From Cyanidioschyzon merolae (lineage: Eukaryota): DNA of 64,000 nt. The stretch lies in the NCBI GenBank assembly GCA_000091205.1, contig AP006499.2. One strand, 5' to 3'. Shown piece after piece: positions 1 to 64,000 of this stretch. The notes under the pieces are model-generated. The model was not told where the DNA came from. It worked only from the letters and a program-made list of their open reading frames with translations, and ran no database searches. Made by a program: the position numbers and the translations under genes. Positions within the stretch are counted from its first letter, which is position 1; every line of letters begins with the position of its first letter.

Positions 1-518
1 TTAACTCGTTGGATTCATCAATCTTATCCGATGCAACGAGTCGAGCGCCCACGCAAGCGTCTGGGGTAGGCTAAACCCGCCACCGGATAGACTGCTGGAC
101 ATAGATGAAGCGCGCACTAGCGGCGGGACACCGTCCTGACCTTGATGGAAAGTTAGCGTCGCTGTTGACGAGCTGAGACTCCATCCAGAGTCACCCAGTC
201 TTTTCGTTGTGCAGCAGAACGGTTTCCATGGACCCCAGATACCCGATTGCGCGAGATGCGTACGGGCATGCAAACGGCACGCGATGCCGCAGCTGTGTAC
301 AGATTTGTGTATTTGTGTACAGCGTGATGTGGATGCGTGCACGCGTGCATCCATCTCGCGGAACAGTCGATCGAGGCGGGACGCATCCAATAGGGACAAT
401 CATTGACAAGTTGTTCACGATCCTGCTGGTGTACCCAATGCTGCAGGGGAGCAATTCGGGATCGAGTCGTGTACGTTGTGCCTCGAACCTGGCTACCTGA
501 CTGTGCACCTGTGCTGCT

Positions 519-2690
519 ATGGCCTCTGAGGAGGCCGTACTAGCTGGTAACTGTAGCAGCGAGCAGGATGCGTCGGGCACTGCAGTCGTTGCGTGCGCAG
601 AGTCGGCGGCATCATTCGACGAGCAGGCTGCAGCAGCGCAACAGAATCAACTGCTCACTGCCGCTGCAGCAACAGACGGCAGCAGTGCGCGCGATGAAAA
701 ACACAGCACGGAAACAGAGGAGGCTTTGAGGGCAAGCGTAGCGTCCGCGCCGTTCCAGCAGTGCTCCTCTGCTGGGGCGATGTTTCCCAGCGCCGCGGAC
801 GAGCTCGTGGAGCGAGCGCTGCACGATGATCGGTCGCTGGCAGCCTTGCTGAACGCGGACGGTCCGGTACGATGGCCGTCCTCCGAAGTGGTGCTCCATC
901 AGGTAGCATGCTCTCTCGAGCGGCGTTACCTGCTGCACCCCGGAACCATGTACATCTCAAAAAGGTACTTGTGCTTCCAGCTCACGTCAAGCGGCAGCTC
1001 ATCGTTTCTGGAGGCTGCAGGAGCCTCCGCTAGTAGCTTTCTCAGCTTTGGATATAGGTCCAGCCCAGCGGCAAACAGCGGTTCTGCTGCACTGGCCCAA
1101 GCGGAACGGCGCAGTGTCCCTGAAGCAGACGGAGACGCCGTCTGCTCCGCCAGGGACTGTGCCTCGAGCGTTGCTTCCCCGCGTTCTGCGAGCGGCAACG
1201 GTACCACGGTCTCGCCAGGAAGTTTGGCGCAGCAGAGGGCTAGCGATTCCGGGTCTACGACGCTCTGGCTGATTCCCTTCGAGGCAGTGACTTCCGTTCG
1301 CAAATCATCATACCTGTATCTGGAGAGCGCGTTGGAGGTTTCGACGACCTTTGGTCTCTGCAATCATACTCGACATGGCGGCGTGTTCTGGACGAAACCG
1401 CAAGAGGCTGTCTCAGGGATCAAACTACTCCGGTTTGCTGCCTTTTCTGAGCCGAACCGGGATGTCGTGTACCAGTACGTCATGAAGGCTTGGATGGCTC
1501 GACTGAGTCTGCTCGCGCTGGAGGGTCGACTCCCGCTCACGATGCAGACACCCAGCACACAGCACGCTCTGGACAACGCAGGGAAGCCCGCGACGCAACC
1601 GGGCTCTGAAAACAATATGTTTATCGCGGGCGTTTCGGAGGTGAAAAACGAACCTCGCACCACCAAGACGAATACAGCGGTTACCGGTGGCCTCGCGCTG
1701 TCAAATGCTGTGGCTTCTCAGGAGACGCTGAAAACGCCAGACACCAGCGCCAACGGGTCTGTTGTGGAGTCACTATCACGGGAGGACGGTGCTGCGGTTG
1801 CAGTTGAAACGCCCTACGACATCGACGCGGGACAAGTTGTGCTCGAGATACCAGCACACATCACCTCTGCCCAGACAGCTGACAAGGTCCCCGAGGCTTT
1901 GCTCTTTGAACTCTTTTTCGCCGATACCGCAACGCTGCCCAAGCAGTTGAATGAGGCCCTCGGACACACGGAGCTGCAGATGAGCACCTGGCAACTCATT
2001 GAGCCAGCCTCGGACGCAGCTGTGCATGCTGCGAGCGCTTTCCCATCACGCCATCGGACGATATCATATCAGGTGACGGTGCGGCGGGGTATCCTGAGCT
2101 TCACCGGTCACTGCACGGAGTCGCAATCGTTCCGCTTAACGCCCCCGGCATTGCGGGATGCCGGATACCCGTACGGAGCGCTCTACGAAATGTCCGTCAT
2201 CACTCGAGACATGCCCTCATCGGACACGTTTCTTGTCCGCCAGCGAATTTTTTTCGATATGCAGCAGATAGACAAGGTGTGGCGAGTACGCGTTCGCGCG
2301 GTTCTCGGTATCCAGTGGCTTGGACGCACCGTCTGGCGGCCTTTCATCGAGCGCAGTGTGGCGGCTCAGAGCCGCCACGCCTTTGAGCAGTACAGCAAGC
2401 TGATGGACGCAGAAATATCCAAGTTTCGGGCACGAGAAGGTGCAGCTCAAATTCAGCATCATCCGCATGCCTCCAAACCAGAACCAATCATCGCTGTGAT
2501 GTGGGTTGTGCTCGCGAGCAGGGTGCGATCGCTGGTGCAGCGCACTGCTCGGGCCGTGGAACAGGCCCTGGTACGACTACCACCACCGCTGCTCGCTCGT
2601 CTGTTTCTTACGCAAACGGTTCTCTTAATGCTTTGCTCAGGTTTATGCGGGTATCTGTTGGGGCAGCTGAGTTCGCGCAGCTTGCCATAG
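519..2690 (+). CDS. GRAM + VASt domain lipid-transfer protein (Lam/Aster-like), with a C-terminal transmembrane segment
   Basis: There is a GRAM-like segment (EVVLHQVACSLERRYLLHPGTMYISKRYLCFQ) and a C-terminal VASt-like block (ISYQVTVRRGILSFTGHCTESQSFRL ... FDMQQIDKVWRVRVRAVLGIQWLGRTVWRPFIERS), followed by hydrophobic helices (IIAVMWVVLASRV..., LFLTQTVLLMLCSGLCGYLLG). The N-terminus is low-complexity. Confidence 0.45.
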   Translation: MASEEAVLAGNCSSEQDASGTAVVACAESAASFDEQAAAAQQNQLLTAAAATDGSSARDEKHSTETEEALRASVASAPFQQCSSAGAMFPSAADELVERALHDDRSLAALLNADGPVRWPSSEVVLHQVACSLERRYLLHPGTMYISKRYLCFQLTSSGSSSFLEAAGASASSFLSFGYRSSPAANSGSAALAQAERRSVPEADGDAVCSARDCASSVASPRSASGNGTTVSPGSLAQQRASDSGSTTLWLIPFEAVTSVRKSSYLYLESALEVSTTFGLCNHTRHGGVFWTKPQEAVSGIKLLRFAAFSEPNRDVVYQYVMKAWMARLSLLALEGRLPLTMQTPSTQHALDNAGKPATQPGSENNMFIAGVSEVKNEPRTTKTNTAVTGGLALSNAVASQETLKTPDTSANGSVVESLSREDGAAVAVETPYDIDAGQVVLEIPAHITSAQTADKVPEALLFELFFADTATLPKQLNEALGHTELQMSTWQLIEPASDAAVHAASAFPSRHRTISYQVTVRRGILSFTGHCTESQSFRLTPPALRDAGYPYGALYEMSVITRDMPSSDTFLVRQRIFFDMQQIDKVWRVRVRAVLGIQWLGRTVWRPFIERSVAAQSRHAFEQYSKLMDAEISKFRAREGAAQIQHHPHASKPEPIIAVMWVVLASRVRSLVQRTARAVEQALVRLPPPLLARLFLTQTVLLMLCSGLCGYLLGQLSSRSLP

Positions 2691-3546
2691 GGCTTGCAAG
2701 CGCAAAAGATTTGGTGTACAGCGCTCCCGCTCTGGAGCTCGCCATGCAATGAACAACGAGTCTGTGAAAGGCCACAGATTGTTTCAGTGTCAGAGCGTGA
2801 TCGCTTCCGGGTTGCACGGTCACGATGACCAGCATTGACGCTGAGGTTTTGGCTGGCGCACCGCCCCTGGGAGCTTGCTTCCCTGGGAAACCGGGCATAT
2901 GCCATGGTAGCGCCGTGCACCATGCATGCTGGTGCGACTGTGTAGCGCGCGCGTGCGCGATCACGACAAGTACGCACATCAGAGCGACGACAAACGCCAC
3001 CAGGTTCGAAGCTGTGCTGCGAATGACTATCTGCGATTCGAGTCGGGATCAGTCTAACATCTGAGAATGATCACATTGAGCATGATTCGGCAAACCGTGT
3101 GTTGCTGTGTACTGCTTTGCGATGTTATGCGCCGTATGATTCCTTCATGGTACATGATCGACGAGTCAACGCAATCACGCACCAGATTCGTGAACACCGC
3201 CAGGAACCAGGCACCGATCGCAGCGCCTCCGCACACGCTACCACGCACACGTTGACCCAGTGCAGGATGCCGTTTGTGAATACTCCACAAGATCGATCCA
3301 GCGACGTTCAAGATGTTGTTCGGAGACCAGGCGGTTTGGCCTCGACCTTTCGCACTGCCGCTCGAGGCGCTGGCAGGCACGCAGGCACGCGTGCACCACT
3401 GCAACACGGAAATATCCACGCGAAGCCGGTTCAATGCATCGATCGAACACTGGGCAAAGAAACTCGCTGATACCCATCCATCACGACGTTCGACGCTGCA
3501 TCCATCGTGGGCGCGCTTGCACAGAATCCGTCCCATTCGGATCGCT

Positions 3547-4821
3547 TCATACGAGAACATCTGCACCCGGAGGAAGAGGCGCTCCCCGATTCCCCGACGA
3601 CACGGTATGTGTACACTCGTGCGCAGCATCAGCCGTAACGTCTTGCCGTACCGGGTAGCCGTCTGCGTAGTAGACGCGCTCGAGGCATAGTCCGTGCGCC
3701 GGAGCAGGTTTCACCCGGGGCGCAATGAGCGCACGCCCTCGACTGCCTTGCTGCAGCGCATCGACAACAAGCGCATCATCTAACTCGCCTCGAGCGACTG
3801 CGAGAAATGTTCCCATGATGTTCCGAATCATCCTGTAAAGCGCACCATCGAGCTCGAACTCGAATTTCCACACAGGTACAATACTATCTACGGGGGATGG
3901 CTCGACCGAGATTCGTCGGATCGTTCGTACCGTTGAACGCTGGATCTGGTGGCGATCGGCCTTTCCCGGTGGGCTGCTTGCGAACGCTCCAAAATCATGT
4001 GTTCCTACGAATGTCTGCAACATCTGTTGCGCTACCGCCCAGTGCTGCATCTGGCGGTAATCTGTGTACGCGTAACGATGGTAGAGCGGGTCGATCCATG
4101 CACCAGCAGAAAGGCGATAAACGTAGCGTTTGCCTTGTGCTCGGTAGATTGCATGCCAGGGCAGCAGCTGGTACGTTCGTGTCGAGGGTACAAGATACCA
4201 GGCCGGCGGCGGTGAGACCTCCATCGCTCGTACCTGAATCGTTCGGGGAAGGAGTCGATTCAGGGCATGCTCCAGTCGAGATGGCTCAAATGCGGATGTA
4301 GCGGCCTTCTGCTCGGGAATATCAAAGTGTATGACTTGGCCTCGAGCATGAACACCAGCGTCGGTGCGTCCAGCACCGACTACCTGGCAGTGCCAGGGAT
4401 AACCTCCGAGACGTTGTTGCAGGGCCGCTTCGAGTCGGCCCTGGATCGTTGGTGTCGCTCGTGACTTTGCCTGTCGCTGAAAGCCGTGAAAGTCGGTGCC
4501 ATCGTAGGCGACTACAGCTCGATAGCGCACGAGGTTCTCTGTCGATGGTGCGCTACCCGCGTTGCGAGTAGGCTGCTCACCGGCGAGGCACGCAACCGGC
4601 GACAAGTGACTGCCTCCGGGCAGCCAGCAACGGCGCTCTCGAAGGCATCGCCAGAATTGGCCTAGCCTCGACGCGTGCACGACAAGAAGCAAGCGCTTCT
4701 TTTGCAACTGCGGTCGAGTGACACTCGTAACCCAAGCAGGACGTTTTTTGAGGTCGCCCAGTGCTGCTGGGAAACGCACCTGCTTTGAATCACTAGAGGC
4801 ACTGTGAAACTGGAGTTTCAT
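3547..4821 (-). CDS. tRNA pseudouridine synthase, TruA/Pus family, probably organelle-targeted given a ~100-aa N-terminal extension
   Basis: TruA hallmark motifs RYRAVVAYDGTDFHGFQRQ and GTHDFGAFAS are present, with the catalytic Asp context. The ORF is 424 aa and the conserved core starts near residue 100. Confidence 0.8.
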   Translation of the reverse strand: MKLQFHSASSDSKQVRFPAALGDLKKRPAWVTSVTRPQLQKKRLLLVVHASRLGQFWRCLRERRCWLPGGSHLSPVACLAGEQPTRNAGSAPSTENLVRYRAVVAYDGTDFHGFQRQAKSRATPTIQGRLEAALQQRLGGYPWHCQVVGAGRTDAGVHARGQVIHFDIPEQKAATSAFEPSRLEHALNRLLPRTIQVRAMEVSPPPAWYLVPSTRTYQLLPWHAIYRAQGKRYVYRLSAGAWIDPLYHRYAYTDYRQMQHWAVAQQMLQTFVGTHDFGAFASSPPGKADRHQIQRSTVRTIRRISVEPSPVDSIVPVWKFEFELDGALYRMIRNIMGTFLAVARGELDDALVVDALQQGSRGRALIAPRVKPAPAHGLCLERVYYADGYPVRQDVTADAAHECTHTVSSGNRGAPLPPGADVLV

Positions 4822-4831
4822 ATATACATGA

Positions 4832-5140
4832 TCAGTGAAACAAAAAACGTTCTACGACTTTTGAGGGTAAAACTATATCAACGCGCAGAAGCTTCCCAGT
4901 TTGTTTTTCGTACCGGCCGACTGCTATAGGCTTCAGCTCCTCCTGGTAAATCTCGAGAATCAGGGGCTGCCCCACGAGCTCTGATCGCCTAACCTCCTCG
5001 GGTCTTGTCTTCAGCGTCGCCCATGTCCTGATATATGAATGGCGGCGTTCAGGTTTTGTATTCACGAACTCCATGCGTTTGCGGACCCTGGTTGAACGCA
5101 CGAATACACGGAGTCCTCGAACTCGTGCCGCCTGTGCCAC
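4832..5140 (-). CDS. Small 102-aa ORF ending 10 nt upstream of the pseudouridine synthase start codon, on the same strand in a different frame; hypothetical or uORF-like
   Basis: Support is the ORF alone. There is a weak, unconvincing resemblance to the SRP14/Alu-domain region (LLRVDIVLPSKVVERF). GC is about 50%. Confidence 0.15.
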   Translation of the reverse strand: MAQAARVRGLRVFVRSTRVRKRMEFVNTKPERRHSYIRTWATLKTRPEEVRRSELVGQPLILEIYQEELKPIAVGRYEKQTGKLLRVDIVLPSKVVERFLFH

Positions 5141-6960
5141 TAAAGTCTCGACATACTCCCGTCGAGTAAACGCCTTTTCTCACCCATGTCCGTTCCTGTT
5201 CTTCTTATTGGTCAAATGGTCTGCTTCGCTCGGTGGTCGGCGAGGAGGAGGATTTTTCCTTTTTCAAGCATCCGGGGATGACAGGCCGTCAGGATCCGTG
5301 ACCTCCGTGTCCATAACTTTCCCCTGGATTTTTATTTCCTCAAAACGAACGCATCCCTTTATGCCGTTCGATGAGGACCTTCCCGGAGGCAGAAGGACTT
5401 GCGGAATAAAGACGACCGGTGCCGCTGGTTTCACCGTGGGCTGTACGCCTCAGCGATTCGCTCCGTCGACCGATCATTACACTTCACGATGGAAAACACG
5501 CCTGCGACGGGGATGGACCACGGAGTGTACCCAGGAATGAAAAGCAGCTCTACTCTCGATAGAATCCACAAAAGTTCGAATGCAATGGGAAAAGTCTCCA
5601 ACGATTAGGGAACGGCGTGCTGTTGTATGAGTCTTCTCTACGAGCGAAACTGAGGCCGCCAAATGAATCCACTGCAAATAGAACAGATGAAGAGGTCATT
5701 GGCCTCTTGGATTTCGATCCTACATAGAAAGGACTCCATCTCCACGAATACCCATGAACGCTCCCATCGCCGCGTCCGCAGAAAGCCTCATCGACAGAAA
5801 AACAAACCCCAGTCCCTGTGCTTCATATCGATGGTAACTTACCAGGAACATTGCTGTAGTTACGATTTCGGTCGAAGATGGCCGCGCTTGAACTAGGACT
5901 TTTGCGACTATATCCCAGTGTTTTCGAGACTACACGAAAAAGCTGGTGAGAAATAGAGACGCCCGTTGCGGCTGATATCGTCGGTTTCACCTACCCCAAA
6001 GTGAACAACGGGTCGCCTTCGACCATCTTTCGCAAGCAGTCTATGAATGTACCTGTTTTGGCGCGGAACGCATATACTTGGTCCTTTCAGTGTTCCTCAT
6101 CCAGCCGAGTCCATTGGTATGACTGATCTGAGGGAGGAATGCAGTCCTCATTGAACTGTTCACTAGAGCATATATCTAGACGCAATGCGTCTACGATCTA
6201 TCGAGTACATCGCATAGCGATTTCGATCTCGTGCTATACACCGCAGCAGGGATGAAACAGTACTGCGTTGGAAGGCTATAAGAAGTGATGCTCCGTAGCG
6301 TTAAGCGAAACCGCGGCGCCTCGACCTGGCGCGCGTCATTCGCATCACCTGCCTTTTAGAGAATAAGCTATCGATGAAGCCTCGCTTTGACAGAAATGGG
6401 GCGCGCTGTGGTGTGTTCGACACCCACATTGCGCTTCTTGACAAACGTCCCAAACGAAGACCATTTGCGTTGACGCCGTACCGACGACGCGAAGCGCCCA
6501 GCCAGCGGATCCGTCCTAGGCCTCGCTGGAGGGCGGCGCCTCCTTTGAAACGGCTCCGACCAGCTACGGCTGCAACAGCCGTGCACGTTCAGGAGCGCCC
6601 GTGCAACGCGTCGTCAAGTCGCCGGCGTCGAATGCGTGTTCGCTCCGACGGCTGCCTGGAAGCTACTTGGGCACGCCACTCTACTCAGTAAAGTGACGCA
6701 CTTCAGTCAATGTCATCCGGTGCATACGCGTTTACCAATAGTTCATGGTGAGAGGCGCAGCACGTCTGCATGTTCGGTCGACGATATCGCAACCGCAAGC
6801 ACACGCGATCCCGCGCAGAAAAGCCTTCCCTGTCCCTCTGCATCGGAACGAAATATCCGCGCAGAAATGTCTTCTCGCATGGTGAAGCGCTTCGCTCCCG
6901 AACGCAGTGCGTCAACTGCAGGAATTGCTTCCCGCCAAGTGCGCACGCGCGTGATACGAT

Positions 6961-6990
6961 ACCATCATCATCATCATCATCATCATCATC
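6961..6990. repeat. (CAT)n trinucleotide microsatellite, about 9-10 units
   Basis: A perfect catcatcat... run lies immediately 3' of the ALG7 stop. It creates a spurious His10 tract in the overlapping ORF 6636..7139. Confidence 0.9.
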
Positions 6991-6999
6991 CGTACTCGC

Positions 7000-8325
7000 C
7001 TAGGCGAACCACGCCACACTGCGTAGGACGTACATGCGTAATCCGTAGGCTAACGCGCAACACAGTGCCTGCAAGATCATCAAAACAAGGCAGAGCTGTC
7101 GCTCCGTCATTGGGCCGCAGAGCAGGAGGACCAGGTTGAGCAGGTTCATGTGGCTCGGAACGCCCTCAAGCTTGCGAGTCTTCGGATTCAGCCGCGGCAG
7201 TCGATGGCGCGGACACCGGATGATCCCCAGTAATTGCGGTAAGCTGTACAGGAAATTGAACACCTGCGGAACGAAGAAGAGGAGGAGCGTCTCGCTGTAG
7301 TGTCCCAAGATCGCAGCCATGGCCAAACACATACCTGCAAAGTAGCAGTAGGTATCGCCGACGAATACTGCCGAAGGATACCAGTTGTGAACAAAGAGCG
7401 CGGCGCTGGTCGCCAGGAATGGCACGATCAAGTCCAAGGAAAACAGATGGTTCGCTCGTAGACGTTCGGGGTCTGCAACTGGCAAGGCGAACCAGCCTCG
7501 CAAATGCGCTGCATTATGTAACGCAACAGCACAGCCGATGACGATGGCTTGACCAACTTCCAAACCATTGATTCCCGCGTGAATGTTAATGGCATTTGAG
7601 CAGAACACCGCCAGCAGGAGCATGTAGAGTTTGTATATCCAACCGAGATCGACCAGTCGCGGTACAACAACGGGTAGTTTCCAGAGCTTGGCCCATTCTT
7701 TGCCGTATGAAAACGAGGCCACTTTGGTGAGCAGCCAACCGAACCACTGTCGAACCGGCTGCGGTACGATGACCGTTGTGGAGCCGGTGTAGGCTGCCAA
7801 CAACGGCAGAGCCGCCACGCTCGGTAGAATCATCTTATCGCGCCAACGCAGATCAAGCACATCATCCGCGAACCCAAGCAGAATCATAAATGTTACGGAG
7901 GCGAGGGCGGCGTTGTAGAAAGGGGTCGCCTCTGGACCCCGGAACAAGTGGAAGAAGCACAGCCCGCAGAGGTATACGGCAGCCGCTACAAGGCCCAGCG
8001 CTTCTGGCACCAAGGGCTGCTCTTGCGTCGCATCAGCGCCCTCTTGCTTCGTCGGCGGCTTGTTCAAGTCACGCCCATAGAGTCCTGCTTTGATGAAAAG
8101 CGGTGAGAAACGCGGGATCAGAACGAGCGTCGCGAGGAACACACCGGCGGAGCTCCACCAGTTGAGCGCTATGTGCGCACGTGCCTCTGCATCCAGCTGT
8201 ACGTAAACAGCTCCAAGTGCCGCCAAGATGAGCGCGAGCGCGTAACGAGCGTTCCATATGCGTGCTCGTAGGCAACGAGGATGCTTGATCGTACTTGACA
8301 TTGTTGCACCGCTGACGCAGCACAA
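7000..8325 (-). CDS. ALG7: UDP-GlcNAc:dolichyl-phosphate GlcNAc-1-phosphate transferase (GPT)
   Basis: It is a multi-pass membrane protein with the conserved VFVGDTYCYFAGM and NAINIHAGINGLEVGQ motifs of the MraY/WecA/GPT family. The length is 441 aa. Confidence 0.85.
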   Translation of the reverse strand: MCCVSGATMSSTIKHPRCLRARIWNARYALALILAALGAVYVQLDAEARAHIALNWWSSAGVFLATLVLIPRFSPLFIKAGLYGRDLNKPPTKQEGADATQEQPLVPEALGLVAAAVYLCGLCFFHLFRGPEATPFYNAALASVTFMILLGFADDVLDLRWRDKMILPSVAALPLLAAYTGSTTVIVPQPVRQWFGWLLTKVASFSYGKEWAKLWKLPVVVPRLVDLGWIYKLYMLLLAVFCSNAINIHAGINGLEVGQAIVIGCAVALHNAAHLRGWFALPVADPERLRANHLFSLDLIVPFLATSAALFVHNWYPSAVFVGDTYCYFAGMCLAMAAILGHYSETLLLFFVPQVFNFLYSLPQLLGIIRCPRHRLPRLNPKTRKLEGVPSHMNLLNLVLLLCGPMTERQLCLVLMILQALCCALAYGLRMYVLRSVAWFA

Positions 8326-10320
8326 AACGCACGAGTCGCGTGCGTTCGAACACGTTGCGAAAGGATGGCGCTGTCGTAGCCGCTGTGGCGGTTATGCGCT
8401 TCTTCCTCAGAGAGATGCCGCGGCCTCGATTTTTTTTTCATTGACAAAACGTTTACGTAGGCCAGCGTTCTCCGATTATGCGCATTTTTCTTTTCTTACT
8501 TTTTTTTTGTGTCCGCGGCCTCGATGCTGCGGTACCTCGCAGCGGGGGTCGGCGGGGAACCGTGGCGCCCTTAGGCTTCGCGGCAACGCAGATGCAGGTC
8601 GGTCCGGGAACGGACACCCAAATGCCGAAGCGCCCTTGCCTCCATGACAGGGGCATATATGCAAGCGTTAATGTTTGTTGCCTGATGATAGCCAGCACAC
8701 CTGGTTTCGGGAGCTTCTGAGTCGAGTTCATTGATCCTCCAGGGATGAGCGTTCCTCGTTCGCCGCGTCGGGCGGGATCTTCGTGAATGTCGTCGAGGAA
8801 GGCGACATCTCCGCACTCCGCGAAAGCGTCCCGGATAGGCGCGTCCTTCTCGTTGAAGGAAGGACGGACAGGAGGTCAGGCGAATACAACGATGCCTGAA
8901 GTGGAAGGGCATGCCCTTCGTCGGTCCTCGGTCGCAGCAGGGCATTCGCGGGATTCGGCGTCAGCGCCATGGAACTTGCACAGAGACAACAAGATGCGCC
9001 GTTGAACGCGCTGAACCCGCATTCGATGAAGATGGAACACTGTACTGCTCGGTATGCGCCTGCCTTGGGATTTTTCTGGACTTTTTTTTTAAATTGTGGA
9101 TTCTCGACACTCGACGTGCAGTGATAAGGGCTTAAGGATTCGTTCGTAGTTTTAGTTTTCTCGACTTGATCTCCATCCTGGAATTTCGTTCCAATTCCTG
9201 CCTCATCATGGACAACACTCCGATGCACAAATCCGCTAGCGAGTAGAACAGCGTCTGCTTCTATGTGCAGCGGACAGGGTGCTCGCTTCGGGATTGTCGG
9301 GACGAAGCTCTTGATCGTTGTGTACGACAACTGGCGCTGCAAAACGAAGGCGAGCATCAAGTGTATCCCTGTGTACCCGTCACGCGCATGTGGCGAGCGA
9401 AGAAGCAAGCATTCACCCGCCACAGGGCGGCGCTCGGAGGACACATTGTGGTGGATCTATGGAAAAATTGGCCCCAGTCCATCATCATCTGGGCGAAATT
9501 CGCACCAAACTTGTTCAACAAAGAATCTGAAAATGGCAAACAGGCTTTAGATCCAACCACCTGCTGGGCAGGATATGCGTCGACAAGAGCCCGCAGCAGA
9601 AAGTCAGGATATTGATGCTCTCCTTCGTATGATTTTTCGTGTGCTGGCAACGGAGCTCGAGTGAAGACACACCCTGTCGAATTTGAATCCGGAGATATGC
9701 GAGACAGGGATAGGAATCAGTCGCAGAACAAGCCCGCAAAAACTGACCCTTCTGGGGACGCGTAGAGACCCGGACGCTGGTGCGTACGCCCGAGTCGCTC
9801 GGTACGTACACCTGCTCCATTGTAAGCGAACATGTATATAAAGATATCAATAGGCACCTAATGCAATAAAACTAGACACATATGGGCACAGGATGTGTGC
9901 GTTTTCGCTGCGTGCCGCACGCCGCGCACCCCCCGCGAAATCGAAACGCTTGCGTCGGCAAGCCGCAGGAGCGCGCGCGCGCTCGTAGCCCCGCAGCCGT
10001 TTCGATCTGGAGCGCGCAGGGTACCCGGCCCCGACGCCGATGATGCGATGGGGTGACGGCCCTGGCGTTGCGTCCGCTGCAGCGGGTCGCTCGTCAGCGG
10101 GAGGCGTTGCAAACGGAACGTCCTGCGCTGGGCGGCAGCGATGCGCAGCGGCGCACTCCACAACGGCACCAGCAGCAGCACCAGCAGCAGAGCTGTTCTC
10201 GATATCGGAGCATTCGTCGACCGCGGCAGCTGCTGAAGAGGCCGCGATACGCACAGCAGCCGCCCGTGCCTGCTACCAGGGGTCGCGTTCGGCTCTGCTG
10301 TATCAGGCGTCGACGTTCCG

Positions 10321-11832
10321 TTGTTGGGCGAGGTGTGTTGTCGCTGTGGGTGCACCAAACGGACCGAATCGGTCGTTGATTTCATAACATACGAACTGCG
10401 TGCAAGCACAAGTTCTTGCTCATCGATCGTTAGAAGGTGTCCGAGCTCAGTACACAACGTTGTTCGCAGTATGCAGGCGACACCAGGCCTTGCGGTGCAA
10501 GCTGGTACGACGCCTGAGGTACGCAAATGGAAAGCTGACAACTCGCGGCAGCTTTACTCAGACGCAAAGGCATCACCCGAGAAACTGCTTGAAAGAGCGT
10601 GGCTGCGGCTTGGCCGGCGCGATGCAGACGCCTTGCGAGAAACGTCAACGCGAGCTACTGCCAATGCATCAGCGTCAGCGGCAGAGTTGGCTACCAGGGC
10701 ACCGTTATCGCCAGTGCTGTCTCGGGTAGATAGCAAGGACGCCAAGCTCCACTATACGCTGCAGCGCAGCACGTCCAAGGCTGTCATCTATGCTTCCGAG
10801 GATCCTCATCGGAACAGCAAGAACAAGGCTATCTCCAAGAGACAACTCGTCACTGAATGGACTCCCGACAAACGCATAGCCATGCAGGTGCCGGATGAAC
10901 GCCCGCGGGGCACTGTAACGGCAGCAACTGGCCCGGTGTCGACGGCGGTCCTGCGAACGCCAACCGCCTCTACCCCGGAACGACGACCCTGGACGCTGGG
11001 CGACTTTGAGATCGGAAGGCCACTGGGGCGCGGCAAATTCGGTAATGTTTACCTTGCACGGGAAAAAAGGACGCGCTACATTGTGGCACTCAAGGTCCTG
11101 TTCAAGGCTCAGTTGCAGAAAGCCGGTGTCGAGCACCAACTGCGTCGCGAGATTGAGATCCAGTCGCATCTACGGCATCCGAATATTCTTCGCCTTTTCG
11201 GGTATTTCCACGACGATACGCGCGTCTTCCTAATCCTGGAATACGCCGGGCGAGGTGAGCTGTACCGCGAACTCCAGAGATGTGGCCGTTTCAGCGAGCG
11301 CCGCACGGCGACCTATATCGCGCAACTCGCACACGCACTGGAGTACTGTCACCGCAAGCACGTTATCCACCGAGATATCAAACCGGAAAACTTGCTCCTA
11401 GGCATCTTCGGAGAGTTGAAGATTGCCGATTTTGGTTGGAGCGTGCACGCACCGCAGTCTCGTCGGAATACACTGTGCGGCACCCTAGATTATTTACCGC
11501 CGGAAATGGTTGAGGGCGCGCCACATGATGCGCGCGTCGATATCTGGAGTTTGGGCGTGCTCACCTACGAGTTCCTGGTGGGAAATCCGCCTTTCGAAGC
11601 GCAGAGTCACGAAGAGACGTACCGACGCATTGCACGAGTGGATCTGCGCTTCCCGCCGAGCGTCTCTGCGGGGGCGCGAGACCTCATCCGGAAGCTGCTG
11701 GTGCGCGACCCGGCCGAGCGTCTGCCACTCGATGCTCTGCTGAAGCACCCGTGGATTCAGGCCAATGCTGAGTTCGTGCCACGAATCGGTGAGTTGTCTT
11801 TACCGCCGCGAATGCACGCTGCGGAACAATAG
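10321..11832 (+). CDS. Aurora-family Ser/Thr protein kinase with a ~250-aa non-conserved N-terminal extension
   Basis: The kinase domain is [28 protein letters not shown] ... [11 protein letters not shown] ... DFGWSVHAP ... [13 protein letters not shown] ... [21 protein letters not shown]. The [12 protein letters not shown] and DFGWS signatures are typical of Aurora kinases. Confidence 0.85.
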
Positions 11833-12256
11833 GCGACGGGCATCGCCTGCATCGAACTGCTCGGTTACGGCGCTGACATAAAGTCGGCAGTGCACTAGGT
11901 AGCTTTCGCAGCGAGCCCTGAATCCTCGATGCCGGTCCACGCTTCCATGCAGGCTGCTGCGGTGGACGTCACGCTGATGCGCAATCAGCAACGTTCGTTT
12001 CGCCCGCACTGTCGCTGCAGGTTCCGGGCGATGCGTTCACGCGAGTCCGTATTTCCCGTGGACGTCCGCCCGTACATCCATGCAAACAAGTGCAGATACC
12101 GTTGCCACGTGCGACTTGCGCACCTGCTCCGAGTGAAGCGCACGTTGCCGTCGCGTCGCATGACGCACGCTCGCTACCAACACGCTGACCAGACTTGCGT
12201 CTGCTATTGGCGAGGGCGCACGTGCCTCGCTGTGTGTGCATACATGTGTGCGCAGC

Positions 12257-13048
12257 TCAGCGCTCGTCGGAACGAGCCTCCCGCTTATCCTCCTTCAGCG
12301 CGTCTCGTTTGTAAATGACCTCATCGATGAGACCGAACGCTTTCGCGGCCTCCGCAGACATGAAATGATCGCGCTCCATTTTGTCCGCAATAACATGCTT
12401 ATTCTGACCCGTGTGCTTGGCGTAGAGCTCGTGCAAACGCTCACGCAGAAACAGAATCTCATTGGCGTGGATGGCAATATCTGAAGCCTGCCCGCCGGCT
12501 TGCCCACTCGGCTGATGAATCATCACACGAGCGTTCGGTAAGCAGCGGCGCTCGCCCGGCTCACCCGCGCATAGCAGCAACGATGCCATAGAGCTCGCCT
12601 GGCCCAAGCAAACCGTGTGCACCGGAGCAGATATATATTGCATGGTGTCGTAGATCGCCATCCCCGCTGAGATGATGCCCCCTGGTGAGTGAATGTACAT
12701 AGAGAGCGCCTTCGCCGGCGCTACCGACTCCAAGTACAGCAACTGCGCAACGACGAGAGAGGCCACGGTATCCGTGATAGGACCGTTGAGCACAATAATA
12801 CGCTCTCTGAGCAGACGCGAGTATATGTCGTAGACGCGCTCTCCTCGCGGTGTCTGTTCGAGGACGATGGGTACGAGTTGCGCTTGAGCGGCGTCAGCGC
12901 CTGCTGTCGTGGGCCCAGCGTCGAAGCCCGGGCCGGTTCGGTTCGGAATCCCAGGGCGGAACCAGGAGTAAAAGCGAGCACGTGCACCTAGACGCGAAAA
13001 AGTTTGCGCAGACGGCAGGATTCGAACCTGCGCGGCGAGACACCACAT
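12257..13048 (-). CDS. clpP: ATP-dependent Clp protease proteolytic subunit ClpP, organellar, with an N-terminal presequence
   Basis: The ClpP core is [24 protein letters not shown] ... [21 protein letters not shown] ... [14 protein letters not shown] ... [16 protein letters not shown], which gives the Ser-His-Asp triad contexts. The annotated ATG (13046-13048) lies inside the tRNA-Ser gene described next. Confidence 0.85.
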
Positions 13049-13139
13049 GATACCGAGGCGTCAGCGCGAGGCAATGTATACCAGCACTGGCTGCAGAACG
13101 CGTTCGAGTCATGCACCTTAACCACTCGGTCACGTCTGC
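13007..13139 (-). tRNA. tRNA-Ser (anticodon CGA) with a 51-nt intron at the canonical 37/38 position (about 13052-13102)
   Basis: The cloverleaf was folded by hand on the minus strand. 
- The acceptor stem is GCAGACG/CGTCTGC, 7 of 7 paired, with discriminator G. 
- U8 is present; the D-stem has 3 bp (class II) and the D-loop contains GG. 
- The anticodon stem is CATGA/TCATG, 5 of 5, with loop C-U-CGA-A-A (U33, A37). 
- A long variable arm GGTG..CGCC is typical of Ser. 
- The T-arm is GCAGG-TTCGAAT-CCTGC, perfect. 
The mature length is 82 nt and the intron is 51 nt. Confidence 0.7.
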
Positions 13140-13575
13140 CGGATAATCATACCATTGCGTGCGAAATCTGTATATAAAGGGTATTGGGGGAGTTGCGGCT
13201 CGAGGCGGCGCTTGGCGCTAGCGGCGCGCGTGTGCCTTCGTCCACCCTGACTTGCTCGCTCGATTGCTTGCGGGAACGACCTGGCAATCGAGCTGCGCAC
13301 TGTGCGGGGAACGCTTTCACAAGCTCACCGAGCGACTGGCGTTAAGCTGAGTGCGCGAATGCCTAGTGTCTTCGGCGCAACGGGACACTGACGCTGCTCT
13401 CTTGTTTCCCTTAGAATAGTGGTGTAAGGCACGTGATCGCGCACGGGGTCTGTGTTCGATGAGTCACGTGCCCGCTGCGCCTGTGTGTGTTGATGATGCG
13501 CGAACAAGGTATGAAGTGATCGAGTGTTGTAACGTTTAGGTCCTTCTCTGGCGTGATATGAGCGGGGGATAGGAA

Positions 13576-15786
13576 TTAATCGCGAACATAGCGACCGGTT
13601 ACTCGGGGAAGTGCATGCAGGCTGCCGTTGACTGTTACGAGGATCGCGGGGAGCGCGCTCGAGTCGCTGCTCTTGTTCAAGGGGCTCTCACGATGCTGAG
13701 TCGCAATGCGTGAGCGGTTCGCGCTGGTTAGCAGGGCGACCTGCTGTTCGAGCTTCTGCGTGACACGCTCTGCGCAGCGCATGTCATTTTCAATATCGGA
13801 TAGTGTTGATGAGGACTCGCTGGGCGAGCGCCAGCGCGAGCTGTGCTCCGGATCAGCAGAAACTGGGCTGCGCAGCAGAGTGTCCGCTGGTGAGGGGTGC
13901 TCGTGCGCTGGGCTTTCTCCGGCAGAGTGAACATGCTCGGCGAGTGCGCAGGGTGAGGGATCTTCCGATGCCGAGTCGTCGCCCGTACTAGGGACCAGAC
14001 CGGCAGCGATCTCCCGCCGTACTGCAGCAGCCTCGACCCGCAAGGCAGCGTTTGCGAGCATCATTCCCTCCAGCGTCGTCACGAGATTTTCAATAACGTC
14101 AATGGGTGGCACCCTGGCAAATGCACTCGCAACTAGTTTGGTATGCTCGCCACTCGCGTCACCACAAGCAGATGCATGTCTTTGGAGCAGACTAGCGGCT
14201 TCGTTCAAAAGTCTTGCATGGTCGGAATCGGTGCAGTCTCCTAGAAGAGAACGCAATCGAGAAGCGAGCGCGCCGAAAACCTCCGAATGACTCGCACACA
14301 ATTGGTCGAGGGAGCTGCTTGACGCATTCGTGAAATCCCGAGCATAGGGTGGATCCCACTCCATCGAGTCCGTATTGGCTTTGTGCTGGAAGGCGCCTTC
14401 GTCACTGGTATCGATCGGATCTCTCTGCTTCTGGTGTTTGTTGCTGGATCGACAGCAATCCTCGTGACGAAGGGTAGCTGTTCGCTGGTTCGCTGGACGT
14501 GGTCCGCTCGTCTCGATGGACAGGCTCGGTGATGCAGATCGCCGCGAGTCATGATCGACTTGTTCAGCTTGTTCCTCGTATGGTCGGGGCACGGGCTCTC
14601 CGGTGATCTGAGACGCAGAAGCAGCCGGTCTTGACTCGGCTGTACTCGCTTTCGCATCGGGCTCGGCGTCTGCAGTTATCGTTTTGCCACTGCCAACATC
14701 TTCGCTCTTCGACGAGGGCATTTCAAGATTCCTGCAACCGATTTGCGCCACGTCTCGCGAGCCTCTCAATAAAGCATATGAGCGACGAGTATCAGGTTCT
14801 GGGGACTTGCCTGAAGGCAGCCCCCTGTGACCTGGAGCTGCTTGGGAGTCGTCCGCGAAACGCACGCAGACTGATCCAGGACGGCCTGCAAGCCCCAGTA
14901 CAGAGTCGCTTTGCGAGCCACGCTGACCCTCACAAATCGCTTCCGTATCCGGGTCAGCGTCCTCGGCTGGCCGTGGTGCACAGCTGTCCTCGGTACACCT
15001 GTGTCTCCAAAAGGATGCGCGAGAGTTCGCGGCAACGTGAACGAGTGCTCGCGTTCGCAGCTCGAGAAACCTCCAGCATGCTACAATTATCAGGCGCAGC
15101 TTGCACCATACATAAACTGCGCGACGAAGAATCGCCCTCCACCAGATTCCCATTGTAGCACGCCAGCGCCAGTGCGCCAAGCCCCCAAGTGCCAGCAAAA
15201 CTGCCGCCACCATAGCACCAACAGGCCGAGCGTGCTGACCCCAGCACTCGCGGGGTGGAGCGGTGGGCCAGTGAGAGACCAGCGCCTTCGTCCAGTGCTT
15301 GATGCGCAACAACGCGTGTCCAGGTGTTGCGGCCGCTTCGCCTTGCCCAAAGATGCGCCCATACTCTGGGTACTCTCGTAAGAGCGTCTGATGCGCGAGC
15401 GCACGGATTGACTCTCCTCGTCTTTCCGCAGCGACCCAGTGCGCGAGTGCCGCACCGCTTCCGATAACCATACCGATGTAGACTCGCCGGCAAGCCCGGT
15501 ACCAGGCCTCAGGGAAAGCGCTTGAACAGCTGCGCTCCGCGTCAGGTGCAACCGTTGACGCCGCTACGCACACGTTGTCCATTGTTCGGCGCAAGCGCAG
15601 CGGGAATTTGAATTGATGTCGCTGGGGCTCGCCGCCCTGCCTGAATCGCTGGCGGACGGACGGACGCCCTGGGGGTGAGGCGGCACCAACGGCGACGGCA
15701 GCGGGCCGCATTGCGATGCGCATCGGAATCGGCACGTTTCGGAGGTGCCACCGATGCGTTCGTTTGATCCGATATTGTAAAGACAA
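13576..15786 (-). CDS. Hypothetical protein, 736 aa, with a low-complexity Ser/Ala/Asp/Glu-rich C-terminal half and an N-terminal hydrophobic region
   Basis: This is the longest ORF in a GC-rich region and has coding-like composition. No recognisable domain was found, and the true start may be internal. Confidence 0.3.
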   Translation of the reverse strand: MSLQYRIKRTHRWHLRNVPIPMRIAMRPAAVAVGAASPPGRPSVRQRFRQGGEPQRHQFKFPLRLRRTMDNVCVAASTVAPDAERSCSSAFPEAWYRACRRVYIGMVIGSGAALAHWVAAERRGESIRALAHQTLLREYPEYGRIFGQGEAAATPGHALLRIKHWTKALVSHWPTAPPRECWGQHARPVGAMVAAVLLALGGLAHWRWRATMGIWWRAILRRAVYVWCKLRLIIVACWRFLELRTRALVHVAANSRASFWRHRCTEDSCAPRPAEDADPDTEAICEGQRGSQSDSVLGLAGRPGSVCVRFADDSQAAPGHRGLPSGKSPEPDTRRSYALLRGSRDVAQIGCRNLEMPSSKSEDVGSGKTITADAEPDAKASTAESRPAASASQITGEPVPRPYEEQAEQVDHDSRRSASPSLSIETSGPRPANQRTATLRHEDCCRSSNKHQKQRDPIDTSDEGAFQHKANTDSMEWDPPYARDFTNASSSSLDQLCASHSEVFGALASRLRSLLGDCTDSDHARLLNEAASLLQRHASACGDASGEHTKLVASAFARVPPIDVIENLVTTLEGMMLANAALRVEAAAVRREIAAGLVPSTGDDSASEDPSPCALAEHVHSAGESPAHEHPSPADTLLRSPVSADPEHSSRWRSPSESSSTLSDIENDMRCAERVTQKLEQQVALLTSANRSRIATQHRESPLNKSSDSSALPAILVTVNGSLHALPRVTGRYVRD

Positions 15787-17996
15787 ATCCTGTTTTATAC
15801 AGTTTCTTCCGTTTTGTAGATGCAGGTACCGTTTCGATGATGCTGCCGACGACGCCGTGCAGCGCTAGGCGCCCGCGGCCAGCACGCTCGCAACGGGCAG
15901 CGTTTGCGCGCATGCATGAACCTCTGCCAGTGCGCGTGTGCGGCACCAGGAAGCACTGAGACGTGTTCGAGGCTGTGCTCTGAAGCCCGCCTGTCTGCCT
16001 GTCTGCCTGTCTGCCAATTGCGGACGCTGTGATCCCGGTAAATCATCCATGTGGCACCACTGCGGCAGGCAGTGCAGAGCTTGAATGCAGCACTCATCGA
16101 CTACCCAGCGTACGATAGCGACGACGCACATTCCGCGTGTTGACACGCGCCGGGTACCTATGGTCGGTGGCTGGAGATCGACAGGGAATGCCAGGTACCG
16201 ACGCCTTACAAAACGCTTTTGCCCGAACTGTGCCTGCTATGCAATGCGTATCGTCGGTCGAGCGACTGACGTCACACTGCAGCGCGCCCAGTAGCGAGAT
16301 GGTGCCAGAAACCTCGTACACGTCATCCAGTCATGCGTCAGGACGATACCTGGAGCTATGAGCACGTCATTTTGACTCTTTCGCTGCAGAGTTCAGCGAC
16401 GATCGACGACGGCATTCGGGAACTGTTTCTGTACCATCTCCGTATGGCAACAGCAGCGGGGTGCTTCCAGGGGCGCAACGGACCCGTGCGCCACACTTGC
16501 CACCCGGAGAGTCGCTTGAACGAATTATGATACCCCGATGCCAAGTAGGGTCTGCAGTTCGTCGAAATCAGGGTCGTGACTGGTGTGTGGACTACCATGC
16601 AGTCGAATACGGGTGAGTCTCGGCCGCTTTCCTGGCTACCGATAACCACGGCACATCCTGGAATCCCCGATTCGTCTCATCGATCCCAGACTATCAGGAA
16701 GGTTTCAGCGACATCGACGCGCTCGAAGCGAGAACGCATAACGCTTCACGATGCGAGGGTTTGCCTTCACCACGAGGGACTCGGATGCTTCCGAGTCGTT
16801 CATGCTGTGCATTCTGATGAACGAGTTGAGGTTAGGCGCAAGCGCCACCTGTTTCTACGTGCTCATCCTCTGACCGAGATCGCTCACAAAGATACGCGTT
16901 CACGTACCCTGGACATTGCCTATCGTATCGAGGAAGCGGGATGCAGTGCGCGATCCGCCACAAAAACGACCGCAGCGCGCTGGATGCGATGCAAAAGCGC
17001 AAAGGCACCCCTGCTGTGCACGAAACGCAACGAATGGCGGCGACTTGCAAGAGATCCACATTGAAACTGCTACAACAAAGCGGTTCATAACCGCTGGGCG
17101 AGCGCTATATAGCTGATACGTGAAGAAACGCAATACCACAAACGGCGCTTCTAGGACGGCCAACACACTCGCGTCATTCGCTCGATGCAGCAGAGCAATT
17201 TTTACATGCACCGTCGACGAAACCCAGCGCCCTGCCTGGACTTGTTTCGCAATATCGCAAGAACAAAGATGCGCTCGTAGGTACCAGAACATGCAGCGCA
17301 TTGCTCTCTCGAGTGAAGCGTGCCGTTGAATCCGCATCCAATGTCATGCAGAATCTGGAACTGGCCCAGCATACACGAATTCATAATTGCCGGCAGGTAC
17401 AGCACCTGTTGACGCGGCTACACCAAGCCGCATCTCGACGAGACTCGATTATGCTGTTTTCGTATCCCGTCAGCGGGTACGGAAAACGGAAACGGCAGCG
17501 GATCGCACCCCGTGATTTCGTGCTTATGGATCGGAAGCGCTGTTGTTCCTGTCATGGTGGCCTCGACGAGAGGTGCCACTCGCAATCCAAACATTCGCCA
17601 CGAATCAGGCTACTGGTGCAGATGCAGTTGATGGTTCAGCAGACGTTGTCAAATGACATCCTCTGTCGCATACGATACTGCACAACGAACGGATTTAACG
17701 ATGCTGCACATGTAGAACAAGTGCATCCGAGGAGACGCTCCACGTTCCGCAGCGTAGATTGCTTTCTGCCTTGACACTATTCCAAAGCGAACCGTCGCCC
17801 CAGGTGTCTCCATACAGCGCGGAGCGTCTGTGCTTCGACCGCGCATCCATTTACCACTGCAACCATTGAACAAGTCGTGCTTCTCGGCGTTATCTAGACC
17901 GGGTCCAACGGTGATGTGCATCGAACAAGTGACCTGTGAGCAACAATGGGCGTACTGGGGATGACAGACTCCGCAACTCGCGCGAGGTGCTCCTCG

Positions 17997-18178
17997 AAAC
18001 CCCGTAATACTCGGGGAATACGTCAGGCCATAAAGCCGAATGGCCCCGACGATGCATCATTGCATGCAAAGAAGCAGCATAACCTGGAAACCCCGTAATA
18101 CTCGGGGAAAACGTCAGGCCATAAAGCTGAATGGCCTCGACGATGCATCATTGCATGCAAAGAAGCAGCATAACCTGG
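17997..18178. repeat. Tandem repeat of 2 x 91 bp with 3 mismatches; each unit contains short palindromes (ccccgtaatactcgggg; ggccataaagccgaatggcc; gatgcatcattgcatgc)
   Basis: The units are 17997-18087 and 18088-18178. The repeat is immediately downstream of the minus-strand WDR82-like gene stop at 18205. Confidence 0.85.
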
Positions 18179-18204
18179 AGTTGCCTTAGCAACCCGAACA
18201 TCGA

Positions 18205-19320
18205 TCAAACATAGTCGAGTGTTGCCGGGTCTGGTTGCCAGAAGACCACATTCTGACACGCGCTTACGAGCAGTGCGTACTGCGGATTAAACCCTAACGC
18301 CCGCGAATACATGGAATGCCCGTGCAGAACGTGACACGGATTCCCCGTCGCCCTTTCCCAAATGTGAATGCTTGCATCTTCTGATCCCGAAAGCACGTAC
18401 TGTGAGTCCGGACTAAAGCATGCGTCAAGCTCATAGGCCTGGTCATTCGCGTGGCCTCTACAGAGTGTCTGCAGACAACCGTTGAATGCGTCCAGTATCT
18501 GAATGCGTGGATTCGGTTCAGCCGCACCTACGAGCAGTGAGCGGCCGTCGCCGCTAAACTTGAGTACGGTTGGCTCAGAGGTTGTTACGTTGCTCTCAAA
18601 GTCGATAAATGGGCCCTCATCCCATTTGCGGAGATCGTAGAGCTTAATCACGAGTTTCAACAGGTCACTGAATGCTACTGCAGCGACAAGACCAGATGGA
18701 TCGACGGCAACTGCGGGGCGCCCTCGTACCTGCAGCACGCCTGCACAATGGGGATAACGAATGTCCCAGAGCCGCATGGTGCCGTCCAATGCTGCTGACA
18801 TGAACGAATCATCATTCGGCGTCACTGCGATGGAAACAACGCGCGCACGATGACCACGAAAGTACCGTATGTATTTGCTCTCCGTTAACGACAGATAGCG
18901 AATATGATCGTCCCAGGACAGCGGCGCATTGTCCGGTGCCCGGGCTTGGAGTGAACCGCTGCCGGGGTCCAGAACTGGTTTGCTTGCGCATAGTACTGCA
19001 GATTTGTGGTTACCGAAGCGAATGACACCGCACCCGTAGCGTTTCACTGGTATTGTCGTCAAGAGTCTGCCTTGAACGGCGCTGTACACACTGATGAGGC
19101 CATCATCACCACCGGCCGCTACGATTTCGCCATCAACCGAAAAGTCTAGAGTGCAGACCTGTTCTTGATGGACATTTTTGAAGACTTTTGTTTTGCGCAG
19201 GCTCTGCATCGCTCGGTTGTTTAGCCTCACTATCGGAAGGTCTCGCTGCTGCGAAGTGAAAACTCTGGGCTCCATGCTCCAATTCCGTACTGAACAGCGA
19301 ACGAAATTGACAACGTTCAC
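18205..19320 (-). CDS. WD40-repeat protein WDR82/Swd2 (COMPASS / cleavage-polyadenylation factor subunit)
   Basis: It is collinear with WDR82 across 371 aa: IRYLSLTESKYIRYFRGHRARVVSIAVTPNDDSFMSAALDGTMRLWDIRYPHCAGVLQVRGRPAVAVDPSGLVAAVA...LKLYDLRKWDEGPF...ILDAFNGCL...FSPDSQYVLSGSEDASIHIWE. Confidence 0.8.
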   Translation of the reverse strand: MNVVNFVRCSVRNWSMEPRVFTSQQRDLPIVRLNNRAMQSLRKTKVFKNVHQEQVCTLDFSVDGEIVAAGGDDGLISVYSAVQGRLLTTIPVKRYGCGVIRFGNHKSAVLCASKPVLDPGSGSLQARAPDNAPLSWDDHIRYLSLTESKYIRYFRGHRARVVSIAVTPNDDSFMSAALDGTMRLWDIRYPHCAGVLQVRGRPAVAVDPSGLVAAVAFSDLLKLVIKLYDLRKWDEGPFIDFESNVTTSEPTVLKFSGDGRSLLVGAAEPNPRIQILDAFNGCLQTLCRGHANDQAYELDACFSPDSQYVLSGSEDASIHIWERATGNPCHVLHGHSMYSRALGFNPQYALLVSACQNVVFWQPDPATLDYV

Positions 19321-20029
19321 TGCCAGGTTCTTTGAGCTTAAAGGTAGCGCTTCACAGCCAAGAGCACCTCGAGACGCCCGTGTCTAGTCCCAGTTAATAT
19401 TTTGGCTCGGGAGCAAGTCACTTTGGAGCGCCCGCTCCCGAGGCACTGCCCTGCGTTCTCCGGCCACGGTTCAATGGCGCGTTAGCCCTGACGCGGGGGC
19501 TTGTGAAATCGCGGACCTGCAGCGACCACGTCTCTACACCCGCTTACTTGGTGGCAGCAAGCTGCGGTGTTTCAGCGTGTGTCGACGCAATGAACCAGTC
19601 TGCAAGCGGGAAAGCAACAAAAACAACACTGGCAAAAGTCCCCAGGTCTCCGAAAGCGATGAGTTAAACGGCTTGGCCTCGACTGAGCTAAACGTTCGCT
19701 ACAGGGCCATGACACCAGTCAGGCCACTGAAATAACGCCAAGATTAATGATGGTGCAGGCACCGTGAACTTGCTCAGCAGCTGAGGCGCGTTCCACAGGT
19801 CGTTTCAGACGTTGTTCGACACCAGAACCCGCCGCATACGAAGGCACGACGCGCTGCGTTGCAGAGCGAACATGTGCTGTCCATATATATTCCAATAGTA
19901 ACACTTTTGTACTATGTGCAATGGACGTCGACGCAGCGGCGAGCCACGAGCCGCGCCCCTACTCGACAGGGATGTTCATCGAACAGTGTATAAGGCAGCT
20001 GCGTCGCGCTCTGGAACGACTAGTGCACC

Positions 20030-20344
20030 ATGCAGAACGCGAGTGGACGTATTGTCGATCTCTATGTACCTCGAAAATGTTCCGTGACGAACAGGCTGAT
20101 TTCCGCAAAGGACCACGCATCCGTACAGCTGAATATCGCAAAAGTTGACCCTGATACGGGACGGATGGTTCCCGGCGAGCACCTGACCGTCGCTTTGACC
20201 GGATCGATAAGACGCTTGGGGCTGAGCGATCAGGCGGTTTTTAGACTGGCCAAGGAAAAGGGAGCGCTCGATGACTTGCGTGGTGGTGGTGCTGTTGGTG
20301 TTGGCTCAGGCGCTTCAGGCGGCGCGGAGGAGCGCACGGACTAG
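20030..20344 (+). CDS. RPS21: 40S ribosomal protein S21e, with a ~20-aa Gly-rich C-terminal extension
   Basis: MQNASGRIVDLYVPRKCSVTNRLISAKDHASVQLNIAKVDPDTGRMVPGEHLTVALTGSIRRLGLSDQAVFRLAKEKG aligns residue by residue with eS21 (MQN..GE.VDLYVPRKCSA.NR.I.AKDHAS.Q.N...VD..TGR). Confidence 0.85.
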   Translation: MQNASGRIVDLYVPRKCSVTNRLISAKDHASVQLNIAKVDPDTGRMVPGEHLTVALTGSIRRLGLSDQAVFRLAKEKGALDDLRGGGAVGVGSGASGGAEERTD

Positions 20345-20580
20345 CTGACGCGGGCACGCACCTGCGCAGCGCTAGGGACCTGTCCGCGGCGGCGGCGCTA
20401 AGCACTGAGCGCCAGCTTCCCAAGTGCAACATTCGTCTGGTTTGCGCGAAGACATCTGCCAAGGAAGAAACGCGTCGATATAGTTGCGTGAGCAACATGT
20501 AGACGCGCGACTCCCTGTGAGCGCCTCTTGCTCGAAAACGGAGAGCGTGACCGCAGCGCTCTGCTCGGGCGCGCGAGACG

Positions 20581-21297
20581 TTACCGCTTCGGTTTGCTTG
20601 AATCGATACAACTGGTCGGACTTTGCTGCTCGTAGGTATTCGGTGATTGCACAGCGTTATTTGGAGACCCACAACCAAGCTCTTGAAGTAAACGTTCCCG
20701 ATGCGCCACTGAACCCCCAGAGCCGGGATCTGGGTTTCCCGGCTCGCTTGCAACGCTTTGCATGAGGTGCTCGAGGCGCTCCCGAGACATACCGGCTTCA
20801 CGGATGCGCTGCACTAAATAGCGACGTAGGCCATCGGTGCCGTGGTTGTCACGAACGTGTCGTAGTTCCCGAAAGAGCATGCTCGATGCAGCTCTGATCG
20901 CGTCTGCCATACGCGGGTCCAAAGAAGTAGCGACCAGCGGCGAGACCTCTTCTGGCTTTTCCGCTGCTTTTGTGCGCTCTTGTTGCAGTTTCGTCGCAGC
21001 AGGCTCCGCCGTTCGGAGGCTTTGCTGTGCGGCAGACTGGCTTTTGAGAATAGGGAGCAGGTCAAGCGTGCTACGGCTCAGACGATGAAGTTCTTCCAGT
21101 GCCTTGTGTTGCGCCTGAGCGCGTTCCAGTAAGGCGCGGGCAACAGTTACTTCTTGCTGGAGTCTCTGGCGTACCAGTTTCTCCAACCGCCGTCCCTGCC
21201 TCCAATACGTAAAGAACTGGTACAACAATCTCACGCCGCTCCACATGACGTGAAGTGTCGGCTTTCTTGATCTGTAGCAGCCTCTAAAGCACAGCAA
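20581..21297 (-). CDS. Hypothetical coiled-coil protein, 238 aa
   Basis: Support is the ORF alone. It overlaps an alternative-frame ORF (20241..20801), so the true frame is uncertain. It sits just downstream of RPS21 on the opposite strand. Confidence 0.25.
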   Translation of the reverse strand: MLCFRGCYRSRKPTLHVMWSGVRLLYQFFTYWRQGRRLEKLVRQRLQQEVTVARALLERAQAQHKALEELHRLSRSTLDLLPILKSQSAAQQSLRTAEPAATKLQQERTKAAEKPEEVSPLVATSLDPRMADAIRAASSMLFRELRHVRDNHGTDGLRRYLVQRIREAGMSRERLEHLMQSVASEPGNPDPGSGGSVAHRERLLQELGCGSPNNAVQSPNTYEQQSPTSCIDSSKPKR

Positions 21298-21620
21298 TCA
21301 GGCCACGAAGAACCTGTCTAGGCAAAAAATGCCGATCCCATAGAAAGTCGACCGCTTCGCGCCCAGCAAACTCGACTTGTACGGCGCTGGCTCTCGCCGG
21401 TCCACGGGTAGTAGAGCGCTTCAGCCGGCGCACCGGGTGTGTGCCAGGAACGTCTTTGCAACACACGCTTTAGCAACCAAACCGCTGATTAAGAAGTGCC
21501 GTCAATTTCAGCCGTTCGTGCGGTATTCTGAAGTGAGGAAACAATCAACCAACCAACCGTTAGCCAGTCAGCCAGCGCTGAACCCTCAGCGTCGGCGAAG
21601 AGCAACCAGCCAAGGCGCAG

Positions 21621-22436
21621 GTGCACAAAAGACCAGGTCCAGCGCGGCGCTCACGCTCCGTTATGGGGGTTCTGGGAGACGCGTCCGCTCGTTGGCCCTG
21701 GCTGGTACAGTTGGGAACGGAGCCAGAGGACACCATCCTGAGGGTTGTTTATGAACACCAAAAAGTTGCAGCTGAAGAGGAGCGGCCCTGGTTCGTGACC
21801 CTATCGTTCGCCCAGTCACTTGACGGGCGGATCGACTTTCGCGAGACAACCGGGGCCGCTCCCCTGCGACTGTCTAGTCCCCGGGCGCAACGTCTGACAC
21901 ACGCACTTCGAGCTATGCATCATGCAGTTGCTGTCGGGTGGAACACCCTGGTATCAGACGACCCGTTGCTCACAGTGCGTTGCGGTATACCGGGAACGCA
22001 TACGCCTCCAGGTTGGACGCAACCTCGACCAGTGGTCCTGCTCCCGCACGACGGCACCCGTGAGTCTACAGGCCTGAAACAGTCACGCCTGTGGTGCCAG
22101 CGCCGACACGAGCTGCTGCTGGTGCCTCGCGAGGCTGACTGGCGCGCCGAGGTCAGTGCACCCTCGCTCTTTGTTGAAGGCGGCAGACGGGTGATCTCCA
22201 GTCTACTCCAAGCGACAACGACAGACGACGCGCTTGGGCGACGTTGCAACCTGGTTATCATCACGATTGCGAATTGCTTCATTGGAAACGACGTGCGGAG
22301 CGTTCCGGCCTTTACGCGTGGTTCATCGAGTGCGCACACGTGTCGACTTGGACACTTGCGCAGCTGGATGCTCGAAGATGAGCTGATTCTGCTCGGTATC
22401 CCGGCCGGTGCGGATACCGAGCGCACGCCATCCTGA
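21621..22436 (+). CDS. RibD C-terminal-domain reductase (riboflavin pathway 5-amino-6-ribosylamino-uracil/pyrimidinone reductase-like, RIB7/RibG family)
   Basis: FVTLSFAQSLDGRIDF...APLRLSSPRAQRLTHALRAMHHAVAVGWNTLVSDDPLLTVR matches the RibD-C / DHFR-like reductase fold signature (xVTLKxAxSLDGRIA). Confidence 0.6.
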   Translation: MHKRPGPARRSRSVMGVLGDASARWPWLVQLGTEPEDTILRVVYEHQKVAAEEERPWFVTLSFAQSLDGRIDFRETTGAAPLRLSSPRAQRLTHALRAMHHAVAVGWNTLVSDDPLLTVRCGIPGTHTPPGWTQPRPVVLLPHDGTRESTGLKQSRLWCQRRHELLLVPREADWRAEVSAPSLFVEGGRRVISSLLQATTTDDALGRRCNLVIITIANCFIGNDVRSVPAFTRGSSSAHTCRLGHLRSWMLEDELILLGIPAGADTERTPS

Positions 22437-22838
22437 ACGGCTGTATGCAACGAAACCACCATCTAGAAACGCCTGGGGAGCAAAGCGATTTGCATATCCG
22501 GCAGCGAGCTGAAGGCCGGCGACTCGAGTCGCTGGGAAGCGGGGCACTGGGCACCACGGTAGCTCCGCCAGCAACCTCGAACGAGGCCATCAGACCTGGA
22601 CTGACTGCCCAGGTGCTTTCGGTTCCACGACTGGCGCTCGCTCCCGGAAGCAGGTAAGCGAGTGTGCGGGTATCTCCTTCATTCGTCAAACTACAGCACC
22701 GGCATCAGCAACAGAGCAGCCGATGATGAAGCTTCGGGGAAGCAGACGCCGACGCCGACGCCGCCCCACCTGCCCCCGGGTGCACGCCAAACGCCACGCG
22801 GATGCCGCGCAGATCGATCACGTGATCCATACGTCTGT

Positions 22839-22865
22839 GGCGGCGGCGGCGGCGGCGGCGGCGGG
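22839..22865. repeat. (GGC)9 microsatellite in intergenic GC-rich low-complexity DNA
   Basis: The run is ggcggcggc... and the region 22.45-23.99 kb contains only overlapping spurious GC-rich ORFs. Confidence 0.9.
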
Positions 22866-23992
22866 AATGCATGCGTGCACGCATACGCCCGCGCATCGAT
22901 GAGCTGCCCTGTACTGGTGGCAGTCGTCGAGCGGCTGCGATTGCTGCCAGGCTCTATTGCGCGTGCATCGGTGCATTGGGACACGACGCAGTGCAGATTT
23001 TTCCTCTTTGACACATCGTTGAAACACCCACGCAGACGGACGGCAGACCAGCGATTCCCGATTGCGCGATGGATATGAGCGATTCGCGAAGCATCCGTCG
23101 TTGCACGCCGTCATTCCATACTCAAGACCCATACGTACTCGCGGGGGTACTTGTTACGTTTCACGTTGCATCGGGCGCGGCGTGCATGCTTTAAGCGTTC
23201 GCGATAGCACGCACGGCGCCGGCGCGTACGCAGCACAGACATAGAACGGCTGTGCGATACCACAGAAGGCATTGAATCCGTAATGTCGATGCTATTCGCT
23301 GCGGCGATCGGGGTACGGCGGAGCGCGCTCGGTGGGTGGCCCCCGCCCGAGAATCCCGCAACCACAGAATCAGGTTCCGAATTGCATGGCGAGCTCATGC
23401 ACCTGCTCCCAGCAGCAGCGTATCGGAGCAGTCGGGGAACCCAGACCAGTAGTTGCATTGACAACGTAAACGAGCACCGTCTGATCGCGAGAATGGACCC
23501 AGCGACGTTGGCATCCGACCGGAGCCTGCGCTTCGTTGGCGCTCGTACTTGATGAAGCGCGCGACGCTGCGATCGGCAGGACTGACGTTGACCGCCATCT
23601 CTGTAGTCACGCACCTGGGATGCACGAATACCGCTGCTGGAGCGACGCTCGAGGATGCGCACGCGACCCATACCAATCGGGGAGCGCCATCGTCGACGAT
23701 GGCGATAAAGGCACGGCGCCCGCTGGAACGCGTGAATGCCGAATACCGGCGACCAACACGACGCCATGCGGCTGCACAGGGCCGGGCAGTCGGTGCTCCT
23801 GAGTCGTCGCGCGGGCTCGTGGCGGTGCAGCTGGCACCGACCGAAGCCCTGCCGCAGGCGCAGCTTCGTTTTCGACGGCGATCCGTCGTTGTCGTTGGCG
23901 TCGTCGTCGTCGTCGAGACGATGCACCACACAGAGCTGCTGCCCCGGATCCGGCGAGGCCAGTGAACCACGCGCCCATGCTGCAAGCATACT

Positions 23993-26014
23993 TTATAGAT
24001 CGATATCAAAGTGAACCGTGGGTTGCCAGCGAAACAGGGGCACCTTCCCGTGTCCCTCTTGTTCCGCAAGATCCGCGTCGTTGCAAATACTCGCGTTGAA
24101 CGTGTGTGGACCGCGAGAAGTGCTCGCGATGAGCTGAAAGTTCCCGTATCCACGTGGACGTAAGGCGGTATTCAAACCGAAACCGATGACAACACCGCGC
24201 TGTTTTGACGGCGGTGCCATAGCCCGTTTCTCCATCCGCGTCATGGCCTGAAGCTGGGCAGTCGGCGAGTCCCGGTATTTGTTCGCTGCCTCGAGCAAAG
24301 TGTTCTGCAGATCTGTTCGGCTGCTACGATACGAGAGTCGCATGCTGGGTACCAGTAGTTCTTCGGCTTTTCGATTGAAAAATTCATCCATCCTCCGAAC
24401 GAGGAACTGACACTCGAACTCGCTGACCATGCCGCTCCGATCTGCGATGAGGGCGAGCATCTGGTCTCGGAAACGGGTCATTGTTTGATTCTGTAGCAGC
24501 TGGATTTGTCGATTGAAAAGCGCTCGGATATGATTCTGAAGTGTCGACACGAGCTCGTGGCGTTTGCGGTTCCGAACGAGCGATGCGCTGCTACTGGTCA
24601 AGGCACTTGTTTCGGAGTCGTACTTTTCGCCGGTGGTCGTCAACAGTTCTTGGGCCTTACTCCCGAAACCATCCACCAACTTGCCGCTGTCGACCTGGTT
24701 GTACCACTTGGATATTTGCTCTAACGCTGAGCGGAGCAGGCGATCGTAGACGACTCCGCAACGATGCGCTGCTACTAGTTCCGCGTAGTCTGGCAGGCCT
24801 CCTTCCTTGGGCTCAATGAGTTCTCTCCATACCATGTCCACGTACGTCGCAAATCCTTCCACCGGTAGCTCCTTGGAGTAACGGGGCGCCAGTAGGTTTT
24901 GGTAGATTTCTGCTGCGTCCGCGGACGAGCTGCTCTGCGGCCAGAGCACTGCGCCAGTGGCACCCCTGCCGGTGAGAAAGCGGCTCCGAAGCGCATCGAT
25001 CGCCTTGTTGTACGCCTCCGCCCGATAGCGGCGATGCGGAAGCGAGATAACTTCGATATCAAAGTGATCCCCAATGCGTGCATCGCGGTATTCAACTGGC
25101 TTCTCCACCTGAGTTGCCCATACAGCCTCGAGGTCACGCTCAATAATCGCAGCGATTGCCTCGAGAGGCGACCCATCATCGTGATCGTGGACGATGAATA
25201 AGATTTTGCTCCTAGCAGGCGATTCCTTCGTGAAGAGCTTCAGATGCTCACTAAATATGGTCCTTATGAGGGGCACATATCCAGAGGCCTCGGCTCGACC
25301 GATGTCTGCGTACCAAACGTTCACCAGCATCACATCCGATATCGTCGTTGCCAGCATCGCCACGCGTATCGCTCGTGGAACCGTCAGTTGGAGTGCGCGT
25401 TCACGAGCGCCAGCCCCGGCGTGATCGGCAGCGTTGGCGCTGTCTCCGCGGCGCCCAGTGAGCCTTGCTCGGGACTCCGCTTCGACGAGGAGTGCCTCAG
25501 CTTCGGCGTCTTCGAGCTCTGCAGTTTCCTCGGTTTCTCGGCCGTCGATTCCTTCTGAATCAAGAAGCAGCAGCCACGGCGCTTGAGGGCCGGCAACGCT
25601 GCAAAAACAACCACGAGTACCGCGAGCGTGTCGCGCAAATGTCCGTCCTGTCGCAAAACGGGTCCCAAAGAGGTCGTTCAAAAGCGCCGACTTGCCACTG
25701 CCCCGTGGTCCGAGACTCGTCACCACTGCGAGTTCGCGCTGTCCTAAGAAGCCGGCCTCGTTGCCGGCGACATTATTTGCGGTTAACTCGGCATCTAGAG
25801 GCCGTACGTTCAGAGATATCCAGTCGCCAAGCGCAGGATTCAGCTCCCCCTGCGTGCTGATCATGTGAAGCGGCGCAGTCGCCCCGCTCGCGACACCCGC
25901 ACTTGCCATAGTCAGCGGCTTGTGTTGCGTTCTCGGTGAATCGCACTGTAGAAGTTTGACGCAGCACCGGTCCTCTCGGCAGGTGTTTCTATCGCTGGCA
26001 CGTGCCGAGCACAC
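23993..26014 (-). CDS. RHD3/Sey1-type dynamin-like GTPase (ER membrane fusion GTPase family)
   Basis: The G1 motif is GPRGSGKSALLNDLFGTRF. Further matches are DSEGIDGRETEE (RHD3 DLEGTDGRERGED), VNVWYADIGRAEASGYVPLIRTIFSEHLKLF (RHD3 [30 protein letters not shown]) and KILFIVHD (RHD3 TLMFVIRD). The real start is probably MASAGVAS. No obvious C-terminal transmembrane hairpin was found. Confidence 0.8.
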   Translation of the reverse strand: MCSARASDRNTCREDRCCVKLLQCDSPRTQHKPLTMASAGVASGATAPLHMISTQGELNPALGDWISLNVRPLDAELTANNVAGNEAGFLGQRELAVVTSLGPRGSGKSALLNDLFGTRFATGRTFARHARGTRGCFCSVAGPQAPWLLLLDSEGIDGRETEETAELEDAEAEALLVEAESRARLTGRRGDSANAADHAGAGARERALQLTVPRAIRVAMLATTISDVMLVNVWYADIGRAEASGYVPLIRTIFSEHLKLFTKESPARSKILFIVHDHDDGSPLEAIAAIIERDLEAVWATQVEKPVEYRDARIGDHFDIEVISLPHRRYRAEAYNKAIDALRSRFLTGRGATGAVLWPQSSSSADAAEIYQNLLAPRYSKELPVEGFATYVDMVWRELIEPKEGGLPDYAELVAAHRCGVVYDRLLRSALEQISKWYNQVDSGKLVDGFGSKAQELLTTTGEKYDSETSALTSSSASLVRNRKRHELVSTLQNHIRALFNRQIQLLQNQTMTRFRDQMLALIADRSGMVSEFECQFLVRRMDEFFNRKAEELLVPSMRLSYRSSRTDLQNTLLEAANKYRDSPTAQLQAMTRMEKRAMAPPSKQRGVVIGFGLNTALRPRGYGNFQLIASTSRGPHTFNASICNDADLAEQEGHGKVPLFRWQPTVHFDIDL

Positions 26015-26058
26015 CAGGAACAGTGCAACGCGCTAGACTAGGTAGGACAGACGGCGCA

Positions 26059-26088
26059 CTGCTGCTGCTGCTGCTGCTGTTGCTGTTG
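26059..26088. repeat. (CTG)n/(GCT)n microsatellite just upstream of the RHD3/Sey1 5' end
   Basis: The run is gctgctgctgctgctgctgttgctgttgc. Confidence 0.85.
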
Positions 26089-27307
26089 CCTACAATCGCT
26101 GTGCCGGGCGGCGTACGCAGCCGTGTAGGAGCAGCAGCAGCAGCGCCTTTCGCTCGACTGATGCTCACCGAGCGCCGGCGGCGCCGCGGGCGAGGCGTAC
26201 CGTCGCCGCCGCGGTCCATCACCTCAGAATCTGTACTAATCTGTCCATCCGCATTCGTGCGCTTGGAGCGCCGCTCAAGCGGCAGTGTGCTGTTCCATGA
26301 CGGGCATGGCGCTTGGCACCGGCGGGATCGCTTGAACGAGCCGTTACCCCCCCAGGAGATGAGTCGCTGATGGTTGATCAGACCTGGAGAATCTGGTATG
26401 GCATGACCGGTGCTTTTCCTAGTGGCGATTGGAAACGTGCAACTGGGATCATTGTTTAGACGTACCGATCCCAGAAGAGAAAAATGGGATACAGAGTCTC
26501 GGTGTTAGCGCAAGAACCTGCTGAAACCGAGTACGAACTCGTTGTGCAACGGCTTGTCGTAGAGCGTCCCGCGCTCCATGGTCGCATCCTGCGAGGCTGT
26601 AGTCGACCTAGACTTCTCGACACGCTGGGATTTTCTGTGAATAAGAACTTTATCTATCCACGATGCGGAACGAAGGGATTCGCTGCGCTTTGCGGGTACG
26701 GACACTTCCGCTGTACACGTCCAGTCTAAGAGCGGACTCAAGTTCCATGTGGGAAGCCTCAAACTGCGTCGTTATCGCACCTTTCCAAGGCGGGCGGCAA
26801 ATCCTCAATTCGCATGTTCCATCACATCGGATGACCCGAGCGTCTATGGGCGTCCTCATACACTGGCTGCACTCACGGTTCCCGGTCAATGATCGTAGTG
26901 TGCTATCTCGAGTAGCGGGATCCGAAACCCCTGACGCGCGCACACGTGCATCTCTGTGTCGGGCGTACGCAAGTCCACCAGCGCCTCCAATGGTTATGCC
27001 GATTCCGATGTGTTATGCCATGTTGGACGCGTCTCCGGTACACTGGATGGCTGGCGCGCTCGCGAAACGGCCCCAGGAATGGTGGTGGTCGAGGACCCCG
27101 CTCTCGTTTAGGAGACGAGTCATGATATGAGGCGATAGGCGACAACATACCGCTCGGACGGTGTCTCCGAGGTGCGCCCCGTGAAAACATGCCTCTCCAA
27201 AGTGACGGGAGCGATCTCGTAGAGAGATATCTATCAGCAACACGCGGGTTTCAATGCATGGTCTGCAAAGCGAGGCAGCAAGCAGGCACAAACACCATCC
27301 CGAGCGA

Positions 27308-27610
27308 CTATGGCCGCGGTGGAAGCGTTGACGTTGGACCCGCTAAACCAGGACCCATACCGCCGGGCATTGTACCCTGACCCGGCAGTTCGTCCTCAAA
27401 CCCTTCGTGGCGCTTATCATTCCAGGCATAGCGCAGAGACTTTTCTATGAGATCTACGTGCGTCAGGAGCATTCGCCGACAGCAGTATCGCTTCAGCCCC
27501 AGGGCGTCAAGCGCCTCTGCTTCTGTTTTCTCTCGCAGTAACTGGAGATAGGGTTCCCACTTATCACCTATAACCTTTCCACACGTAAAACACCGCACTG
27601 GTATGATCAT
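27308..27610 (-). CDS. RPB10: DNA-directed RNA polymerases I/II/III subunit RPABC5 (RPB10), with a ~30-aa Gly/Pro-rich C-terminal tail
   Basis: [25 protein letters not shown]...[30 protein letters not shown] is near-identical to RPB10/RpoN, including the CX2C...CC zinc-binding residues. Confidence 0.85.
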
Positions 27611-28940
27611 CGCGTTCAGCGCGCAGCGTCTACGCGTGAACGTGCCGAGGTACCCGCGCTCTACGATGCTCCCTCACGACCAAGCTTCACCTTCAGAAGC
27701 GATCCTTGGTTGATTTGGAGTAGACTTGTCCCCGTTTATGAGCTCTTTGCTGTCAAAGAGCGCGCACAGACGCAAGTCAAACAGAAAGCTCTCGATGATC
27801 TGGTGTTCACGCGATAGCGAATAGCGCCAGAACGCCAGCGAGAACGCGCACACGAATCCAGCGCTAACTCTGGTGGAGCGCGGAGCGTTTGCGCCCCCTC
27901 TGAAACAGTGGACTTTCTTTCATAGTGCAAGACGACTTTCGCGTTCCTGGGTGTATCTGGTCTAGAGCAATGGATTTTAGACGAGAACGAATATTGGCTG
28001 TGGGAGCTTCGGCCCAGTTTTGCTCCAGCGCAAACGCTGAACTCCGGGCGAAGCATGGATGTCCCAGCGCTACGACGCGTGCGTTAGAGCAGCGTCCGCA
28101 TCGACATGCATCAGAGCGTTCTCGAAACCCATGCAACACTAAAAACTCGTTGCATCGAGTACGTAAAACAAAACCGCTTGAATCCGAGACAATGCAGCAG
28201 TGATACATCGGCCTTGAGTCTCGATTGTTGGAGAAGATACGAGGGCGTGCTCGCTGGGTGTACTCGGATGGTAACAAGGGCGGTTTCGCGGCTCAGGGCG
28301 GACGCCTCGACAGCAAGGGCCATTACGGACGCACGCTGCAGCGTATCCTGGTACACCCATATCAGACTGAAAAAGGGACGGGTTCTACCGAGTTGAATCG
28401 GGCGTACGCGCTCAAGTTCGGGTCCGTTCCCGTTATCATGAAGACCAGTCATTGTGGGCTTTCTCTGTAATCGCTTCCCTTTCGTTCATCCTATATCAGA
28501 GCTTTAGAACGCTCTACTCTTGTTTAACCACAACTCCGTCATCAACAGTGAAAAGATGTTGCGTAGAGCGTACAAGCTCTGATTTAGACGCTTCCGCCGG
28601 TTTCCGACGTATTTCATACACAGGCGGATGCCGCCATCGCCGCATCGCCTGGCGCTTCCGACTTGTCTGCTCCTACAAACTCAGTGCGCCCTTCGCAGGG
28701 GTACCTCTCGGGTTTTATCTACTGTTCCCATTTATCCAACAAAATTCCTCCTCCGAGTGCAGCCCCGTGGCACGACAGAGCTTGCTTCATCGCTCGGTAG
28801 ATGCTCTTGAAGCGTACGCGATGCTCGCTTAATGCATTGGTACGTTTACGCACCATGTGCCGTACTGACAATCATGGGCTGCTGGTTCTGAGCGAGCCCA
28901 TCGAAGGCCGTTCTGTTCGCTGCACGTGCAGGCGGACACT

Positions 28941-29465
28941 TTACCATTCCATAGATGATTTTTTGAACGCGATGTCGTCCATGATAATTCGAGTCCTTGA
29001 ATGAAAATCCAGGTTGGAAAACGAGAATTCGAGAAATTTCGATGCTTCTACGCTCGCATCGTGCAAAGCAGCGACGCACCCTCCACTGAAAGCAATTGCT
29101 AAGGTTGCTCGAGCTTGAGCCAAAAATCCGTTTCCATCCAAATAGAAGAGACGGGAATCTCCAGAAGCATATCTCACGAGAACGATCATGCCGCTGTCGA
29201 GTACCAATTCCTTGATGTCTCGCATGGAGTTAGTGTGCGCCTTTCGAACGAACTCGATTGCTTGATGTGACAAGTTCAGCGAACTTTCGGCACGAGCGTA
29301 GGAGCAAGTCCTCGAAGTACGACGTCGAGTTTTCTTCTCTCCGGTCCAGTGGCGCGCCTTGTGGCGCTCGCAAGCTGTTGTAGAAAATGCGAAAGCTTGA
29401 TGCATGTGTGATTTGAGCATGCTTCTCGTCATGAAAAGAGAAGCATCGAGACCTTTACACATCAA
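28941..29465 (-). CDS. Hypothetical small protein, 174 aa; a Roadblock/LC7-like fold is possible from a very weak pattern
   Basis: Support is the ORF in a ~50% GC intergenic-looking region. The segment LVLDSGMIVLVRYASGDSRLFYLDGNGFLAQARATLAIAF is the only suggestive part. The N-terminus overlaps conserved motif E1. Confidence 0.2.
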   Translation of the reverse strand: MMCKGLDASLFMTRSMLKSHMHQAFAFSTTACERHKARHWTGEKKTRRRTSRTCSYARAESSLNLSHQAIEFVRKAHTNSMRDIKELVLDSGMIVLVRYASGDSRLFYLDGNGFLAQARATLAIAFSGGCVAALHDASVEASKFLEFSFSNLDFHSRTRIIMDDIAFKKSSMEW

Positions 29466-29470
29466 CCGGA
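29376..29470 (+). repeat. Conserved intergenic motif copy E1 (core 29401-29451), paralogous to E2 at 32316-32420
   Basis: About 43 of 51 core positions are identical: atgtgtgatttgagcRtgcttc..gtca..aaag.agaagcat..g.ac. The core contains a hairpin (tgcttctc ... gagaagca) and the flanks are partly similar. Confidence 0.5.
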
Positions 29471-29959
29471 TATCGATATCGGCTGCTTTACGAACCTTTG
29501 CTCGAGGGCGTGGCGAATCATCTTGATTCCGGCAACGACCATGAACTCCAGCGGCGAAGAATCGAGTGCGCCACTATGAAAAAAAACACCAAGAAGCCGA
29601 AAACCACGTGTGCACTCGTGCGCCCTTATTGCTGTTCTTGGAATACCGAGGCTGCGCATCCAAAAAAGCGGAAAAAAAATCGAAAGGCAGGAACAGAGCG
29701 AGCAGTTCAGGGTTCCGTTTCAGTCTGAAACTGATGTTTGCGTACAGGGCCGAGCACCGCGCCGTTGCCGCAGTTGCTTGGCGCTCCGCATAGCGCTGGA
29801 CTCGACAGGGACCATTCGCCACTGGACAGCGTGGTTTTCGATAAACGTGCGGCAAGCATTGCGGAGACACCGTGGAAAACCGAGACCGCTCCCGGAGCTT
29901 GGCATGCGGCAAATTCAAACCCATGCTGACCGGTTGCCGCTGCCAGTGGCAAACGTCAT

Positions 29960-31093
29960 CTATTCGGTGCCCGCCGGTGAAGTTGCAGAGCTTGTGCCGG
30001 TCCGGATGCGTTTCCGTGGTCGCGCAGACGGGGCAAGTTCCAGCGTTTCCAGACTCTGACGCGGCAGGTAAACTTTTCCGACCTTGGACAATCGGGCTGG
30101 ATCATATTTCACGTTCTTCTCACGACGTGGTAGCGTAGAGCCGGCAGCTGCACGCAGTTGCTCCTGCGTGGGCATTGTTTGACGCATCAGCGCATCACTC
30201 GCAAAGCGAGTACGACGCACTCGCCAATCCATCCACGGCATGGCGGGTTCGAGTCGTACCAGCGGCAGGCGCACGTCGCCCTCGGCTCGTTTCTTCAGTC
30301 GCACAAGATAGTGTCGAAACAGAATGCGCAGATCCCCGCATCCATCCGACTCAACGGTTTCCAATACGCTTCTAGGCGGCGACTGCGCCACCAGTACGAT
30401 CACTTGATCGATGCCAGCAAGGTTCACCTCTTCCAAATCGTAAGCCCGGAAAAAGTCCAGAAACAAGTTCCGCAGTCGCTCGCCGTGGGGTACTTTCGCC
30501 CATGCATCGCCCAGGAAACACAAGCAAGGTTTCGACCCTATGGAGCCAGCGCGTTTTGGGGCCTCAGTGTCCTGTTCCGGGGTTTTCAGTGACTCGACGC
30601 CTACTTCGATCATGTCCAGCACCCGACCGTCGAAACTTCGGCCAAGCACGAGGCCATGCGGACGCTTTTTAGCGTGCGTGGCGATCGCGAACAAGGAGCA
30701 GTCATTTCTCTGTAATAAGAACTCTAACGGGCCCTCACCGCCGAGCTCGAAAGGACGCACTTCGTTCCGCTTCCTTAGAACAGTTACCAGAGGTGCTTTG
30801 AGCCGCGCTAGCGAACGAAGAGCGCCAATCGCTACCTGCGAAGTCTTGCTTGCTCGCAGGACAAGCAGCCTTTTCGGGTTTTCCTCGAGTTTCGGTTCTC
30901 GCTTTTGGAGGGCACGCTTACCCGCCCTCGTGCGCGGTTTTGTTGTTGACGACATGGACAACGTCTGGGGCAAGGCGCAGCACGAAACGAAGCGATAGGT
31001 TGATGACCGATCGACGGGAGGCGACGCTACGCGTGCTGCGCAAGCGAGTCCAGCATCATATGTCTTTATGGAATACGTGCGCTGTGGACCCAT
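29960..31093 (-). CDS. RPF2: Brix-domain ribosome production factor 2 (RPF2)
   Basis: KRALQKREPKLEENPKRLLVLRASKTSQ...EFLLQRNDCSLFAIATHAKKRPHGLVLGRSFDGRVLDMIEVGVE...LRNLFLDFFRA...RILFRHYL...PRLVRLEPAMPWMDWRVRR is collinear with yeast and human RPF2. The real start is probably MSSTTKPRTR. Confidence 0.8.
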   Translation of the reverse strand: MGPQRTYSIKTYDAGLACAARVASPPVDRSSTYRFVSCCALPQTLSMSSTTKPRTRAGKRALQKREPKLEENPKRLLVLRASKTSQVAIGALRSLARLKAPLVTVLRKRNEVRPFELGGEGPLEFLLQRNDCSLFAIATHAKKRPHGLVLGRSFDGRVLDMIEVGVESLKTPEQDTEAPKRAGSIGSKPCLCFLGDAWAKVPHGERLRNLFLDFFRAYDLEEVNLAGIDQVIVLVAQSPPRSVLETVESDGCGDLRILFRHYLVRLKKRAEGDVRLPLVRLEPAMPWMDWRVRRTRFASDALMRQTMPTQEQLRAAAGSTLPRREKNVKYDPARLSKVGKVYLPRQSLETLELAPSARPRKRIRTGTSSATSPAGTE

Positions 31094-32315
31094 TTTCTCT
31101 CCGACGATAAAACGTTTCCATGGACAATGGGTCCCAGATTGTGAGATGGATAATGATTATCGAAAGAGCGTCCATCATGACGCACTTACCTCCGAGTTCC
31201 ATTACCTATACTTGCTTCCAGATGTACTGGTCGTTTCGTATGTCCTATCGGTCACAGAGTACCTGCTTTGGGCGCCTGCGGTAGCGCTTATATATCGCTG
31301 ATGCCGATGCATCACGGAGACAGAACAGCGTTGCCATACCGTTGAGTTCGCTCGGGCGTACTGTGAAATGTTTGGCTCCCTTCCCAGTGTCATCAATACC
31401 AACCTTTGCAGGCTTTTTCTGTGACCGTTTCCCGTCGCTTTCTCTTATCCCTGGCTTGACATGCACCAGTCTCGCCTTTCTATCAAGAACAGCTGTCCAG
31501 TGTCGAAGGACGTTGATCACAGCGTTCAATGGCCGACTTGCCGCTTCAGGCTGTTGTCGACGCATACCATGCACAGGTGAACGTTGCGATCTATGCTTCG
31601 CTTGCGATTTTCATCTTCCATGGATAGAGCTTCGGTTGCCCTGTCGCAGATTTGGCACGTCCGTGTAATCGGATGTTCGCATATGTCCACCACACCGCAT
31701 CCTCCGAGGTGCACCCTGTTTCACGTGAACACTCGCGTCGTCGCTCGCTACGTACCCGTGACGAATACGAGAAATCGTCTCGATGCCTTCCTCCATCTAC
31801 GCGCTCGGTGCAGTACCCTGGAATCACGGGCTTCTTCTGTGCGATCCAACTGCCGCTGCTCTGGCTGTTGCAAGCACGTGTTGTACTATTCTATAACGGA
31901 CTTATCGAAGACGATGTATTCAACGACGAAACTATTACTTGAAGCAAAATCAAGGCTGGACAAGAAGGCAGGGAACCTCGATCTGTCCATGGTCGCTTCG
32001 CGCAAGGCGGTTTCGCATAATCCACTGGAAGCGATCTCCACGATGACTAAAGACCGAGTCCGAGGCACTTTTCTATGCGAAGAGAAGAGACAGGAGCTCC
32101 TGGGGGCATACCCCGTGTAACATATCTCGCTGATGTCGCATGCCGTTCCGTTGATGGCCACCAAAATAGGAGGTTTTTTTCTCGACCGGAATTGCTTATC
32201 TTACGAGACATGTTGCGTGAGCTTCCGTCATGAGCTTGTGCACAAGCCTCCGATAGACGACGTTGGGTCTCCCTTCATCTTCTGTTGGCTGGCGAGAATT
32301 GCTGCACCATCGAAT

Positions 32316-32420
32316 CGCTTTGTAAGAGAAAATCGATAAGTTGGAGGATGTGTGATTTGAGCGTGCTTCATGTCAGTAAAGCAGAAGCATGCGGACGTGT
32401 GCATACGCATTGGATGAACC
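32316..32420 (+). repeat. Conserved intergenic motif copy E2 (core 32347-32397)
   Basis: See E1. It lies ~415 bp upstream of the FANCL-like gene ORF start and about 1.2 kb upstream of the RPF2 start on the opposite side. Confidence 0.5.
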
Positions 32421-32832
32421 ATTCGGCTCTTTTAAGGATCTTTTTTTTGAGGGTGTCGCCGAATCCGGTTCATCCCAGGCACGGTACGCGTTCCAGCGCC
32501 ACTGCGTCGGGCGGAGCCACACTGGGGATACGATCGAGCATACGAAAACGACGTATGCGTCCGCAATCCCTTACTGCTTCACTGCGCACGCCACTGCTGT
32601 AGACTAAAAATACGTATGGAGAAAAGTCGAAATGCAGCCCGAGAGCCAGCAGTTCCGTTTTCCATGATGATCCTCTGCTCCCGTTCGTGAAAGCGCAGTC
32701 TGCTTCGCCGCAGCCTGTGCCGCACGACACACCGATGGCGCTGTCGCGATCCTTTCATGAGGCTGTGCCGATGCCGCTCCAAAAAGCGCAACGCACTACC
32801 CATGCCTTCGTTCTACCACGATTGCAGGGGCG

Positions 32833-34254
32833 TTGATAAGGCACTCTTGTGGCGACCGGCACTGGGTGCAATACAAACGCACGAGCGCTGCCACTCGGCG
32901 CCTTGTCTTCTGGTGCAGCAACCCGCCCGATCCTTGTTCGGCAGCGGCACAGCGCCGGTGGTGCAAACGAGGCGCTCATCGCATCCTATTCGGACTGGTG
33001 TGCGTGCTTCGATCCGTCATGAGTCAGGAAGCGTTGTTTCGTGACTTGCAGCTCATCCAGCGTCTCAATCATATGACGCCACTGTGGATTTTAGAAGACC
33101 CCAGCACCTTCACGTACGCGGGGTTTGTGCCTATCAAGACTGCGTCGCGGGAGAATCGCGCTTGCTTCTTGCGCGTACAGTGTCCAAAAGGACCCGCCGA
33201 CCTGTGTGACGCCTCATATGCGCTTGAAAGTTGGGCAGAAAACCTCATTTCATATTATGGCCTCGATGGCGCCCTGCGAAAGCGGTTAGAGCGAGCGCAC
33301 GACCTAGCAGAGTTCGTTGCTGAGGTCCAGGACCTGCTCGAGCGCTGCGCAGATGGGCGTGCAGCGGTTCCACGAACGCCGGTACCACCACCGGCACCTA
33401 CAGTGGCAGGTAGCACGTTGTTGGCGACGCTACCGGACCCTTTTTTCTACCGGAGACTGTGTACGGATCTGAAGCATATCGGATGGTCTTGCCTGCGGCA
33501 TCTGGCGATGGATTTTGAGTCTGTCACATTGCAGGCTATAGACACGGGCGGGCGCCTCCACGAGCTCCAGATCCTCGACCTCATGCGCGAGCAACCAACT
33601 TGCATAGCAGCGCTGCCATGGCGTCCAACGGCAATTTGCAGACCTGCATCCGAAGACGGACGCTTATTTATCTCGATCTATGAGACCTATCGTCGATTCC
33701 GCAGTATGCTCGATGAACTTGAGCCTTACTTCCGCGTACTGGATGACTTTGATGCGCACACCTGGGTTCTCGAGCCGGAGCATCCAACGTATGCGGTGTC
33801 GTCAAGGCGTCTGAACCTGGCGCCACAATGCTCACTAGTCGTGGAAATCGACCCAGCAGATCCATGCCGCCTCCCGAATGTTCGTTTCTTTGGTAGCGAA
33901 CAGCGGATCGAGGCCATGCGGAATCGTTTCTTTGAGCGCCGAGCACTCTGGGACTCGTCCGCGCGGACTCCGCGAGAGAACCTACAAGTCGTGCTCATGA
34001 TGGCCTTGCCGCCGCGTCCAGCGGATATGATGCAGAACGCAAAAGACAACGAGTGCGGTATTTGCTATACGTATGAGCTGGAGGGTGAGGGCATCCCCGA
34101 TTGGGCGTGCGATGCGGCATCATGCGGGCGACCGTATCACCGCAGCTGCCTGCGCACCTGGCTTGCAAGTATTCCGGAGACACGGCAGCTGTTCCAAATG
34201 TATCATGGCTCTTGTCCGTACTGTGGCGAACCGATTCAGGTGAGCAAGATCTGA
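32833..34254 (+). CDS. FANCL: E3 ubiquitin ligase FANCL (Fanconi anaemia core-complex ligase) homolog
   Basis: The C-terminal PHD/RING is CGICYTYELEGEGIPDWACDAASCGRPYHRSCLRTWLASIPETRQLFQMYHGSCPYCGEPIQV, against human CGICYAYQLDGTIPDQVCDNSQCGQPFHQICLYEWLRGLLTSRQSFNIIFGECPYCSKPI. The upstream ~300 aa has a length compatible with the ELF/DRWD domains. Confidence 0.8.
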   Translation: MIRHSCGDRHWVQYKRTSAATRRLVFWCSNPPDPCSAAAQRRWCKRGAHRILFGLVCVLRSVMSQEALFRDLQLIQRLNHMTPLWILEDPSTFTYAGFVPIKTASRENRACFLRVQCPKGPADLCDASYALESWAENLISYYGLDGALRKRLERAHDLAEFVAEVQDLLERCADGRAAVPRTPVPPPAPTVAGSTLLATLPDPFFYRRLCTDLKHIGWSCLRHLAMDFESVTLQAIDTGGRLHELQILDLMREQPTCIAALPWRPTAICRPASEDGRLFISIYETYRRFRSMLDELEPYFRVLDDFDAHTWVLEPEHPTYAVSSRRLNLAPQCSLVVEIDPADPCRLPNVRFFGSEQRIEAMRNRFFERRALWDSSARTPRENLQVVLMMALPPRPADMMQNAKDNECGICYTYELEGEGIPDWACDAASCGRPYHRSCLRTWLASIPETRQLFQMYHGSCPYCGEPIQVSKI

Positions 34255-35784
34255 ACGTATCGCTCAAGGACTGGGCGTAGACGTTAAAGCTGACGCATCG
34301 CCCTCGCCGATAGGCACCGATTTCTTCCACGAATCTGATCACAAGTTACGCTGATCATGCTGCATATGCGTTGCAAAGTGGATAAAGATGCGCATTCGAA
34401 CTGTGGCTTTGAAACGCTCTCAGCGACAAGCACGGGAGCGTCGTCAAGATCCCGCCATTCCAGACGCATTGCTGAACGAGCACTGAACATGCTGCATCGC
34501 GCCATACACGAATGCAATTCGTTCAGAGCACATGGCACGAATCACGAAGCGATTTTTCTCCGGATCAATCTAGCTGGGTAGCGAGATAAGGTGAGCACCT
34601 GATGAGACGCGACACACACGCTTGGAATAGGTGCGCTCGAAACTACACCGGTGTTGGGTGCCAACCGCGTCTGCAGGTCGCATCACAGTCGCTCGTCTGC
34701 CACGGACGTCCACGAAACCCCGACAAGTCTGGAACCTTCAAGCAAGTCTATGATCCGGTTCGGGTCCAGGATCCGTTCAACAAACTGCTGCTTGTAGCGG
34801 GGCGCCTATGATCCAGCATTCGAACCCGGATCCGATGAGGGCGGGCGCTTTCCACGCAGCCCGAAGACGCGGTTCATCACGGCATGCTCTTGGTAGCCGA
34901 GTTCGTGCATCCGTCGGCGAGCTGCTCGATAAATTGACGATCGTGCTGTATCCACATATCATGGTGGCTAGTGTGCTGCCAAGTAACGTGTTCAAGCGAT
35001 CACGCAGACTGTTCAGCTGTGATCATCGTCGAACGACGCTATTCCACGACAGACGGGATGCCTACCGGACGCATGTCATCCGCTGTGATGAACGTGGACG
35101 CAAACCGCGCGCGTTTGACAGCGTGTCTCTGAAGTGAACGGTGCTGTCCGGTTATCACAAAAAGTTCGACGTCTCGATCATCGTATTCAGGTCTCTGCAG
35201 AGAAGTCCGGGATTTGTGGATCCGTTGCACCACGAGGAGCTCGCTCATCATTGCGAGCGCCACGCGCCCGCGATGCTTTGTCCAACGCAAGATCGCTGGC
35301 GAGGAAACACTGCCGAAGAATCACAGCGTACTCGCTGCACGAGGGCCGTTACGGTCAGGTGCTGAGGACCCAGAAGCGCCCATGCGGAACGCAATAGAGC
35401 AAGGCAACTCCGCCAGGCTGCGCCTGGAAAGCGATGCGCTATCACCGACAATCGGGCGAAGTTTGCAGCTCGGTCCCCGAAACGTCTGAATGCGTCAACT
35501 GGCTAGACCAGCAGCTTGACCACGGAGCAAACGGAGCACCGCGGTTTGCTCGCGTTCGGATACCCCGTGACAAGCTCGTACATTCCAGACGCCAGAGCAC
35601 GACAGCAGGCAACAGGGCGTGCGGCGCAAGCGATGCGCTCAGCTTCACCGCGCTGTTCTCGATCGCTCGACTTGTGATCGACAGCCGACTACTTCCACAG
35701 GGAATGCCCATCATGACAGTGCCGCTGGTACGCTTCGTACACATGCGCAGGTTTCTCGTTCACAACGAATACCATAAACCGCGC

Positions 35785-36768
35785 TCACAACGCACTGCGC
35801 TCTGTCTCGAGTCTGAGCAGAACGCGCACCGGACGATGATCCGACAGATCATAGCGCTCAATATCCGGCCACTGATCCGCTTCCAATTCAGGCGGCAATA
35901 ACTGAGCACTTTGAAAGATCTTCTCCGAGGCCCAGTCCAAAAAAACATGATCGCAACAGATCTGCTTACCGTCGTGCGTCAGGTGCGTCACAGAGCGCTG
36001 AGGTAAGCGGCAGCGGACGTACATATTGGACTCCAGGTAGCGAAGAACGGGATCCTCAGCACCGAGGGTATTCCAGTCGCCACAGAGCACAACGACTCGA
36101 TGGCAAGGAGGAATCTCCTCACGAGCCTGTGCCGTCATATGATGCACAGTTCGAACCTGGTGCTTCCGCAGAGCGTTGTCCCAGATATGATGTGGATACG
36201 TCAGATGTACATTCAGGACAAGAAGATGCATATGCGGGGCCCACGTGGGTCGAAGGTGCACCAGCAGGCCGATACGGTCACCGAGTGGGGTCAAAGTGAA
36301 GCATCGCCACTTTTCTACATGAAAGTCTGTGCGCCGAAAAAATACCGCCAGACCGTCTCGTTTGCTACCAGGACGCTTCGCTTTGATCCAGCGAAAGGTC
36401 TCCGCGGGAAACCGCGTTTGAAAGATCTCCTCATACGCAGGTTCGAACAGGTACTCTTGGAGACAAATGATGTCTCCTATGAGTTTTGGTTGCTCACGAA
36501 TGCCATCCTCGCGCTGTTGGACTGTGCAAGTGCCGTCCGCGAGGAACGTGCACGTTCTTTCTGCTCTCTGCTGCCAGCGTTGCGGCTGCGACCACTCCGG
36601 GCTCCCTCCACTGCACCCGCTGTTCTGAGAACGCTCACAGAGCGCTGGCGGACGCACAGCGTAACACGGAGCCAGTAGATTGAAAGTAACGATACTGAAC
36701 TGTAGAGGTTTTGGGTGACCTCTCAGTGTAAAGGCGGCGTCATGCGCGTGCTGCTGTTGGCTCGCCAT
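35785..36768 (-). CDS. Endonuclease/exonuclease/phosphatase (EEP) family protein (CCR4/nocturnin/angel-like)
   Basis: The EEP motifs are IVTFNLLAP, DIICLQEY, LVLNVHLTYPH, VVLCGDWNT and SDHRPVRVLL. Confidence 0.7.
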   Translation of the reverse strand: MASQQQHAHDAAFTLRGHPKPLQFSIVTFNLLAPCYAVRPPALCERSQNSGCSGGSPEWSQPQRWQQRAERTCTFLADGTCTVQQREDGIREQPKLIGDIICLQEYLFEPAYEEIFQTRFPAETFRWIKAKRPGSKRDGLAVFFRRTDFHVEKWRCFTLTPLGDRIGLLVHLRPTWAPHMHLLVLNVHLTYPHHIWDNALRKHQVRTVHHMTAQAREEIPPCHRVVVLCGDWNTLGAEDPVLRYLESNMYVRCRLPQRSVTHLTHDGKQICCDHVFLDWASEKIFQSAQLLPPELEADQWPDIERYDLSDHRPVRVLLRLETERSAL

Positions 36769-36820
36769 TTCACTGGTTTGACGCGCCTTTCCAAAAAGCG
36801 TTTTTCAGGGCCAACACCTC

Positions 36821-36845
36821 AGCTGCTGCTGCTGCTGCTGCTGCA
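36821..36845. repeat. (GCT)8 microsatellite
   Basis: The run is agctgctgctgctgctgctgctgcag, just upstream of the EEP gene 5' end. Confidence 0.85.
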
Positions 36846-37253
36846 GAGATACTCGGTCAGCGCCAGCAGCGCCAGTATGTACTGTGGCTCGCACGTGCAG
36901 CAAAGGAAAAGTTTTGGCTTCACTGTAACCAGACAATACAACGACGCACATGGAATGGGAGATTCTAGCTGGGACCCTGTATGCCCCGGGCGCACGCTCG
37001 ACTTGAGCATTTGTCTCCAAGCAATGCTCGTAAGCGGGCAGTTGAACTCTATCGGAAACAGTAGAAAGCAGCAGTTTATAAAGTTCTCTATGCAGCGTCG
37101 GCAACGCGTCGAGACTATTCATGACACGAGAACTCCGCTGGAATCAACAGAAACCAGCTATTTCAAAAGTCCTCCGTACACACCCAAGATGCTGGTAGGC
37201 ATGCCCTCGTGCTTATCTTCCTCAGGAAAAGCGGTCCAGTGAATCGGACGGAG

Positions 37254-37277
37254 TCGCCGCCGCCGCCGCCGCCGCCT
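37254..37277. repeat. (GCC)7 microsatellite
   Basis: The run is cgccgccgccgccgccgccgcc. Confidence 0.85.
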
Positions 37278-38234
37278 CTACTCAGGCTAGACCATGAACG
37301 AAACCGAACAGCGATCGACCGCGGCATTATCCGCACACAGCGTCCACTACTGTATCACAAATAAAAATAGCAAAGGTCGACGACGAGCTTCGCGGTTCAC
37401 TGTATACTGTCGCTTTTCGAAGCGTCGCTTACATAGGCTCGTCTGCTCATGCGGAGGAGCGTCATTGCATGCGTGCTCGTGCTTGCACACAAGGCTGTGC
37501 CTGAGGCGTCGCTCGGCATGGATATCAAGTTCCATCCTTCGTCTCGATTAGTGTCCAGTCGAGCTGCATACTCTTTGTGACAACCAGTCTCCAGGTCGTT
37601 GTAGACGCCACATCGAACGGAGCGTCTATGATGAGGTGCTCGAGCAATCGAAGCAGCAACATCCGGTAGAAACGTAAAGCCTGCAGTTTTCCCACAATAT
37701 CGACGATAAACCTTCGCATTAGCGCTCTCCGACCGCACTCAGTGTCGCTCACGAAACTCGAGGATATCGTGCTGCTGAGAAACGAACGCTGTTCGCCTTG
37801 CTTGCCACCCTATCGCACTCAGAGAAAAACAGCACTGCACGAACACACAGTTGCAGCAGAGGAAAGGCTGGCGCCCTCGTCGAACTGTCCCTTTCGGAAA
37901 CGCTCACTTGTGCGCCTGCTCTTGGCGCATGTTACGCTCAAACCGGAGAACAGCCCTTCGGGTTTCCTCCAGCCAGAACTTGACGTTCGGTACTCGGTAC
38001 TGCTGAGCAACGTACATACCTGTACAGGTACCCATTAGGAATACAAAAGTTACCGTGGCAATTGACATTGCGCACAGTGGACGATTTGTACTGCAAAACG
38101 TGTGTCCAGGTGCGAAACGAAACACGAAACTGCGAACGAAAAAACGGACGGGAGTGTTCTGCGCCAGCGCCGCGCCGATCGTGAAGCCCTCCGTACACTC
38201 GCCGCGAATCGCAGGCTATGCTCCTGCCTGATGG

Positions 38235-39596
38235 GAATGAATCACGGAACTGCTCGATCTAATCATGTCTTGCGAATTTTTCCAAACTTGTATCGGTATG
38301 CAGCCTCGACTTTCCAAGTGCAGCGATACTAGTTTACGGGTTCATTTGTCGATTTTAGGATGATCGGTCGTGGTTTCGGTGTGGTGCATGCGACTATCTG
38401 GCGCTGGATCTCGCTAGGTGACTGGAATCAAGATCATTGGCGGCATTCGCGACTAAGGGCTCGTAACATAACCGACATGATCACAGCGTTCAGACGTGCA
38501 AGCCTCCAGGATTCTCCTTTTATTACGTGTTGTATACGCGAATCATAATCTTCATTCACGTTTCCGATCTTTCTGTTTCAAGGCAAGTTGGTTGTGCAGC
38601 AATGCGCTCCGCTGGATTGGCGATGAAGGGATCTCGACGTCGTCTCATTACGACTTGCAGAATATGTTATTTCAATCGCTCACTGGACTTGCAAACTCAA
38701 ATAAGCGATCCCTGGTCGAAAGACAAACACCCTAATCTTCGCGCCCGTCGACGAGACGGTATGCGGCACCAGCACCCTGATACCTCGCACGGGACAGGCT
38801 GCCAGAGGCTCCCGAGTCGCCTGTTCGCAAGCGCAGAAAAGCGCCCTGGACGCTGGGTTCAGTCGTCGCAGCGACCGCTGCCGGTGTAGCGCTCGTCACC
38901 GCTTTGCATGGAGTGAGCGTGCATCGCTCAATATACTTCGACTTGTCCTTCGAGCGGCGCTTTCCTTCGGGTAGTTGCTTCATCGTGGACAACATCGCGC
39001 TCCACGTACCGTCTACCGAGAGGAACAGCGTACGCTTCCATGTAAAACAGGCGGCGTGCTCCCCGAGAGGATCGCCCAGCACAAGCCCGTGATCGCTGCG
39101 TGCGACACTGGGCTCGGAAATGGAGCACGGCATCCAAGGCAGCCTTCTTCATTCGTCAAGGGCATGTACTGAGCGACGAGGCAAGCGTGCGCACGCCACT
39201 GGGTGCTTCTCCAGTGAGAACGTACGGCGTACGTGTGAGAGCACCTGATCACAGTTTCGTGTTACCGCTGCGAAGGACGCCACGAGTCTCTATGAAGACA
39301 AAATGAAAATCGCGAGCGAAGCAACGTTTCCAATTCCAGTCTGTGCATGGAATGCGTTGTCAACAGCGCGCAGCGACGGCTTCGGGGCCTGAACGCTGCC
39401 ATCACCATCGGTCGACTGCTGGCATCGAAGCAGGCGGGACACCAGAGACCAGCGTATATCAACATCTGATGCAAGAACTAGGAACAAGGACCCGTCGCAG
39501 AGGAGGCCCGCAAAGGCCGGTGTTGATGACGGGCGGAAGCGACGCTGACGTTCGATAGTACGTCCGAGTTGGAGGACCCGTTCCATGTTATTTTGC
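38235..39596 (+). repeat. 1.36-kb dispersed repeat, copy 1 (about 99% identical to copy 2 at 55328-56689, same orientation)
   Basis: The alignment holds a constant offset of 17,093 bp from start (cacggaactgctcgatctaatcatg) to end (gaggacccgttccat..ttattttgc), with about 10 substitutions. The supplied ORFs are duplicated pairwise: 38527..38889 with 55620..55982, 38732..39133(-) with 55825..56226(-), and 39290..39586(-) with 56383..56787(-). GC is about 45-50%. Confidence 0.9.
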
Positions 39597-39745
39597 TATC
39601 GGTTGAGTATCTCCGAATCGGTTCCCTATGAAGCAACGACGTGCCCGGCATTGGCGGGATCTGGAGCACCAGATGCGCGCACGACTTCACTGCGTCATCG
39701 TATCCTACATATGGCGCGCTGCGGTGACGTCGAGGGTTCGCTGCA

Positions 39746-40492
39746 ATGAACTCGCAGAAAACGATAGATGAAGAGGAACTGCGTATCCCCCGGGATGATC
39801 CAAGTGAGTGGATCAGTTCAGGGTCTGTAGAAAGGTCGACAGTGCTTTTTATCTGGAGTTCGGCGCCCGCGGAAACGCTGGCGGCTAGTCGCAGTGTTTA
39901 TCGTGCGCTTCAGGCGCAGAGGCAACTGCAGCCGGAGCTACGACTGCTCTGTTTCGATTTGCATGAACAAAGATCAAAGCTCTCTAAGGTTCTTGAGACA
40001 TACAAGGTTGGTGCGGTGCCAACTGTGCTCGCGTTCCCGGCGCACGCGCATCAACCCAGCGACCGTGTCGAGGGTGTCTACCCGGCACGCGTTGGCGCGC
40101 TGGTAGAACAGCTGGTTCACAACTCGGCTGCGGCGGATACGAAGACGGTGCGGCAGCGGGTTGAGAAGATGATTAGCGAGCACCCGATACTGCTTTTTAT
40201 GAAAGGAACGCCTGAGCGGCCTCGGTGTGGGTTTAGTCAACAGATCGTGCAGCTTCTTGTGGGGGATCTCAAACTGCCACGTGCCAGTCTTGCCACATTT
40301 GACGTACTAACTGACGAGCAGGTCCGTCAAGAGGTGAAAGCATACAGTCAGTGGCCGACATTTCCCCAACTTTACGTACGAGGTGAGCTCATTGGCGGCC
40401 TTGATGTCTGCCGCGAAATGGCACAATCTGGCGAACTCGCGGCATTACTGGCATCCGCGACGCGCGATGAACACGGAACAACTGGTCCTTGA
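39746..40492 (+). CDS. Monothiol glutaredoxin with an N-terminal thioredoxin-like domain (Grx3/PICOT-type)
   Basis: The Grx domain is ISEHPILLFMKGTPERPRCGFSQQIVQLL ... WPTFPQLYVRGELIGGLD, with a CGFS active site. It is preceded by a Trx-like domain (VLFIWSSAPAET...). Confidence 0.8.
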   Translation: MNSQKTIDEEELRIPRDDPSEWISSGSVERSTVLFIWSSAPAETLAASRSVYRALQAQRQLQPELRLLCFDLHEQRSKLSKVLETYKVGAVPTVLAFPAHAHQPSDRVEGVYPARVGALVEQLVHNSAAADTKTVRQRVEKMISEHPILLFMKGTPERPRCGFSQQIVQLLVGDLKLPRASLATFDVLTDEQVRQEVKAYSQWPTFPQLYVRGELIGGLDVCREMAQSGELAALLASATRDEHGTTGP

Positions 40493-41931
40493 GGTTAGCG
40501 CTGCAGACAACGATTGTTTCAGCTATGGTTAGTATGGGCAGGGTTGCGCGTATGGTGACTCTGCGGACGAGTGCAGAGAAAGCGGACCTGAGTCCAAGAT
40601 TCCCGGACTCTGTGCACGAACGAAGCCAAAACCTTCGCGGAGCGGCCTCACTGGTGGACACTCGTGAACCGCATATTTTCTGAATCTTTTGACGGTATTG
40701 ACCACCTGGAAGATGACCGGCATCGCGTGAATCGATGCGCAGGATTCCATAGTATTTTTCCAGATAGAATACTGGGGCACGCAGATTCATACAGCTGGCA
40801 TCTCATGCAGCGTGCCTTAGGGTGATGTCGTGCAGTGCTACAAATTCCGAGTGCGTGCTGCGGAGATCTTCGTAAGCTGAAAGAGGCAACGCGATTTTGC
40901 TGGAACAGGGGTTCCATGGAAAATCGAGATATCGAGCACCTGCCCTGCCGATGATGGCACTGGCCCGCCTTGACGTGTTCTTGGAACACTGCGACGCCAT
41001 TTGATCAGGATTGCGTAAAGAACACGCTGGAGCTCTGAACCGCACTGATCGCTGCTGAAATATCGCCCTGGATTCTGGGTCTGTGGTTTCGGCCAGAACG
41101 ATCGTCGATGGAAAATTTTCCTCGTGATACTACCCCAGAAGCAGTCTTAAATGCAGAACCCTGATGCCTGGGCTAACTGTACAAGCGCGCCTTTCATTTT
41201 TGTTCCTTCGTCCCGCTCGTATTCAACGAATGGAGTCTATTCCGTGGACCGAAGAGAGATGGTGGGAAATTTTATACTATCATAACGTACTTGCGAAGAA
41301 TGGCATTCACTCTACAAGTCACTCATTCCGCGATCATCAGTGGGTTATTGAGCAAAGCTGCTCGTCGTCCTTGTTCTCGTCGTCGTGCTCTTATCACGGA
41401 TTCTGTTCTACTCTGTGCCCATCGTCACCTACTCGTCAATCTTTTTAACTCGATATGTTTTCTTAAAAATAGCATAACAGAATCCATGGGATGTGAAGTG
41501 TCCACACCGTTGATATGAACCGCGATGAACGTACATGAATGGACAAAGAAGTACGCACACTGTCATAGGAGACCGTCACGCAGTGAACTACTCAATATCC
41601 ATCTAGTATTAGAACGCGAATGCGTATCCCAGGAGGCAGGCGGCATCGTTTCGCTCGAGGAGACCTCGTTCAGGGGAAACGGTAGCGCCGCACAGTGGTA
41701 CGCAAAGAGGGGCAAACCGCTGTTTGTAAAACAGGTACTCTCGAGCACTCCAACAACATTAGCCCTTGCGGATTTTCAATCGTAGAGTTACGACGAAATC
41801 GCCAAATGAGCAAGATCGTTCAGCACCACTCCATTAACTGAAGCACGCTTCATGGTGCCTGCTTCTCAAAGTCTTCTCGCTGCCCGTATGACACTGCCGC
41901 TTTCCAACACTCGAAAGCAGCCAGGGAGTGC

Positions 41932-43453
41932 GTGGCTCAGATCGACATTGACAAGCACTTCGTGCCAGCGTATTCTGCCTGGTTCAATACAAACCAATGT
42001 ATCTTCTCTGTTGTCATACGCCATTTTGATGTTCTAAGACGCATGGACGAATCGTTTGCAACCGTGGCGTCGCTCGTCATCAAGTCGTTGTGTACCTTTG
42101 CCAGCCGTGAACTACGGTGCTGCCCCTGTGCTCTTGCGGGGCAGCAATCGAAAAGATTTGCCTCGGTCAGTGGATATATGCTGGTGACGGCGACGGTGAC
42201 GAGCTTGTAGTTAAGGCGTAGTGGATATACAAAGACGAACGGAGAGCTTCGGTGATGCTGCCAAACTAGTACTTCTGAATTCCGCGAAGAAATCAGGTAT
42301 AGAGCATGTCGATTACATGCGTGTCGCCCCGGCACGTAGAGGAAGCAGGTTACTATTGCACTAGTCTCCGCGAGCAACAAGGAAGCGTTCTCACGACCTC
42401 GCGCAGAGCGCTGGCAGAGCTTGATGAAGATTTCTCGCTTAGAGGGAGGAAGTGGGAAGGGTTTTTAAAGAATGATAGAGGGCAACAGAGTATCGAGCTG
42501 CAAAGCCTTTGTCAAAAATTGGCATGTGTCGCGCGACGAGACTCATGTTCAGGTGTTCAGGATAGATGAAGAGCAAGACTTTATGATCAGTGTGGATCCC
42601 GGATTCAACAACTTAATCGCTGTAGCTGTCCCTCTACATCCAGAGGACAGAGCTGAAAATCTGAACGGCGTGAAGTTGTACCAGATCAACTTTTCCAGGC
42701 CTGGGTACCAACAAGAGTCGGGTATGGCAGACTCAAGGCGGCATACCAACAACTTGAATGATTGTGTCAGGACTGGTCTCGACGCTGTGTGCACCGTGTC
42801 GTGCAGCGTGCGCTGCTTTGCACGCTTCATTTAGAGAGTACATCAGCGTAAAAGTGGCTCGTGCGGACGATCTTTGGCTGGAGTATGCGACTTCGTGCTA
42901 TGACCGCCAATGGATTGGGGTTTACTGAGGCAGGGAACGTGCGTCCGCCAACGTCTTCAATGAGTTGGACAAAGAAATGACCGATACGTATTATCGTTTG
43001 GCGTCAGCCTATCACGCAAGACGTGCTGAGGCGCGAAAGGAGTGCATCTCTGATCCTTTGATGAGCGCGTTCAACGAGTGCACGAATCGATGCTGCACGA
43101 CTCGCGTCGATGAGTTCAGGACTGCATTCATGCATCAGGGGCGCGGCCGCACATTGGAGTAGGCAGAGAAGGGGCGCGTGAAGAAGAGACGGACGCACGA
43201 GGTGGTATGCGGTAAGCTGATCGAACGTCAGGTGACGAGGGAATCAAAATTGAGAGGCTTCCCATGTCGTACTTCCACCGGCAAGCATGCGCGCAGGCAC
43301 TCTCTGCACCAAAGCTTGAAAGCCTCGATCAACCTGCGAAATTGTTCCGTGCTTCCGGAGCGCCCAGCGCCTTTGTGTCGAGCAGATAATCGAGGGAATC
43401 GTTTATTGGTGAGGTCGGGGATTTTGCTGACACACACGGAATACTTTCGATAA
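41932..43453 (+). pseudogene. Decayed TnpB/Fanzor-like (RuvC-fold, OMEGA-family) ORF remnant, copy B, in an AT-rich gene-free island (about 40.5-43.9 kb)
   Basis: The ORF chain is on the plus strand and interrupted by stops and frameshifts. 
- ORF 42472..42834 carries the RuvC-I-like motif RIDEEQDFMISVDPGFNNLIAVAVP (canonical hhGIDLGxxNLAxxA). 
- ORF 43178..43453 carries VVCGKL...FPCRTSTGKHARRHSLHQSLKASINLRN, which is Cys-containing with an NAAxNI-like tail. 
- The RuvC-I to RuvC-III spacing is about 265 aa. 
- Region B is homologous at protein level to copy A around RuvC-I. Confidence 0.35.
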
Positions 43454-43931
43454 AAACAGTCAATGGCTACGAGACGTGTCATTGGATTCCCGCCTGTGGC
43501 AAAGCACAAATGCAGCACAGTACGGTACGGTCAGCGGTCCATCAGGCTTGGAGTGCCGTCTAAATGCATGAGTATGGACCGGAAACGCTTTTCCTGGGCT
43601 ATCGGAGAACGTGAACGGTGTTCCATTATTCGATATTACAGAGTAAAGCACCATGCCAATCCACAGGCTATCTAATGAGTGAATTCATTATGCGACGCTG
43701 GTCAACTGGAAAGCAGCCCGCAAAGTCCGCCTCTGGTGCGAGGAGCCGTCAATTCAGACACAGAGCACTCGATTCAAAAATCTGGCAAAACTTTTTTCGG
43801 AACGATCCATCCACGAAAGATTGCTCGGAGCATGCAGCTTGTTGGCAATCGTCCTTCGCAGGAATCGGGGAAGCAGCGGCTGCATCCGGCAAATGCATTG
43901 CTACTGATTCGTTCCGAATCGCGCTTGACCT

Positions 43932-44852
43932 CTATCGATTCGCTTGGTACGTATGCCGCATTTGCTTCGTCTCCGGCGCTTGGAGATCTTGTGCGGAGGG
44001 AGAGCGTTTCAATCCTCTGGCAAAAGCACTTCGGATATCAAGGCCGGGTTTTTTTCCGGGCTCATCGCGTCGAGGCTCTATCAATGACGGACCTTCGTTC
44101 TTGACGGAAGACACTGTATTCGATACAGGGTGCCAAACGATTTGCTCAGTCGGCTGCAGACAACGATGCACCGCCACACGAGCAGGCACCTGCTCAACGT
44201 CGAGCCATGCCTGGAGCTGATCCTCGGTTTCCAAAAGTGCCGGCATGCGGTTATGCATCCACTGAATTTTGTCGCTGGCTGCGACAGTAAAAATCGCAAA
44301 TCGATTCATCTCTGTCTCCTCAACGAACAAGGCGGCCATAAACAACGGTCGGTCGATCATGTCGTGCGCGTTCCGAGGCGCCAAGTGGTCCTTGCTCTCT
44401 CTCTTTGTAACACCGTGATAGATAAAATAGGGTATTCGGGATGCTTTCGTCATTGTTTTGATTTTACCCACGTCCTGTTGCTCACCAGGGGCATCTGCAG
44501 CGCTCCACTCGTAAAACCCGTTCGCAATAACCACAGCGCGCTGACCTGCATCTAACGCTGACCGGAAGCTCGCCTTTTCAAGAGCAGTCTCCGCCCGCAC
44601 GTTGATGACGATTGGAGGGCTCTCACCCTTACCAAAAGTTCGCCCACGAATCGGAAACGCCCAGCGCATTGGTTGCAGAACACGCTCGCCTGAAACAGTG
44701 CGCAGCAGTGGTACCGTTTGCTGCGGAGCTACATTGTAGCGCGGCTGGTAGTGGTAGCGCTTTTCCTGGTCCTTCGCGTCAGCCCAGCGAGTTGTTCCAG
44801 CAACTCGTTCAAGCTGTTCTCGAGAGTAGTACAGCGCGAAGCGTCCGCACAT
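43932..44852 (-). CDS. HMCES: SRAP-domain protein (HMCES/YedK family abasic-site DNA-protein crosslink sensor)
   Basis: The protein starts MCGRFALYYS, giving the catalytic Cys2. RYNVAPQQTVPLL and the rest of a SRAP-domain-length sequence are present. Confidence 0.8.
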   Translation of the reverse strand: MCGRFALYYSREQLERVAGTTRWADAKDQEKRYHYQPRYNVAPQQTVPLLRTVSGERVLQPMRWAFPIRGRTFGKGESPPIVINVRAETALEKASFRSALDAGQRAVVIANGFYEWSAADAPGEQQDVGKIKTMTKASRIPYFIYHGVTKRESKDHLAPRNAHDMIDRPLFMAALFVEETEMNRFAIFTVAASDKIQWMHNRMPALLETEDQLQAWLDVEQVPARVAVHRCLQPTEQIVWHPVSNTVSSVKNEGPSLIEPRRDEPGKKPGLDIRSAFARGLKRSPSAQDLQAPETKQMRHTYQANR

Positions 44853-44956
44853 GCACGCGAGCAGCGCTTTTTAAAAGCACTGCGAAGCAAGGCGCCTCCA
44901 GCACACGCCTAGGCACGAACGGAGACAGCGTCGCGGAGATACGCGCATCACACGGC

Positions 44957-44993
44957 TGTGCGTGCGTGCGTGCGTGCATGCGTGCGTGCACGC
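44957..44993. repeat. (GTGC)n tetranucleotide repeat in the 110-bp divergent intergenic region between HMCES (-) and the aminotransferase (+)
   Basis: The run is tgtgcgtgcgtgcgtgcgtgcatgcgtgcgtgcacgc. It probably lies in a bidirectional promoter or 5' UTR, because the annotated aminotransferase ORF start is likely too far upstream. Confidence 0.8.
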
Positions 44994-46638
44994 CAGAACC
45001 CTGCCAGATCTCCAAATGGCGCAAGGCGCACGCTGCGCGGCCACCGCCGCCATAGCACTCAACGGATCGTATGGAATCGGGCAATACGCGGCAATACGCT
45101 TTCGCCATACACATCGCGCATTCACTCGCAAAGATCTTTGCAGTAACTGGCAATCCCTTGCAGCCATGAGGACGATTCACGAGCGTAAGGATGGAACGTT
45201 TATGACACCTGCTTTCATCAGCAGCTCTCATGTATTCCTGTCGGATCCTTGCTTTTGGTCGAGTGGAAGGGTTTCAGGGAGACGGCACCGCAACGCAGTC
45301 TACTCGAAGCCCCAAAGTGGCACGGTCCGCCTGCCAACCCGCCTCGTGCTCGAAGACGCGCCGAGTCGGGAGAAGACTACCCAGTTTGATCGCGCTGAGT
45401 TTGATCGCTATGTTCAAAATACGTATGCGCGGTATCCGCTGACCCTGGTGAGTGGCCGCGGCTCAAAAGTCGTCGACGACAACGGGCGAACGTACATCGA
45501 CTGTGTGGCGGGAATCGCGACTTGCTCCCTAGGCCACGCAGATCCGAGGCTTGTTTCTGCAGTGTCGGACCAAATTCGTCGCCTACATCATGTGTCGAAC
45601 TTGTATTATACAGTAGAGCAGGCAAGTTTAGCCAAGTGGCTTGTTGAGCACTCCTGCGGCGACCGCGTGTTCTTCTGTAACTCGGGCGCTGAGGCCAACG
45701 AGGCAGCGCTCAAGCTGGTACGGAAGTACGCGCACACCCAACTCGGTTTGGATGTGCCGGTGGTGGTCACGGCGATGAACAGCTTCCACGGTCGAACGCT
45801 GGCGACCATCACTGCAACAGGTCAGCCGAAGTACCAGCGCGGCTTCGAACCGTTGATGCCGGGATTTCGATACGTTCCCTACAACGACGTAGCTGCACTG
45901 GAACGCGTTGTCAACGAGCTAGAGCAGATGCGGAACTCTTGGTGGCGACGGATCCAAGGTGCACCTCGAACTGGCTTGGCAGCGATTATGCTGGAGGCGT
46001 TGCAAGGCGAAGGGGGCGTCATGCCAGGAGACCGAGCCTTTTTCGCTGCTGCTCAGCGCATTTGTGAACGAACTGGTGCATTGCTGGTGCTCGATGAGGT
46101 ACAGGTTGGCATGGGGCGGACAGGTAAGCTCTTTGGCTTCGAGAATCTCTCCATACAGCCGGACATCTTCACGCTCGCCAAGGGACTTGGCGGCGGAATA
46201 CCTATCGGGGCCATGATCTGCAATGCCCGCTTGCGCGATATCCTGCAACCTGGCGAGCACGCCTCGACCTTTGGCGGGAATCCGCTGGCCTGTCGTGCGG
46301 GTCTCGTGGTCACTAGGGCGCTGGTCGAGGACAATGTGCTGGAGAATGTACGCGCTCGCGGCGCTCAGCTTCGTAACACGCTCGAGTCCCTGGCTCGTGC
46401 GTACCCTTCGGTGGTGCGCGAGACTCGTGGCTGGGGCCTCATTCAAGGACTAGAGTTTCACGAGCCGTGCTCACCACAATTTGTCCAAGCTGCGATGCGT
46501 GAGGGCGTCCTGCTAGTGCCAGCAGGCCCGCGTGTTGTTCGCTTCGTACCACCCCTGACGATAACGGAAAGCGAGCTCGAAGAAGCCATTCAGGCGACGC
46601 GGCGAGCTTTTCGAAATCTATTCGGATCCGAGTCCTGA
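44962..46638 (+). CDS. argD: Acetylornithine aminotransferase (class-III PLP aminotransferase, arginine biosynthesis), with an N-terminal targeting extension
   Basis: LVSGRGSKVVDDNGRTYIDCVAGIATCSLGHADPRL...FFCNSGAEANEAALKL...LVLDEVQVGMGRTGKLF...DIFTLAKGLGGGIPIGA matches ArgD/ACOAT throughout. The real start is probably at an internal Met around 45.0-45.2 kb. Confidence 0.85.
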   Translation: MRACVHACVHARTLPDLQMAQGARCAATAAIALNGSYGIGQYAAIRFRHTHRAFTRKDLCSNWQSLAAMRTIHERKDGTFMTPAFISSSHVFLSDPCFWSSGRVSGRRHRNAVYSKPQSGTVRLPTRLVLEDAPSREKTTQFDRAEFDRYVQNTYARYPLTLVSGRGSKVVDDNGRTYIDCVAGIATCSLGHADPRLVSAVSDQIRRLHHVSNLYYTVEQASLAKWLVEHSCGDRVFFCNSGAEANEAALKLVRKYAHTQLGLDVPVVVTAMNSFHGRTLATITATGQPKYQRGFEPLMPGFRYVPYNDVAALERVVNELEQMRNSWWRRIQGAPRTGLAAIMLEALQGEGGVMPGDRAFFAAAQRICERTGALLVLDEVQVGMGRTGKLFGFENLSIQPDIFTLAKGLGGGIPIGAMICNARLRDILQPGEHASTFGGNPLACRAGLVVTRALVEDNVLENVRARGAQLRNTLESLARAYPSVVRETRGWGLIQGLEFHEPCSPQFVQAAMREGVLLVPAGPRVVRFVPPLTITESELEEAIQATRRAFRNLFGSES

Positions 46639-48732
46639 ACTCCGGAATGGTTCGATTCAGTAGACGGGATATACCATTGTTCGCCGTCAGAGCTGCAGCG
46701 CGCTTCGTGGTGTACCAACGCCGACACCGGTGCGTCCCATGCGCGCGCGCAACGCAGCGCGCAGACTGCTATGCAAACGAGCAAACTCCCGATTCTGGGC
46801 CCGCAGCGTTTCGATCTCCCGGCAGAGCTGAGGGAGGATCCAGCGTTCGATGAACAGACACTCTGTACGATATCTCTGAGCGACCGCGCGCCAGTAGAAC
46901 AGCTCTGTAGAATTTGTTTGGCATCTCGAACAAGACAGCTCCATGGCGGATCCGTGTAAACCACCAGTTGCACTTTGGTCAAACGCCGTCGTCGAAACGC
47001 GTGTTGCTGCAACTGCGGCCTGCCGTCTGTGATGACACGGATCTGGATCCGTGAAGCATGCGTGCATGCGTGCACGCACGTATACGTACATAAATGTATA
47101 GATTCTGACGTGCGTGGCAGTCATCCATTCACAGATGCACCTGCACGCATACGTGCATACACGTACTCACTCATGCGTTCAAGCATGCCCGCCGCGCAAC
47201 ATTCCCCCAGTGCCTGTGCTCAAAACGAACCCATGTTGGTAAAGACAACATTCTTTGTCATTCGCTCTGTTTCGCCGGGGATCCTCGCACGTCACCTTTG
47301 CAAGAAACCGTCGATGTTTGACAGTGCCCACGAGACCATGTCTCTGGATGCTGCACCAGTAACCGCAGTGATGTTAACGTTGGCCAGTCGCCCGACAAAC
47401 CGCAGATGCGCTTCTCGGTTCGTCCGTACCGTACATTTCCGTTTCATGCGTGCAGCCTATCCCTTGCGTTATTGCCGGAGACGATCCTTTTTATCAGGAG
47501 AGCCGTTCGCATCCATTCACAAGCGCATGCCCAACGCAATCTGCGTTCGCGTTCTGTTCATGATGAACACGCGCTTCGGGCTGGGACCGCGCGGCGCCTG
47601 GGGGTTGCGCTTAACGTTCACGTTCTGCTAATCGCCGCTAATCGCAGGATTCGGACGGATGCGGGCACCACCATGGCAATGGAACATCGCTCGCTCGTCG
47701 TATACGGTAGCAAAACATCACCACTGAATTGCTTGCTTCGGAGCGAAAGAATTTGTTTTGACGTCCGAATTCGCCAGAAGGTGCCATTTAGAACATGTAA
47801 GCGACTATGTCACTGTAAACACCACGATACCACAAACCCTGTGAGATCCGAGCAAGTTCGCTGCCTCCTATACGTGTCTTTGGGTGCGCTCATGGCTCAT
47901 TGTCGGCCTCCGCGTGCAGGGCGGTCACAGAGCAAGATTCGAAGCAGCACCAGTGGCATTCGACTGAGCGTAACAAACCACGATATGCTTCCGTCCGTCC
48001 GGGAATGGTGAGGCTCTGGCCCCACTTCGCAATGCAAGGTGCAGGAAACCAACGGAGGAACGGAGCTCGCGCGCCAGCAAGAATTAGTTCTCCACATGAG
48101 CCTCCAGGCGTTCGCTGTGTTTTTTGTCGAGTCCATGGGACTTCGGCCACCGGTTGAAAGTATCGGGTGAAGGCAACGCTTAACGTGCACCATGATCGGA
48201 GATATCGTACATAATTTGGAGGTTTGCATCGTTTTCAAGCGGGTGCCTTTGAAGCGAGCGCTATCAACAGCCAGTAACGTGGCCAGCGGCAGCTCAGATA
48301 ATCTCCCGGGTGCCTGGTGCTGTTCGGGGAACCCACAGCACCGGGTTTCATCAGCACATTGTGGCCGTCGTCGAGAGACCAAGCAGCGGCACCAGTCCAG
48401 ACACGGCCGCAAGTAGCCGAGTCCGCGCTGCGCACACGCAACCGCACTCGTTCGGGCATTGACGGGCGACTCGGGATGCGTATGGCAACCAGCGAGCTCC
48501 TCCTCGGGCTGCGTACTTGCTTGCACTGTCAAAGAGTTCCCTCAGAGCGCCATGACATTTTGAAGACTGTGTGTATGTGAATGTGTGTGTGTGCTGAATG
48601 AGAGGCACGCATCGGTGGCCTCTCGGCGCACAAAGCAACCAAACGATGCATCCATGTTCTCGCCGCGAAGAGACGCGTCACCCAATGCAGCGCTATGATT
48701 GGGCATGTTTCAAAGACAACGCACTGACTGCT

Positions 48733-49869
48733 TCACCTCTGCTCTCTCGATAACTCCATGAGACGCTGAGTCGTTTGTGGAAAGGTTGGGCGCTCATCGT
48801 CAACTGCGATCCGAGTCGCCTCACCAGGCGATGCGCAGAAGAATGTCTGCCAAGGTTCTGGAAAGACTCGGAAAAGCAAACCATTTGGTAAGGGCTTCAA
48901 GTAGTATATGGGCTCAAATTGCTCAAGATAACGCTTGCGCAGGGCAGTTAGCCGTGGATAAAACAGAGGTGGATAGTAGTTGCTTCGGAGGCGGTCCATG
49001 TTTCCATTTAGGACGACGATGCTTGCGTCGGGATACAACAACGCTGGTCGCTCCAGTTGTAGCCATTCGTCTATGTTAAACCCGGGCTGGACGACGAACA
49101 CAAGTGCTGGCGCCTCGACCTGTTGCAGGAACGCCGGCCTCTCGTACAGCGGCAGTGCTGAGAGCGTGAACGTATGCTCACTGCTTCCATAGACTTTTTC
49201 CGCTATTTTGGCCTCGGCCACGTCCGGAAACACCAAGTGCAGGCGCTTGCGAAATGAAGCTGCGAAAGGTTTGATGATTTCCCGCGCGTGCGAAGTATTG
49301 GCGTCTAGGATCCTCGACAAGGCAGCTGTGGTGTCCCGAACTGCTGGAAAAGAAACTTCATAAAGCGCCGGCGAGCGCGTTTTGGTTTCAGTAGCCTTCG
49401 ACAGCGCATTCTGAACCTGCCTATGCAATGATGCAGTGTCCTTCGGTAAACTTGTGTATTGACAAACCAGAAACATCAAGCGGCGGGAAACGCGTCCGCC
49501 ATGAAGCGCTCGAGGTTTGCGCGCTGCAGGCGCAGATCCAGCGCGTCGGGGCCAGGTGCGCTGCGGCCACGACACGTAGGTGTCCTTAAAATCTAATTTA
49601 ATACAATTGTATCCAATATCCCTTTCCACTGCGAATCGCCATGCGCCGCACCGTACACAACGGATGCAGGCCAATGACTGCGTATCGGTTACGCAGGGTA
49701 TCTCGAGCAGCGCGTGCTTCAACGCAAAGTGTGTTTCCCAGTACTTGGTGCCGTCTGAGGCACTCGAGCGTATAGTAGGTGCCCGCGAGACGCTGTATGC
49801 GCTGTGTTTCGTGGTGAAGGGCTGGTTAACGGCCTTGATAGACGTTCTCACTGTCTGCTGGTTTCGCAC
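48733..49869 (-). CDS. Hypothetical protein, 378 aa; function unknown (possibly a plant/algal DUF-type protein)
   Basis: It is a long GC-rich ORF. It forms a divergent pair with the downstream hydrolase gene across a 110-bp spacer. Confidence 0.35.
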   Translation of the reverse strand: MRNQQTVRTSIKAVNQPFTTKHSAYSVSRAPTIRSSASDGTKYWETHFALKHALLEIPCVTDTQSLACIRCVRCGAWRFAVERDIGYNCIKLDFKDTYVSWPQRTWPRRAGSAPAARKPRALHGGRVSRRLMFLVCQYTSLPKDTASLHRQVQNALSKATETKTRSPALYEVSFPAVRDTTAALSRILDANTSHAREIIKPFAASFRKRLHLVFPDVAEAKIAEKVYGSSEHTFTLSALPLYERPAFLQQVEAPALVFVVQPGFNIDEWLQLERPALLYPDASIVVLNGNMDRLRSNYYPPLFYPRLTALRKRYLEQFEPIYYLKPLPNGLLFRVFPEPWQTFFCASPGEATRIAVDDERPTFPQTTQRLMELSREQR

Positions 49870-49979
49870 GAGCGCATCGAGTCGGCAGGTGGCCAGGAGC
49901 GCGGCAGCCGGAGCTTCACTCGCGAAGATGCAGCGCGGTTACCTGTTCTGGAGATAGGGGGACGTCCAGGAACAACAGA

Positions 49980-51536
49980 ATGTCGCGTATGGACCGGGCA
50001 GCGCCGCAGCTCGTCGGAGCACCAACGGAACAGTCACAAGGGGGCGACGGAGATTGGAAGAAGAATCTATCCGGCAAACTGCAAGAGGCGGGTCCTTGCT
50101 ATGCTCGACTTTTGGGCAGCTCTGAGCGATGCCTGTGGCACTATGAACTGCTGGGAACACCGGGCGCAGCTGCAACGGTCGTACTCCTCCCAGACCACCT
50201 GAACGGGGCAGCGGGGCTCCGTGCACTCGCCTCGGTCGTTGCTCGCTGCGGATATAGAGTTTTGCTTTTAGACTGGCCTGAGCATGTGCATACGGTGGAG
50301 GCTTTTATTAAGAGTCTCGAGAAGCTGCTGGAAGTCCTGGCTGCGGCGGATGCGGTATGTAGAAGCGCGCACTTTCTTGGTGTCGGCCTGGGGGCTCTTC
50401 TTGCGCTATCTTTCGCTCAGCATTGCCCAGACCTTGTTGCGTCTCTCATGCTTGCTGGGGTACTTTGGCGACGCCAGACTCTATCGAGACTGCTTTCGCC
50501 GTGGTCCTTGGCTGGTCGAGTTTGCGCAGCCAACAGCTTGCTACCTCGCTGCATTTTCGAGGAGCCTCTCCTCGAGTCTGGGCTGCTAACCTTTGCCAGT
50601 ACAACGGAGCGTCTCCAAATGCAGCTGCTCATAAGGGAACGCATACGGCAGTCGACCAGAGGAAGCCTCTGTACGCGCTTGTGCCTGATGCGCTCAGGCA
50701 AGGACCCAGGGACGATTCGCTTGCCCGAGTCACGAATATCGCTGATCACGTGTCTGCCGCGCAGTTGGGATGCGGTTTATTTTGCCTCTTCATCAGGTCT
50801 GGGTCGGTCACAGAACCTGCGTTGGCCCTTCACCGATACGAAACTCCAGCACAGGGTACTGCAGTCGCCGTGGGTGCAAAGCTACGAGGAGACAACCCCA
50901 GTCGACGGAACCCACGCTGGTGGCCTCCTGAGACGTGCTTTTTGTGCTTACTGGAGATCCTGGCGACTCGGCAGCGGCGACCGAGATTCTGCAGCGCATC
51001 CAGGACATGGACCTGACACAGCAGCGTTCTTGCTCCTGTTTCCCCGAGCCCGCCGTGCGTATCTGAAAGGCGCTTTTACGAACTATCCTTTCCTGTGGTC
51101 CGCAGATGCCTTTATTCTGCATGTGCTGGTGCATCTACGTCGCCAACTGGATCCACCGCAGCAGTTGCTTCTGCTGCAGCGGTACCGATCTCTCCCTTTG
51201 GGGCATCTTAATACGATACCAGAAAAAACGGATGCAGCTCCCATGAGACCACTGATGCACCAACAGACGAGCGTTTCAAACGCGAACGCGGAACCTAACC
51301 ACGACACGAGATCATCGGACTGGAACCACGAAGACTTTATCAGGATCGTCAGCCCCGCGTCAGCCACAACCTCCTGGGCGACCGTTTACGCTTCAGCTGG
51401 CTCGACGACGCTCACGGATGTCACCCAAGATATTTGGTCTGAGGATGCCAACGAGACAGAGGTTTCATCGAGCTGTGAGTCCACCTGCTCCACCACCAGT
51501 CGCGATGTACGCATCATGCGAGACGCTCTAGCGTAG
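49980..51536 (+). CDS. Alpha/beta-hydrolase fold protein, maspardin (SPG21/ACP33)-like
   Basis: VVLLPDHLNGAAGLRALASVVARCGYRVLLLDWPEH...HFLGVGLGALLALSFAQHCPDLVASLMLAGV is collinear with maspardin (IFLPPVSGTADVFFRQ...GYRVIALQYP...HLFGASLGGFLAQKFAEY). The C-terminal half is low-complexity. Confidence 0.6.
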   Translation: MSRMDRAAPQLVGAPTEQSQGGDGDWKKNLSGKLQEAGPCYARLLGSSERCLWHYELLGTPGAAATVVLLPDHLNGAAGLRALASVVARCGYRVLLLDWPEHVHTVEAFIKSLEKLLEVLAAADAVCRSAHFLGVGLGALLALSFAQHCPDLVASLMLAGVLWRRQTLSRLLSPWSLAGRVCAANSLLPRCIFEEPLLESGLLTFASTTERLQMQLLIRERIRQSTRGSLCTRLCLMRSGKDPGTIRLPESRISLITCLPRSWDAVYFASSSGLGRSQNLRWPFTDTKLQHRVLQSPWVQSYEETTPVDGTHAGGLLRRAFCAYWRSWRLGSGDRDSAAHPGHGPDTAAFLLLFPRARRAYLKGAFTNYPFLWSADAFILHVLVHLRRQLDPPQQLLLLQRYRSLPLGHLNTIPEKTDAAPMRPLMHQQTSVSNANAEPNHDTRSSDWNHEDFIRIVSPASATTSWATVYASAGSTTLTDVTQDIWSEDANETEVSSSCESTCSTTSRDVRIMRDALA

Positions 51537-52973
51537 ATGTCTGGAAAGGACTCTGCTTTCACGTGCTTCTGTTTAGATGGCGACAACGATCCAAGCGGTC
51601 CCGCATAGCAAAATCCAGCTAAAGACGCTTCGCCCCTGTTTCATCGTCTAGATGGTGCATCTTGTGCTCGAATCCGAGCTGCTAGAGGTTTCGTCTTGAA
51701 GAAACGGAATCTGCTTCGGGGTTTAGCGCAGGATCCGAGAGCGCCCTTTGAAAGGGTGCGCGGTGCCCGTGATGGGCCTCATCGCTCATCTGTTCTCGGC
51801 AGACGATGCCGCGAAAGCAGCTTGAACCGGGAAGGTTCCCCGGGTAAGCACGCCATCCTCCAGAGCTCTTACGAAATACTCGAACAATTCCCGATACCTT
51901 TTCTCAAAGACATGTGATTTCGCTTGAATTGGTTATACCTGGAATGCCCTCAGTGTTTAAAGCGTACGCGTGTCGAGTCCTGTCGCAAGTACCAGCCCGG
52001 CCCCTGATATCGCAATCTGTTCCAGATGAATTGGGTCTGCATCCTGATGATGCACAGTCTTTCTGTGCTGGAGTGTATCCCTGGCGTCATGCCTGGATCA
52101 TAAGCGCATTCTAGTCCTGCAGAACAGTTCCATGGGCGGCAGTTTCTCTGGCACTGAGGCATTTCAGGTAGCCTGCGAGATGCCCCAACTGCTATTCCTT
52201 TTGCTGGAATCGAAACGCCGTGGAACAGTCTTTTTCGATTCATTCTGCAGGGAAGCTTGCTCGTAGTCGCTTCAGGGTGCACCAATACTGACGTCATGCG
52301 TAACCTGGCAGCGAATCACCCGAAAACATTTGAGTCACCAAAGCGTCTTTCTGTGTTCGAGCTCCAGTACGAACGGTGCGCTCTGGTAGCTCCAAACGTG
52401 ACACGAGTCCCTGGTGCTTCGCAGCGCCTCCGATAACTCGTTGACCGCAATAAACTATGTAACAGCGAGGAACGCGCCTCGCTTCGGAGGTATTCACAGA
52501 AGCAGCTCGAGGAGCCCCGGGTCCGGGTCCGGCTTTGCGATATCACGGCAACTGCATCGTGATCCTTGCCTCTACTCGAACACAACCCTTTTCCCAGGTA
52601 CGATTCAATGTAACTATCAAGACCTCGGTTGCGACCCAGACTTGAGTATGAAAGTGCCTGCGGGTGCAAGTATATGCGCCTGGTTGACGTTGTTCCCAGC
52701 GCACCGTACTGCCTCCTCGACAAAAGCGTGCTTCAAGGGTCTCGAGCCAAGTGCCGGTGGCGTCTCAGACTGGAGATAGCCATCGCGCTGTTAGGGATCC
52801 CGACTCAGACGCACCCAACCCAAAGCCTACAGACACCGAACTAGTGGCGCCCGAACGCAACAACGAGGATCTTTGGTACCTCGGGTCGACGCGCTTGCAC
52901 CGCCCAAGAGAGGGCCGCAAGCCTGGCAACTGCGTTTCTTCCCGTCTGTGCGCGATCAGGTTTCGAGCTGTGC

Positions 52974-55211
52974 ATGAGTACACTGCTGATACCAGCGTTT
53001 GCAATAGCAGTCGCAGGACTTGCTGCGCTTCGTTGGAATACAGCGAAACAGGTGCCGCATCAAGTCGGAAGGCGCCCGAACGGAGCGCTCCGTCTACCAT
53101 TAGGGGAAACGAACAACGGCGAAGCGAACGACAGGTCTGGTTCCCCGGTCTTATCTCGCCAGGACGCTCTTCAACAAGCGAGAGCCGAAGCAAGCGCCTA
53201 TGCAGCTCAAGAACCGGTTCAAGCGTTTGCACGAAAGGTTCGCAGTTTGCGACCGGAGGACCTTCTCGACCGCTTTGGCCCCAGTGCATCGCTGCACTTT
53301 GGCACAGCGGGTTTACGTGAACCCATGGGCCCTGGATACAACCTTTTGAATACAGTGGTTGTTGTTCGAGCGACTCGTGCGGTACTGGGGCACCTTGCCG
53401 ACACCCTGGGCTGGGAAGCGCTGCGAACGCGTGGCATCCTTATCGGCTATGATGCGAGGCAGCACTCGGAAACCTTTGCGCAAGCTGCTGCCGTGGTTTG
53501 TGCATCGCACCAGGTTGCCTTTGCTCTACTCGATCGTGTCGTGCCGACACCACTGGTTGCCTTCGGGGTGGTTCAACAACAACGCTGTGCTGGAATCATG
53601 ATCACGGCGAGTCACAATCCGAAGGAATACAACGGTTACAAACTCTATATGGAAAATGGCTTGCAGATCAGTGCAGCCGTTGCCAAACAGATTGAGGCTC
53701 GGATGCGGTCCGAGGCGTCCTCGCCCCGAGAACGACAGGCCGAGCTTCTTTTCGCGACCAAGGAGCTGGCCTCGTTACCTCGTCAGTCCGTGGAGACACT
53801 CTGGCAGGCCTACGAACAGCGCATTCGCCATGAACTTTATGCGCCGATGAGGTTCGATAGCGCTCGTCTTCAGATCGTCCATACTGCATTGCATGGTGTG
53901 GCCGACGATTACCTCAGGCGACTTTTTGCGGCCTTTGCATTACCGACCTATACGCCGACGGCGGCACAACAGAGCCCCGACGGTGATTTTCCAACGGTCC
54001 CGGTTCCGAACCCGGAAGAGGGTGCTGCAGTTCTGCGTCTGGCTATGCAGACTGCAGAGCAACTTTTGCGATCGAACAAGACGAATGCTGTGGTGGTTTT
54101 AGCGAATGACCCAGATGCAGATCGGTTGGCAGTGGCAGAACTAGCACCGCAAACAAATCCTCGGTGGCACATTTTCCACGGTGATGAAGTTGGTATCCTA
54201 TTTGCCTGGTGGATGCTGCAGCAGGTCGAGAAGCTTGGTAAGCAACGTGCTTCCACGGAAATGGTCTTCATCAACAGCGTTGTTTCCTCTCAGATGCTCG
54301 GAGCATTGGCTGAACACCAGCACAAGCTGCGCTGCCGCTGGATACAGCATTATCCCGGTTTCAAATGGCTTATGGAAGTGGCGGTAGCGCAAACGCGACC
54401 GCAACAGCAAGTGCTCCTTGTCTACGAGGAGGCGCTCGGCTATGCGCTCGGCGGCCTGCGTTCGGGTACGTTGCCGGTAAATGACAAGGACGGCATCGCC
54501 GCAGCGATCGTCGCAGCCCAGCTGGCTTACTTTTGCCACCAAAACAGGACTTACGGCTCGCTGCAGGGACTTCTCGAGAGCCTCTACCGCCAGTACGGTC
54601 TCTACCTCCAGCACTCTGGATATTTACGCTGTCGAGACTTTCGCACATTGACGCCTTTGTTTGAGCGCATTCGTCAACGCCTCGCGTCGGGCGAGCTGGT
54701 GCTCTTCACCGCCGACGATGGATGCGGAGGCGGCAAACCGTTACCGCCGCGACGGTACCAGATCCAAAGCGTCTATGACTGGACTCGCGGCTACTATTGC
54801 GCGTATGGCTGCGAGCCGGTGCCGCTGTCGCTACCGCCTCAACCCAAAACGCACTTTATGACGTTCTGCATCAGAGAGAGTGATGAACATAGGCTGAGCC
54901 TTCAGAGACAGCGGCGACAGCAGCCGAGGCAAACGCCTTCCGGAGACCGCTCGAGAACGCCATCGTCTCCGTCGACACCGATGAAGCCTGCGAGTCCTTC
55001 GCTCCCCGCAGACGCGGACCTACGAATAACTCTGCGGAACAGCGGCACAGAACGGAAACTTAAGTTCTACTCAGAGCTCCATGTAACTAGATACAGTCGC
55101 TTAGAAGACCGCGATGAACTGCGAAAGGCTCTTGATCGCGCAGTTCGCGCGTTCATCGAGGCGTTCCTGCAGCCAGGCCTACACGGCCTGGAGTATGGAA
55201 CAGATCGTTAA
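52974..55211 (+). CDS. Alpha-D-phosphohexomutase, PGM2/PGM2L1-type (phosphoglucomutase/phosphopentomutase), with an N-terminal extension
   Basis: The active-site motif is GIMITASHNPKEYNGYKLY. Further matches are ILIGYDARQHSETFA, VVLANDPDADRLAV and the C-terminal domain 4. The length is 745 aa. Confidence 0.8.
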   Translation: MSTLLIPAFAIAVAGLAALRWNTAKQVPHQVGRRPNGALRLPLGETNNGEANDRSGSPVLSRQDALQQARAEASAYAAQEPVQAFARKVRSLRPEDLLDRFGPSASLHFGTAGLREPMGPGYNLLNTVVVVRATRAVLGHLADTLGWEALRTRGILIGYDARQHSETFAQAAAVVCASHQVAFALLDRVVPTPLVAFGVVQQQRCAGIMITASHNPKEYNGYKLYMENGLQISAAVAKQIEARMRSEASSPRERQAELLFATKELASLPRQSVETLWQAYEQRIRHELYAPMRFDSARLQIVHTALHGVADDYLRRLFAAFALPTYTPTAAQQSPDGDFPTVPVPNPEEGAAVLRLAMQTAEQLLRSNKTNAVVVLANDPDADRLAVAELAPQTNPRWHIFHGDEVGILFAWWMLQQVEKLGKQRASTEMVFINSVVSSQMLGALAEHQHKLRCRWIQHYPGFKWLMEVAVAQTRPQQQVLLVYEEALGYALGGLRSGTLPVNDKDGIAAAIVAAQLAYFCHQNRTYGSLQGLLESLYRQYGLYLQHSGYLRCRDFRTLTPLFERIRQRLASGELVLFTADDGCGGGKPLPPRRYQIQSVYDWTRGYYCAYGCEPVPLSLPPQPKTHFMTFCIRESDEHRLSLQRQRRQQPRQTPSGDRSRTPSSPSTPMKPASPSLPADADLRITLRNSGTERKLKFYSELHVTRYSRLEDRDELRKALDRAVRAFIEAFLQPGLHGLEYGTDR

Positions 55212-55327
55212 AGCAGGAAAGTGCTCGAAACGTTCATAATTCATCTGGATATGTTTTTAGTCGCTTTAGTAGGTTTCCGCTGGGATCCGAGAAACGCACA
55301 CGCATACCCTACACTTGTGTCGGATTG

Positions 55328-56689
55328 AAATGGAGCACGGAACTGCTCGATCTAATCATGTCTTGCGAATTTTTCCAAACTTGTATCGATATGCAGCCTC
55401 GACTTTCCAAGTGCAGCGATACTGGTTTACGGGTTCATTTGTCGTTTTTAGGATGATCGGTCGTGGTTTCGGTGTGGTGCATGCGACTATCTGGCGCTGG
55501 ATCTCGCTAGGTGACTGGAATCAAGATCATTGGCGGCATTCGCGACTAAGGGCTCGTAACATAACCGACATGATCACAGCGTTCAGACGTGCAAGCCTCC
55601 AGGATTCTCCTTTTATTACGTGTTGTATACGCGAATCATAATTTTCATTCATGTTTCCGATCTTTCTGTTTCAAGGCAAGTTGGTTGTGCAGCAATGCGC
55701 TCCGCTGGATTGGCGATGAAGGGATCTCGACGTCGTCTCATTACGACTTGTAGAATATGTTATTTCAATCGCTCACTGGACTTGCAAACTCAAATAAGCG
55801 ATCCCTGGTTGAAAGACAAACACCCTAATCTTCGCGCCCGTCGACGAGACGGTATGCGGCACCAGCACCCTGATACCTCGCACGGGACAGGCTGCCAGAG
55901 GCTCCCGAGTCGCCTGTTCGCAAGCGCAGAAAAGCGCCCTGGACGCTGGGTTCAGTCGTCGCAGCGACCGCTGCCGGTGTAGCGCTCGTCACCGCTTTGC
56001 ATGGAGTGAGCGTGCATCGCTCAATATACTTCGACTTGTCCTTCGAGCTGCGCTTTCCTTCGGGTAGTTGCTTCATCGTGGACAACATCGCGCTCCACGT
56101 ACCGTCTACCGAAAGGAACAGCGTACGCTTCCATGTAAAACAGGCGGCGTGCTCCCCGAGAGGATCGCCCAGCACAAGCCCGTGATCGCTGCGTGCGACA
56201 CTGGGCTCGGAAATGGAGCACGGCATCCAAGGCAGCCTTCTTCATTCGTCAAGGGCATGTACTGAGCGACGAGGCAAGCGTGCGCACGCCACTGGGTGCT
56301 TCTCCAGTGAGAACGTACGGCGTACGTGTGAGAGCACCTGATCACAGTTTCGTGTTACCGCTGCGAAGGACGCCACGAGTCTCTATGAAGACAAAATGAA
56401 AATCGCGAGCGAAGCAACGTTTCCAATTCCAGTCTGTGCATGGAATGCGTTGTCAACAGCGCGCAGCGACGGCTTCGGGGCCTGAACGCTGCCATCACCA
56501 TCGGTCGACTGCTGGCATCGAAGCAGGCGGGACACCAGAGACCAGCGTATATCAACATCTGATGCAAGAACTAGGAACAAGGACCCGTCGCAGAGGAGGC
56601 CCGCAAAGGCCGGTGTTGATGACGGGCGGAAGCGACGCTGACGTTCGATAGTACGTCCGAGTTGGAGGACCCGTTCCATTTTATTTTGC
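55328..56689 (+). repeat. 1.36-kb dispersed repeat, copy 2
   Basis: See copy 1. It begins about 115 bp after the PGM2-like stop and ends about 690 bp before the COQ6-like gene 3' end. Confidence 0.9.
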
Positions 56690-57374
56690 AAGGGGTACAG
56701 CGCCGTCTGCTGAATACCATTGAAGACTTGAGCGAGCGTCACGCGATACTGTCGTGTGCAGTGGAAGACACTGAAAGCGCGCGGCATTGGACGAGCACCA
56801 CTTGCCTCCCACGGAACGCGTACGATTATTGCCGGCGATCGATGCTCCCTTCCATGTGTCTCGCTGGAGAAGCCAGAAGCGCGCAGAATCTACAGACCGT
56901 GGCAGTGCTGCATGCGGAGTACCCGTGGATAGCCACCTGCGTCACACGGTATCTTTGTACGACTGGAGCAGCGCGTTTTCTGGAGAACAGATCCGGTGCA
57001 ATGGTCTGGATGGTAAGCGATCTCGCAAGACCGAATCGTTACCGTATTGCAGACTCGGCCACAGGTATACGACGCTGCAAAGAACAACCTTTTTTCCGAG
57101 TTATCTGAATGCACATTGCACCAAGTTCGTACTCAAACAACGAGTCCTCTACACAAGATACTCGAAAGCAGCTCGCACATTAAACGTGAATGCTGAACCT
57201 CCGCGACTCGACATACTTGCAGTGCCTCCGAAACTACGGATACGCTCTCTGCATCATGTGCGAACTACCTCGGGAACGTTACGCACAGCAAACGTGTGCG
57301 CTGATTGACCAGCATTCGACATGCTTGCCGTGCTTCCAACACAAACTGTCGCGACACACGACGCTGCCCGGATA

Positions 57375-58877
57375 TCATAACCATGGTTCACCTGTGGCAA
57401 TGCGCACGACTGAGGATCGAAGCGGTGCCACCCTTTCAATGAACTGCATTCCTAGACCGCGAAAACTGCTTGCTAAAGTGGATCCGAGTCCTCGTGTTCG
57501 GGTCGGAAAGGCAAAAACGCGACGCAACGCAGAAAGCGTCACTAACATCGCCGTGTTCAGAGGCAACCTCTCTCGAGTATAGACAGCCAAGACGCTTGGA
57601 TCGCCGATATCCCGTCCCGTTTGCCATGCTTGTTTCAAAACACGAGCAAGCGTCTGCGCATCCGCAAGCCCCAGGTTTACGCCCTGTCCAGCGAGCGGAT
57701 GAACGACATGGGCGGCGTCACCCACTAAGACGACTCGATTGGCGTCGTATCCAGTAGCGCTCCCAAAGTGGAGTGGAAACGACCAACGATCTCTGCCATC
57801 CGTTCGACTCGGGATCAGTCGTTGAAAACTGGGCACTACGGGGAAGCTTCGCCTATCGATCGGGTACGAGCTCTGGCTCAAAAAGCGACGATACGGAGCG
57901 TGCTGGCCTCCATCGACATTCACTCGATGTAGCGCTGCATGCGTTGCATCGAGAAACTGCGAGGCGGAGGCCTCAGTCTCCAGCCAATCCGCTTCGGATT
58001 CATTCGTGGACCAGACGATATTGCTGTACATGCCATGCTGTCCCATGGGGAGAATTGCCAGCGGGCCTCTCGGGAGAAAACGTTGAATCGCCACCAGGTT
58101 GGGTTCGCGATTCTCTACAATAGCGACCACTGCCCGCTGATGGTATGAACGCCCTATCCAGGTTAGTTCGGTCTGGTGGCGGACTCTGGAGCGAGCGCCA
58201 TCAGCTGCAATCACCAGGGAAGCGGCCACAGCGAATGGTGGATGTTCCGCTTCAGAGAGATGCAACTGTGCCCAGGGATGGGATGCTGGCCAGGTCAGGG
58301 TATCGAAGCAGGCTCTGGACCAGCATATGGAACCGGAGACTGAACTGGTTCCATCTCGACCGCTGGCGTTGCCGGTGGGCTCCTTCTCGCCAGCGACTCG
58401 CTCTAGACACCGGTGAAGCGTCTCGAGCAGTGCGGTTTCTTCGACGATATATCCCAGCGCTGGTGGCTCGGTGGAGAGGCGCCCGACGCAATCCGCGGCA
58501 TCAAAAGTGATTTTCTCCTGCGCTGAGCGCCCATACGCGAACAGTGTTGGAAACGCGGTGATGGCCCCCTGCGGTAGGCGTTCCCATACGCCAAGCGACG
58601 CGAGAAACTTCTGCGAAGCCGGTGTGATCGCCACAGTGCGTAGTCCAGCTGCTGTGTCATTGATAGGTTGCCAAGCCGGTGCACGTCGCGGATCAACGAG
58701 AAGAATGCGCGCTCCTGGCTCGATGAGGTGCCGGTGCAACGCGAGTGCTAGCGTTGAGCCAACGACACCGGCCCCTACAATCGCCACGTCAGCCGAAGCG
58801 GTCGGTGAACCTGTTTCGGGCATGACCGCTTCTCGGAACGTAACCGGCGACACACGGCGAAACCAGGAGGCTTTCAA
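57375..58877 (-). CDS. COQ6: FAD-dependent ubiquinone-biosynthesis monooxygenase (COQ6/UbiH family)
   Basis: The FAD-binding motifs are DVAIVGAGVVGSTLALAL and LVGDAAHVVHPLAGQGVNLGLADAQTLARVL (GD...H.P..GQG). Confidence 0.8.
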   Translation of the reverse strand: MKASWFRRVSPVTFREAVMPETGSPTASADVAIVGAGVVGSTLALALHRHLIEPGARILLVDPRRAPAWQPINDTAAGLRTVAITPASQKFLASLGVWERLPQGAITAFPTLFAYGRSAQEKITFDAADCVGRLSTEPPALGYIVEETALLETLHRCLERVAGEKEPTGNASGRDGTSSVSGSICWSRACFDTLTWPASHPWAQLHLSEAEHPPFAVAASLVIAADGARSRVRHQTELTWIGRSYHQRAVVAIVENREPNLVAIQRFLPRGPLAILPMGQHGMYSNIVWSTNESEADWLETEASASQFLDATHAALHRVNVDGGQHAPYRRFLSQSSYPIDRRSFPVVPSFQRLIPSRTDGRDRWSFPLHFGSATGYDANRVVLVGDAAHVVHPLAGQGVNLGLADAQTLARVLKQAWQTGRDIGDPSVLAVYTRERLPLNTAMLVTLSALRRVFAFPTRTRGLGSTLASSFRGLGMQFIERVAPLRSSVVRIATGEPWL

Positions 58878-58899
58878 ACTGGCCTAGAGAAGAACGCCT

Positions 58900-61800
58900 T
58901 CATACGCAGGTGCCCGATGAAAAAAGATTCGCACGCCCACACCCCTGGAAACAAACGTCTTTTAAAAGAAAAAAGTTGCTGCCAGTGGTACAGCAGTGGC
59001 AAACACGCCCTATACAAGAAGTCACCAACTGACTTGCAGACGCCTCCCAGTTTTTTTTCGACCGGCCGCCTACTACTGGTTTCAACTTTTTCTCATATAA
59101 TGCCACTTTGAGAGGTTGTCCAATAAAGTTCCCTCTTGTCGACTCTGAAGGTTTTTTCTCCATCGCCGCACATCTCCTTATACATTGATCGCGGCATGAA
59201 AGCCACGGTTCACAAACTCCATACGTTTCCTGCCATCTTTGGTTGTACTTGTCAATGCAAGTAGTCCACGAACTTTCGCCATCCTTTCCATATGCTCTTC
59301 CGTCAGCGGACCGTATTTTGCTATTTCCTCAGGGCTCCGCTGACACTTTTCCATCTCCACTCCCTGAAGTGTACAACCCAGCTAATGGTGTGTATAGGAC
59401 GTTCGGAACTCATCCATCGGTATTGTAACAAAACGCCGTGCACACTCTTTGAATGTTCTTGTCGTTGGAGCTGGCGTAGTCCCTTTTTGGGTCATCTAGC
59501 GCCCTGCTCCGTACGCCACTACCAGCCTCTGATTTTCATCCTCCTTCAAGGCGCTCAACGCATTGAAAAAATTCGCGAACGCCCGCTGCTTCCCGCATTA
59601 CATATTCATACGCAAACGAACCCACCGAGGCTTTGTATACTCCTCCCACAGCGCATCCCAATGGGCAACACGAACTTCCATGAATTTCCGAAAAGCTTCA
59701 AAGTCCGCTCTTCGGCTCGCTCAAAGCTTCCAGGTGATCCTTCATTCCTGCATTCCGTGTCTCGATTCTCTTCCTCGCATTCATGATTCCCGATTCTCGA
59801 TAGTATCTCGCTCACGAGAACCTCAAAAGACGCATATCTTTCTGACGTAAGTTGCCGTTGTTAGCAACTTCTGCACGCTTGGGTGCAGCGATGGTTACGA
59901 TATTCGTATTCCCAGGGTTCGTGCCAATGACAAAATCGTTATCCTCTACATCCTGCGTGGCAAGATACGCCTCCTTCTCATCTCCACGCTTCGTCACGGC
60001 CGCAGCCGAGGGCGGAACTCGACGATCTGCCTCCAAACGCCGATAGTGAACACACTTGGATACTTCACCGGTTTCGATCATCCTAGTGAATACCTTTTGT
60101 TTGCTCGTATTGAGAAGTTTGAAATTGAGGATATTCTTCCAGTACGTCTCACGGTTTTCGCCGGAGAATTCCCGCCTGCTGGCATTGACCTCCGGACTGG
60201 TCTCCCTCATGATGCCGTGAAGGATTCTGGAGTCGATAGTCACGAAATGTGGCTTGATGTTCCACAATGGAACTACGTTGAAACGCTTCCCCATTAGGGC
60301 AGCCTTCCGTCTCTTCCATTCTCCATTTCTCTCCTCTCTCAGCTTCATCTCTGCCTTGCGTTCGAGTTCTCGGTCCAAAAACACGAAATAGCGTAACATG
60401 AGGCGATAGTATCTTTCCTTATCTTTTTTCAACGCTGATATCTTTTCTGCTGGATTTGCCAGCCCCAGTACCGCACGATGCTCTTTAATAGCCGCACGGA
60501 TGACGGAATCTTTATTCTTTCTCCTGTGTGACGCCATCTCTCCGACGAATTCGGTCTCATCTTTATGTTGGCAATCGTTCGTGATGCCATCGATACTGGC
60601 CCATATCCCCTGGCAAGAGAGACCCCGGTGCAGCGCAAAGATGGAGCGTATCAGAAAGCATTCGAGGTTCAAGGTCATAGGGTCCCTCAGGTTCGTGAGG
60701 TACTTCATCGCCCCATGGCAGTAAATATTCCCGTCACCGCTGTATCGAGTACCCTCGCAGCGGCATTCCGCGAAGTTTTCCTGGAGGACATGCACTCGCT
60801 CATTTCTCCAAGACGTTTCCGCTGTGCCAACCATCAGGTGGCGAATAACGGTCTTGTCGAAAAATTCCACCCGCACCTCGACCGTTTTGATGTCCGTCAC
60901 GTCTTCGTTCATCTTCCTCACCAAATGCATTATTCTTGCAAAAGCCTTGCAATCGCTCATGCAGTAGTGCGCGATACGGTCTCTGAGATCCTCCCGCAAA
61001 TTTTGCTTCTACGGATTCATGATATGCTTGAGACGACAGGCTTTCGGTACTATTTCGACGTAGTGTCGTCTTTCCTCGAGCCATTGGCGTCGGGCCGCCT
61101 GCCTTAGCTTCTTCGTCTCATCCTGTTCCTCTCTGCTCTGCACTGTTTTTTCTTTGTTTCCGCCTGCCGGCGGTAATAGCCCTCTAGGATCCTCCACTTC
61201 CATGTCCAAACTTCCCTTTTTCATTTTTGAAAACGAATGCACTTTGAACTCCCCTGCTATAAACCCCGAAAACTCACTTGAATACACTCACTTGAGGGTT
61301 GAAACAAAACTGAAATAAAAGACTGTATTTTTCGACGACTTCAACATCGTCGCAGCTTGTACTTTAGAACGAGAAGTCAACGAATATTCAGGATCGCGTT
61401 TCGCTTCAACGGCGAGATGCGCGTCGTGTCCCATGTATACCAGGTATGGAGGTGCGTCTATCGACCGCGCTACATAGAACAAATAACAGAGACTAACGAT
61501 CAAGTATCAACGATATAGAGATTTATTCCCCCTCGATGATAAATGTGAAGAGAGGAAAAAGCTTTCAGTATTGTCGAAGGCCTACCCTCGAGGCGGAAGG
61601 TCCCGCGAGCCGGACAAGTCTGCCAAGCTTGCGCTCTGTGCGACTCTGCAGTTGCGGGTACTTTAGCGAGACCTAAGCTGAAACTCGTACGCAACGCAAT
61701 TCTTTCTGGTGCGAGGGGCAGCTAAGCTCCGTCTGGGCGTCGCCCTGGTCGCAGTGGTCTCCAAGTATATCGCTTCGCGCTGCCATAGGCAGCACGTCTA

Positions 61801-61927
61801 TCTGCGCAGCTTGCTTGCCCCCAGAATCATGATGCATCCCGATTAGGTATTGCGTGAACCACACCTCGAGCAGACGCCCTCCGTAGTACGGCAAAGCCGT
61901 TGTATCCCCATGTTGCATCTGCTCCAA
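58900..61927 (-). pseudogene. Decayed TnpB/Fanzor-like (RuvC-fold, OMEGA-family) gene, copy A, filling an AT-rich island (about 58.9-62.0 kb; 40-45% GC against about 60% in flanking genes)
   Basis: Consecutive minus-strand ORFs tile the island: 61673..61927, 61500..61694, 61288..61503, 61009..61287, 59812..60999 (395 aa), 59606..59815, 59178..59360 and 58900..59163. 
- Three of them share one frame and are separated only by a single in-frame TGA (61288-90) and TAG (61009-11). 
- The others require +/-1 frameshifts. 
- The RuvC-I-like motif [19 protein letters not shown] is at about 59885-59935, with Asp replaced by Asn. 
- An RuvC-III-like tail FVNRGFHAAINV is at about 59181-59215, about 230 aa downstream. 
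- The RuvC-I block aligns with copy B: [26 protein letters not shown] against EEQDFMISVDPGFNNLIAVAVPLHPE. Confidence 0.4.
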
Positions 61928-62743
61928 TGGTTTCGTCGTTATTGTGGGTGCTTAAAGCAGACACTCGGCGTTCCTTAGAACTCAAGGAACTACCAGCATA
62001 TCCAAAATGAAATATAAGTTATGGAACTTGAAGGTACGTTGCATCATGCTGGAAGCTTTCCCCACAGCCATGATCCATCCCGCAATCTGGGCCCCATGCG
62101 CAATGAAAGCGTTTTGCCATCAAAAAACGCGACCCGTACCGAACGTTCACGACATTTTTAAACGAATGCACAACTAGCTGCGAAGGCGCAATTCTTGTAT
62201 GCACTTGCTGTCCAGCGCAGCGACAGTTTGGAGCTACCAAGCGCTTGGACCTGGAAGCGTCTTCCGCATCTTTGCGATTTCGAGTGCACGGCAGAGCGGT
62301 GAAGGAAAAGCGTCTAGAACGAAGCTGCGTGTGAAACGCAAGCGTCCCAGCGTACGATGGTACCAGCGAGCGGCTCAGGAGGTCACTTTCAGGCCAAGGC
62401 GGTGTGATAGCTATCGACTCGAAAACGCTCGCAACTGTTCGAGACCCAGCGCCCTTTAAACTCGTGGTCGAAGCACTGGTGCTTTCTGCGTTTTCTGCTG
62501 TGCTGCCACTTGGCTGCTGTTCTCGTCAGTTAACTGGACCAGTTCGCCAAAGTACCAGGTTGTGGCACTGTGCTTGCAGCTGGGAGCGCGGATCGAATCG
62601 TCTGAACCACGTCACCAGCGGCACGCTCTTGTCCGTCTTGTTTATCTCGCGCGTCGTTGCGAGAGCTCGCGGAGTTGCATGGCACACGCTTTGATAGAGG
62701 TCTGGACTGGGGCGAGCGCATCCCCGCCGAGCATCTTCAACTA

Positions 62744-64000
62744 ATGGAGTCGCTGGAAGAAAACGACTCCGATTTCGAGAATGACGGGCGGGATCGGATG
62801 CCGTCTCGGCCAGAGCTGGCGAGCTGGCAGCCTCCAGCCCTTGAAACGGTCGCTGTTCTGGCTCGCCAGTTTGACACGGCGTTCCAGAGCGCGAATGCGT
62901 CAGCGCTCGAAGCTTGCGAACGAGCGCTGGTGGAGCGGGTCCCTCTGCAGTTGCTGCAACAGACCTGGTTGGAAAAGATATTTGATCGGCGAGCGGATGC
63001 CAGTCATGAGTGGACGTACGCGGACATACGCTTCGCGTTGCATTTAGCGTCCGCTGCAGGGCACCTGGAGCAGCGCATGCTGCGCACGCTTTTCGTAAGC
63101 GTGTTGGCAGAGACCGCCTCGGGAGAGGCGCCAGCGTCCGTGGGTCGCACAAGCGTCACAACCAACATCCCCAGACGGGTAGAAACACGAGCATTTGCGG
63201 CACTGTACCGGCATGTTGCGGAGGCGCTTTCAAAACCCAGTATGGACACAGAGGGAAGCTGGCTGACGCTGGTGCAACTGATTCCACATATCGATGGAGT
63301 GTCCGGGTCCGTGACATCTATGCATGTGGATGCGCTGGCGCTCTGCGTCGCACACGATGCCTGGAATCAGGCACTCGAGGTAGTCCTCGCGAGGATTACC
63401 CCTTTCTGGTACAAACCGCCATCTCCATTCATGGTATCCCTGAGCGACCTGGAGCGCTTTCTCTTCAGCGCGGCAACGACTCACTTCAAAACTGGCAACT
63501 ATCGAGCATCTTGGCGGTTACTGCATGAATTCTTGGCACTGCAGTGCACGCGACCAATGTCGAGGCGCAACGAGGCGGCAGACCCGGATACCAAACATCC
63601 ATCTCAACGGATCGCCCCTCTGGATACCGCAGTGACACTCTGCCGATGGCATGAACCGGTGATGCTAGACTCGAGTCACATTTGCGAAACCACGGCAGCA
63701 ATGCGTATTCGAGCTGCACAGCGGTACGTATGTTTGGAGCTTATTGTCTACGGCACCACGGAAGAGGCACTGCAATCGAGCCTGCCTATGGGCTCTGTGG
63801 AACGTTCGCCATCAACGACAGGGCGCTTTCTAGCACGATATCGGGCGCTTGCGCAGACCTTCGACGCGTGTAGTGCGGCCGGGTGCATCGCTCCCTTCGA
63901 TGCGTTCGTGCACCTGCATTTGGACTCTTTTCGAGCTGACACTCACGAGGAATGGATTCTGCAGACTCGCCGTGCCCTTGCACGTGTTCTCATGCTCAGC
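62744..64000 (+). CDS. Hypothetical protein, 5'-complete and 3'-truncated by the window edge (at least 419 codons with no stop through position 64000)
   Basis: I translated frame 2 by hand from the ATG at 62744 and found no stop codon to the window end. An in-frame stop lies upstream at 62603-62605. The region is GC-rich and coding-like. It is absent from the supplied ORF track, presumably because it has no stop within the window. It has no recognisable domain (MESLEENDSDFENDGRDRMPSRPELASWQPPALETVAVLARQFD...). Confidence 0.5.
   Translation, partial: MESLEENDSDFENDGRDRMPSRPELASWQPPALETVAVLARQFDTAFQSANASALEACERALVERVPLQLLQQTWLEKIFDRRADASHEWTYADIRFALHLASAAGHLEQRMLRTLFVSVLAETASGEAPASVGRTSVTTNIPRRVETRAFAALYRHVAEALSKPSMDTEGSWLTLVQLIPHIDGVSGSVTSMHVDALALCVAHDAWNQALEVVLARITPFWYKPPSPFMVSLSDLERFLFSAATTHFKTGNYRASWRLLHEFLALQCTRPMSRRNEAADPDTKHPSQRIAPLDTAVTLCRWHEPVMLDSSHICETTAAMRIRAAQRYVCLELIVYGTTEEALQSSLPMGSVERSPSTTGRFLARYRALAQTFDACSAAGCIAPFDAFVHLHLDSFRADTHEEWILQTRRALARVLMLS

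Follow-up and report, generated by a model that had tools for sequence, protein, structure and literature searches.

The ClpP locus and its tRNA gene

The window, by which we mean the whole 64,000-nt stretch of Cyanidioschyzon merolae DNA analyzed here, carries a gene for ClpP, a serine protease of mitochondrial type, and, at its 5' end, a gene for tRNA-Ser(CGA). A sequence-only reading had placed the two on the same strand without naming it; both lie on the minus strand. Their parts are as follows.

13007..13139, minus strand: class II tRNA-Ser(CGA) gene with one intron, 133 nt (Rfam RF00005, ARAGORN intron mode, cloverleaf)
13103..13139, minus strand: tRNA 5' exon, positions 1-37, 37 nt (dissection of the tRNA gene)
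13106-13104, minus strand: anticodon CGA, in the tRNA 5' exon (dissection)
13052..13102, minus strand: tRNA intron, 51 nt, at the canonical 37/38 position (dissection; ARAGORN -i)
13007..13051, minus strand: tRNA 3' exon, 45 nt (RF00005 alignment, dissection, cloverleaf test)
12257..13048, minus strand: ClpP coding sequence (CDS), 263 codons plus stop (open reading frame and Pfam; GenBank BAM81975.1 / XP_005538011.1)
13046..13048, minus strand: ClpP start ATG, on the 3' side of the tRNA anticodon stem at tRNA positions 41-43 (open reading frame and tRNA dissection)
13007..13048, minus strand: tRNA 3' exon as ClpP codons 1-14, a 42-nt same-strand overlap (ortholog open reading frame comparison)
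12968..13006, minus strand: ClpP codons 15-27, the remainder of a putative mitochondrial presequence, ending at R-x-[YCT]/S (RFY/S) (ortholog comparison)
12308..12847, minus strand: ClpP protease domain, residues 68-247 (Pfam PF00574, CLP_protease, E 9e-78)

Model RF00005 matches 13139..13007 (minus strand) over its full length, positions 1-71, with 48.9 bits (gathering score, 29) and an E of 2e-7 for the 64-kb window, and places a 53-nt insertion in the anticodon loop. No second tRNA was found in the window by RF00005 at E ≤ 0.5. ARAGORN with intron search (-i) accepts the locus as tRNA-Ser(cga), with a 51-nt intron and the same cloverleaf; without intron search it reports no tRNA in the window, which is due to the intron mode being off and is not counter-evidence. 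Dissection of the gene gives the exons and the intron listed above, and the class II tRNA-Ser(CGA) with a 51-nt intron at 37/38 that had been proposed from the sequence, together with the ARAGORN check suggested for it, is borne out.

The mature tRNA is 82 nt long before CCA. RNAfold and RNAalifold returned no cloverleaf for the D and anticodon region, and so the cloverleaf was tested explicitly. The acceptor stem pairs 7/7, the D stem 3/3, the anticodon stem 5/5 (CAUGA/UCAUG), and the T stem 5/5, with a variable arm of 4 bp; U33, A37, and the D-loop GG are present, and an earlier hand fold that had given these residues, the anticodon CGA, and full pairing of the acceptor, anticodon, and T stems was right in every detail. 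The T-loop GTTCGAATC, the purine at position 37, and the long variable arm are those of a class II tRNA-Ser cloverleaf. The 3' exon supplies A38, the 3' strand of the anticodon stem, the variable arm, the T arm, the 3' strand of the acceptor stem, and the discriminator G. At the 3' end of the intron, CCUCGGU could pair with anticodon-loop residues U33-A36, and the conserved intron end UCGG does so in the predicted folds of some precursors. Placement of the intron at 37/38 yields A38 and identical mature tRNAs in every lineage compared, apart from the ortholog differences given below.

The yeast tRNA-Ser(CGA) gene, SUP61, also has an intron at 37/38, a much shorter one, and overlaps no coding sequence; isoacceptor and intron position are the same as in C. 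merolae, so an intron at this site is not unusual for eukaryotes. According to Soma et al. 2013 (PMC3728597), 27 of the 43 nuclear tRNA genes of C. merolae carry introns, of 11-69 bp, in keeping with the suggestion that a long tRNA intron points to a lineage with unusual tRNA gene architecture. The present gene belongs to the same class, with a TATA-like promoter, a T-stretch, and an intron length within that range. Its intron is at the ordinary 37/38 position, and it is neither ectopic nor permuted. It is an ordinary gene for C. merolae.

The ClpP open reading frame, 13048..12257, is exactly BAM81975.1 of C. merolae 10D, and therefore the existing annotation already starts at the ATG in the tRNA anticodon stem. 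Positions 2-181 of the 182 in the PF00574 profile are covered (E 9.2e-78). The closest solved structure is human mitochondrial CLPP (PDB 1tg6; E 2e-74), aligned from residue 51, and the residues that we take to be the catalytic Ser, His, and Asp lie in motifs (the last is MERD) that align with their human counterparts. The N-terminal extension of 56 residues is like the human presequence in length, and other eukaryotic mitochondrial ClpPs have extensions of 26-70 residues ahead of the same LVP motif. Residues 1-30 include four Arg and no Asp or Glu, and a motif R-x-[YCT]-[SP] is conserved at residues 25-28 (33-36 in Cyanidium), with S in five lineages and P in Cyanidium. This composition is presequence-like, and we regard about the first 27 residues as a putative mitochondrial presequence.

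The ClpP ATG sits 3 nt past the tRNA intron, in the 3' strand of the anticodon stem, exactly where the sequence-only reading had put it, and the A at -3 is A38 of the tRNA. That reading had the tRNA embedded in the 5' end of ClpP. The overlap exists, but the CDS takes in just the final 42 nt of the tRNA gene (13048-13007), and the remainder is upstream of the start codon.

Transcription signals

Three further elements bear on how the two genes might be transcribed; each was found by reading the sequence.

13171..13178, minus strand: TATA-like element TTTATATA, in which TATATA begins 37 nt upstream of tRNA position 1
13110..13112, minus strand: AUG out of frame with ClpP, on the 5' side of the anticodon stem and 64 nt ahead of the ClpP start
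12997..13001, minus strand: T5 run, 5 nt past the tRNA 3' end (+6 to +10)

The TATA-like element TTTATATA is probably the RNA polymerase III (Pol III) promoter of the tRNA gene, and the T5 run is its probable terminator. An upstream TATA is present at -36 to -41 in all six lineages compared, and the T run has counterparts at the same place (T4 in Cyanidiococcus and in lineage L003, T6 in Cyanidium). Soma et al. describe C. merolae tRNA genes as having an upstream TATA-like promoter and a T-stretch terminator, with TFIIIC homologs absent (PMC3728597), and both of these signals are found here and kept in six lineages. They also note that a promoter signal is absent between the exon segments of intronic tRNA genes; correspondingly, no promoter-like element within the tRNA introns is conserved across the six lineages, which counts against a ClpP message that begins inside the tRNA gene. 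The C. merolae intron does hold a TATA-like GGTATACAT about 30 nt before the ATG, but it is missing in the other lineages and we do not propose it as a promoter. A general promoter and terminator scan was uninformative, its patterns being bacterial consensus sequences and the host a eukaryote.

The T5 run falls within ClpP codons 16-18 (ACT TTT TCG) and is followed, 30 nt downstream, by a T4 run (CGC TTT TAC). A Pol III terminator and a stable tRNA fold within the 5' end of a message count against reading the two genes as overlapping. The AUG at 13112-13110 shares its frame with a 79-aa open reading frame (12894..13133); in an mRNA with its 5' end further upstream it would be an upstream AUG, and in that case it too counts against such a reading.

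Conservation across Cyanidiales

Six lineages were compared: C. merolae, two Cyanidiococcus genome assemblies (L017 and L018), a Logan assembly (L002) that clusters with Cyanidiococcus, one JGI metagenome lineage, and Cyanidium caldarium; the Cyanidiococcus-type sequences are L002, L017, and L018. In all six, from three genera, the tRNA gene with its intron lies directly 5' of ClpP, and the ATG of the tRNA is in the ClpP frame with no stop ahead of the ClpP core. The orthologous tRNAs score 48.8-50.2 bits with RF00005. Their introns, of 42, 41, 41, 37, and 36 nt against 51 nt in C. merolae, have diverged in sequence, and the 5' exon is identical in five lineages, its single difference in Cyanidium being half of a compensated D-stem pair. 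All 24 pairs are kept in the four distinct orthologous mature tRNAs, and both stem differences are compensatory double changes. These changes argue, though only indirectly, for tRNA function, and on this comparative evidence the tRNA-Ser(CGA) gene is real and under selection. A metagenome scan with a 25-mer from the 5' exon returned ClpP-adjacent copies only, on three C. merolae-type contigs, with no further lineage; because of this, the scan suggests that the gene is single-copy.

The same 14 codons open the ClpP frame in Cyanidiococcus, the metagenome relative, and Cyanidium, save codons 4 and 12. Codon 4 (L/S/Y) varies with the loop of the tRNA variable arm, and the change of codon 12 from P to S in Cyanidium is the compensated T-stem pair. 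The conservation of codons 1-14 would be accounted for by tRNA function alone. The spacer from the tRNA end to the ClpP core measures 126 nt in five lineages and 168 nt (14 codons more) in Cyanidium, and its other two frames contain stops in most lineages. Judged by these alignments, the overlap is conserved across three Cyanidiales genera. In Galdieria, ClpP has its own ATG and no tRNA was detected nearby; contig L019, a relative, likewise lacks a tRNA match.

Start of ClpP translation

Beyond the tRNA the frame behaves as coding sequence. In codons 15-32, C. merolae and L002 differ at 4, 5, and 11 sites in codon positions 1, 2, and 3, and L002 and L003 at 4, 4, and 10, with many synonymous codon changes; the six lineages are related, and so these counts are not independent. 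Substitutions in the 18 codons past the tRNA are thus of the coding type, with synonymous changes from about five codons beyond the tRNA end, and by this pattern the sequence directly past the tRNA is coding.

The in-frame start candidates are the ATG at codon 1, ATC at codon 10, and CTG at codon 11, all within the tRNA exon; the next in-frame ATG is Met116, inside the ClpP fold. In L017 and L018, no in-frame AUG or one-base near-cognate occurs from the tRNA end to the QLVP core, and therefore translation would have to start within the tRNA 3' exon. The sequence-only reading had left the choice between an overlap on the one hand and a non-AUG start or undiscovered upstream exon on the other; the unbroken frame in six lineages, the coding substitutions, and the lack of an alternative start in L017 and L018 favor a true overlap. 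We consider it likely, on this comparative evidence, that two real genes share DNA on one strand and that ClpP takes its AUG and first 14 codons from the tRNA 3' exon.

The alternative that survives best is that ClpP starts at a non-AUG codon, either a near-cognate in the tRNA exon (codon 10 or 11) or one just downstream, and that the ATG in the stem is an accident of taking the longest open reading frame. The tRNA stem fixes this ATG whether it is used or not, ATC and CTG are in frame, and downstream candidates occur in some relatives (TTG at codon 20 in L002; ACG, TTG, and GTG at codons 22-24 in L003). The downstream near-cognates are not conserved, however, with none before the core in L017 and L018 and none past the tRNA before codon 34 in C. 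merolae, and initiation at codon 10 or 11 would remain within the tRNA gene and keep the overlap. If the earlier AUG is on the mRNA, with its A at -3, a scanning ribosome would take it first. We consider such a start unlikely.

A single precursor is distinctly improbable. It would arise by Pol III read-through, or by RNA polymerase II (Pol II) from the shared TATA, and RNase Z cleavage at the tRNA 3' end would make the 5' end of the mRNA. The two genes do adjoin on one strand behind a single conserved TATA, the T runs are short (T4 in Cyanidiococcus), and plants have dicistronic tRNA-mRNA and tRNA-snoRNA units (PMC8166872). The RNase Z cut, however, would take away the only AUG; the RNA left behind would be uncapped and, in C. 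merolae and Cyanidiococcus, would have no start before the core. The T4 run 30 nt downstream would stop Pol III. Moreover, polyadenylation and translation are not the normal fate of Pol III transcripts.

We regard as highly improbable a third explanation, in which an unannotated spliceosomal intron contains or borders the tRNA and a short upstream exon supplies the real ATG. Stable RNAs are found in 23 of 39 C. merolae introns (bioRxiv 10.1101/2025.12.01.691491), Galdieria ClpP has an intron after codon 6, and an AG in the tRNA T stem (GCGCAG/GTT) is in phase with the frame. Against this, L002, L017, and L018 have no AG that could serve as a splice acceptor from the tRNA 3' end to the conserved R-F-C-S-W-F-R-P codons, an acceptor in the T stem would still give a CDS-tRNA overlap, and an upstream ATG exon is not conserved, since four of the six lineages lack any ATG from the TATA to the tRNA. 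The catalogued guests in that preprint are snoRNAs, RNase MRP RNA, and sieRNAs, with tRNA unmentioned. An RNA hosted by a spliceosomal intron has flanking splice sites and an upstream coding exon, and these are not found at tRNA-Ser(CGA). A sequence 16 nt upstream of the C. merolae tRNA, ATG/GTATGA, has the look of a one-codon exon with a splice donor; it was rejected because the orthologs lack it. Lastly, although a longest-frame rule could underlie the start in all three genome annotations, we give almost no credence to an annotation artifact in which ClpP has no presequence or starts at an internal Met, since coding-type substitutions and in-frame indels occur upstream of the core and a start at Met116 would cost the protease fold its N-terminal third.

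Comparison with known systems

The proposed overlap of a tRNA gene and a CDS on one strand appears to be undescribed. It goes unmentioned in full-text searches and in the available text of the C. merolae long-read mRNA paper, the intron preprint (bioRxiv 10.1101/2025.12.01.691491), and the ribosome-profiling paper (PMC11808204), the last of which lists six genes without a distinct start codon; the words overlap, ORF, and protein-coding are absent from the main text of Soma et al. 2013 (PMC3728597). Among the longest Logan and JGI contigs with the ClpP frame, all are genomic and none is a transcript assembly showing the ClpP 5' end.

In eukaryotic nuclei, tRNA and protein genes are normally separate units served by different polymerases, and an active tRNA gene is known to disturb adjoining Pol II genes. 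In mitochondrial and other compact genomes, a tRNA and a protein gene on one strand may share a few to tens of nucleotides; a single polymerase transcribes such organellar overlaps as polycistrons, and cleavage by RNase P and RNase Z, or editing, resolves them. The ClpP case differs in being nuclear, in joining a Pol III gene to a Pol II gene, and in sharing 42 nt that include the initiation codon. The dicistronic units of land plants (PMC8166872; Kruszka et al. 2003, as cited in PMC13578239) resemble it in that a tRNA and an adjoining gene lie on the same strand at a distance that permits a shared transcript. There, the tRNA lies between genes or in untranslated sequence, and the study left out tRNAs that overlap protein-coding genes (PMC8166872); at the ClpP locus, in contrast, the tRNA is not outside the CDS, since 42 nt of its exon, with the ATG, are ClpP coding sequence. 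Because that exon holds the start codon, excision of the tRNA from a shared transcript would destroy the ClpP message.

As for the protein, human CLPP (1tg6) and C. merolae ClpP both have an extension of about 56 residues before a core that begins at about residue 57-58, and they share the Ser, His, and Asp motifs. In human CLPP the presequence comes from ordinary coding sequence, whereas the first 14 residues of C. merolae ClpP are dictated by the tRNA.

Proposed mechanism and origin

In the mechanism that we propose, the tRNA would be made as a Pol III transcript from the upstream TATA at -37 to the T5 terminator, and its intron would be removed by the tRNA splicing endonuclease and ligase. 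The ClpP mRNA would be a separate Pol II transcript that reads through the T run. Because the AUG has to survive, the 5' end of this mRNA most plausibly falls within the tRNA gene, in the 5' exon or the intron. Such an RNA, lacking the 5' strand of the acceptor stem, could not take on the pre-tRNA fold, and RNase P, RNase Z, and the splicing endonuclease would leave it intact. In translation, the codons of the tRNA 3' exon and the next 13 codons would give a presequence of about 27 residues, rich in Arg and free of acidic residues, that precedes the conserved R-x-Y/S. As to origin, ClpP probably lost its own 5' end and took over the ATG of the adjoining tRNA while the genome of the Cyanidiales ancestor was being compacted.

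Taken further, two polymerases would draw two products from the same compact stretch of DNA. Pol III and a Pol II that starts downstream, in the tRNA 5' exon or intron, would both be driven by the TATA at -37 and by the tRNA gene's open chromatin. The tRNA intron would be the ClpP 5' UTR, and the 3' exon would have been co-opted to encode the first half of a mitochondrial targeting peptide. We offer this model tentatively, as a possibility that is less probable than its alternatives taken together. It would explain why the intron is kept in all six lineages, which would follow if it is the ClpP 5' UTR. In yeast, active tRNA genes repress adjoining Pol II promoters, and for that reason the arrangement looks costly. 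Under the two-polymerase model, tRNA and presequence would constrain each other; for example, a T-stem change would have forced Pro12 to Ser in Cyanidium.

Significance

An apparently single-copy tRNA gene and a conserved organellar protease gene share 42 nt, including the start codon, in every Cyanidiales lineage compared, across three genera. Gene finders that bar overlaps between tRNA and CDS would mis-annotate ClpP, and pipelines that drop tRNA-mapping reads miss its start; the published C. merolae ribosome profiling discarded such reads (PMC11808204). Should the mRNA be confirmed, the locus would show that protein-coding sequence can be recruited from a tRNA exon, here for part of a targeting peptide, that a single strand of the same DNA can serve both Pol II and Pol III productively, and that genome compaction can lock two unrelated genes into co-evolution.

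The tRNA-Ser(CGA) gene

The tRNA and ClpP are both read from the minus strand of the window sequence, and dissection of the locus gives the following elements.

13176-13171, minus strand: TATATA, beginning 37 nt upstream of tRNA position 1
13139-13103, minus strand: tRNA 5' exon, 37 nt
13102-13052, minus strand: tRNA intron, 51 nt
13051-13007, minus strand: tRNA 3' exon, 45 nt
13048-13046, minus strand: ClpP ATG, at tRNA positions 41-43 (anticodon stem, 3' strand)
13048..12257, minus strand: ClpP open reading frame, 263 aa
13001-12997, minus strand: T5 run, 5 nt beyond the tRNA 3' end

The Rfam tRNA model matches at full length, 13139..13007 (-), with 48.9 bits against a gathering score of 29 (E 2e-7 in the 64-kb window) and a 53-nt insertion in the anticodon loop. 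Relaxing the cutoff to E<=0.5 brings up no second tRNA-like match in the window, and the T-loop motif GGTTCRANYCC occurs there once, inside this tRNA. ARAGORN detects no tRNA in the window when introns are not searched for; with intron search, it reports tRNA-Ser(cga) and a 51-nt intron where Rfam has its match. The mature tRNA is 82 nt long, with acceptor, D, anticodon (CAUGA/UCAUG), and T stems paired at 7/7, 3/3, 5/5, and 5/5, a 4-bp variable arm, U33, anticodon CGA, and A37. The sequence-only reading had placed such a gene at 13007-13139, naming ARAGORN as a check; both programs bear it out, the dissection and ARAGORN agree with its 51-nt intron, and every detail of its hand fold (three stems, U33, A37, and CGA) was right. 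A further match in the window, to the animal microRNA family mir-3149 at 47066-47166 (-), is almost certainly due to chance (E 0.17, and 29.6 bits where the gathering score is 100).

Both C. merolae-type Pol III signals, the TATA element and the T-run, are present. Soma et al. (PMC3728597) give 43 nuclear tRNA genes for C. merolae, 27 of the 43 with introns of 11 to 69 bp, describe an upstream TATA-like element and a downstream T-stretch for such genes, and report no TFIIIC homologs found. The intron, anticodon, and signals match the features described there and so are not new in themselves; the gene is an ordinary one for C. merolae, of a known class.

The ClpP protein

The ClpP N-terminus appears presequence-like: acidic residues are absent from residues 1-30, which include four Arg, and residues 25-28 (33-36 in Cyanidium) form a conserved R-x-[YCT]-[SP] motif similar to an R-3 processing site. 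Only 13 residues would stand before this site if the 14 encoded by the tRNA were missing. The Clp protease domain is complete (residues 68-247), and among solved structures the best match is human mitochondrial CLPP (E 2e-74; aligned from residue 51, with the catalytic motifs kept), whose presequence equals in length the C. merolae extension, residues 1-56. Other eukaryotic homologs carry extensions of 26 to 70 residues ahead of the LVP(M/I)V(L/I)E motif. By homology, the protein is an ordinary mitochondrial-type ClpP.

An exact-sequence look-up showed the open reading frame to be identical to BAM81975.1/XP_005538011.1 of C. merolae 10D. Public annotation thus already begins at 13048-13046, and the earlier assignment of this ATG to the 3' strand of the anticodon stem is correct.

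Conservation of the layout

From relatives, we compared five ClpP loci, those of Cyanidium caldarium (L001), two Cyanidiococcus yangmingshanensis genomes (L017 and L018), a Logan assembly clustering with Cyanidiococcus (L002), and a JGI hot-spring metagenome lineage (L003). All five have a tRNA of 48.8 to 50.2 bits on the ClpP strand and immediately 5' of that gene, with nearly identical exons, diverged introns of 36 to 42 nt, a TATA at -36 to -41, and a T-run of T4 to T6. The 24 cloverleaf pairs are intact in each of the four distinct mature sequences. Only two stem differences occur, both compensatory double changes in Cyanidium (D stem A-U to C-G; T stem G-C to A-U), and the others are confined to the variable-arm loop.

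In every lineage the anticodon-stem ATG shares its reading frame with the ClpP core, and all annotated or deduced proteins start with MWC[LSY]AAQVRIL[PS]SA, the translated tRNA 3' exon. Codon 4 changes with the variable-arm loop, and Pro12 is Ser in Cyanidium because of the compensated T-stem change. Gene order is 86% collinear among Cyanidioschyzon, Cyanidiococcus, and Cyanidium (PMC9812998), so that adjacency alone is weak evidence and the unbroken reading frame is stronger.

The last 7-8 nt of the intron (13052-13102 (-)), ACCUCGGU, are common to Cyanidioschyzon and Cyanidiococcus, as predicted pairing with the anticodon loop would explain; the remainder has diverged. None of the six orthologous introns contains an ATG, a count statistically too weak to interpret.

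The ClpP translation start

Codons 1-14 offer no test of coding, because tRNA function alone accounts for their conservation. Between the 3' end of the tRNA and the QLVP core, the spacer measures 126 nt in five lineages and 168 nt, or 14 codons more, in Cyanidium; its ClpP frame contains no stop in any lineage, and the other frames are interrupted in most. Across codons 15-32, differences at positions 1/2/3 number 4/5/11 (C. merolae versus L002), 3/7/12 (C. merolae versus L003), and 4/4/10 (L002 versus L003), third positions carrying most of them. Synonymous changes begin about 5 codons past the tRNA (CGT/CGG, CTA/TTG, GCT/GCA, CGC/CGA, TCC/TCT, TTC/TTT, and CCT/CCC/CCA).

Downstream of the tRNA no start codon is conserved: an in-frame ATG is missing from the interval up to the core in every lineage, one-base near-cognate codons are absent from it in L017 and L018 and before codon 34 in C. 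merolae, and the next C. merolae ATG, Met116, would delete part of the fold. As for splicing from an upstream exon, L002, L017, and L018 lack any AG from the end of the tRNA up to the conserved RFCSWFRP codons, so no acceptor is possible there, and no ATG-bearing upstream exon is conserved among the six lineages. Introns of C. merolae are described as hosting snoRNAs, MRP RNA, and sieRNAs, with no mention of a tRNA (bioRxiv 10.1101/2025.12.01.691491). Given the coding-type changes and the lack of a conserved downstream start codon, of an acceptor, and of a conserved upstream exon, ClpP must, on comparative sequence evidence, start within the tRNA 3' exon. The anticodon-stem AUG, preceded at -3 by A38 of the tRNA, is the clear first choice; codon 10 (ATC) and codon 11 (CTG), the only alternatives, likewise lie within the tRNA.

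Prokaryote-style callers applied to metagenomes (L003 4001; P0003) began ClpP at an internal TTG or GTG (242-aa and 178-aa products), hence the divergent N-termini among database entries; only eukaryotic annotations include the tRNA-encoded residues.

Proposed expression of the two genes

The data show two genes with 42 nt in common on one strand, both apparently functional. The tRNA would be a Pol III transcript running from the TATA to the T-run, which the Pol II transcript for ClpP would ignore. A transcript holding the entire pre-tRNA would be open to cleavage by RNase P, RNase Z, and the splicing endonuclease. A cut by any of the three would remove or separate the AUG, and the transcript would also bear an out-of-frame upstream AUG (13112-13110). 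For these reasons we consider it most likely, if speculative, that the ClpP mRNA begins within the tRNA gene, past the 5' strand of the acceptor stem, and that part of the intron serves as its 5' UTR. No promoter-like motif is conserved among the orthologous introns.

The stem CAUGA/UCAUG carries an AUG on each strand. That of the 5' strand, 13110-13112 (-), is out of the ClpP frame in C. merolae and in frame within a 79-codon open reading frame, 12894-13133 (-), that overlaps the ClpP start; any mRNA beginning upstream of it would carry an upstream open reading frame. The shorter intron of both Cyanidiococcus genomes puts this AUG in frame, with a stop after 5 codons. The upstream neighbor, 13576-15786 (-), on the same strand, encodes a conserved protein of 660-740 aa without a Pfam domain; with only roughly 400 bp from its stop codon to the tRNA TATA, space for a ClpP promoter of its own is tight. 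On the opposite strand, a protein kinase gene (Pfam Pkinase; 10321-11832 (+)) converges on the ClpP 3' end, an arrangement that C. merolae shares with its closest relatives.

Comparison with other systems

Overlaps of tRNA and protein genes in organelles, with a single polymerase, are among the nearest known arrangements and differ from the C. merolae case in both respects. Also near are the dicistronic tRNA-mRNA units of plants (PMC8166872), whose tRNA lies outside the coding sequence, whereas 42 nt of the C. merolae tRNA 3' exon belong to that of ClpP. The literature retrieved by full-text searches does not mention the tRNA/ClpP overlap. The overlap is firmly supported by DNA and evolutionary evidence and is a prediction as regards RNA. 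For C. merolae, a ribosome-profiling study has been published (PMC11808204; GEO GSE273424); its pipeline drops tRNA-mapping reads before genome mapping, so that ClpP codons 1-14 would be invisible there, and it lists 161 start codons as revised and 6 genes as lacking a distinct start.

ClpP of Galdieria partita (L020 5001-5923; GCA_025991245.1) has its own ATG, starting ATGATGTGGCAATGGACT, with a spliceosomal intron (GTAAGT...CTGCAG) straight after codon 6. The hexamer ATGTGG occurs both in its first codons and in the tRNA-derived Cyanidiales start, probably by chance, although this could hint at how the ClpP 5' end was swapped. Since Galdieria partita ClpP has an ATG of its own and the 5 kb to each side of it yielded no tRNA, the tRNA-ClpP fusion appears to be specific to Cyanidiales (Cyanidioschyzon, Cyanidiococcus, and Cyanidium).

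Follow-up and report, generated by a model that had tools for sequence, protein, structure and literature searches.

Two direct repeats that lie 17 kb apart in the window (the whole 64,000-nucleotide stretch of Cyanidioschyzon merolae contig AP006499.2 analyzed here) are, in the reading to which we give a probability of roughly 0.7, a pair of dead transposons that has been kept alike by repeated non-allelic gene conversion without crossover, and does not owe its likeness to recent movement. It is variation among natural strains, common to both loci, that argues for exchange between them.

Extent and composition of the repeat pair

The near-identical tract shared by copies 1 and 2 (Table 1) spans 1,354 bp, with the offset fixed at 17,093 bp throughout, and contains 10 substitutions, which corresponds to 99.26% identity; BLASTN of copy 1 against copy 2 gave 98.98% over 1,367 bp. 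These values bear out the first-pass annotation, which had described near-identical direct repeats with this offset and about 10 substitutions. Identity between the two loci rises abruptly from ~25% to 98-100% at position 38243 and drops after 39596. To the left of the tract a weak likeness continues for 27 bp more (17 of 27 positions match, P ~1e-4), which makes the homologous unit a little longer than the near-identical tract. Local alignment of the 300-bp flanks of the two copies gave no similarity past this 27-bp edge, which rules out a larger segmental duplication. Note that the ends given for copy 1 in Table 1 were set by homology to the inverted termini of an older relative, copy B.

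The GC content of the unit is 54.5%, equal to that of its surroundings, and the earlier figure of 45-50% is thus to be replaced. As had been stated, the unit has only short ORFs, the longest of 133 aa. Searches of the unit with Rfam, at both gathering and permissive thresholds, and with Tandem Repeats Finder returned no RNA family and no tandem repeat; these empty results exclude rDNA, a known RNA or a satellite as the identity of the unit, the first and last of which had been named as ways in which the annotation might fail. The 8-bp inverted termini reported for the repeat hold at 7 of 8 positions in copy 1 but at only 6 of 8 in copy 2, and the right one is not conserved in older members of the family. 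No target-site duplication, for which a check had been suggested, was found around copy 1 or copy 2.

Older relatives of the repeat within the window

The repeats belong to a family, R, with at least five relics in the window (copies 1, 2, A, B and C). Copies A, B and C are ~57-59% identical overall and ~67% identical in their best-matching segments. Copy B is bounded by perfect 11-bp inverted repeats, TCAGACTGAAA, at 29728-29718 and 28372-28362, which fall exactly on the ends of the family homology; the terminal inverted repeats of copies 1, 2, A and C are decayed or give weak matches only. Copy C has an internal deletion of ~580 bp that joins 9024-9152 to 9159-9804. No TA target-site duplication is demonstrable for copy B, the flanks of which are TT...TA, and copies 1 and 2 are without matching flanks; decay could have erased such a signal.

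No third near-identical copy was found in the 64-kb window, in a scan of JGI metagenomes for the left end, or in a 90% protein cluster. In particular, the left-end DNA pattern matched at the copy 1, copy 2 and copy B loci only, and the cluster built on the ORF that spans the right end held just two locus types, of 98 aa and 134 aa. Accordingly, of the young, dispersed, non-autonomous family entertained at first, the non-coding transposon-like repeat survives but the youth does not, as the other copies in the window are ancient.

A transposase-like relic frame

The family consensus has one frame with 4 stops, compared with 10-18 in the other frames; this frame extends over the element, and 4 stops or fewer occurred in 0 of 2,000 shuffles. 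All of the frameshifting indels in copies 1 and 2, at least five in number, are common to both. When translated, the consensus gave a sole match in Pfam, to DDE_3 (PF13358; E=7.5e-4, bit score 19.8, cut-off 28.6), and a sole match in NCBIfam, to the IS630 model NF033545 (E=0.0034, bit score 16.9, cut-off 100, with positions 18-238 of 299 aligned collinearly), both being sub-threshold matches made with a reconstructed consensus. Pfam had no match for any of the unit's six raw frames, nor for alignment-guided translations of single copies. The frameshift-corrected consensus had no match at E<=0.01 among 5.8 billion protein clusters, where neither an intact transposase nor a homologous protein was found; a profile search of PDB sequences with the consensus was not significant, nor was an hhalign comparison with Sleeping Beauty (E=0.78). 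The old copies show no codon-position substitution bias, which suggests that they diverged mostly as pseudogenes. Taken together, the unit is most likely a dead cut-and-paste DNA transposon of the IS630/Tc1-mariner type, the superfamily being the one to which these weak matches point.

Host genes between the copies

The DNA between the copies bears host genes and a TnpB-like relic, as the first-pass annotation had it, although the ORF-type genes number six and not five; the statement that it is not the interior of an LTR retrotransposon stands. The genes include argD and other single-copy housekeeping genes, and because the interval carries argD a 17-kb deletion would probably be lethal. (The SRAP and glutaredoxin proteins differ between strains by single residues.)

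Each repeat copy lies ~2.3-2.7 kb from a TnpB-like relic, a proximity that had been flagged as perhaps meaningful. The two islands are inverted relative to one another, though copies 1 and 2 have the same orientation, and different host genes lie between each island and its repeat; the proximity therefore looks like coincidence. Moreover, nhmmer detected nothing in the islands that resembles the R unit. Note that the TnpB/Fanzor label of the islands draws on the literature and on a RuvC-like motif that is visible in them, searches with Pfam, NCBIfam and PDB sequences having given no confirmation.

Table 1 Features of the R repeat pair, its older relatives and the intervening genes (positions in the window)
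Feature	Position	Strand	Evidence
Copy 1, R family, family-level extent	38227..39604	+	nhmmer and MAFFT alignment with other copies
Copy 1, near-identical (putatively gene-converted) tract	38243..39596	+	10 differences from 55336-56689; no fixed copy 1/copy 2 difference across strains
Copy 1, putatively unconverted left edge	38227..38242	+	family-homologous; 6/16 positions differ from copy 2
Transposase reading-frame relic (probable) in copy 1	38290..39290 (approximate)	+	broken by at least 5 frameshifting indels
Copy 2, R family, family-level extent	55320..56697	+	BLASTN, nhmmer, alignment
Copy 2, near-identical (putatively gene-converted) tract	55336..56689	+	10 differences from copy 1; strain comparison
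Old copy A	31350..32665	-	nhmmer E=1e-101; alignment
Old copy B	28362..29728	-	1,367 bp; nhmmer E=2e-93
Old copy C	9024..9804	+	nhmmer E=6e-40 and 5e-6; alignment
Host-gene interval, 15.7 kb	39605..55319	.	Pfam, NCBIfam; gene order same in independent contigs
Glutaredoxin	39746-40492	+	
Fanzor/TnpB-like relic	~42300-43500	+	
SRAP/HMCES	43932-44852	-	
argD-type aminotransferase	44962-46638	+	passes TIGR00707 argD cut-off
DUF1995 protein	48733-49869	-	
518-aa ORF	49980-51536	+	
PGM/PMM	52974-55211	+	

Both copies in independent assemblies and natural strains

The C. merolae 10D genome, of which the window is a part, was finished telomere to telomere (PMC1955436). Both copies are also present on two independent metagenome contigs, Ga0078972_1001189 (100 kb) and Ga0504774_000048 (57 kb), from relatives ~99% identical to 10D, and all four unique repeat junctions recur in more than 10 samples. 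The genes of the interval keep their site in every strain examined.

We compared the two loci in ~15 natural strains recovered from metagenome contigs. Twelve of the 20 polymorphic sites of copy 1 have the same two alleles in copy 2 (0.46 expected by chance, P=2e-16), a count that would be inflated if interior alleles in short-read contigs are assembler blends of both copies, only flank-anchored sites and the 10D sequence being free of this risk. Six of the shared sites lie within ~125 bp of unique flank, and there the copy is assigned by flank-linked sequence. There is no fixed difference between copies 1 and 2 within 38243-39596; the strain alignment has its nearest ones at 38235 (left) and 39597 (right), and positions 38240 and 38242 also separate copy 1 from copy 2 in every strain compared at the left edge.

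Each copy is closest to the other copy of its own strain and not to its counterpart at the same locus, although blending by the assembler is possible at interior sites here too. In Ga0078972, copy 1 and copy 2 are set apart by 1 site, whereas 17 sites separate its copy 1 from 10D copy 1. The two copies of Ga0504774 are identical (0 differences). Yet both strains are distinct from one another, and from 10D, at the two loci alike, and 10D copy 1 shows 13-17 differences from the remaining copy 1 sequences. Two more strains have copies that diverge at ~10 sites within their first 377 bp (~2.7%), which suggests that homogenization is episodic. The shared polymorphisms, the lack of fixed differences in the tract and the grouping by strain together argue for repeated gene conversion between the loci. 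C. merolae is proficient in gene conversion as well as in homologous recombination (PMC3764038).

Alternative explanations

The high identity of the copies could mean instead that a young non-autonomous family is at work, one copy having been mobilized in trans and inserted 17 kb away, with the 1% divergence recording the time since the jump. That the unit is transposon-derived, with element-like boundaries, fits such a scenario, which we nevertheless consider quite improbable: the searches described above turned up two near-identical copies only, without flanking target-site duplication, and no intact transposase was found. The outermost 16 bp differ at 6 positions, though a fresh insertion copies its ends faithfully, and the left-edge differences listed above are the same in every strain compared there. 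Moreover, a jump before the strains diverged predicts clusters by locus, whereas the copies cluster by strain and have 12 polymorphisms in common. A single duplicative or template-switch event that overwrote one old relic ~1-3% divergence ago, with no exchange since, would account for diverged edges beside a near-identical interior, and the ~2.7% difference seen in two strains could be its baseline divergence. Such an event predicts fixed differences and no shared polymorphism, however, whereas we observed 0 and 12, respectively, and strains have different haplotypes, each identical in both copies; we regard it as unlikely. The strain data likewise speak for repeated exchange and against the recent segmental event that had been proposed as the source of the high identity. 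Two further readings are extremely unlikely. Duplication of one real copy by the assembler, also raised at first, would explain the high identity and nothing else; it conflicts with the finished genome, with the independent contigs that have both copies or each of the four junctions, and with the distinct diverged edges and 10 internal differences of the copies. The direct orientation and the size would suit the two LTRs of one retrotransposon, or two solo LTRs, but the interior consists of host genes, the ends are not TG...CA and have no flanking target duplication, the unit has a DDE-transposase-like relic frame, and copy B has inverted ends. LTR retrotransposons were not found in C. merolae (PMC1955436).

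The pair is, as had been noted, a substrate for non-allelic recombination, and it is conceivable that the 17-kb interval is structurally polymorphic, either because crossover deletes it and releases a circle or because it is cargo of the kind carried by composite transposons. Short-read metagenome contigs matching a deletion and a circle do exist: the 51-kb MEGAHIT contig ERZ27247235 k141_849115 links the left flank of copy 1 to the right flank of copy 2 by way of a single repeat, and Ga0080006_1132399, at 17,214 bp, would by its length be one period plus ~121 bp with both ends inside the repeat. The short-read assembly graph of the normal arrangement holds exactly these two paths, however, and the contigs are thus no proof of either product. 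The ENA sample of the 51-kb contig also has an interval contig with both repeat junctions; the ends of the 17.2-kb contig fall at polymorphic sites 39489/39491, as expected of a graph branch point, on which ground we rejected it as a closed circle. As the interval bears argD and other single-copy housekeeping genes, and both repeats are dead with decayed outer ends, we think real structural polymorphism improbable. A bolder version makes the pair a working recombination module, in which crossover excises the 17-kb block as a circle that persists or re-integrates in natural populations. If so, the two contigs would be the "left flank-repeat-right flank" and "interval plus one repeat" molecules, and the long homogenization of useless relics would be a by-product of the excision cycle or be maintained by it; this is a speculative idea that we hold to be decidedly unlikely.

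Discussion

The favored reading, homogenization by non-allelic gene conversion, can be put as a sequence of steps. The ancestral element would have been a cut-and-paste transposon of ~1.37 kb that carried a single transposase gene between short inverted ends. Homologous-recombination machinery may then have repeatedly repaired or overwritten one copy with the other as template, the exchange tracts being confined to shared sequence and holding the interior at 97-100% identity. The outermost 16 bp on the left and ~8 bp on the right probably escaped exchange and drifted apart. Crossover between the copies would delete or circularize 17 kb including argD and other housekeeping genes, and in a haploid alga such products would be purged by selection, which would leave only conversion outcomes to be seen. 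Should the diverged edges be a true measure of how old the pair is, conversion would have to have gone on for a very long time; the alternative to such persistence is that one template switch took place between two relics that had diverged before it.

C. merolae is a minimal model eukaryote that has been described as almost transposon-free. The locus suggests that very old transposon relics make up part of its intergenic DNA, and that efficient homologous recombination acts on native dispersed repeats and can keep a dead pair alike for long. If recombination keeps relics alike in this way, high identity between repeats would be an unreliable clock for recent transposition or duplication in this alga. 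For genome engineering, such repeat pairs may be places where ectopic repair or rearrangement occurs. In addition, metagenome contigs of wild relatives can tell a young copy from a converted one without new sequencing.

One known system for comparison is CMe-1A, or "WSV486-like", a 3.2-kb interspersed element of C. merolae that bears Fanzor1/TnpB (Nozaki 2007, Bao & Jurka 2013). R is likewise a decayed interspersed repeat family of the same genome, but its unit has no sequence similarity to CMe-1A, and the CMe-1A relics here are mutually inverted with different host genes between. With IS630/Tc1-mariner elements R shares a length of ~1.37 kb, within their 1.3-2.4 kb, one frame that fills most of the element, and the order of the consensus, in which a helix-turn-helix-like N-terminus precedes a D...D(N) motif region; the short terminal inverted repeats, perfect in copy B but decayed or weak in the other copies, would fit as well. 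R differs from them in that its consensus matches fall below curated cut-offs, the region of the third catalytic residue is not recognizable, a TA duplication cannot be demonstrated, every copy is dead and the searches turned up no intact relative. As in bacterial composite transposons, two direct elements of the same family bracket a block of genes; unlike in those, the R copies are inactivated by shared frameshifts and have decayed outer ends, the cargo is a set of conserved host housekeeping genes whose site does not change among the strains examined, and the pair shows no sign of movement.

Concerted evolution of dispersed repeats through non-allelic gene conversion occurs, for example, in the Ty/delta elements of yeast, and also in duplicated genes and segmental duplications of animals. 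Like paralogues that evolve in this way, the R pair shares polymorphisms, has 0 fixed differences, clusters by genome, and has a homogenized tract with sharp edges inside the homology. The R pair departs from the usual cases in that its units are non-functional relics 17 kb apart in a compact and mostly haploid algal genome, and in that variation among natural strains, as recovered from metagenomes, supplied the evidence.

The repeats are a true feature of the genome

Copies 1 and 2 of the direct repeat were compared with the offset held at 17,093 bp; at 38243 their identity rose from a background of ~25% to 98–100%, and it returned to background after 39596. Within this 1,354-bp tract the copies differ by 10 substitutions, bearing out the first-pass annotation's description of two near-identical 1.36-kb direct repeats at constant offset with about 10 substitutions (BLASTN gave 98.98% identity over 1,367 bp). 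The G+C content of the unit had been put at 45–50%; we measured 54.5%, the same as in neighbouring sequence. The unit contained no tandem repeats and had no match in Rfam, even at permissive thresholds, which rules out rDNA, known RNAs and satellites.

An assembly artefact, another explanation raised initially, is excluded, since the genome of strain 10D is finished telomere to telomere (PMC1955436) and the arrangement recurs in other assemblies. In particular, we used proteins of the window to retrieve metagenome contigs from JGI, ENA and Logan; these are 98.2–99.5% identical to the window and derive from wild relatives. Both copies and the interval of host genes between them were found in the 10D order on Ga0078972_1001189 (100 kb) and on Ga0504774_000048 (57 kb). 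Many further contigs carried one of the four unique junctions each or ended inside the repeat, as short-read assemblies do at true repeats.

The unit is the relic of a DNA transposon

An nhmmer search of the window with the repeat unit as query recovered three additional copies, A, B and C (see the table), which are 52–60% identical to copies 1 and 2 and to one another over the whole MAFFT alignment and ~67% identical in BLAST segments. The ends of copy B are perfect 11-bp inverted repeats (TCAGACTGAAA) that lie exactly at the limits of family homology and enclose an element of 1,367 bp. One frame of the family's majority consensus contains 4 stop codons and the other five contain 10–18; none of 2,000 shuffles got down to 4 or fewer. 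Individual copies have 3–6 stops in the alignment-guided frame, and substitutions between copies showed no codon-position bias, which argues that the copies decayed largely as pseudogenes. Measured against the family frame, at least five frameshifting indels are common to copies 1 and 2, and neither copy can therefore encode a transposase.

Each profile library returned one match for the consensus translation: Pfam gave DDE_3 (PF13358, E=7.5e-4) and NCBIfam the IS630 family transposase (NF033545, E=0.0034). Both matches fall under the curated cut-offs; the NCBIfam alignment is collinear from the N-terminal region to the second catalytic aspartate. Individual copies gave no match, and a large protein search and comparisons with PDB and by hhalign were negative. 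We conclude with confidence that the unit is the relic of a small inverted-repeat DNA transposon, and tentatively assign it to an IS630/Tc1-mariner-like group. (Nozaki et al., PMC1955436, mention eight class II elements of C. merolae that weakly resemble bacterial transposases.)

Features of the window
Feature	Position	Strand	Remark
Copy 1, family extent	38227–39604	+	
Copy 1, tract	38243–39596		
Copy 2, family extent	55320–56697	+	
Copy 2, tract	55336–56689		
Old copy A	31350–32665	−	nhmmer E=1e-101
Old copy B	28355–29725	−	nhmmer E=2e-93
Old copy C	9024–9152, 9159–9804	+	nhmmer; internally deleted
TnpB-like islands	~42.3–43.5 kb, ~59.0–62.2 kb	opposite	mutual homology
Homologous part, first island	42565–43336	+	43336–42565 aligns with 59183–59946
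Homologous part, second island	59183–59946	−	
ORF with RuvC-I-like motif	42472–42834		ISVDPGFNNLIAVAV
Three-fold old fragment	31067–31351, 23055–23276, 61874–62154		
More pieces of the island near 62 kb	4879–5138, 5253–5354		
Tandem duplication	17992–18179		97-bp segment, direct, 96% identity
Low G+C, skewed stretch	59001–61000		
Brix-domain gene	29963–31156	−	
tRNA gene	13007–13139	−	Rfam RF00005, 48.9 bits
DUF4535 ORF	37904–38068	−	54 aa; Pfam match
PGM/PMM protein			BAM81990.1, exact protein match, strain 10D
327-aa protein			BAM81984.1, exact protein match, strain 10D

Alleles are probably exchanged between the two copies

We aligned the copy 1 and copy 2 sequences of 10D and about 15 assemblies (site numbers refer to copy 1). 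Copy 1 sequences were polymorphic at 20 sites and copy 2 sequences at 31, and at 12 sites the same two alleles occurred in both copies (0.46 expected, P=2e-16). There were no fixed differences between the loci inside the tract, and sequences clustered by strain rather than by locus. For example, copies 1 and 2 differ at one site in Ga0078972 and at none in Ga0504774, whereas four sites, in both copies alike, distinguish one of these strains from the other. The copy 1 of 10D, the most divergent sequence of the entire set, differs from other copy 1 sequences at 13–17 sites and has five substitutions (38331, 38352, 38658, 38956 and 39020) absent from every other copy 1 or copy 2 sequence. In principle, short-read contigs could blend interior alleles between the copies. 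However, six of the shared polymorphisms lie within ~125 bp of unique flank (on the left 38296, 38340 and 38363; on the right 39491, 39559 and 39587), and in one sample the strain-specific alleles are identical in both copies on junction contigs that were assembled separately (L020 and L001). A pattern of this kind is what concerted evolution by non-allelic gene conversion characteristically produces. In two strains (ERZ27249350 and Ga0080006) the copies differ at ~10 sites within the first 377 bp; exchange is therefore episodic, with tracts ranging from a few hundred bases to full length. Homologous recombination, and gene conversion of introduced DNA, are known to be efficient in C. merolae (PMC3764038).

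With the element termini placed by the ends of copy B, the near-identical tract is slightly shorter than the element, stopping 16 bp short of its left end and about 8 bp short of its right end. The left 16 bp are still family-like in both copies, yet 6 of the 16 positions differ between them, and those of the differences covered by a comparison of strains were constant in every strain compared. In the strain alignment, fixed between-locus differences start within a few bases of the tract, at 38235 and further left and at 39597 and further right. Six assemblies (e.g. L040, L041, L046, L050–L052) have a left-end haplotype at the equivalents of 38249–38283 in copy 2, and it never occurred in copy 1, as expected if near-edge sites escape conversion. 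This suggests that near-edge changes escape exchange and that the identical domain erodes inward.

Alternative explanations

A young dispersed non-autonomous family had also been listed as a possible explanation. We searched the JGI metagenome collection, including a sample whose alga gave a 100-kb contig, with a left-end DNA pattern designed to match copies 1, 2 and B; it matched only those three loci. The 90%-identity protein cluster of an ORF across the right end had two forms only: the copy 1 type is 98 aa long and the copy 2 type 134 aa. Neither a target-site duplication at the flanks of copies 1 and 2 nor similarity of the flanks beyond the element was found. Together, the pattern matches, the two-form cluster and the missing duplication speak against such a family.

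Two contigs look like reciprocal crossover products of the repeats, as a 17-kb deletion and its circle would yield: the MEGAHIT contig ERZ27247235 k141_849115 (L017/L031) joins the left flank to the COQ6-side flank across one repeat, and Ga0080006_1132399 (L041; 17,214 bp, one period plus ~121 bp) has an 'interval plus one repeat' layout and, judged from the lengths, starts and ends inside the repeat. However, exactly these paths are present in the short-read graph of the normal arrangement. The ERZ27247235 sample also has an interval contig with both repeat junctions, and the 17.2-kb contig ends at polymorphic sites 39489/39491, a branch point of the graph. Moreover, the interval encodes an acetylornithine-type aminotransferase (exceeding the TIGR00707 cut-off), a glutaredoxin, an SRAP/HMCES protein, a DUF1995 protein and a PGM/PMM, the loss of which should be strongly selected against in a haploid phototroph. 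A real structural polymorphism is thus unproven and unlikely.

Other repeats and genes in the window

The TnpB-like islands are inverted relative to each other and have no similarity to the repeat unit. Pfam, NCBIfam and PDB sequence searches recognised neither, and a RuvC-I-like motif is visible in one ORF. They fit the described C. merolae 3.2-kb interspersed element with a Fanzor1 (TnpB-like) relic. That each repeat copy lies near an island had been flagged as something that may or may not be meaningful; copies 1 and 2 are co-oriented and the islands are not, and the genes between island and repeat differ, so the similar spacing is best taken as coincidence amid dense old repeats. Over the minus-strand island, G+C falls to 49–50% and both GC skew and AT skew are strongly negative. 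One occurrence of another, three-fold old fragment adjoins the 3′ end of copy A and one lies at the island edge near 62 kb. The Brix-domain gene is bracketed by the co-oriented old copies B and A, a second gene-between-direct-copies layout; these are 59% identical with no sign of homogenisation.

In the tRNA gene, which ARAGORN did not report, the variable arm is long and a 53-nt insertion interrupts the anticodon loop; C. merolae is known to have unusual tRNA introns. The DUF4535 ORF lies 160 bp left of copy 1, and many metagenome contigs have it as a called ORF; judging by the NCBI accession numbers of the neighbouring genes, which run on across it, it may be unannotated in 10D.

Dating and significance

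The 0.7% divergence of the copies in 10D does not give the pair's age. Two histories are suggested by the diverged edges: either the pair is about as old as the remaining family and was homogenised throughout, or one old relic was once overwritten from the other and later kept in step; the edge positions are too few to choose between these histories. In practice, the chief lesson is that transposition in the C. merolae genome is not dated by repeat identity. Overall, the repeat pair is a real feature with an ordinary mechanism; it adds a new, well-supported case in which a known process acts on the remains of what is probably an IS630/Tc1-like transposon.

Follow-up and report, generated by a model that had tools for sequence, protein, structure and literature searches.

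What occupies the 3439-bp interval between the glutaredoxin and SRAP/HMCES genes in the 64,000-nucleotide stretch of DNA that we analysed (the window), and what is its history? The host is Cyanidioschyzon merolae 10D, as identified by exact protein matches to BAM81985.1, BAM81986.1 and BAM81987.1. The glutaredoxin gene is located on the + strand at 39746-40492 (PF00462) and the SRAP/HMCES gene on the - strand at 43932-44852 (PF02586); the flanking proteins, BAM81985.1 and BAM81986.1, have consecutive accessions, so no gene is annotated between them. A preliminary description of the window had correctly noted that this gap lacks an intact gene and had proposed that it contains a second, diverged and dead TnpB/Fanzor-like remnant; the feature to which this proposal leads is a decayed Fanzor1 gene on the + strand at 42355-43453 (copy B).

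Fanzor1 proteins are eukaryotic, transposon-borne relatives of bacterial TnpB; they are RuvC nucleases that are guided by an omega-RNA from the transposon end to DNA near a short TAM motif. For C. merolae, a 2013 survey listed one Fanzor1 family alone, the transposon CMe-1A, with about 150 copies that are about 80% identical to their consensus, that is, an old family (Bao and Jurka, 2013, Mob DNA 4:12; PMC3627910). Using the 3169-bp CMe-1A consensus from the supplement of that paper as the blastn query, we located in the window copy A, a full-length, inactivated CMe-1A (58956-62121, - strand; consensus positions 2-3169, 83.1% identity) that carries a frameshift and in-frame stops; copy C, an internally deleted remnant (4880-5353, - strand; consensus positions 872-960 and 2849-2971); and two solo 5' fragments. 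The same consensus has no DNA match in the region that includes copy B (40.4-44.0 kb; word size 9, e-value threshold 1e-3). The gap had been described as an AT-rich island with a GC content of about 45%; the measured value is 51.0% (51.8% for 41932-43453, 55.8% for the window), and, because the CMe-1A consensus itself has a GC content of 52%, the composition of such an 'island' is mostly the element's own. We also considered RIP-like mutation as a cause of the low GC content and rejected it, since GC-to-AT transitions are only mildly in excess in copy A (173 vs 113).

At the protein level, a Fanzor1 profile constructed from 74 diverse proteins, with CMe-1-like sequences left out, identifies copy B in hmmsearch as two overlapping + strand segments. 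Segment 1 (42355-42837, in the frame of 42361; profile positions 287-438 of 625; e-value 1.9e-18) runs from the last part of the WED domain through the RuvC-I strand (VDPG) into the first REC2 helices; segment 2 (42824-43453, in the +1 frame relative to segment 1; profile positions 430-613 of 625; e-value 1.8e-25) includes REC2 helices, the RuvC-II region (VDEFRT), a degenerate TNB/zinc-finger region, the RuvC-III region (QSLKASINL) and a C-terminal tail that ends at a TAA stop (43451-43453). The HMM for the CMe-1 family also matches copy B (e-values 9.5e-9 and 7.7e-34), as does the published CMe-1 Fanzor1 protein (blastx, 6.6e-37). Copy A, the nearest relative of copy B in the window, aligns with it by tblastx in three collinear segments (joint e-value 4.6e-30), one of which extends for 157 aa at 35% identity; thus, the earlier statement that the two copies match in protein and not in DNA is borne out, and the extent then given, about 30% identity over 32 aa, was an understatement. 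The amino-acid identity of copy B to every relative is 30-36%.

Single-sequence searches with the frame-repaired copies B and A retrieved no match in Pfam, PHROGs or PDB sequences, so the Fanzor1 assignment of copy B rests on profiles. A word-indexed search of a collection of 5.8 billion protein clusters with copy B yielded no relative at an e-value of 1e-3 or better; therefore, that collection contains no intact protein like copy B with roughly 45% identity or more.

The detectable homology begins at ~42355 and covers profile positions 287-613 of 625; blastx alignments with P0081 and P0101 begin at 42349-42355. The remnant had been thought to start at 41932; however, nothing shows that 41932-42354 belongs to the relic, and the ORF at 41932-42210 has no Fanzor1 homology. 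Relaxed blastx matches resembling LYGGKxRxFA were found farther upstream (41408-41488 and 41599-41751; best e-value 0.13), and we rejected these as unproven because the best profile HMM score upstream is -6.1, below the value of up to +1.0 reached in 150 shuffles. In the rest of the gap upstream of copy B (40493-42354), an HMM scan detected no homology to Fanzor1, a Pfam scan of the ORFs yielded no domain, and repeat searches were likewise negative. The length of this stretch would suit an N-terminal half with its 5' UTR, both decayed (~1.9 kb in CMe-1A), and it may possibly be such a remnant. Within the 3.4-kb gap, a Pfam scan of the ORFs detected no recombinase ORF and no viral-type ORF or Pfam domain, no Rfam family matched, and a comparison among the three islands of the window revealed no terminal repeats, TSDs or shared DNA for copy B.

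To which family does copy B belong? In searches of the PDB, the diverse family profile A2 matches the Fanzor1 chains 9cf0 (e-value 3.4e-20), 8gkh (5.6e-13) and 9cer (2.1e-5), with no match to nucleases of other kinds; the shallow family profile A1 gave no match. Because copy B alone gave no PDB match, its link to the solved Fanzor1 structures is transitive, that is, it is made via the family profile. Fourteen of the 78 family members match PF07282, the Cas12f1-like TNB domain, and the intact members carry DPGxxN, DEFRTS and RDxNAAxNI. The fold was tested with a family member, P0005, and not with copy B: the AlphaFold model of P0005 (pLDDT 83.6, pTM 0.79) retrieves Fanzor1 structures as the top seven Foldseek matches in the PDB (e-values 2.7e-15 to 1.5e-10, TM up to 0.62), followed by Cas12 and TnpB structures. 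An AlphaFold run on a shallow alignment (pLDDT 42) was discarded. By sequence comparison, then, copy B is a member of Fanzor1; the proposal of a second, diverged and dead remnant has been substantiated by the family-free profile, by the CMe-1 protein and by the link to solved structures, and additional copies are present both in the window (4880-5353) and in the genome (~150 CMe-1A copies; PMC3627910), so that neither of the findings that the preliminary description had named as grounds for refutation applies.

The catalytic motifs of copy B are partly retained. The RuvC-I DPG motif, the 'Ealt' position of the RuvC-II Glu and the WED TDG motif of Fanzor1 have been defined previously (PMC10711439). 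In copy B, the RuvC-I motif FMISVDPGFNNLIAVAV is located in the + strand ORF 42472-42834; its catalytic Asp (S-V-D-P-G; codon GAT, 42595-42597), also recognized in the preliminary description, is kept and aligns with the invariant column D314 of A2 and, through it, with D383 of SpuFz1, and copy B carries the DPG signature of the Fanzor/pro-Fanzor clade. The relocated RuvC-II Glu, which in Fanzor1 directly precedes the [TS][TS]/zinc-finger segment, is also kept (V-D-E-F-R-T; codon GAG, 43112-43114, + strand; invariant E486 of A2), with the following TS degraded to TA. The third catalytic residue is lost: in the segment ...HSLHQSLKASINLRN of ORF 43178-43453, the family motif N-R-D-x-N-A-A-x-N-I reads H-Q-S-L-K-A-S-I-N-L, that is, RD has become QS, and in the hmmsearch alignment the position of the RuvC-III Asp (D555, invariant in A2) is occupied by Ser (AGC, 43313-43315, + strand). 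This replacement fits an inactivated relic and not an active member. The RuvC-I Asp is separated from the RuvC-III position by ~240 codons, fewer than the ~265 aa that had been given for the distance to a Cys-containing segment.

That segment had been described as a zinc finger plus RuvC-III; KASINLRN does align to RDxNAAxNI, but its catalytic Asp is replaced and no CxxC is present. A C4 zinc finger (CxxC...CxxC) is a Fanzor1 motif of Bao and Jurka (PMC3627910); between RuvC-II and RuvC-III, the only Cys residues of copy B are two isolated ones, which do not form a CxxC pair. A single conserved Cys ('LLWCxST') is all that is left in the A2 consensus and in the intact members of the CMe-1 clade, and the C4 finger is missing clade-wide, so its absence is a trait of the clade and not a product of decay. 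The WED TDG motif, in contrast to the family sequence F-T-G-T-I-x-T-D-G-V-S (D243 invariant), is lost in copy B, which reads R-M-I-E-G-N-R-V-S and has GNR in place of TDG; copy A has T-G-E at the TDG position.

The reading frame of copy B is interrupted by three in-frame stops and one frameshift in about 365 codons, as identified on the + strand by translation and alignment. The first stop (GF*RMIE, 42466-42468) is shared with metagenome variants of the locus; the second (VY*GRE, 42926-42928) is located at the conserved LYGGK motif; the third (TLE*AEK) is at 43160-43162. The frameshift falls between segments 1 and 2 (42811-42826), where the homology changes frame and where population variants carry no indel. 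A metagenome scan with copy B recovered only the same locus, on three environmental contigs at 99% DNA identity, in which the disruptions recur. A full ORF of ~600-750 aa with an N-terminal REC/WED half is absent. Copy B cannot make a nuclease in its present state, because its frame is broken at four places, it has lost both the RuvC-III Asp and the TDG motif, and its N-terminal half is absent or unrecognizable.

How did copy B arrive at this state? In a neighbor-joining tree, copy B is the sister of the CMe-1 clade (a distance tree, with copy B on a long branch). It had been proposed that copies A and B are old, independently decayed members of one family; their relationship in protein sequence stands, but this history is probably wrong. 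Neutral decay to ~33% identity requires ~0.5-0.6 substitutions per site, and in simulations of such decay from a CMe-1A-like gene (with a simple, uniform substitution model) ~12-13 stops are expected in 368 codons, as compared with the three observed; so low a number (three or fewer) arose in under 0.3% of the runs. So few stops and frameshifts relative to the neutral expectation indicate that most of the divergence of copy B arose in a sister lineage of its own that was still constrained to code; copy B is therefore probably a relic of a second, sister lineage of Fanzor1 and not a decayed CMe-1A.

The principal alternative, that copy B is a very old CMe-1A copy that drifted neutrally until its DNA similarity vanished, has several observations in its favor: CMe-1 is the nearest clade of copy B, the family is old (about 80% identity to the consensus, PMC3627910; 83% for copy A), and copy B is located in a similar gene-free, slightly GC-poor interval. 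However, three or fewer stops occurred in none of 300 simulations at 0.6 substitutions per site and in one of 300 at 0.4; copy A has accumulated ~1 indel column per 16 substitutions, a ratio that predicts dozens of indel columns in copy B, where a single frameshift is found; and residues conserved in the profile are still present in copy B. We consider this alternative improbable. The lightly broken frame is also what might be expected if copy B were still functional, as a domesticated truncated protein, a gene recoded by readthrough or programmed frameshifting, or a non-coding RNA locus; of the three catalytic residues, two persist, and the locus is 99% conserved in environmental relatives, although the flanks are equally so. 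Against continued function, the stops and the frameshift fall at conserved core positions, the RuvC-III Asp, TDG and the N-terminal half are missing, and variants are about as dense in copy B (11.0 per kb) as in the non-homologous gap (10.7 per kb), with no reduction relative to the neighboring genes; also, no Rfam family matches, the predicted RNA fold of the 3' flank is no better than that of shuffles (z -0.43), and no CDS is annotated. A present function is thus very unlikely.

Large dsDNA viruses carry Fanzors and viral dissemination has been proposed (PMC3627910), so copy B might have arrived with an insertion of giant-virus or other foreign DNA instead of as a cellular transposon, and the composition of the interval is slightly off the host mean. 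This origin is highly doubtful: the closest clade of copy B is the resident CMe-1 lineage, the 3.4-kb gap lacks viral-type ORFs and Pfam domains, a scan for exact peptide patterns (which reaches close relatives only) identified no viral-contig relative, and the CMe-1A consensus at 52% GC makes the composition that of the element. The suspicion that non-coding DNA resembles RuvC motifs here by chance, for which the empty single-sequence searches of Pfam, PHROGs and PDB might speak, has a negligible probability; profile e-values of 1e-18 to 1e-34 over ~360 collinear codons in the correct order, together with the tblastx match to copy A, already refute it.

We therefore assign 42355-43453 as a pseudogene, the C-terminal ~55% of a Fanzor1 gene, that is the relic of a sister lineage and lost its function after insertion between the glutaredoxin and SRAP genes (probability about 0.88). 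According to this assignment, a sister Fanzor1 lineage would have split from the CMe-1 lineage while it was still coding; one of its elements would have inserted between the two genes; and its subsequent inactivation would have produced copy B, most likely the only detectable relic of the lineage. Copy B presumably was once mobile and guided by an omega-RNA. An extended version, in which copy B is the last trace of an ancient second Cyanidiales Fanzor1 lineage that was long selected as a single copy, maybe retained or domesticated by the host, and only recently lost its function, seems to us unlikely; if it were true, an intact orthologue might persist at the Grx-SRAP interval of related Cyanidiales.

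For annotation, the result is that a Fanzor1 pseudogene resides in the unannotated 3.4-kb interval that separates the CMS-type genes BAM81985 and BAM81986 in C. merolae 10D. This suggests that a very compact genome was once host to at least two Fanzor1 lineages, as compared with the single CMe-1 family reported, and it contributes one further observation on how old the RNA-guided nuclease genes of red algae are and how they turn over. The finding is real, but ordinary in view of the Fanzor1 elements already known to litter the C. merolae genome; the relic has no activity to exploit and little import beyond annotation. The CMe-1 clade, which lacks the zinc finger and has a thermoacidophilic host, offers intact Fanzor1 genes in metagenomes of hot springs.

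Among known nucleases, TnpB (IS200/IS605, IS607) and Cas12 share the core of the RuvC fold with the family of copy B; the P0005 model matches ISDra2 TnpB (8H1J) with an e-value of 7e-3 and a probability of 1.00, and several Cas12 structures weakly. Unlike TnpB and Cas12, the family has a DPG motif and a relocated glutamate of the Fanzor type, carries long insertions in REC/WED and resides in a eukaryote and, unlike TnpB loci, copy B is not adjoined by TnpA. We rejected the assignment of copy B as a prokaryotic TnpB given the Fanzor-type relocated Glu, the eukaryotic host, the lack of a recombinase ORF and the lack of any Pfam match, OrfB families included, for either copy B or copy A.

The characterized Fanzor1 nucleases SpuFz1 (PDB 8GKH), PpFz1 (9CF0) and GtFz1 (9CER) match the family of copy B by profile and by predicted fold, with an identity at the family level of about 12-17%. 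The catalytic residues D383 and E541 of SpuFz1 (numbering from PMC10432273) have their aligned counterparts in the DPG Asp and DEF Glu of copy B, whereas Ser is found where D606 aligns; copy B also is interrupted and truncated and, unlike the three nucleases, has no assignable omega-RNA, TAM or transposon end. The closest known system is CMe-1/CMe-1A. Copy B differs from CMe-1A in its ~32% amino-acid identity and lack of DNA similarity, in having no recognizable N-terminal half or 5' TE-N2_CMe-like region, and in being single-copy within the sequence searched (the 64-kb window and metagenomes), as compared with the multicopy CMe-1A. Both reside in the same genome, in gene-free, slightly GC-poorer intervals; both are without the C4 zinc finger; and they share a protein architecture with the same order of motifs, that is, the end of WED, DPG, REC2 with LYGGKxRxFAxFFN, VDEFRT, RGLxxxST, xxNAAxNI and the RPP tail.

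Plus-strand ORF fragments in two frames are present at 42.3-43.5 kb; one (42472-42834) contains FMISVDPGFNNLIAVAV, and two others (42965-43162 and 43178-43453) contain RVDEFRTAF and HSLHQSLKASINLRN. The interval with these fragments (42355-43453; copy B) lies inside a 3439-bp gap that separates two convergent genes, that is, a glutaredoxin gene (39746-40492, plus strand; PF00462) and an SRAP/HMCES-type gene (43932-44852, minus strand; PF02586). The gap is only mildly GC-poor (51.0% vs 55.8% for the window); the preliminary description had put it at about 45%. The genome is that of C. merolae strain 10D, as the flanking proteins match BAM81985.1, BAM81986.1, and BAM81987.1 exactly; because these accessions are consecutive, the gap contains no annotated CDS, and the copy B locus has no annotated gene.

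Several other features were observed in the window. An imperfect (GCGT/GCAT)n microsatellite (gtgcgtgcgtgcgtgcgtgcatgcgtgcgtgc; 44935-44992) is located in the divergent promoter region of the SRAP and acetylornithine transaminase genes. The segments 38230-39596 and 55323-56689 are a 1367-bp direct duplicate (99% identical, without a long ORF); in the environmental contig L004, 54343-56689 is fused directly to 39597-49451, either a structural variant generated by recombination across this repeat or an assembly join. Rfam identifies a tRNA over 133 nt at 13007-13139 (minus strand; 48.9 bits, full model) and ARAGORN none; this is presumably an intron-containing tRNA gene, which we take to be of an unusual kind reported in C. 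merolae.

When the copy A region (minus strand, 58.8-61.4 kb) is compared with 41-44 kb using tblastx, three collinear segments are obtained (joint E 4.6e-30), the longest with 157 aa at 35% identity and another spanning the RuvC-I motif; copies A and B have no match at the DNA level. The CMe-1 protein of Cyanidioschyzon merolae and its 3169-bp consensus, CMe-1A, were published by Bao & Jurka in 2013 (supplement, PMC3627910); the protein matches copy B in blastx (E 6.6e-37), as does the CMe-1 family HMM (E 9.5e-9 and 7.7e-34). At the level of protein sequence, the similarity is beyond chance.

Because window 62121-58956 aligns to CMe-1A consensus positions 2-3169 with 83.1% identity, copy A is, by this alignment, a full-length but inactivated CMe-1A element. 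About 150 copies of CMe-1A have been described (PMC3627910); each has ~80% identity to the consensus, and they lack TIRs and have no recognisable TSD. Environmental assemblies contain 71 sequences closely related (55-97% identity) to the frame-repaired translation of copy A; the intact ones have DPGNTNI ... VDEFRTSYTHH ... VNRDFNAAINIR. Directly after the Fanzor stop codon, the 3′ end of copy A (58960-59010, minus strand) has a short hairpin (TGCCA...TGGCA; GCCGCCA...TGGCGGC in the consensus) followed by a T-run, a candidate for an element end structure or part of an omega-RNA. A third Fanzor1 remnant, the internally deleted CMe-1A copy C (4880-5353, minus strand; family HMM E 5.8e-12), matches consensus positions 872-960 and 2849-2971 at 72-75% identity, with a discernible C-terminal peptide, KRMEFVN...GQPLILEIYQEELKP. 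The first ~245 bp of CMe-1A also occur alone at 31102-31346 and 23046-23270 (plus strand; 80% and 70% identity); these solo copies probably belong to TE-N2_CMe, a short element that, according to Bao & Jurka, has the 5′ 635 bp of CMe-1A in common with it.

Searches of Pfam, PHROGs, and the PDB with single sequences and a shallow profile identified no match. An exhaustive profile search across 1.84 billion representatives yielded 1516 relatives, the full-length members of which have DPGRxN, DEFRTS, and RDxNAAxNI; 78 sequences drawn from these full-length relatives constitute the family alignment A2. In the PDB, the A2 profile matches the Fanzor1 proteins of Parasitella parasitica (9cf0, E 3.4e-20), Spizellomyces punctatus (8gkh, E 5.6e-13), and Guillardia theta (9cer, E 2.1e-5), and no nuclease besides Fanzor1 chains; PF07282 (Cas12f1-like TNB domain) is reached by 14 of the 78 members. 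The AlphaFold model of family member P0005 (A2 input; pLDDT 83.6, pTM 0.79) has as its best seven PDB folds only Fanzor1 (E 2.7e-15 to 1.5e-10, TM up to 0.62), followed by Cas12 variants and ISDra2 TnpB. Judged by sequence profile, Pfam, and this predicted fold, the CMe-1/A2 family is Fanzor1. Several members of the CMe-1 clade (P0001-P0071) have, immediately N-terminal to DPG, an acidic unit of ~25 aa (…KHEExKEAxxATQxVxDND…) repeated 2-4 times in tandem.

A profile of A2 minus four CMe-1-like sequences matches copy B at 42361-42837 (E 1.9e-18, profile positions 287-438) and 42824-43441 (E 1.8e-25, positions 430-613 of 625). The RuvC-I Asp (family DPG; S-V-D-P-G in copy B; 42595-42597) and the relocated RuvC-II Glu (family VDEFRT; V-D-E-F-R-T; 43112-43114) are kept, both on the plus strand; the Fanzor/pro-Fanzor clade is characterised by DPG and by this relocated glutamate (PMC10711439). 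In RuvC-III (family RDxNAAxNI; Q-S-L-K-A-S-I-N-L, plus strand) the Asp is lost (Ser at 43313-43315), and TDG, the Fanzor1 WED signature (PMC10711439), is also lost (G-N-R). The RuvC-I, RuvC-II, RuvC-III, and WED positions are invariant A2 columns (D314, E486, D555, and D243), the first three corresponding to the catalytic D383, E541, and D606 of SpuFz1 (S. punctatus Fanzor1) in the profile-to-structure alignment. The preliminary description of a diverged Fanzor-like remnant is right in its main interpretation, and the finding is real; the zinc-finger resemblance that it proposed was not borne out. A CxxC...CxxC zinc finger is part of the defining motif (Bao & Jurka; PMC3627910); the CMe-1 clade and A2 are without it, with one Cys (LLWCxST) conserved between RuvC-II and RuvC-III. 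It is missing from copy B (residue-level alignment) and from the intact CMe-1 clade alike, so its absence in copy B is no sign of decay.

Copy B has three in-frame stops (42466-42468, 42926-42928, and 43160-43162), one frameshift (inside 42811-42826), and a terminal TAA (43451-43453) near the natural C-terminus of the family; no more than the C-terminal ~55% of the protein can be recognised. In the 40493-42354 region upstream, no profile score exceeds -6.1 (up to +1.0 for shuffled sequence), so the ORF at 41932-42210, with which the relic had been proposed to start, is not demonstrably part of it; ORFs in this region have no Pfam domain, and weak blastx matches (best E 0.13) are unproven, without profile support. 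This space (~1.9 kb) equals the length of the CMe-1A 5′ non-coding region plus N-terminal half, so copy B may have been inserted at full length, its 5′ half no longer being recognisable.

Copy B is ~30-36% identical to every relative (32% to both CMe-1 and copy A), and a distance tree places it, on a long branch, as sister to the CMe-1 clade, the two nested among environmental Fanzor1s (P0073, P0080, P0081, and P0101). Such divergence might reflect neutral drift of a CMe-1A copy; when substitutions were simulated on the 368 homologous CMe-1A codons down to 31-44% identity, this simple model gave 11-13 stops on average, with three or fewer in 1/300 runs at 0.4 substitutions per site and 0/300 at 0.6. 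Copy A has ~1 indel column per 16 substitutions, a rate that predicts many frameshifts in copy B; one is observed, plus three stops. Both counts are lower than neutral drift predicts, and the divergence is most simply explained if it arose mainly while both lineages were coding. Given a Fanzor1 origin, and within this simple model, we assign a probability of about 0.75 to copy B being the relic of a separate sister lineage, inactivated later.

No relative of copy B was identified among 5.8 billion protein clusters by word-indexed search, and a viral scan gave no match; a metagenome scan identified three contigs, all the same locus (99% DNA identity, same disruptions). The ends of copy B have no repeats, TIRs, or shared DNA. 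Environmental contigs L001 (JGI 3300050357) and L002-L004 (Ga0207433, Ga0078972, and Ga0209012), of up to 100 kb, match the window at 99% identity and carry both Fanzor loci, defects included, which implies an abundant, nearly identical population of C. merolae in those metagenomes.

Fanzor1 binds an omega-RNA transcribed from the transposon 3′ end and, via its D-E-D RuvC site, cuts guide-matching DNA adjoining a TAM (Saito et al. 2023, PMC10432273); by analogy with the family, the ancestor of copy B would have performed omega-RNA-guided, TAM-adjacent DNA cleavage. Because it has no complete frame and has lost one catalytic residue, copy B most likely does nothing now; an Rfam search of the locus identified no RNA family, and its 3′ flank has no unusual RNA structure. 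Fanzor1 elements in C. merolae have been published since 2013, with one family recorded by Bao & Jurka, the element represented by copy A (PMC3627910); copy B, a diverged, dead relic of a probable sister lineage, is apparently new to the record.

Follow-up and report, generated by a model that had tools for sequence, protein, structure and literature searches.

Identity and extent of the element

The stretch of DNA analysed here (the window, 64,000 nucleotides from Cyanidioschyzon merolae) contains a low-GC block next to COQ6 that is tiled by minus-strand open reading frames (ORFs), and the question raised by this locus is what the block encoded, how long it has been in place and whether any part of it still functions. 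The host DNA is chromosome 17 of C. merolae 10D, seven window ORFs being identical to CMQ040C-CMQ066C and neighbours. The published consensus of the transposon CMe-1A (Bao & Jurka 2013, PMC3627910 supplement 2) was used as the reference, and its positions 2-3169 (of 3169) match window positions 62121-58956 in a local alignment at 84.4% identity, interrupted by 23 small indels. Based on this alignment, the 3.2-kb stretch is very probably a full-length, non-functional copy of CMe-1A, a Fanzor1-encoding transposon of C. merolae, and no observation speaks against this identification. The same high confidence extends to the description of CMe-1A as a ~3.2-kb DNA element that lacks TIRs and whose sole gene is the Fanzor1 CMe-1 (734 aa). 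The features of the locus are as follows.

58950..62122, minus strand: decayed full-length CMe-1A copy, placed by the consensus alignment and the limits of metagenome similarity
61204..62122, minus strand: non-coding 5' region of the element, 905 nt (consensus 1-905), placed by the consensus alignment
about 61480-62122, minus strand: outer ~635 bp, a module in common with the non-autonomous TE-N2_CMe
59010..61203, minus strand: CMe-1 Fanzor1 pseudogene, from the ATG at 61201-61203 to the ancestral stop TAG at 59010-59012
58950..59100, minus strand: conserved 3' tail, candidate omega-RNA scaffold and terminal hairpin region overlapping the last codons, placed by a 50-copy alignment
57375-58823/58877, minus strand: COQ6

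The CMe-1A family was made public in 2013 together with its consensus and Fanzor1 protein, and none of the three is new. About 150 copies were reported, ~80% identical to the consensus, ~3 kb long and lacking TIRs, and the consensus protein CMe-1 was reconstructed as a single exon of 734 aa (PMC3627910). The hope for intact paralogs, expressed in a preliminary description of the locus, had already been addressed in 2013 by this reconstruction.

Comparison with 80 metagenome copies places the limits of similarity at 58950 and about 62122-62130. The multi-copy alignment suggests two minor refinements, namely ~6 additional conserved nucleotides (TTTGTT) past the published CMe-1A 3' end and a T/C-rich run directly outside the element 5' end. 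The preliminary description proposed inspecting the edges of the block for TIRs; the TIR search found no inverted-repeat pair joining the 58950 and 62122 ends. An orthologous empty site, sought in order to define the ends and any TSD, was not found, and near-identical contigs all break within the element.

The outer part of the 5' region corresponds to TE-N2_CMe, which consists of the 5' 635 bp of CMe-1A (PMC3627910), and window positions 61539-62121 occur as solo copies in the metagenome loci L016, L017 and L026. No Pfam match was found for the ORFs of the 5' region. The ORFs at 61.3-62.0 kb, which had been counted toward an ancestral gene of ~900 aa, fall within these 905 non-coding nucleotides, and the actual coding sequence comprises 734 codons.

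The 3' end and its junction with COQ6

The COQ6 ATG (58823) lies 127 nt downstream of the element 3' end (58950) on the same strand; no exact record was found for the COQ6 protein read from its first ATG. The 3' tail of the element is conserved across the 50 aligned copies and contains GGCG/CGCC and terminal hairpins, the terminal hairpin being 7-12 bp long in most copies and occurring in two sequence variants. The preliminary description had proposed looking for a conserved structured RNA at the 3' end. RNAalifold yielded a weak -5 kcal/mol, shuffle z-scores average -1.2, covariation in the tail did not exceed that of shuffles even for hand-drawn helices, and no Rfam family matched.

This arrangement bears on the possibility that the dead copy was co-opted for a non-coding role, either as COQ6 promoter or 5'-UTR or as the source of a residual omega-like RNA. 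The shared orientation of the adjoining element and gene, and the preservation of their junction in contigs that share 99.3% identity with the window, are in keeping with such a role. However, adjacency of this kind is expected by chance given the short intergenic spacers, in the window copy both the tail and its terminal hairpin have decayed, and no intact Fanzor protein that could use an omega-like RNA is known in 10D. Co-option is therefore considered improbable. On the preferred reading, a decayed CMe-1A copy, the window element is now inert and directly precedes COQ6.

Base composition, age and other copies

The element (58950-62127) has a GC content of 49.3%, compared with 55.9% for the whole window and 57-58% for the flanking genes, and it is the lowest-GC 3.2-kb stretch within the 64 kb. 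The block next to COQ6 had been noticed earlier for its low GC content, correctly, but the quoted figure of 40-45% was too low, as 500-nt windows within the block range from 45 to 54%. The CMe-1A consensus itself has a GC content of 52.3%, and the window copy differs from it by 236 GC->AT and 149 AT->GC changes. Because of these two observations, the low GC content is attributed, on sequence comparison, partly to the family itself and partly to decay.

A recently acquired island, brought in by horizontal transfer or fresh transposition and rapidly pseudogenised, had been proposed to explain the compositional contrast with the rest of the window. It is a most unlikely account: the copy diverges by 15.6% (23 indels) from a consensus whose own GC content is only 52.3%, the remaining drop matches the excess of GC->AT substitutions, and the family, with its ~150 reported copies, is multi-copy and old in the lineage. 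Judged by this divergence of about 16%, the insertion is old. Nor is the locus unique in the window, which also contains four CMe-1A fragments of smaller size and another Fanzor relic that is older.

Relatives of the protein are encoded at 365 metagenome loci. Their differing gene neighbourhoods were counted as support for mobility, as were short-read contigs that match the window at 99.3% identity and break off 20-200 nt inside the element. The annotated proteome of 10D contributes none of the 43 protein-database matches. Most copies are dead even in metagenomes of wild Cyanidioschyzon, among which a single near-intact ORF was seen. The metagenome copy P0001 (loci L001, L003 and L004) has a 752-codon open frame with its D-E-D residues intact.

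The Fanzor1 pseudogene

The minus-strand ORF chain between COQ6 and the next gene is a single broken gene, as had been proposed. Its frame-repaired translation is collinear with the published CMe-1 and identical at 542 of 734 positions (74%), tblastn placing the pseudogene in frames -2, -3 and -2. No uninterrupted ORF is present. The lesions and the catalytic positions, all on the minus strand, are listed from the 5' end of the gene.

61009..61011, minus strand: premature stop TAG, consensus Tyr
59917..59919, minus strand: RuvC-I catalytic position, AAC (Asn) in place of consensus Asp431; GADPGN -> GTNPGN
59812..59814, minus strand: premature stop TGA, consensus Arg in FSRARYY
59712..59720, minus strand: 8-bp deletion relative to the consensus (position 2396), frameshift from -2 to -3
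59598..59600, minus strand: premature stop TAA, consensus Tyr in NLYCGKQRA
59496..59498, minus strand: premature stop TAG, consensus Trp in AYGAGRW
59409..59411, minus strand: rearranged RuvC-II glutamate, retained; VDEFRTS -> MDEFRTS
59382..59384, minus strand: premature stop TAG, consensus Glu in THHELGC
59202..59204, minus strand: RuvC-III catalytic position, GGC (Gly) in place of consensus Asp672; NRDFNAAINI -> NRGFHAAINV
59181..59184, minus strand: 2-bp insertion, frameshift, yielding a TAA at 59178-80 just past the RuvC-III motif
59051..59059, minus strand: 1-bp insertion in an A-run, frameshift
59022..59024, minus strand: premature stop TGA, consensus Arg in the basic C-terminal tail

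The RuvC triad, D431/E603/D672 in the family consensus, reads N/E/G in the window copy. The canonical RuvC-II position is occupied by Gly (in AYGAG) in the family consensus, and a rearranged RuvC-II site of this kind is described in PMC10530073. The window copy is dead: it carries six premature stops of all three kinds, three frameshifts, and the D->N and D->G replacements at RuvC-I and RuvC-III. The preliminary description had recognised the gene as broken and quoted motifs that are indeed present, among them GFHAAINV and the RuvC-I motif with its D->N change, and its estimate of ~230 aa between RuvC-I and RuvC-III is close to the 241 aa of the family consensus. Its count of lesions was too low, and of the two in-frame stops that it named, the TAG at 61009-11 lies in the gene whereas the TGA at 61288-90 exists but is located upstream of the start codon.

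A genetic code in which all stops are read as sense, as in Blastocrithidia, was considered and rejected, since no stops interrupt the neighbouring genes and each stop in the pseudogene is one nucleotide away from a consensus codon. That the gene is a domesticated, catalytically dead Fanzor serving as an RNA-guided DNA binder like bacterial TldR, or else a spliced host gene, deserves practically no credence. In its favour, the motifs that define the fold can still be recognised although two of the catalytic residues have changed, but the stops and frameshifts break the frame, the flanking genes follow the standard code, and the breaks are point changes in consensus codons rather than intron-like inserts, in a species with very few introns.

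Family assignment and predicted fold

The repaired window protein matches the intact relative P0001 with E=2.1e-265. Searches of the PDB with shallow input gave weak results: phmmer found only SpuFz1 (E=0.26), whether the query was the window ORF or its C-terminal half after repair, and a profile from 24 close relatives yielded E=0.47, so a deeper alignment was needed for a Fanzor1 match. Profile A2, built from P0001 and 66 relatives, matched the Fanzor1 structures of PpFz1 (E=3.5e-21), SpuFz1 (3.1e-14) and GtFz1 (5e-7).

The fold was modelled on P0001 rather than on the window pseudogene. The AF2 model has a pLDDT of 82.5 and a pTM of 0.80 (pLDDT 34 with a shallow alignment) and displays a bilobed TnpB/Cas12-like fold comprising WED, REC, RuvC and TNB. 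A Foldseek search of the PDB with this model returned Fanzor1 structures as the best seven matches (E about 1e-15, TM 0.72 on target), followed by Cas12. The proposed profile and fold check thus leads to Fanzor1 by both routes, the relatives' profile and the P0001 model. Together with the match to relatives and the full-length DNA match to CMe-1A, this bears out the original claim of a decayed TnpB/Fanzor-family RuvC gene on a transposon.

Neither the single ORFs nor the frame-repaired protein, the relatives or the CMe-1 consensus gave a Pfam match above threshold. The best model was Cas12f1-like_TNB, below the cut-off with E=0.002-0.5 in the relatives. The relatives carry the precomputed label DUF8286 (PF26935), of which a literature search found no mention. 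The CCCC zinc finger of the TNB/NUC domain is missing: neither of its two CxxC pairs is present in the corresponding CMe-1 segment, VDEFRTSYTHHELGC...EKC...RGLLALVSTT, and the wider clade consensus retains one Cys.

Possible activity of the family and significance

If CMe-1 worked like the TnpB and Fanzor proteins that have been characterised, it would, while the family was active, have bound an RNA transcribed from the element 3' end. This RNA would have guided the single RuvC site (D431, the rearranged E603 and D672) to cut matching DNA beside a short motif, and the cutting may have aided persistence or spread of the element. Transposition itself would presumably have relied on an enzyme supplied in trans; the element encodes no transposase of its own. 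The T/C-rich run at the 5' junction could be the TAM.

The intact frame of P0001, the loss of the zinc finger, the 3' hairpin and the T/C-rich 5' run raise the tentative and rather doubtful idea that the CMe-1 clade in hot, acidic-spring Cyanidioschyzon is still, or was until recently, an active Fanzor1 system. If the P0001 copy were active, it would constitute a natural thermo- and acid-adapted Fanzor1 devoid of the zinc finger, the window copy being dead regardless.

The locus has little discovery value, as the element family has been known since 2013 and the window copy is non-functional. It has value as a positive control, in which a decayed RuvC nuclease was recognised from raw sequence via three short motifs. 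Fanzor specialists may be interested in a clade that has mostly dead copies in metagenomes and no canonical TNB zinc finger.

Comparison with known systems

The closest known system is CMe-1A itself (Bao & Jurka 2013, Mob DNA 4:12; PMC3627910), from the identical organism, to which the locus aligns end to end at 84.4%. Both share the layout of a 905-nt 5' region, a single 734-codon ORF, a tail of about 60 nt and no TIRs; the window locus differs in being one individual decayed copy rather than the consensus.

The characterised Fanzor1 proteins SpuFz1 (8GKH), PpFz1 (9CF0) and GtFz1 (9CER) (Saito 2023, Xu 2024) resemble the CMe-1 clade in profile and in fold across WED, REC, RuvC and TNB. The common motifs are GxDPG at RuvC-I, DE[FY]xTS bearing the alternative glutamate, NRDxNAAxNI at RuvC-III and a basic C-terminal tail. 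However, sequence identity between the clade and characterised Fanzor1 is only about 14%, and the CCCC zinc finger of SpuFz1 and ISDra2 TnpB has been lost, with HH..C..C remaining. A further difference from the characterised nucleases is the pseudogene status of the window copy.

The TnpB proteins of prokaryotic IS200/IS605 and IS607 belong, like CMe-1, to the superfamily of RuvC-fold RNA-guided nucleases. Their elements likewise have the gene on the 3' side, a conserved non-coding 3' end with a subterminal hairpin, and no TIRs. In contrast to them, CMe-1A has no TnpA (Y1 or serine) transposase and only one conserved ORF, and the Pfam OrfB and TNB models that serve as the test for IS200/IS605 TnpB score below threshold in the CMe-1 clade. 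CMe-1 is also about twice the size of TnpB, has the rearranged RuvC-II glutamate and belongs to a eukaryotic nuclear element.

Identity of the element

The AT-rich island lies on a copy of CMe-1A, a Fanzor1 element of the C. merolae genome already described by Bao & Jurka in 2013 (PMC3627910). These authors reported an element of about 3 kb with no TIRs and unsettled TSDs, present in about 150 copies that each share about 80% identity with the consensus. The 5' 635 bp are common to the non-autonomous element TE-N2_CMe, and the supplement of that paper provides a 3169-bp consensus and a 734-aa protein. Consensus positions 2–3169 align with window positions 62121–58956 at 84.4% identity with 23 small indels, and the repaired translation is identical to CMe-1, the protein of the element, at 542 of 734 residues. 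As judged by these alignments, the locus is one of the published CMe-1A copies. It is a known, decayed transposon copy without sign of current function; family, consensus and protein have been public since 2013.

The broken gene

Six-frame translation reveals a chain of minus-strand ORFs, the largest spanning 59812–60999 (395 aa), that reads as one broken gene when stops are ignored and three frame changes are introduced, as had been proposed. Alignment to the CMe-1A consensus and protein defines the following features.

Features of the coding sequence (each premature stop is one base from the consensus codon; frameshifts are relative to the CMe-1A consensus)
61201–61203 to 59010–59012, minus strand, CDS from ATG to ancestral TAG
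61009, minus strand, premature stop TAG
59812, minus strand, premature stop TGA
near 59719, minus strand, frameshift, 8-bp deletion
59598, minus strand, premature stop TAA
59496, minus strand, premature stop TAG
59382, minus strand, premature stop TAG
near 59184, minus strand, frameshift, 2-bp insertion
near 59059, minus strand, frameshift, 1-bp insertion in an A-run
59022, minus strand, premature stop TGA

The TGA at 61288, counted as gene-breaking in the preliminary description, falls in the 905-nt non-coding 5' region of the element, and the ORFs at 61.3–62.0 kb are outside the Fanzor1 protein and have no family match in Pfam. With respect to the consensus catalytic residues, D431 is replaced by Asn, E603 is kept and D672 is replaced by Gly. 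The corresponding motifs are GTNPGNTN vs GADPGNTN in relatives (RuvC-I), MDEFRTS vs VDEFRTS (alternative Glu motif), and NRGFHAAINV vs NRDFNAAINI (RuvC-III).

Base composition

The GC dip is real, although the 40–45% first estimated is too low: 58.9–62.1 kb has 45–54% GC in 500-nt windows vs 55–60% in the flanks. The element proper (58950–62127) has 49.3% GC vs 55.9% for the whole window, and is its lowest-GC 3.2-kb stretch. The CMe-1A consensus has 52.3% GC and the copy has drifted from it with 236 GC→AT changes vs 149 AT→GC; the AT-richness is therefore explained by family composition plus decay, not by a recent foreign origin.

Element ends and relatives

At the 3' end, similarity to the window breaks off sharply at 58950 (...GAAAGRCGTTTGTT|). 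The 5' boundary of the core, common to all subfamilies, is at 61430–61435, and the CMe-1A-type 5' module extends to about 62122. A search for TIRs found no pair linking the 58950 and 62122 ends. Contigs 99.3% identical to the window continue through COQ6 and end 20–200 nt inside the element, as expected because the element is a repeat. The COQ6 start codon follows the 3' end of the element after only 127 nt, in the same orientation (58823–58950), so that the promoter region of COQ6 has to adjoin or overlap the transposon.

Of the 19 independent 5' junctions listed (CMe-1A copies in metagenome loci L006–L078 and the window), nearly all have a T/C-rich run (e.g. TTTTTC, TTCTCTC) directly flanking the element, and TTTGTT follows the published 3' terminus in many CMe-1A copies. 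Together these suggest a putative oligo-T target or TAM; the junction sequences also suggest that CMe-1A may extend ~6 nt beyond the deposited consensus.

A metagenome scan yielded 365 loci encoding relatives, 80 of which were retrieved for comparison; gene neighbourhoods vary from locus to locus. The Fanzor core from about 61435 is shared by loci with at least three different 5' modules (L007, L030, L031, L066 and L081 vs L033, L041 and L054 vs L014 and L050), which suggests that 5' ends have been exchanged within the family. All three catalytic motifs occur in one ORF in 6 of 58 non-redundant metagenome copies. Only P0001 is near full-length among the 58, and none of the other retrieved relatives has a Fanzor1 frame that is open over nearly its full length. 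P0001 (752 aa, D-E-D intact) lies at L001 10001–12259, on a JGI metagenome contig, and also in L003 and L004. Tandem ~25-aa repeats (…QEVQDNDLIVDAAKHEENK…) are inserted directly ahead of its RuvC-I, and no in-frame ATG precedes residue 30.

The 3' tail

In the consensus, a small hairpin (GAGAC...GTCTAG) contains the end of the ORF and is followed by a GGCG/CGCC hairpin and a terminal 7–12 bp hairpin with two sequence variants, CGTTCGA/TCGAACG and CGTTTTTC/GAAAGGCG; the last is degraded in the window copy. RNAalifold on the tail gives only −5 kcal/mol and shuffle z-scores average −1.2, both weak support. By analogy, a candidate omega-RNA at the 3' end is plausible. The specified 3'-tail helices have no covariation above shuffles, and the tail has no Rfam match.

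Other features of the window

42373–43420, plus strand, second Fanzor1 relic, far more diverged, sharing about 35% aa identity with the CMe-1 family
31102–31346, plus strand, CMe-1A fragment
23046–23270, plus strand, CMe-1A fragment
5001–5123 and 5260–5353, minus strand, CMe-1A fragment
13007–13139, minus strand, Rfam tRNA match (48.9 bits, 133 nt) with no ARAGORN call

The relic has a frameshift near 42827 and coincides with lower GC (about 52%); its RuvC-I (SVDPGFNNL) is still legible and its C-terminal motif is degenerate (...SLKASINLRNC..ERP). Bao & Jurka (PMC3627910) give a single Fanzor1 family for C. merolae. Two CMe-1A fragments, with 80% and 70% identity, correspond to the first ~240 nt of the element, the part common to TE-N2_CMe, and another is a remnant with an internal deletion; for this family, the window is therefore not repeat-poor. 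The tRNA match and the ClpP ORF (12257–13048) overlap at the 5' end of the latter; the match points to a tRNA gene that has an intron or is unusual in some other way.

Assignment to Fanzor1

Raw ORF pieces gave no significant match in Pfam or direct PDB sequence searches. In the PDB, the repaired C-terminal half matched Spizellomyces Fanzor1 best, and in the correct region (E = 0.26). The repaired 705-aa protein had 43 protein matches, all on JGI metagenome contigs (59–81% identity, E down to 2e-265). A profile built from close relatives lacked depth (E = 0.47 vs PDB), and AF2 on that alignment gave a pLDDT of 34. Exhaustive HMMER search found 1510 relatives, and solved Fanzor1 structures were matched once distant relatives were included in a 67-sequence alignment (Parasitella, E = 3.5e-21; Spizellomyces, 3.1e-14; Guillardia, 5e-7). 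With the deeper alignment, the AF2 model of the intact P0001 reached a pLDDT of 82.5 and pTM of 0.80, and its best seven Foldseek matches in the PDB are all Fanzor1 (E about 1e-15, TM 0.72 on target), followed by Cas12 proteins. Because of these profile and predicted-structure matches, the family is assigned to Fanzor1; together with the CMe-1A alignment, they uphold the reading of a decayed RuvC nuclease of the TnpB/Fanzor family.

Gly occupies the canonical RuvC-II position (AYGAG), and a conserved Glu lies ~35 residues downstream (VDEF). This arrangement agrees with the rearranged catalytic site that has been described for Fanzors (PMC10530073).
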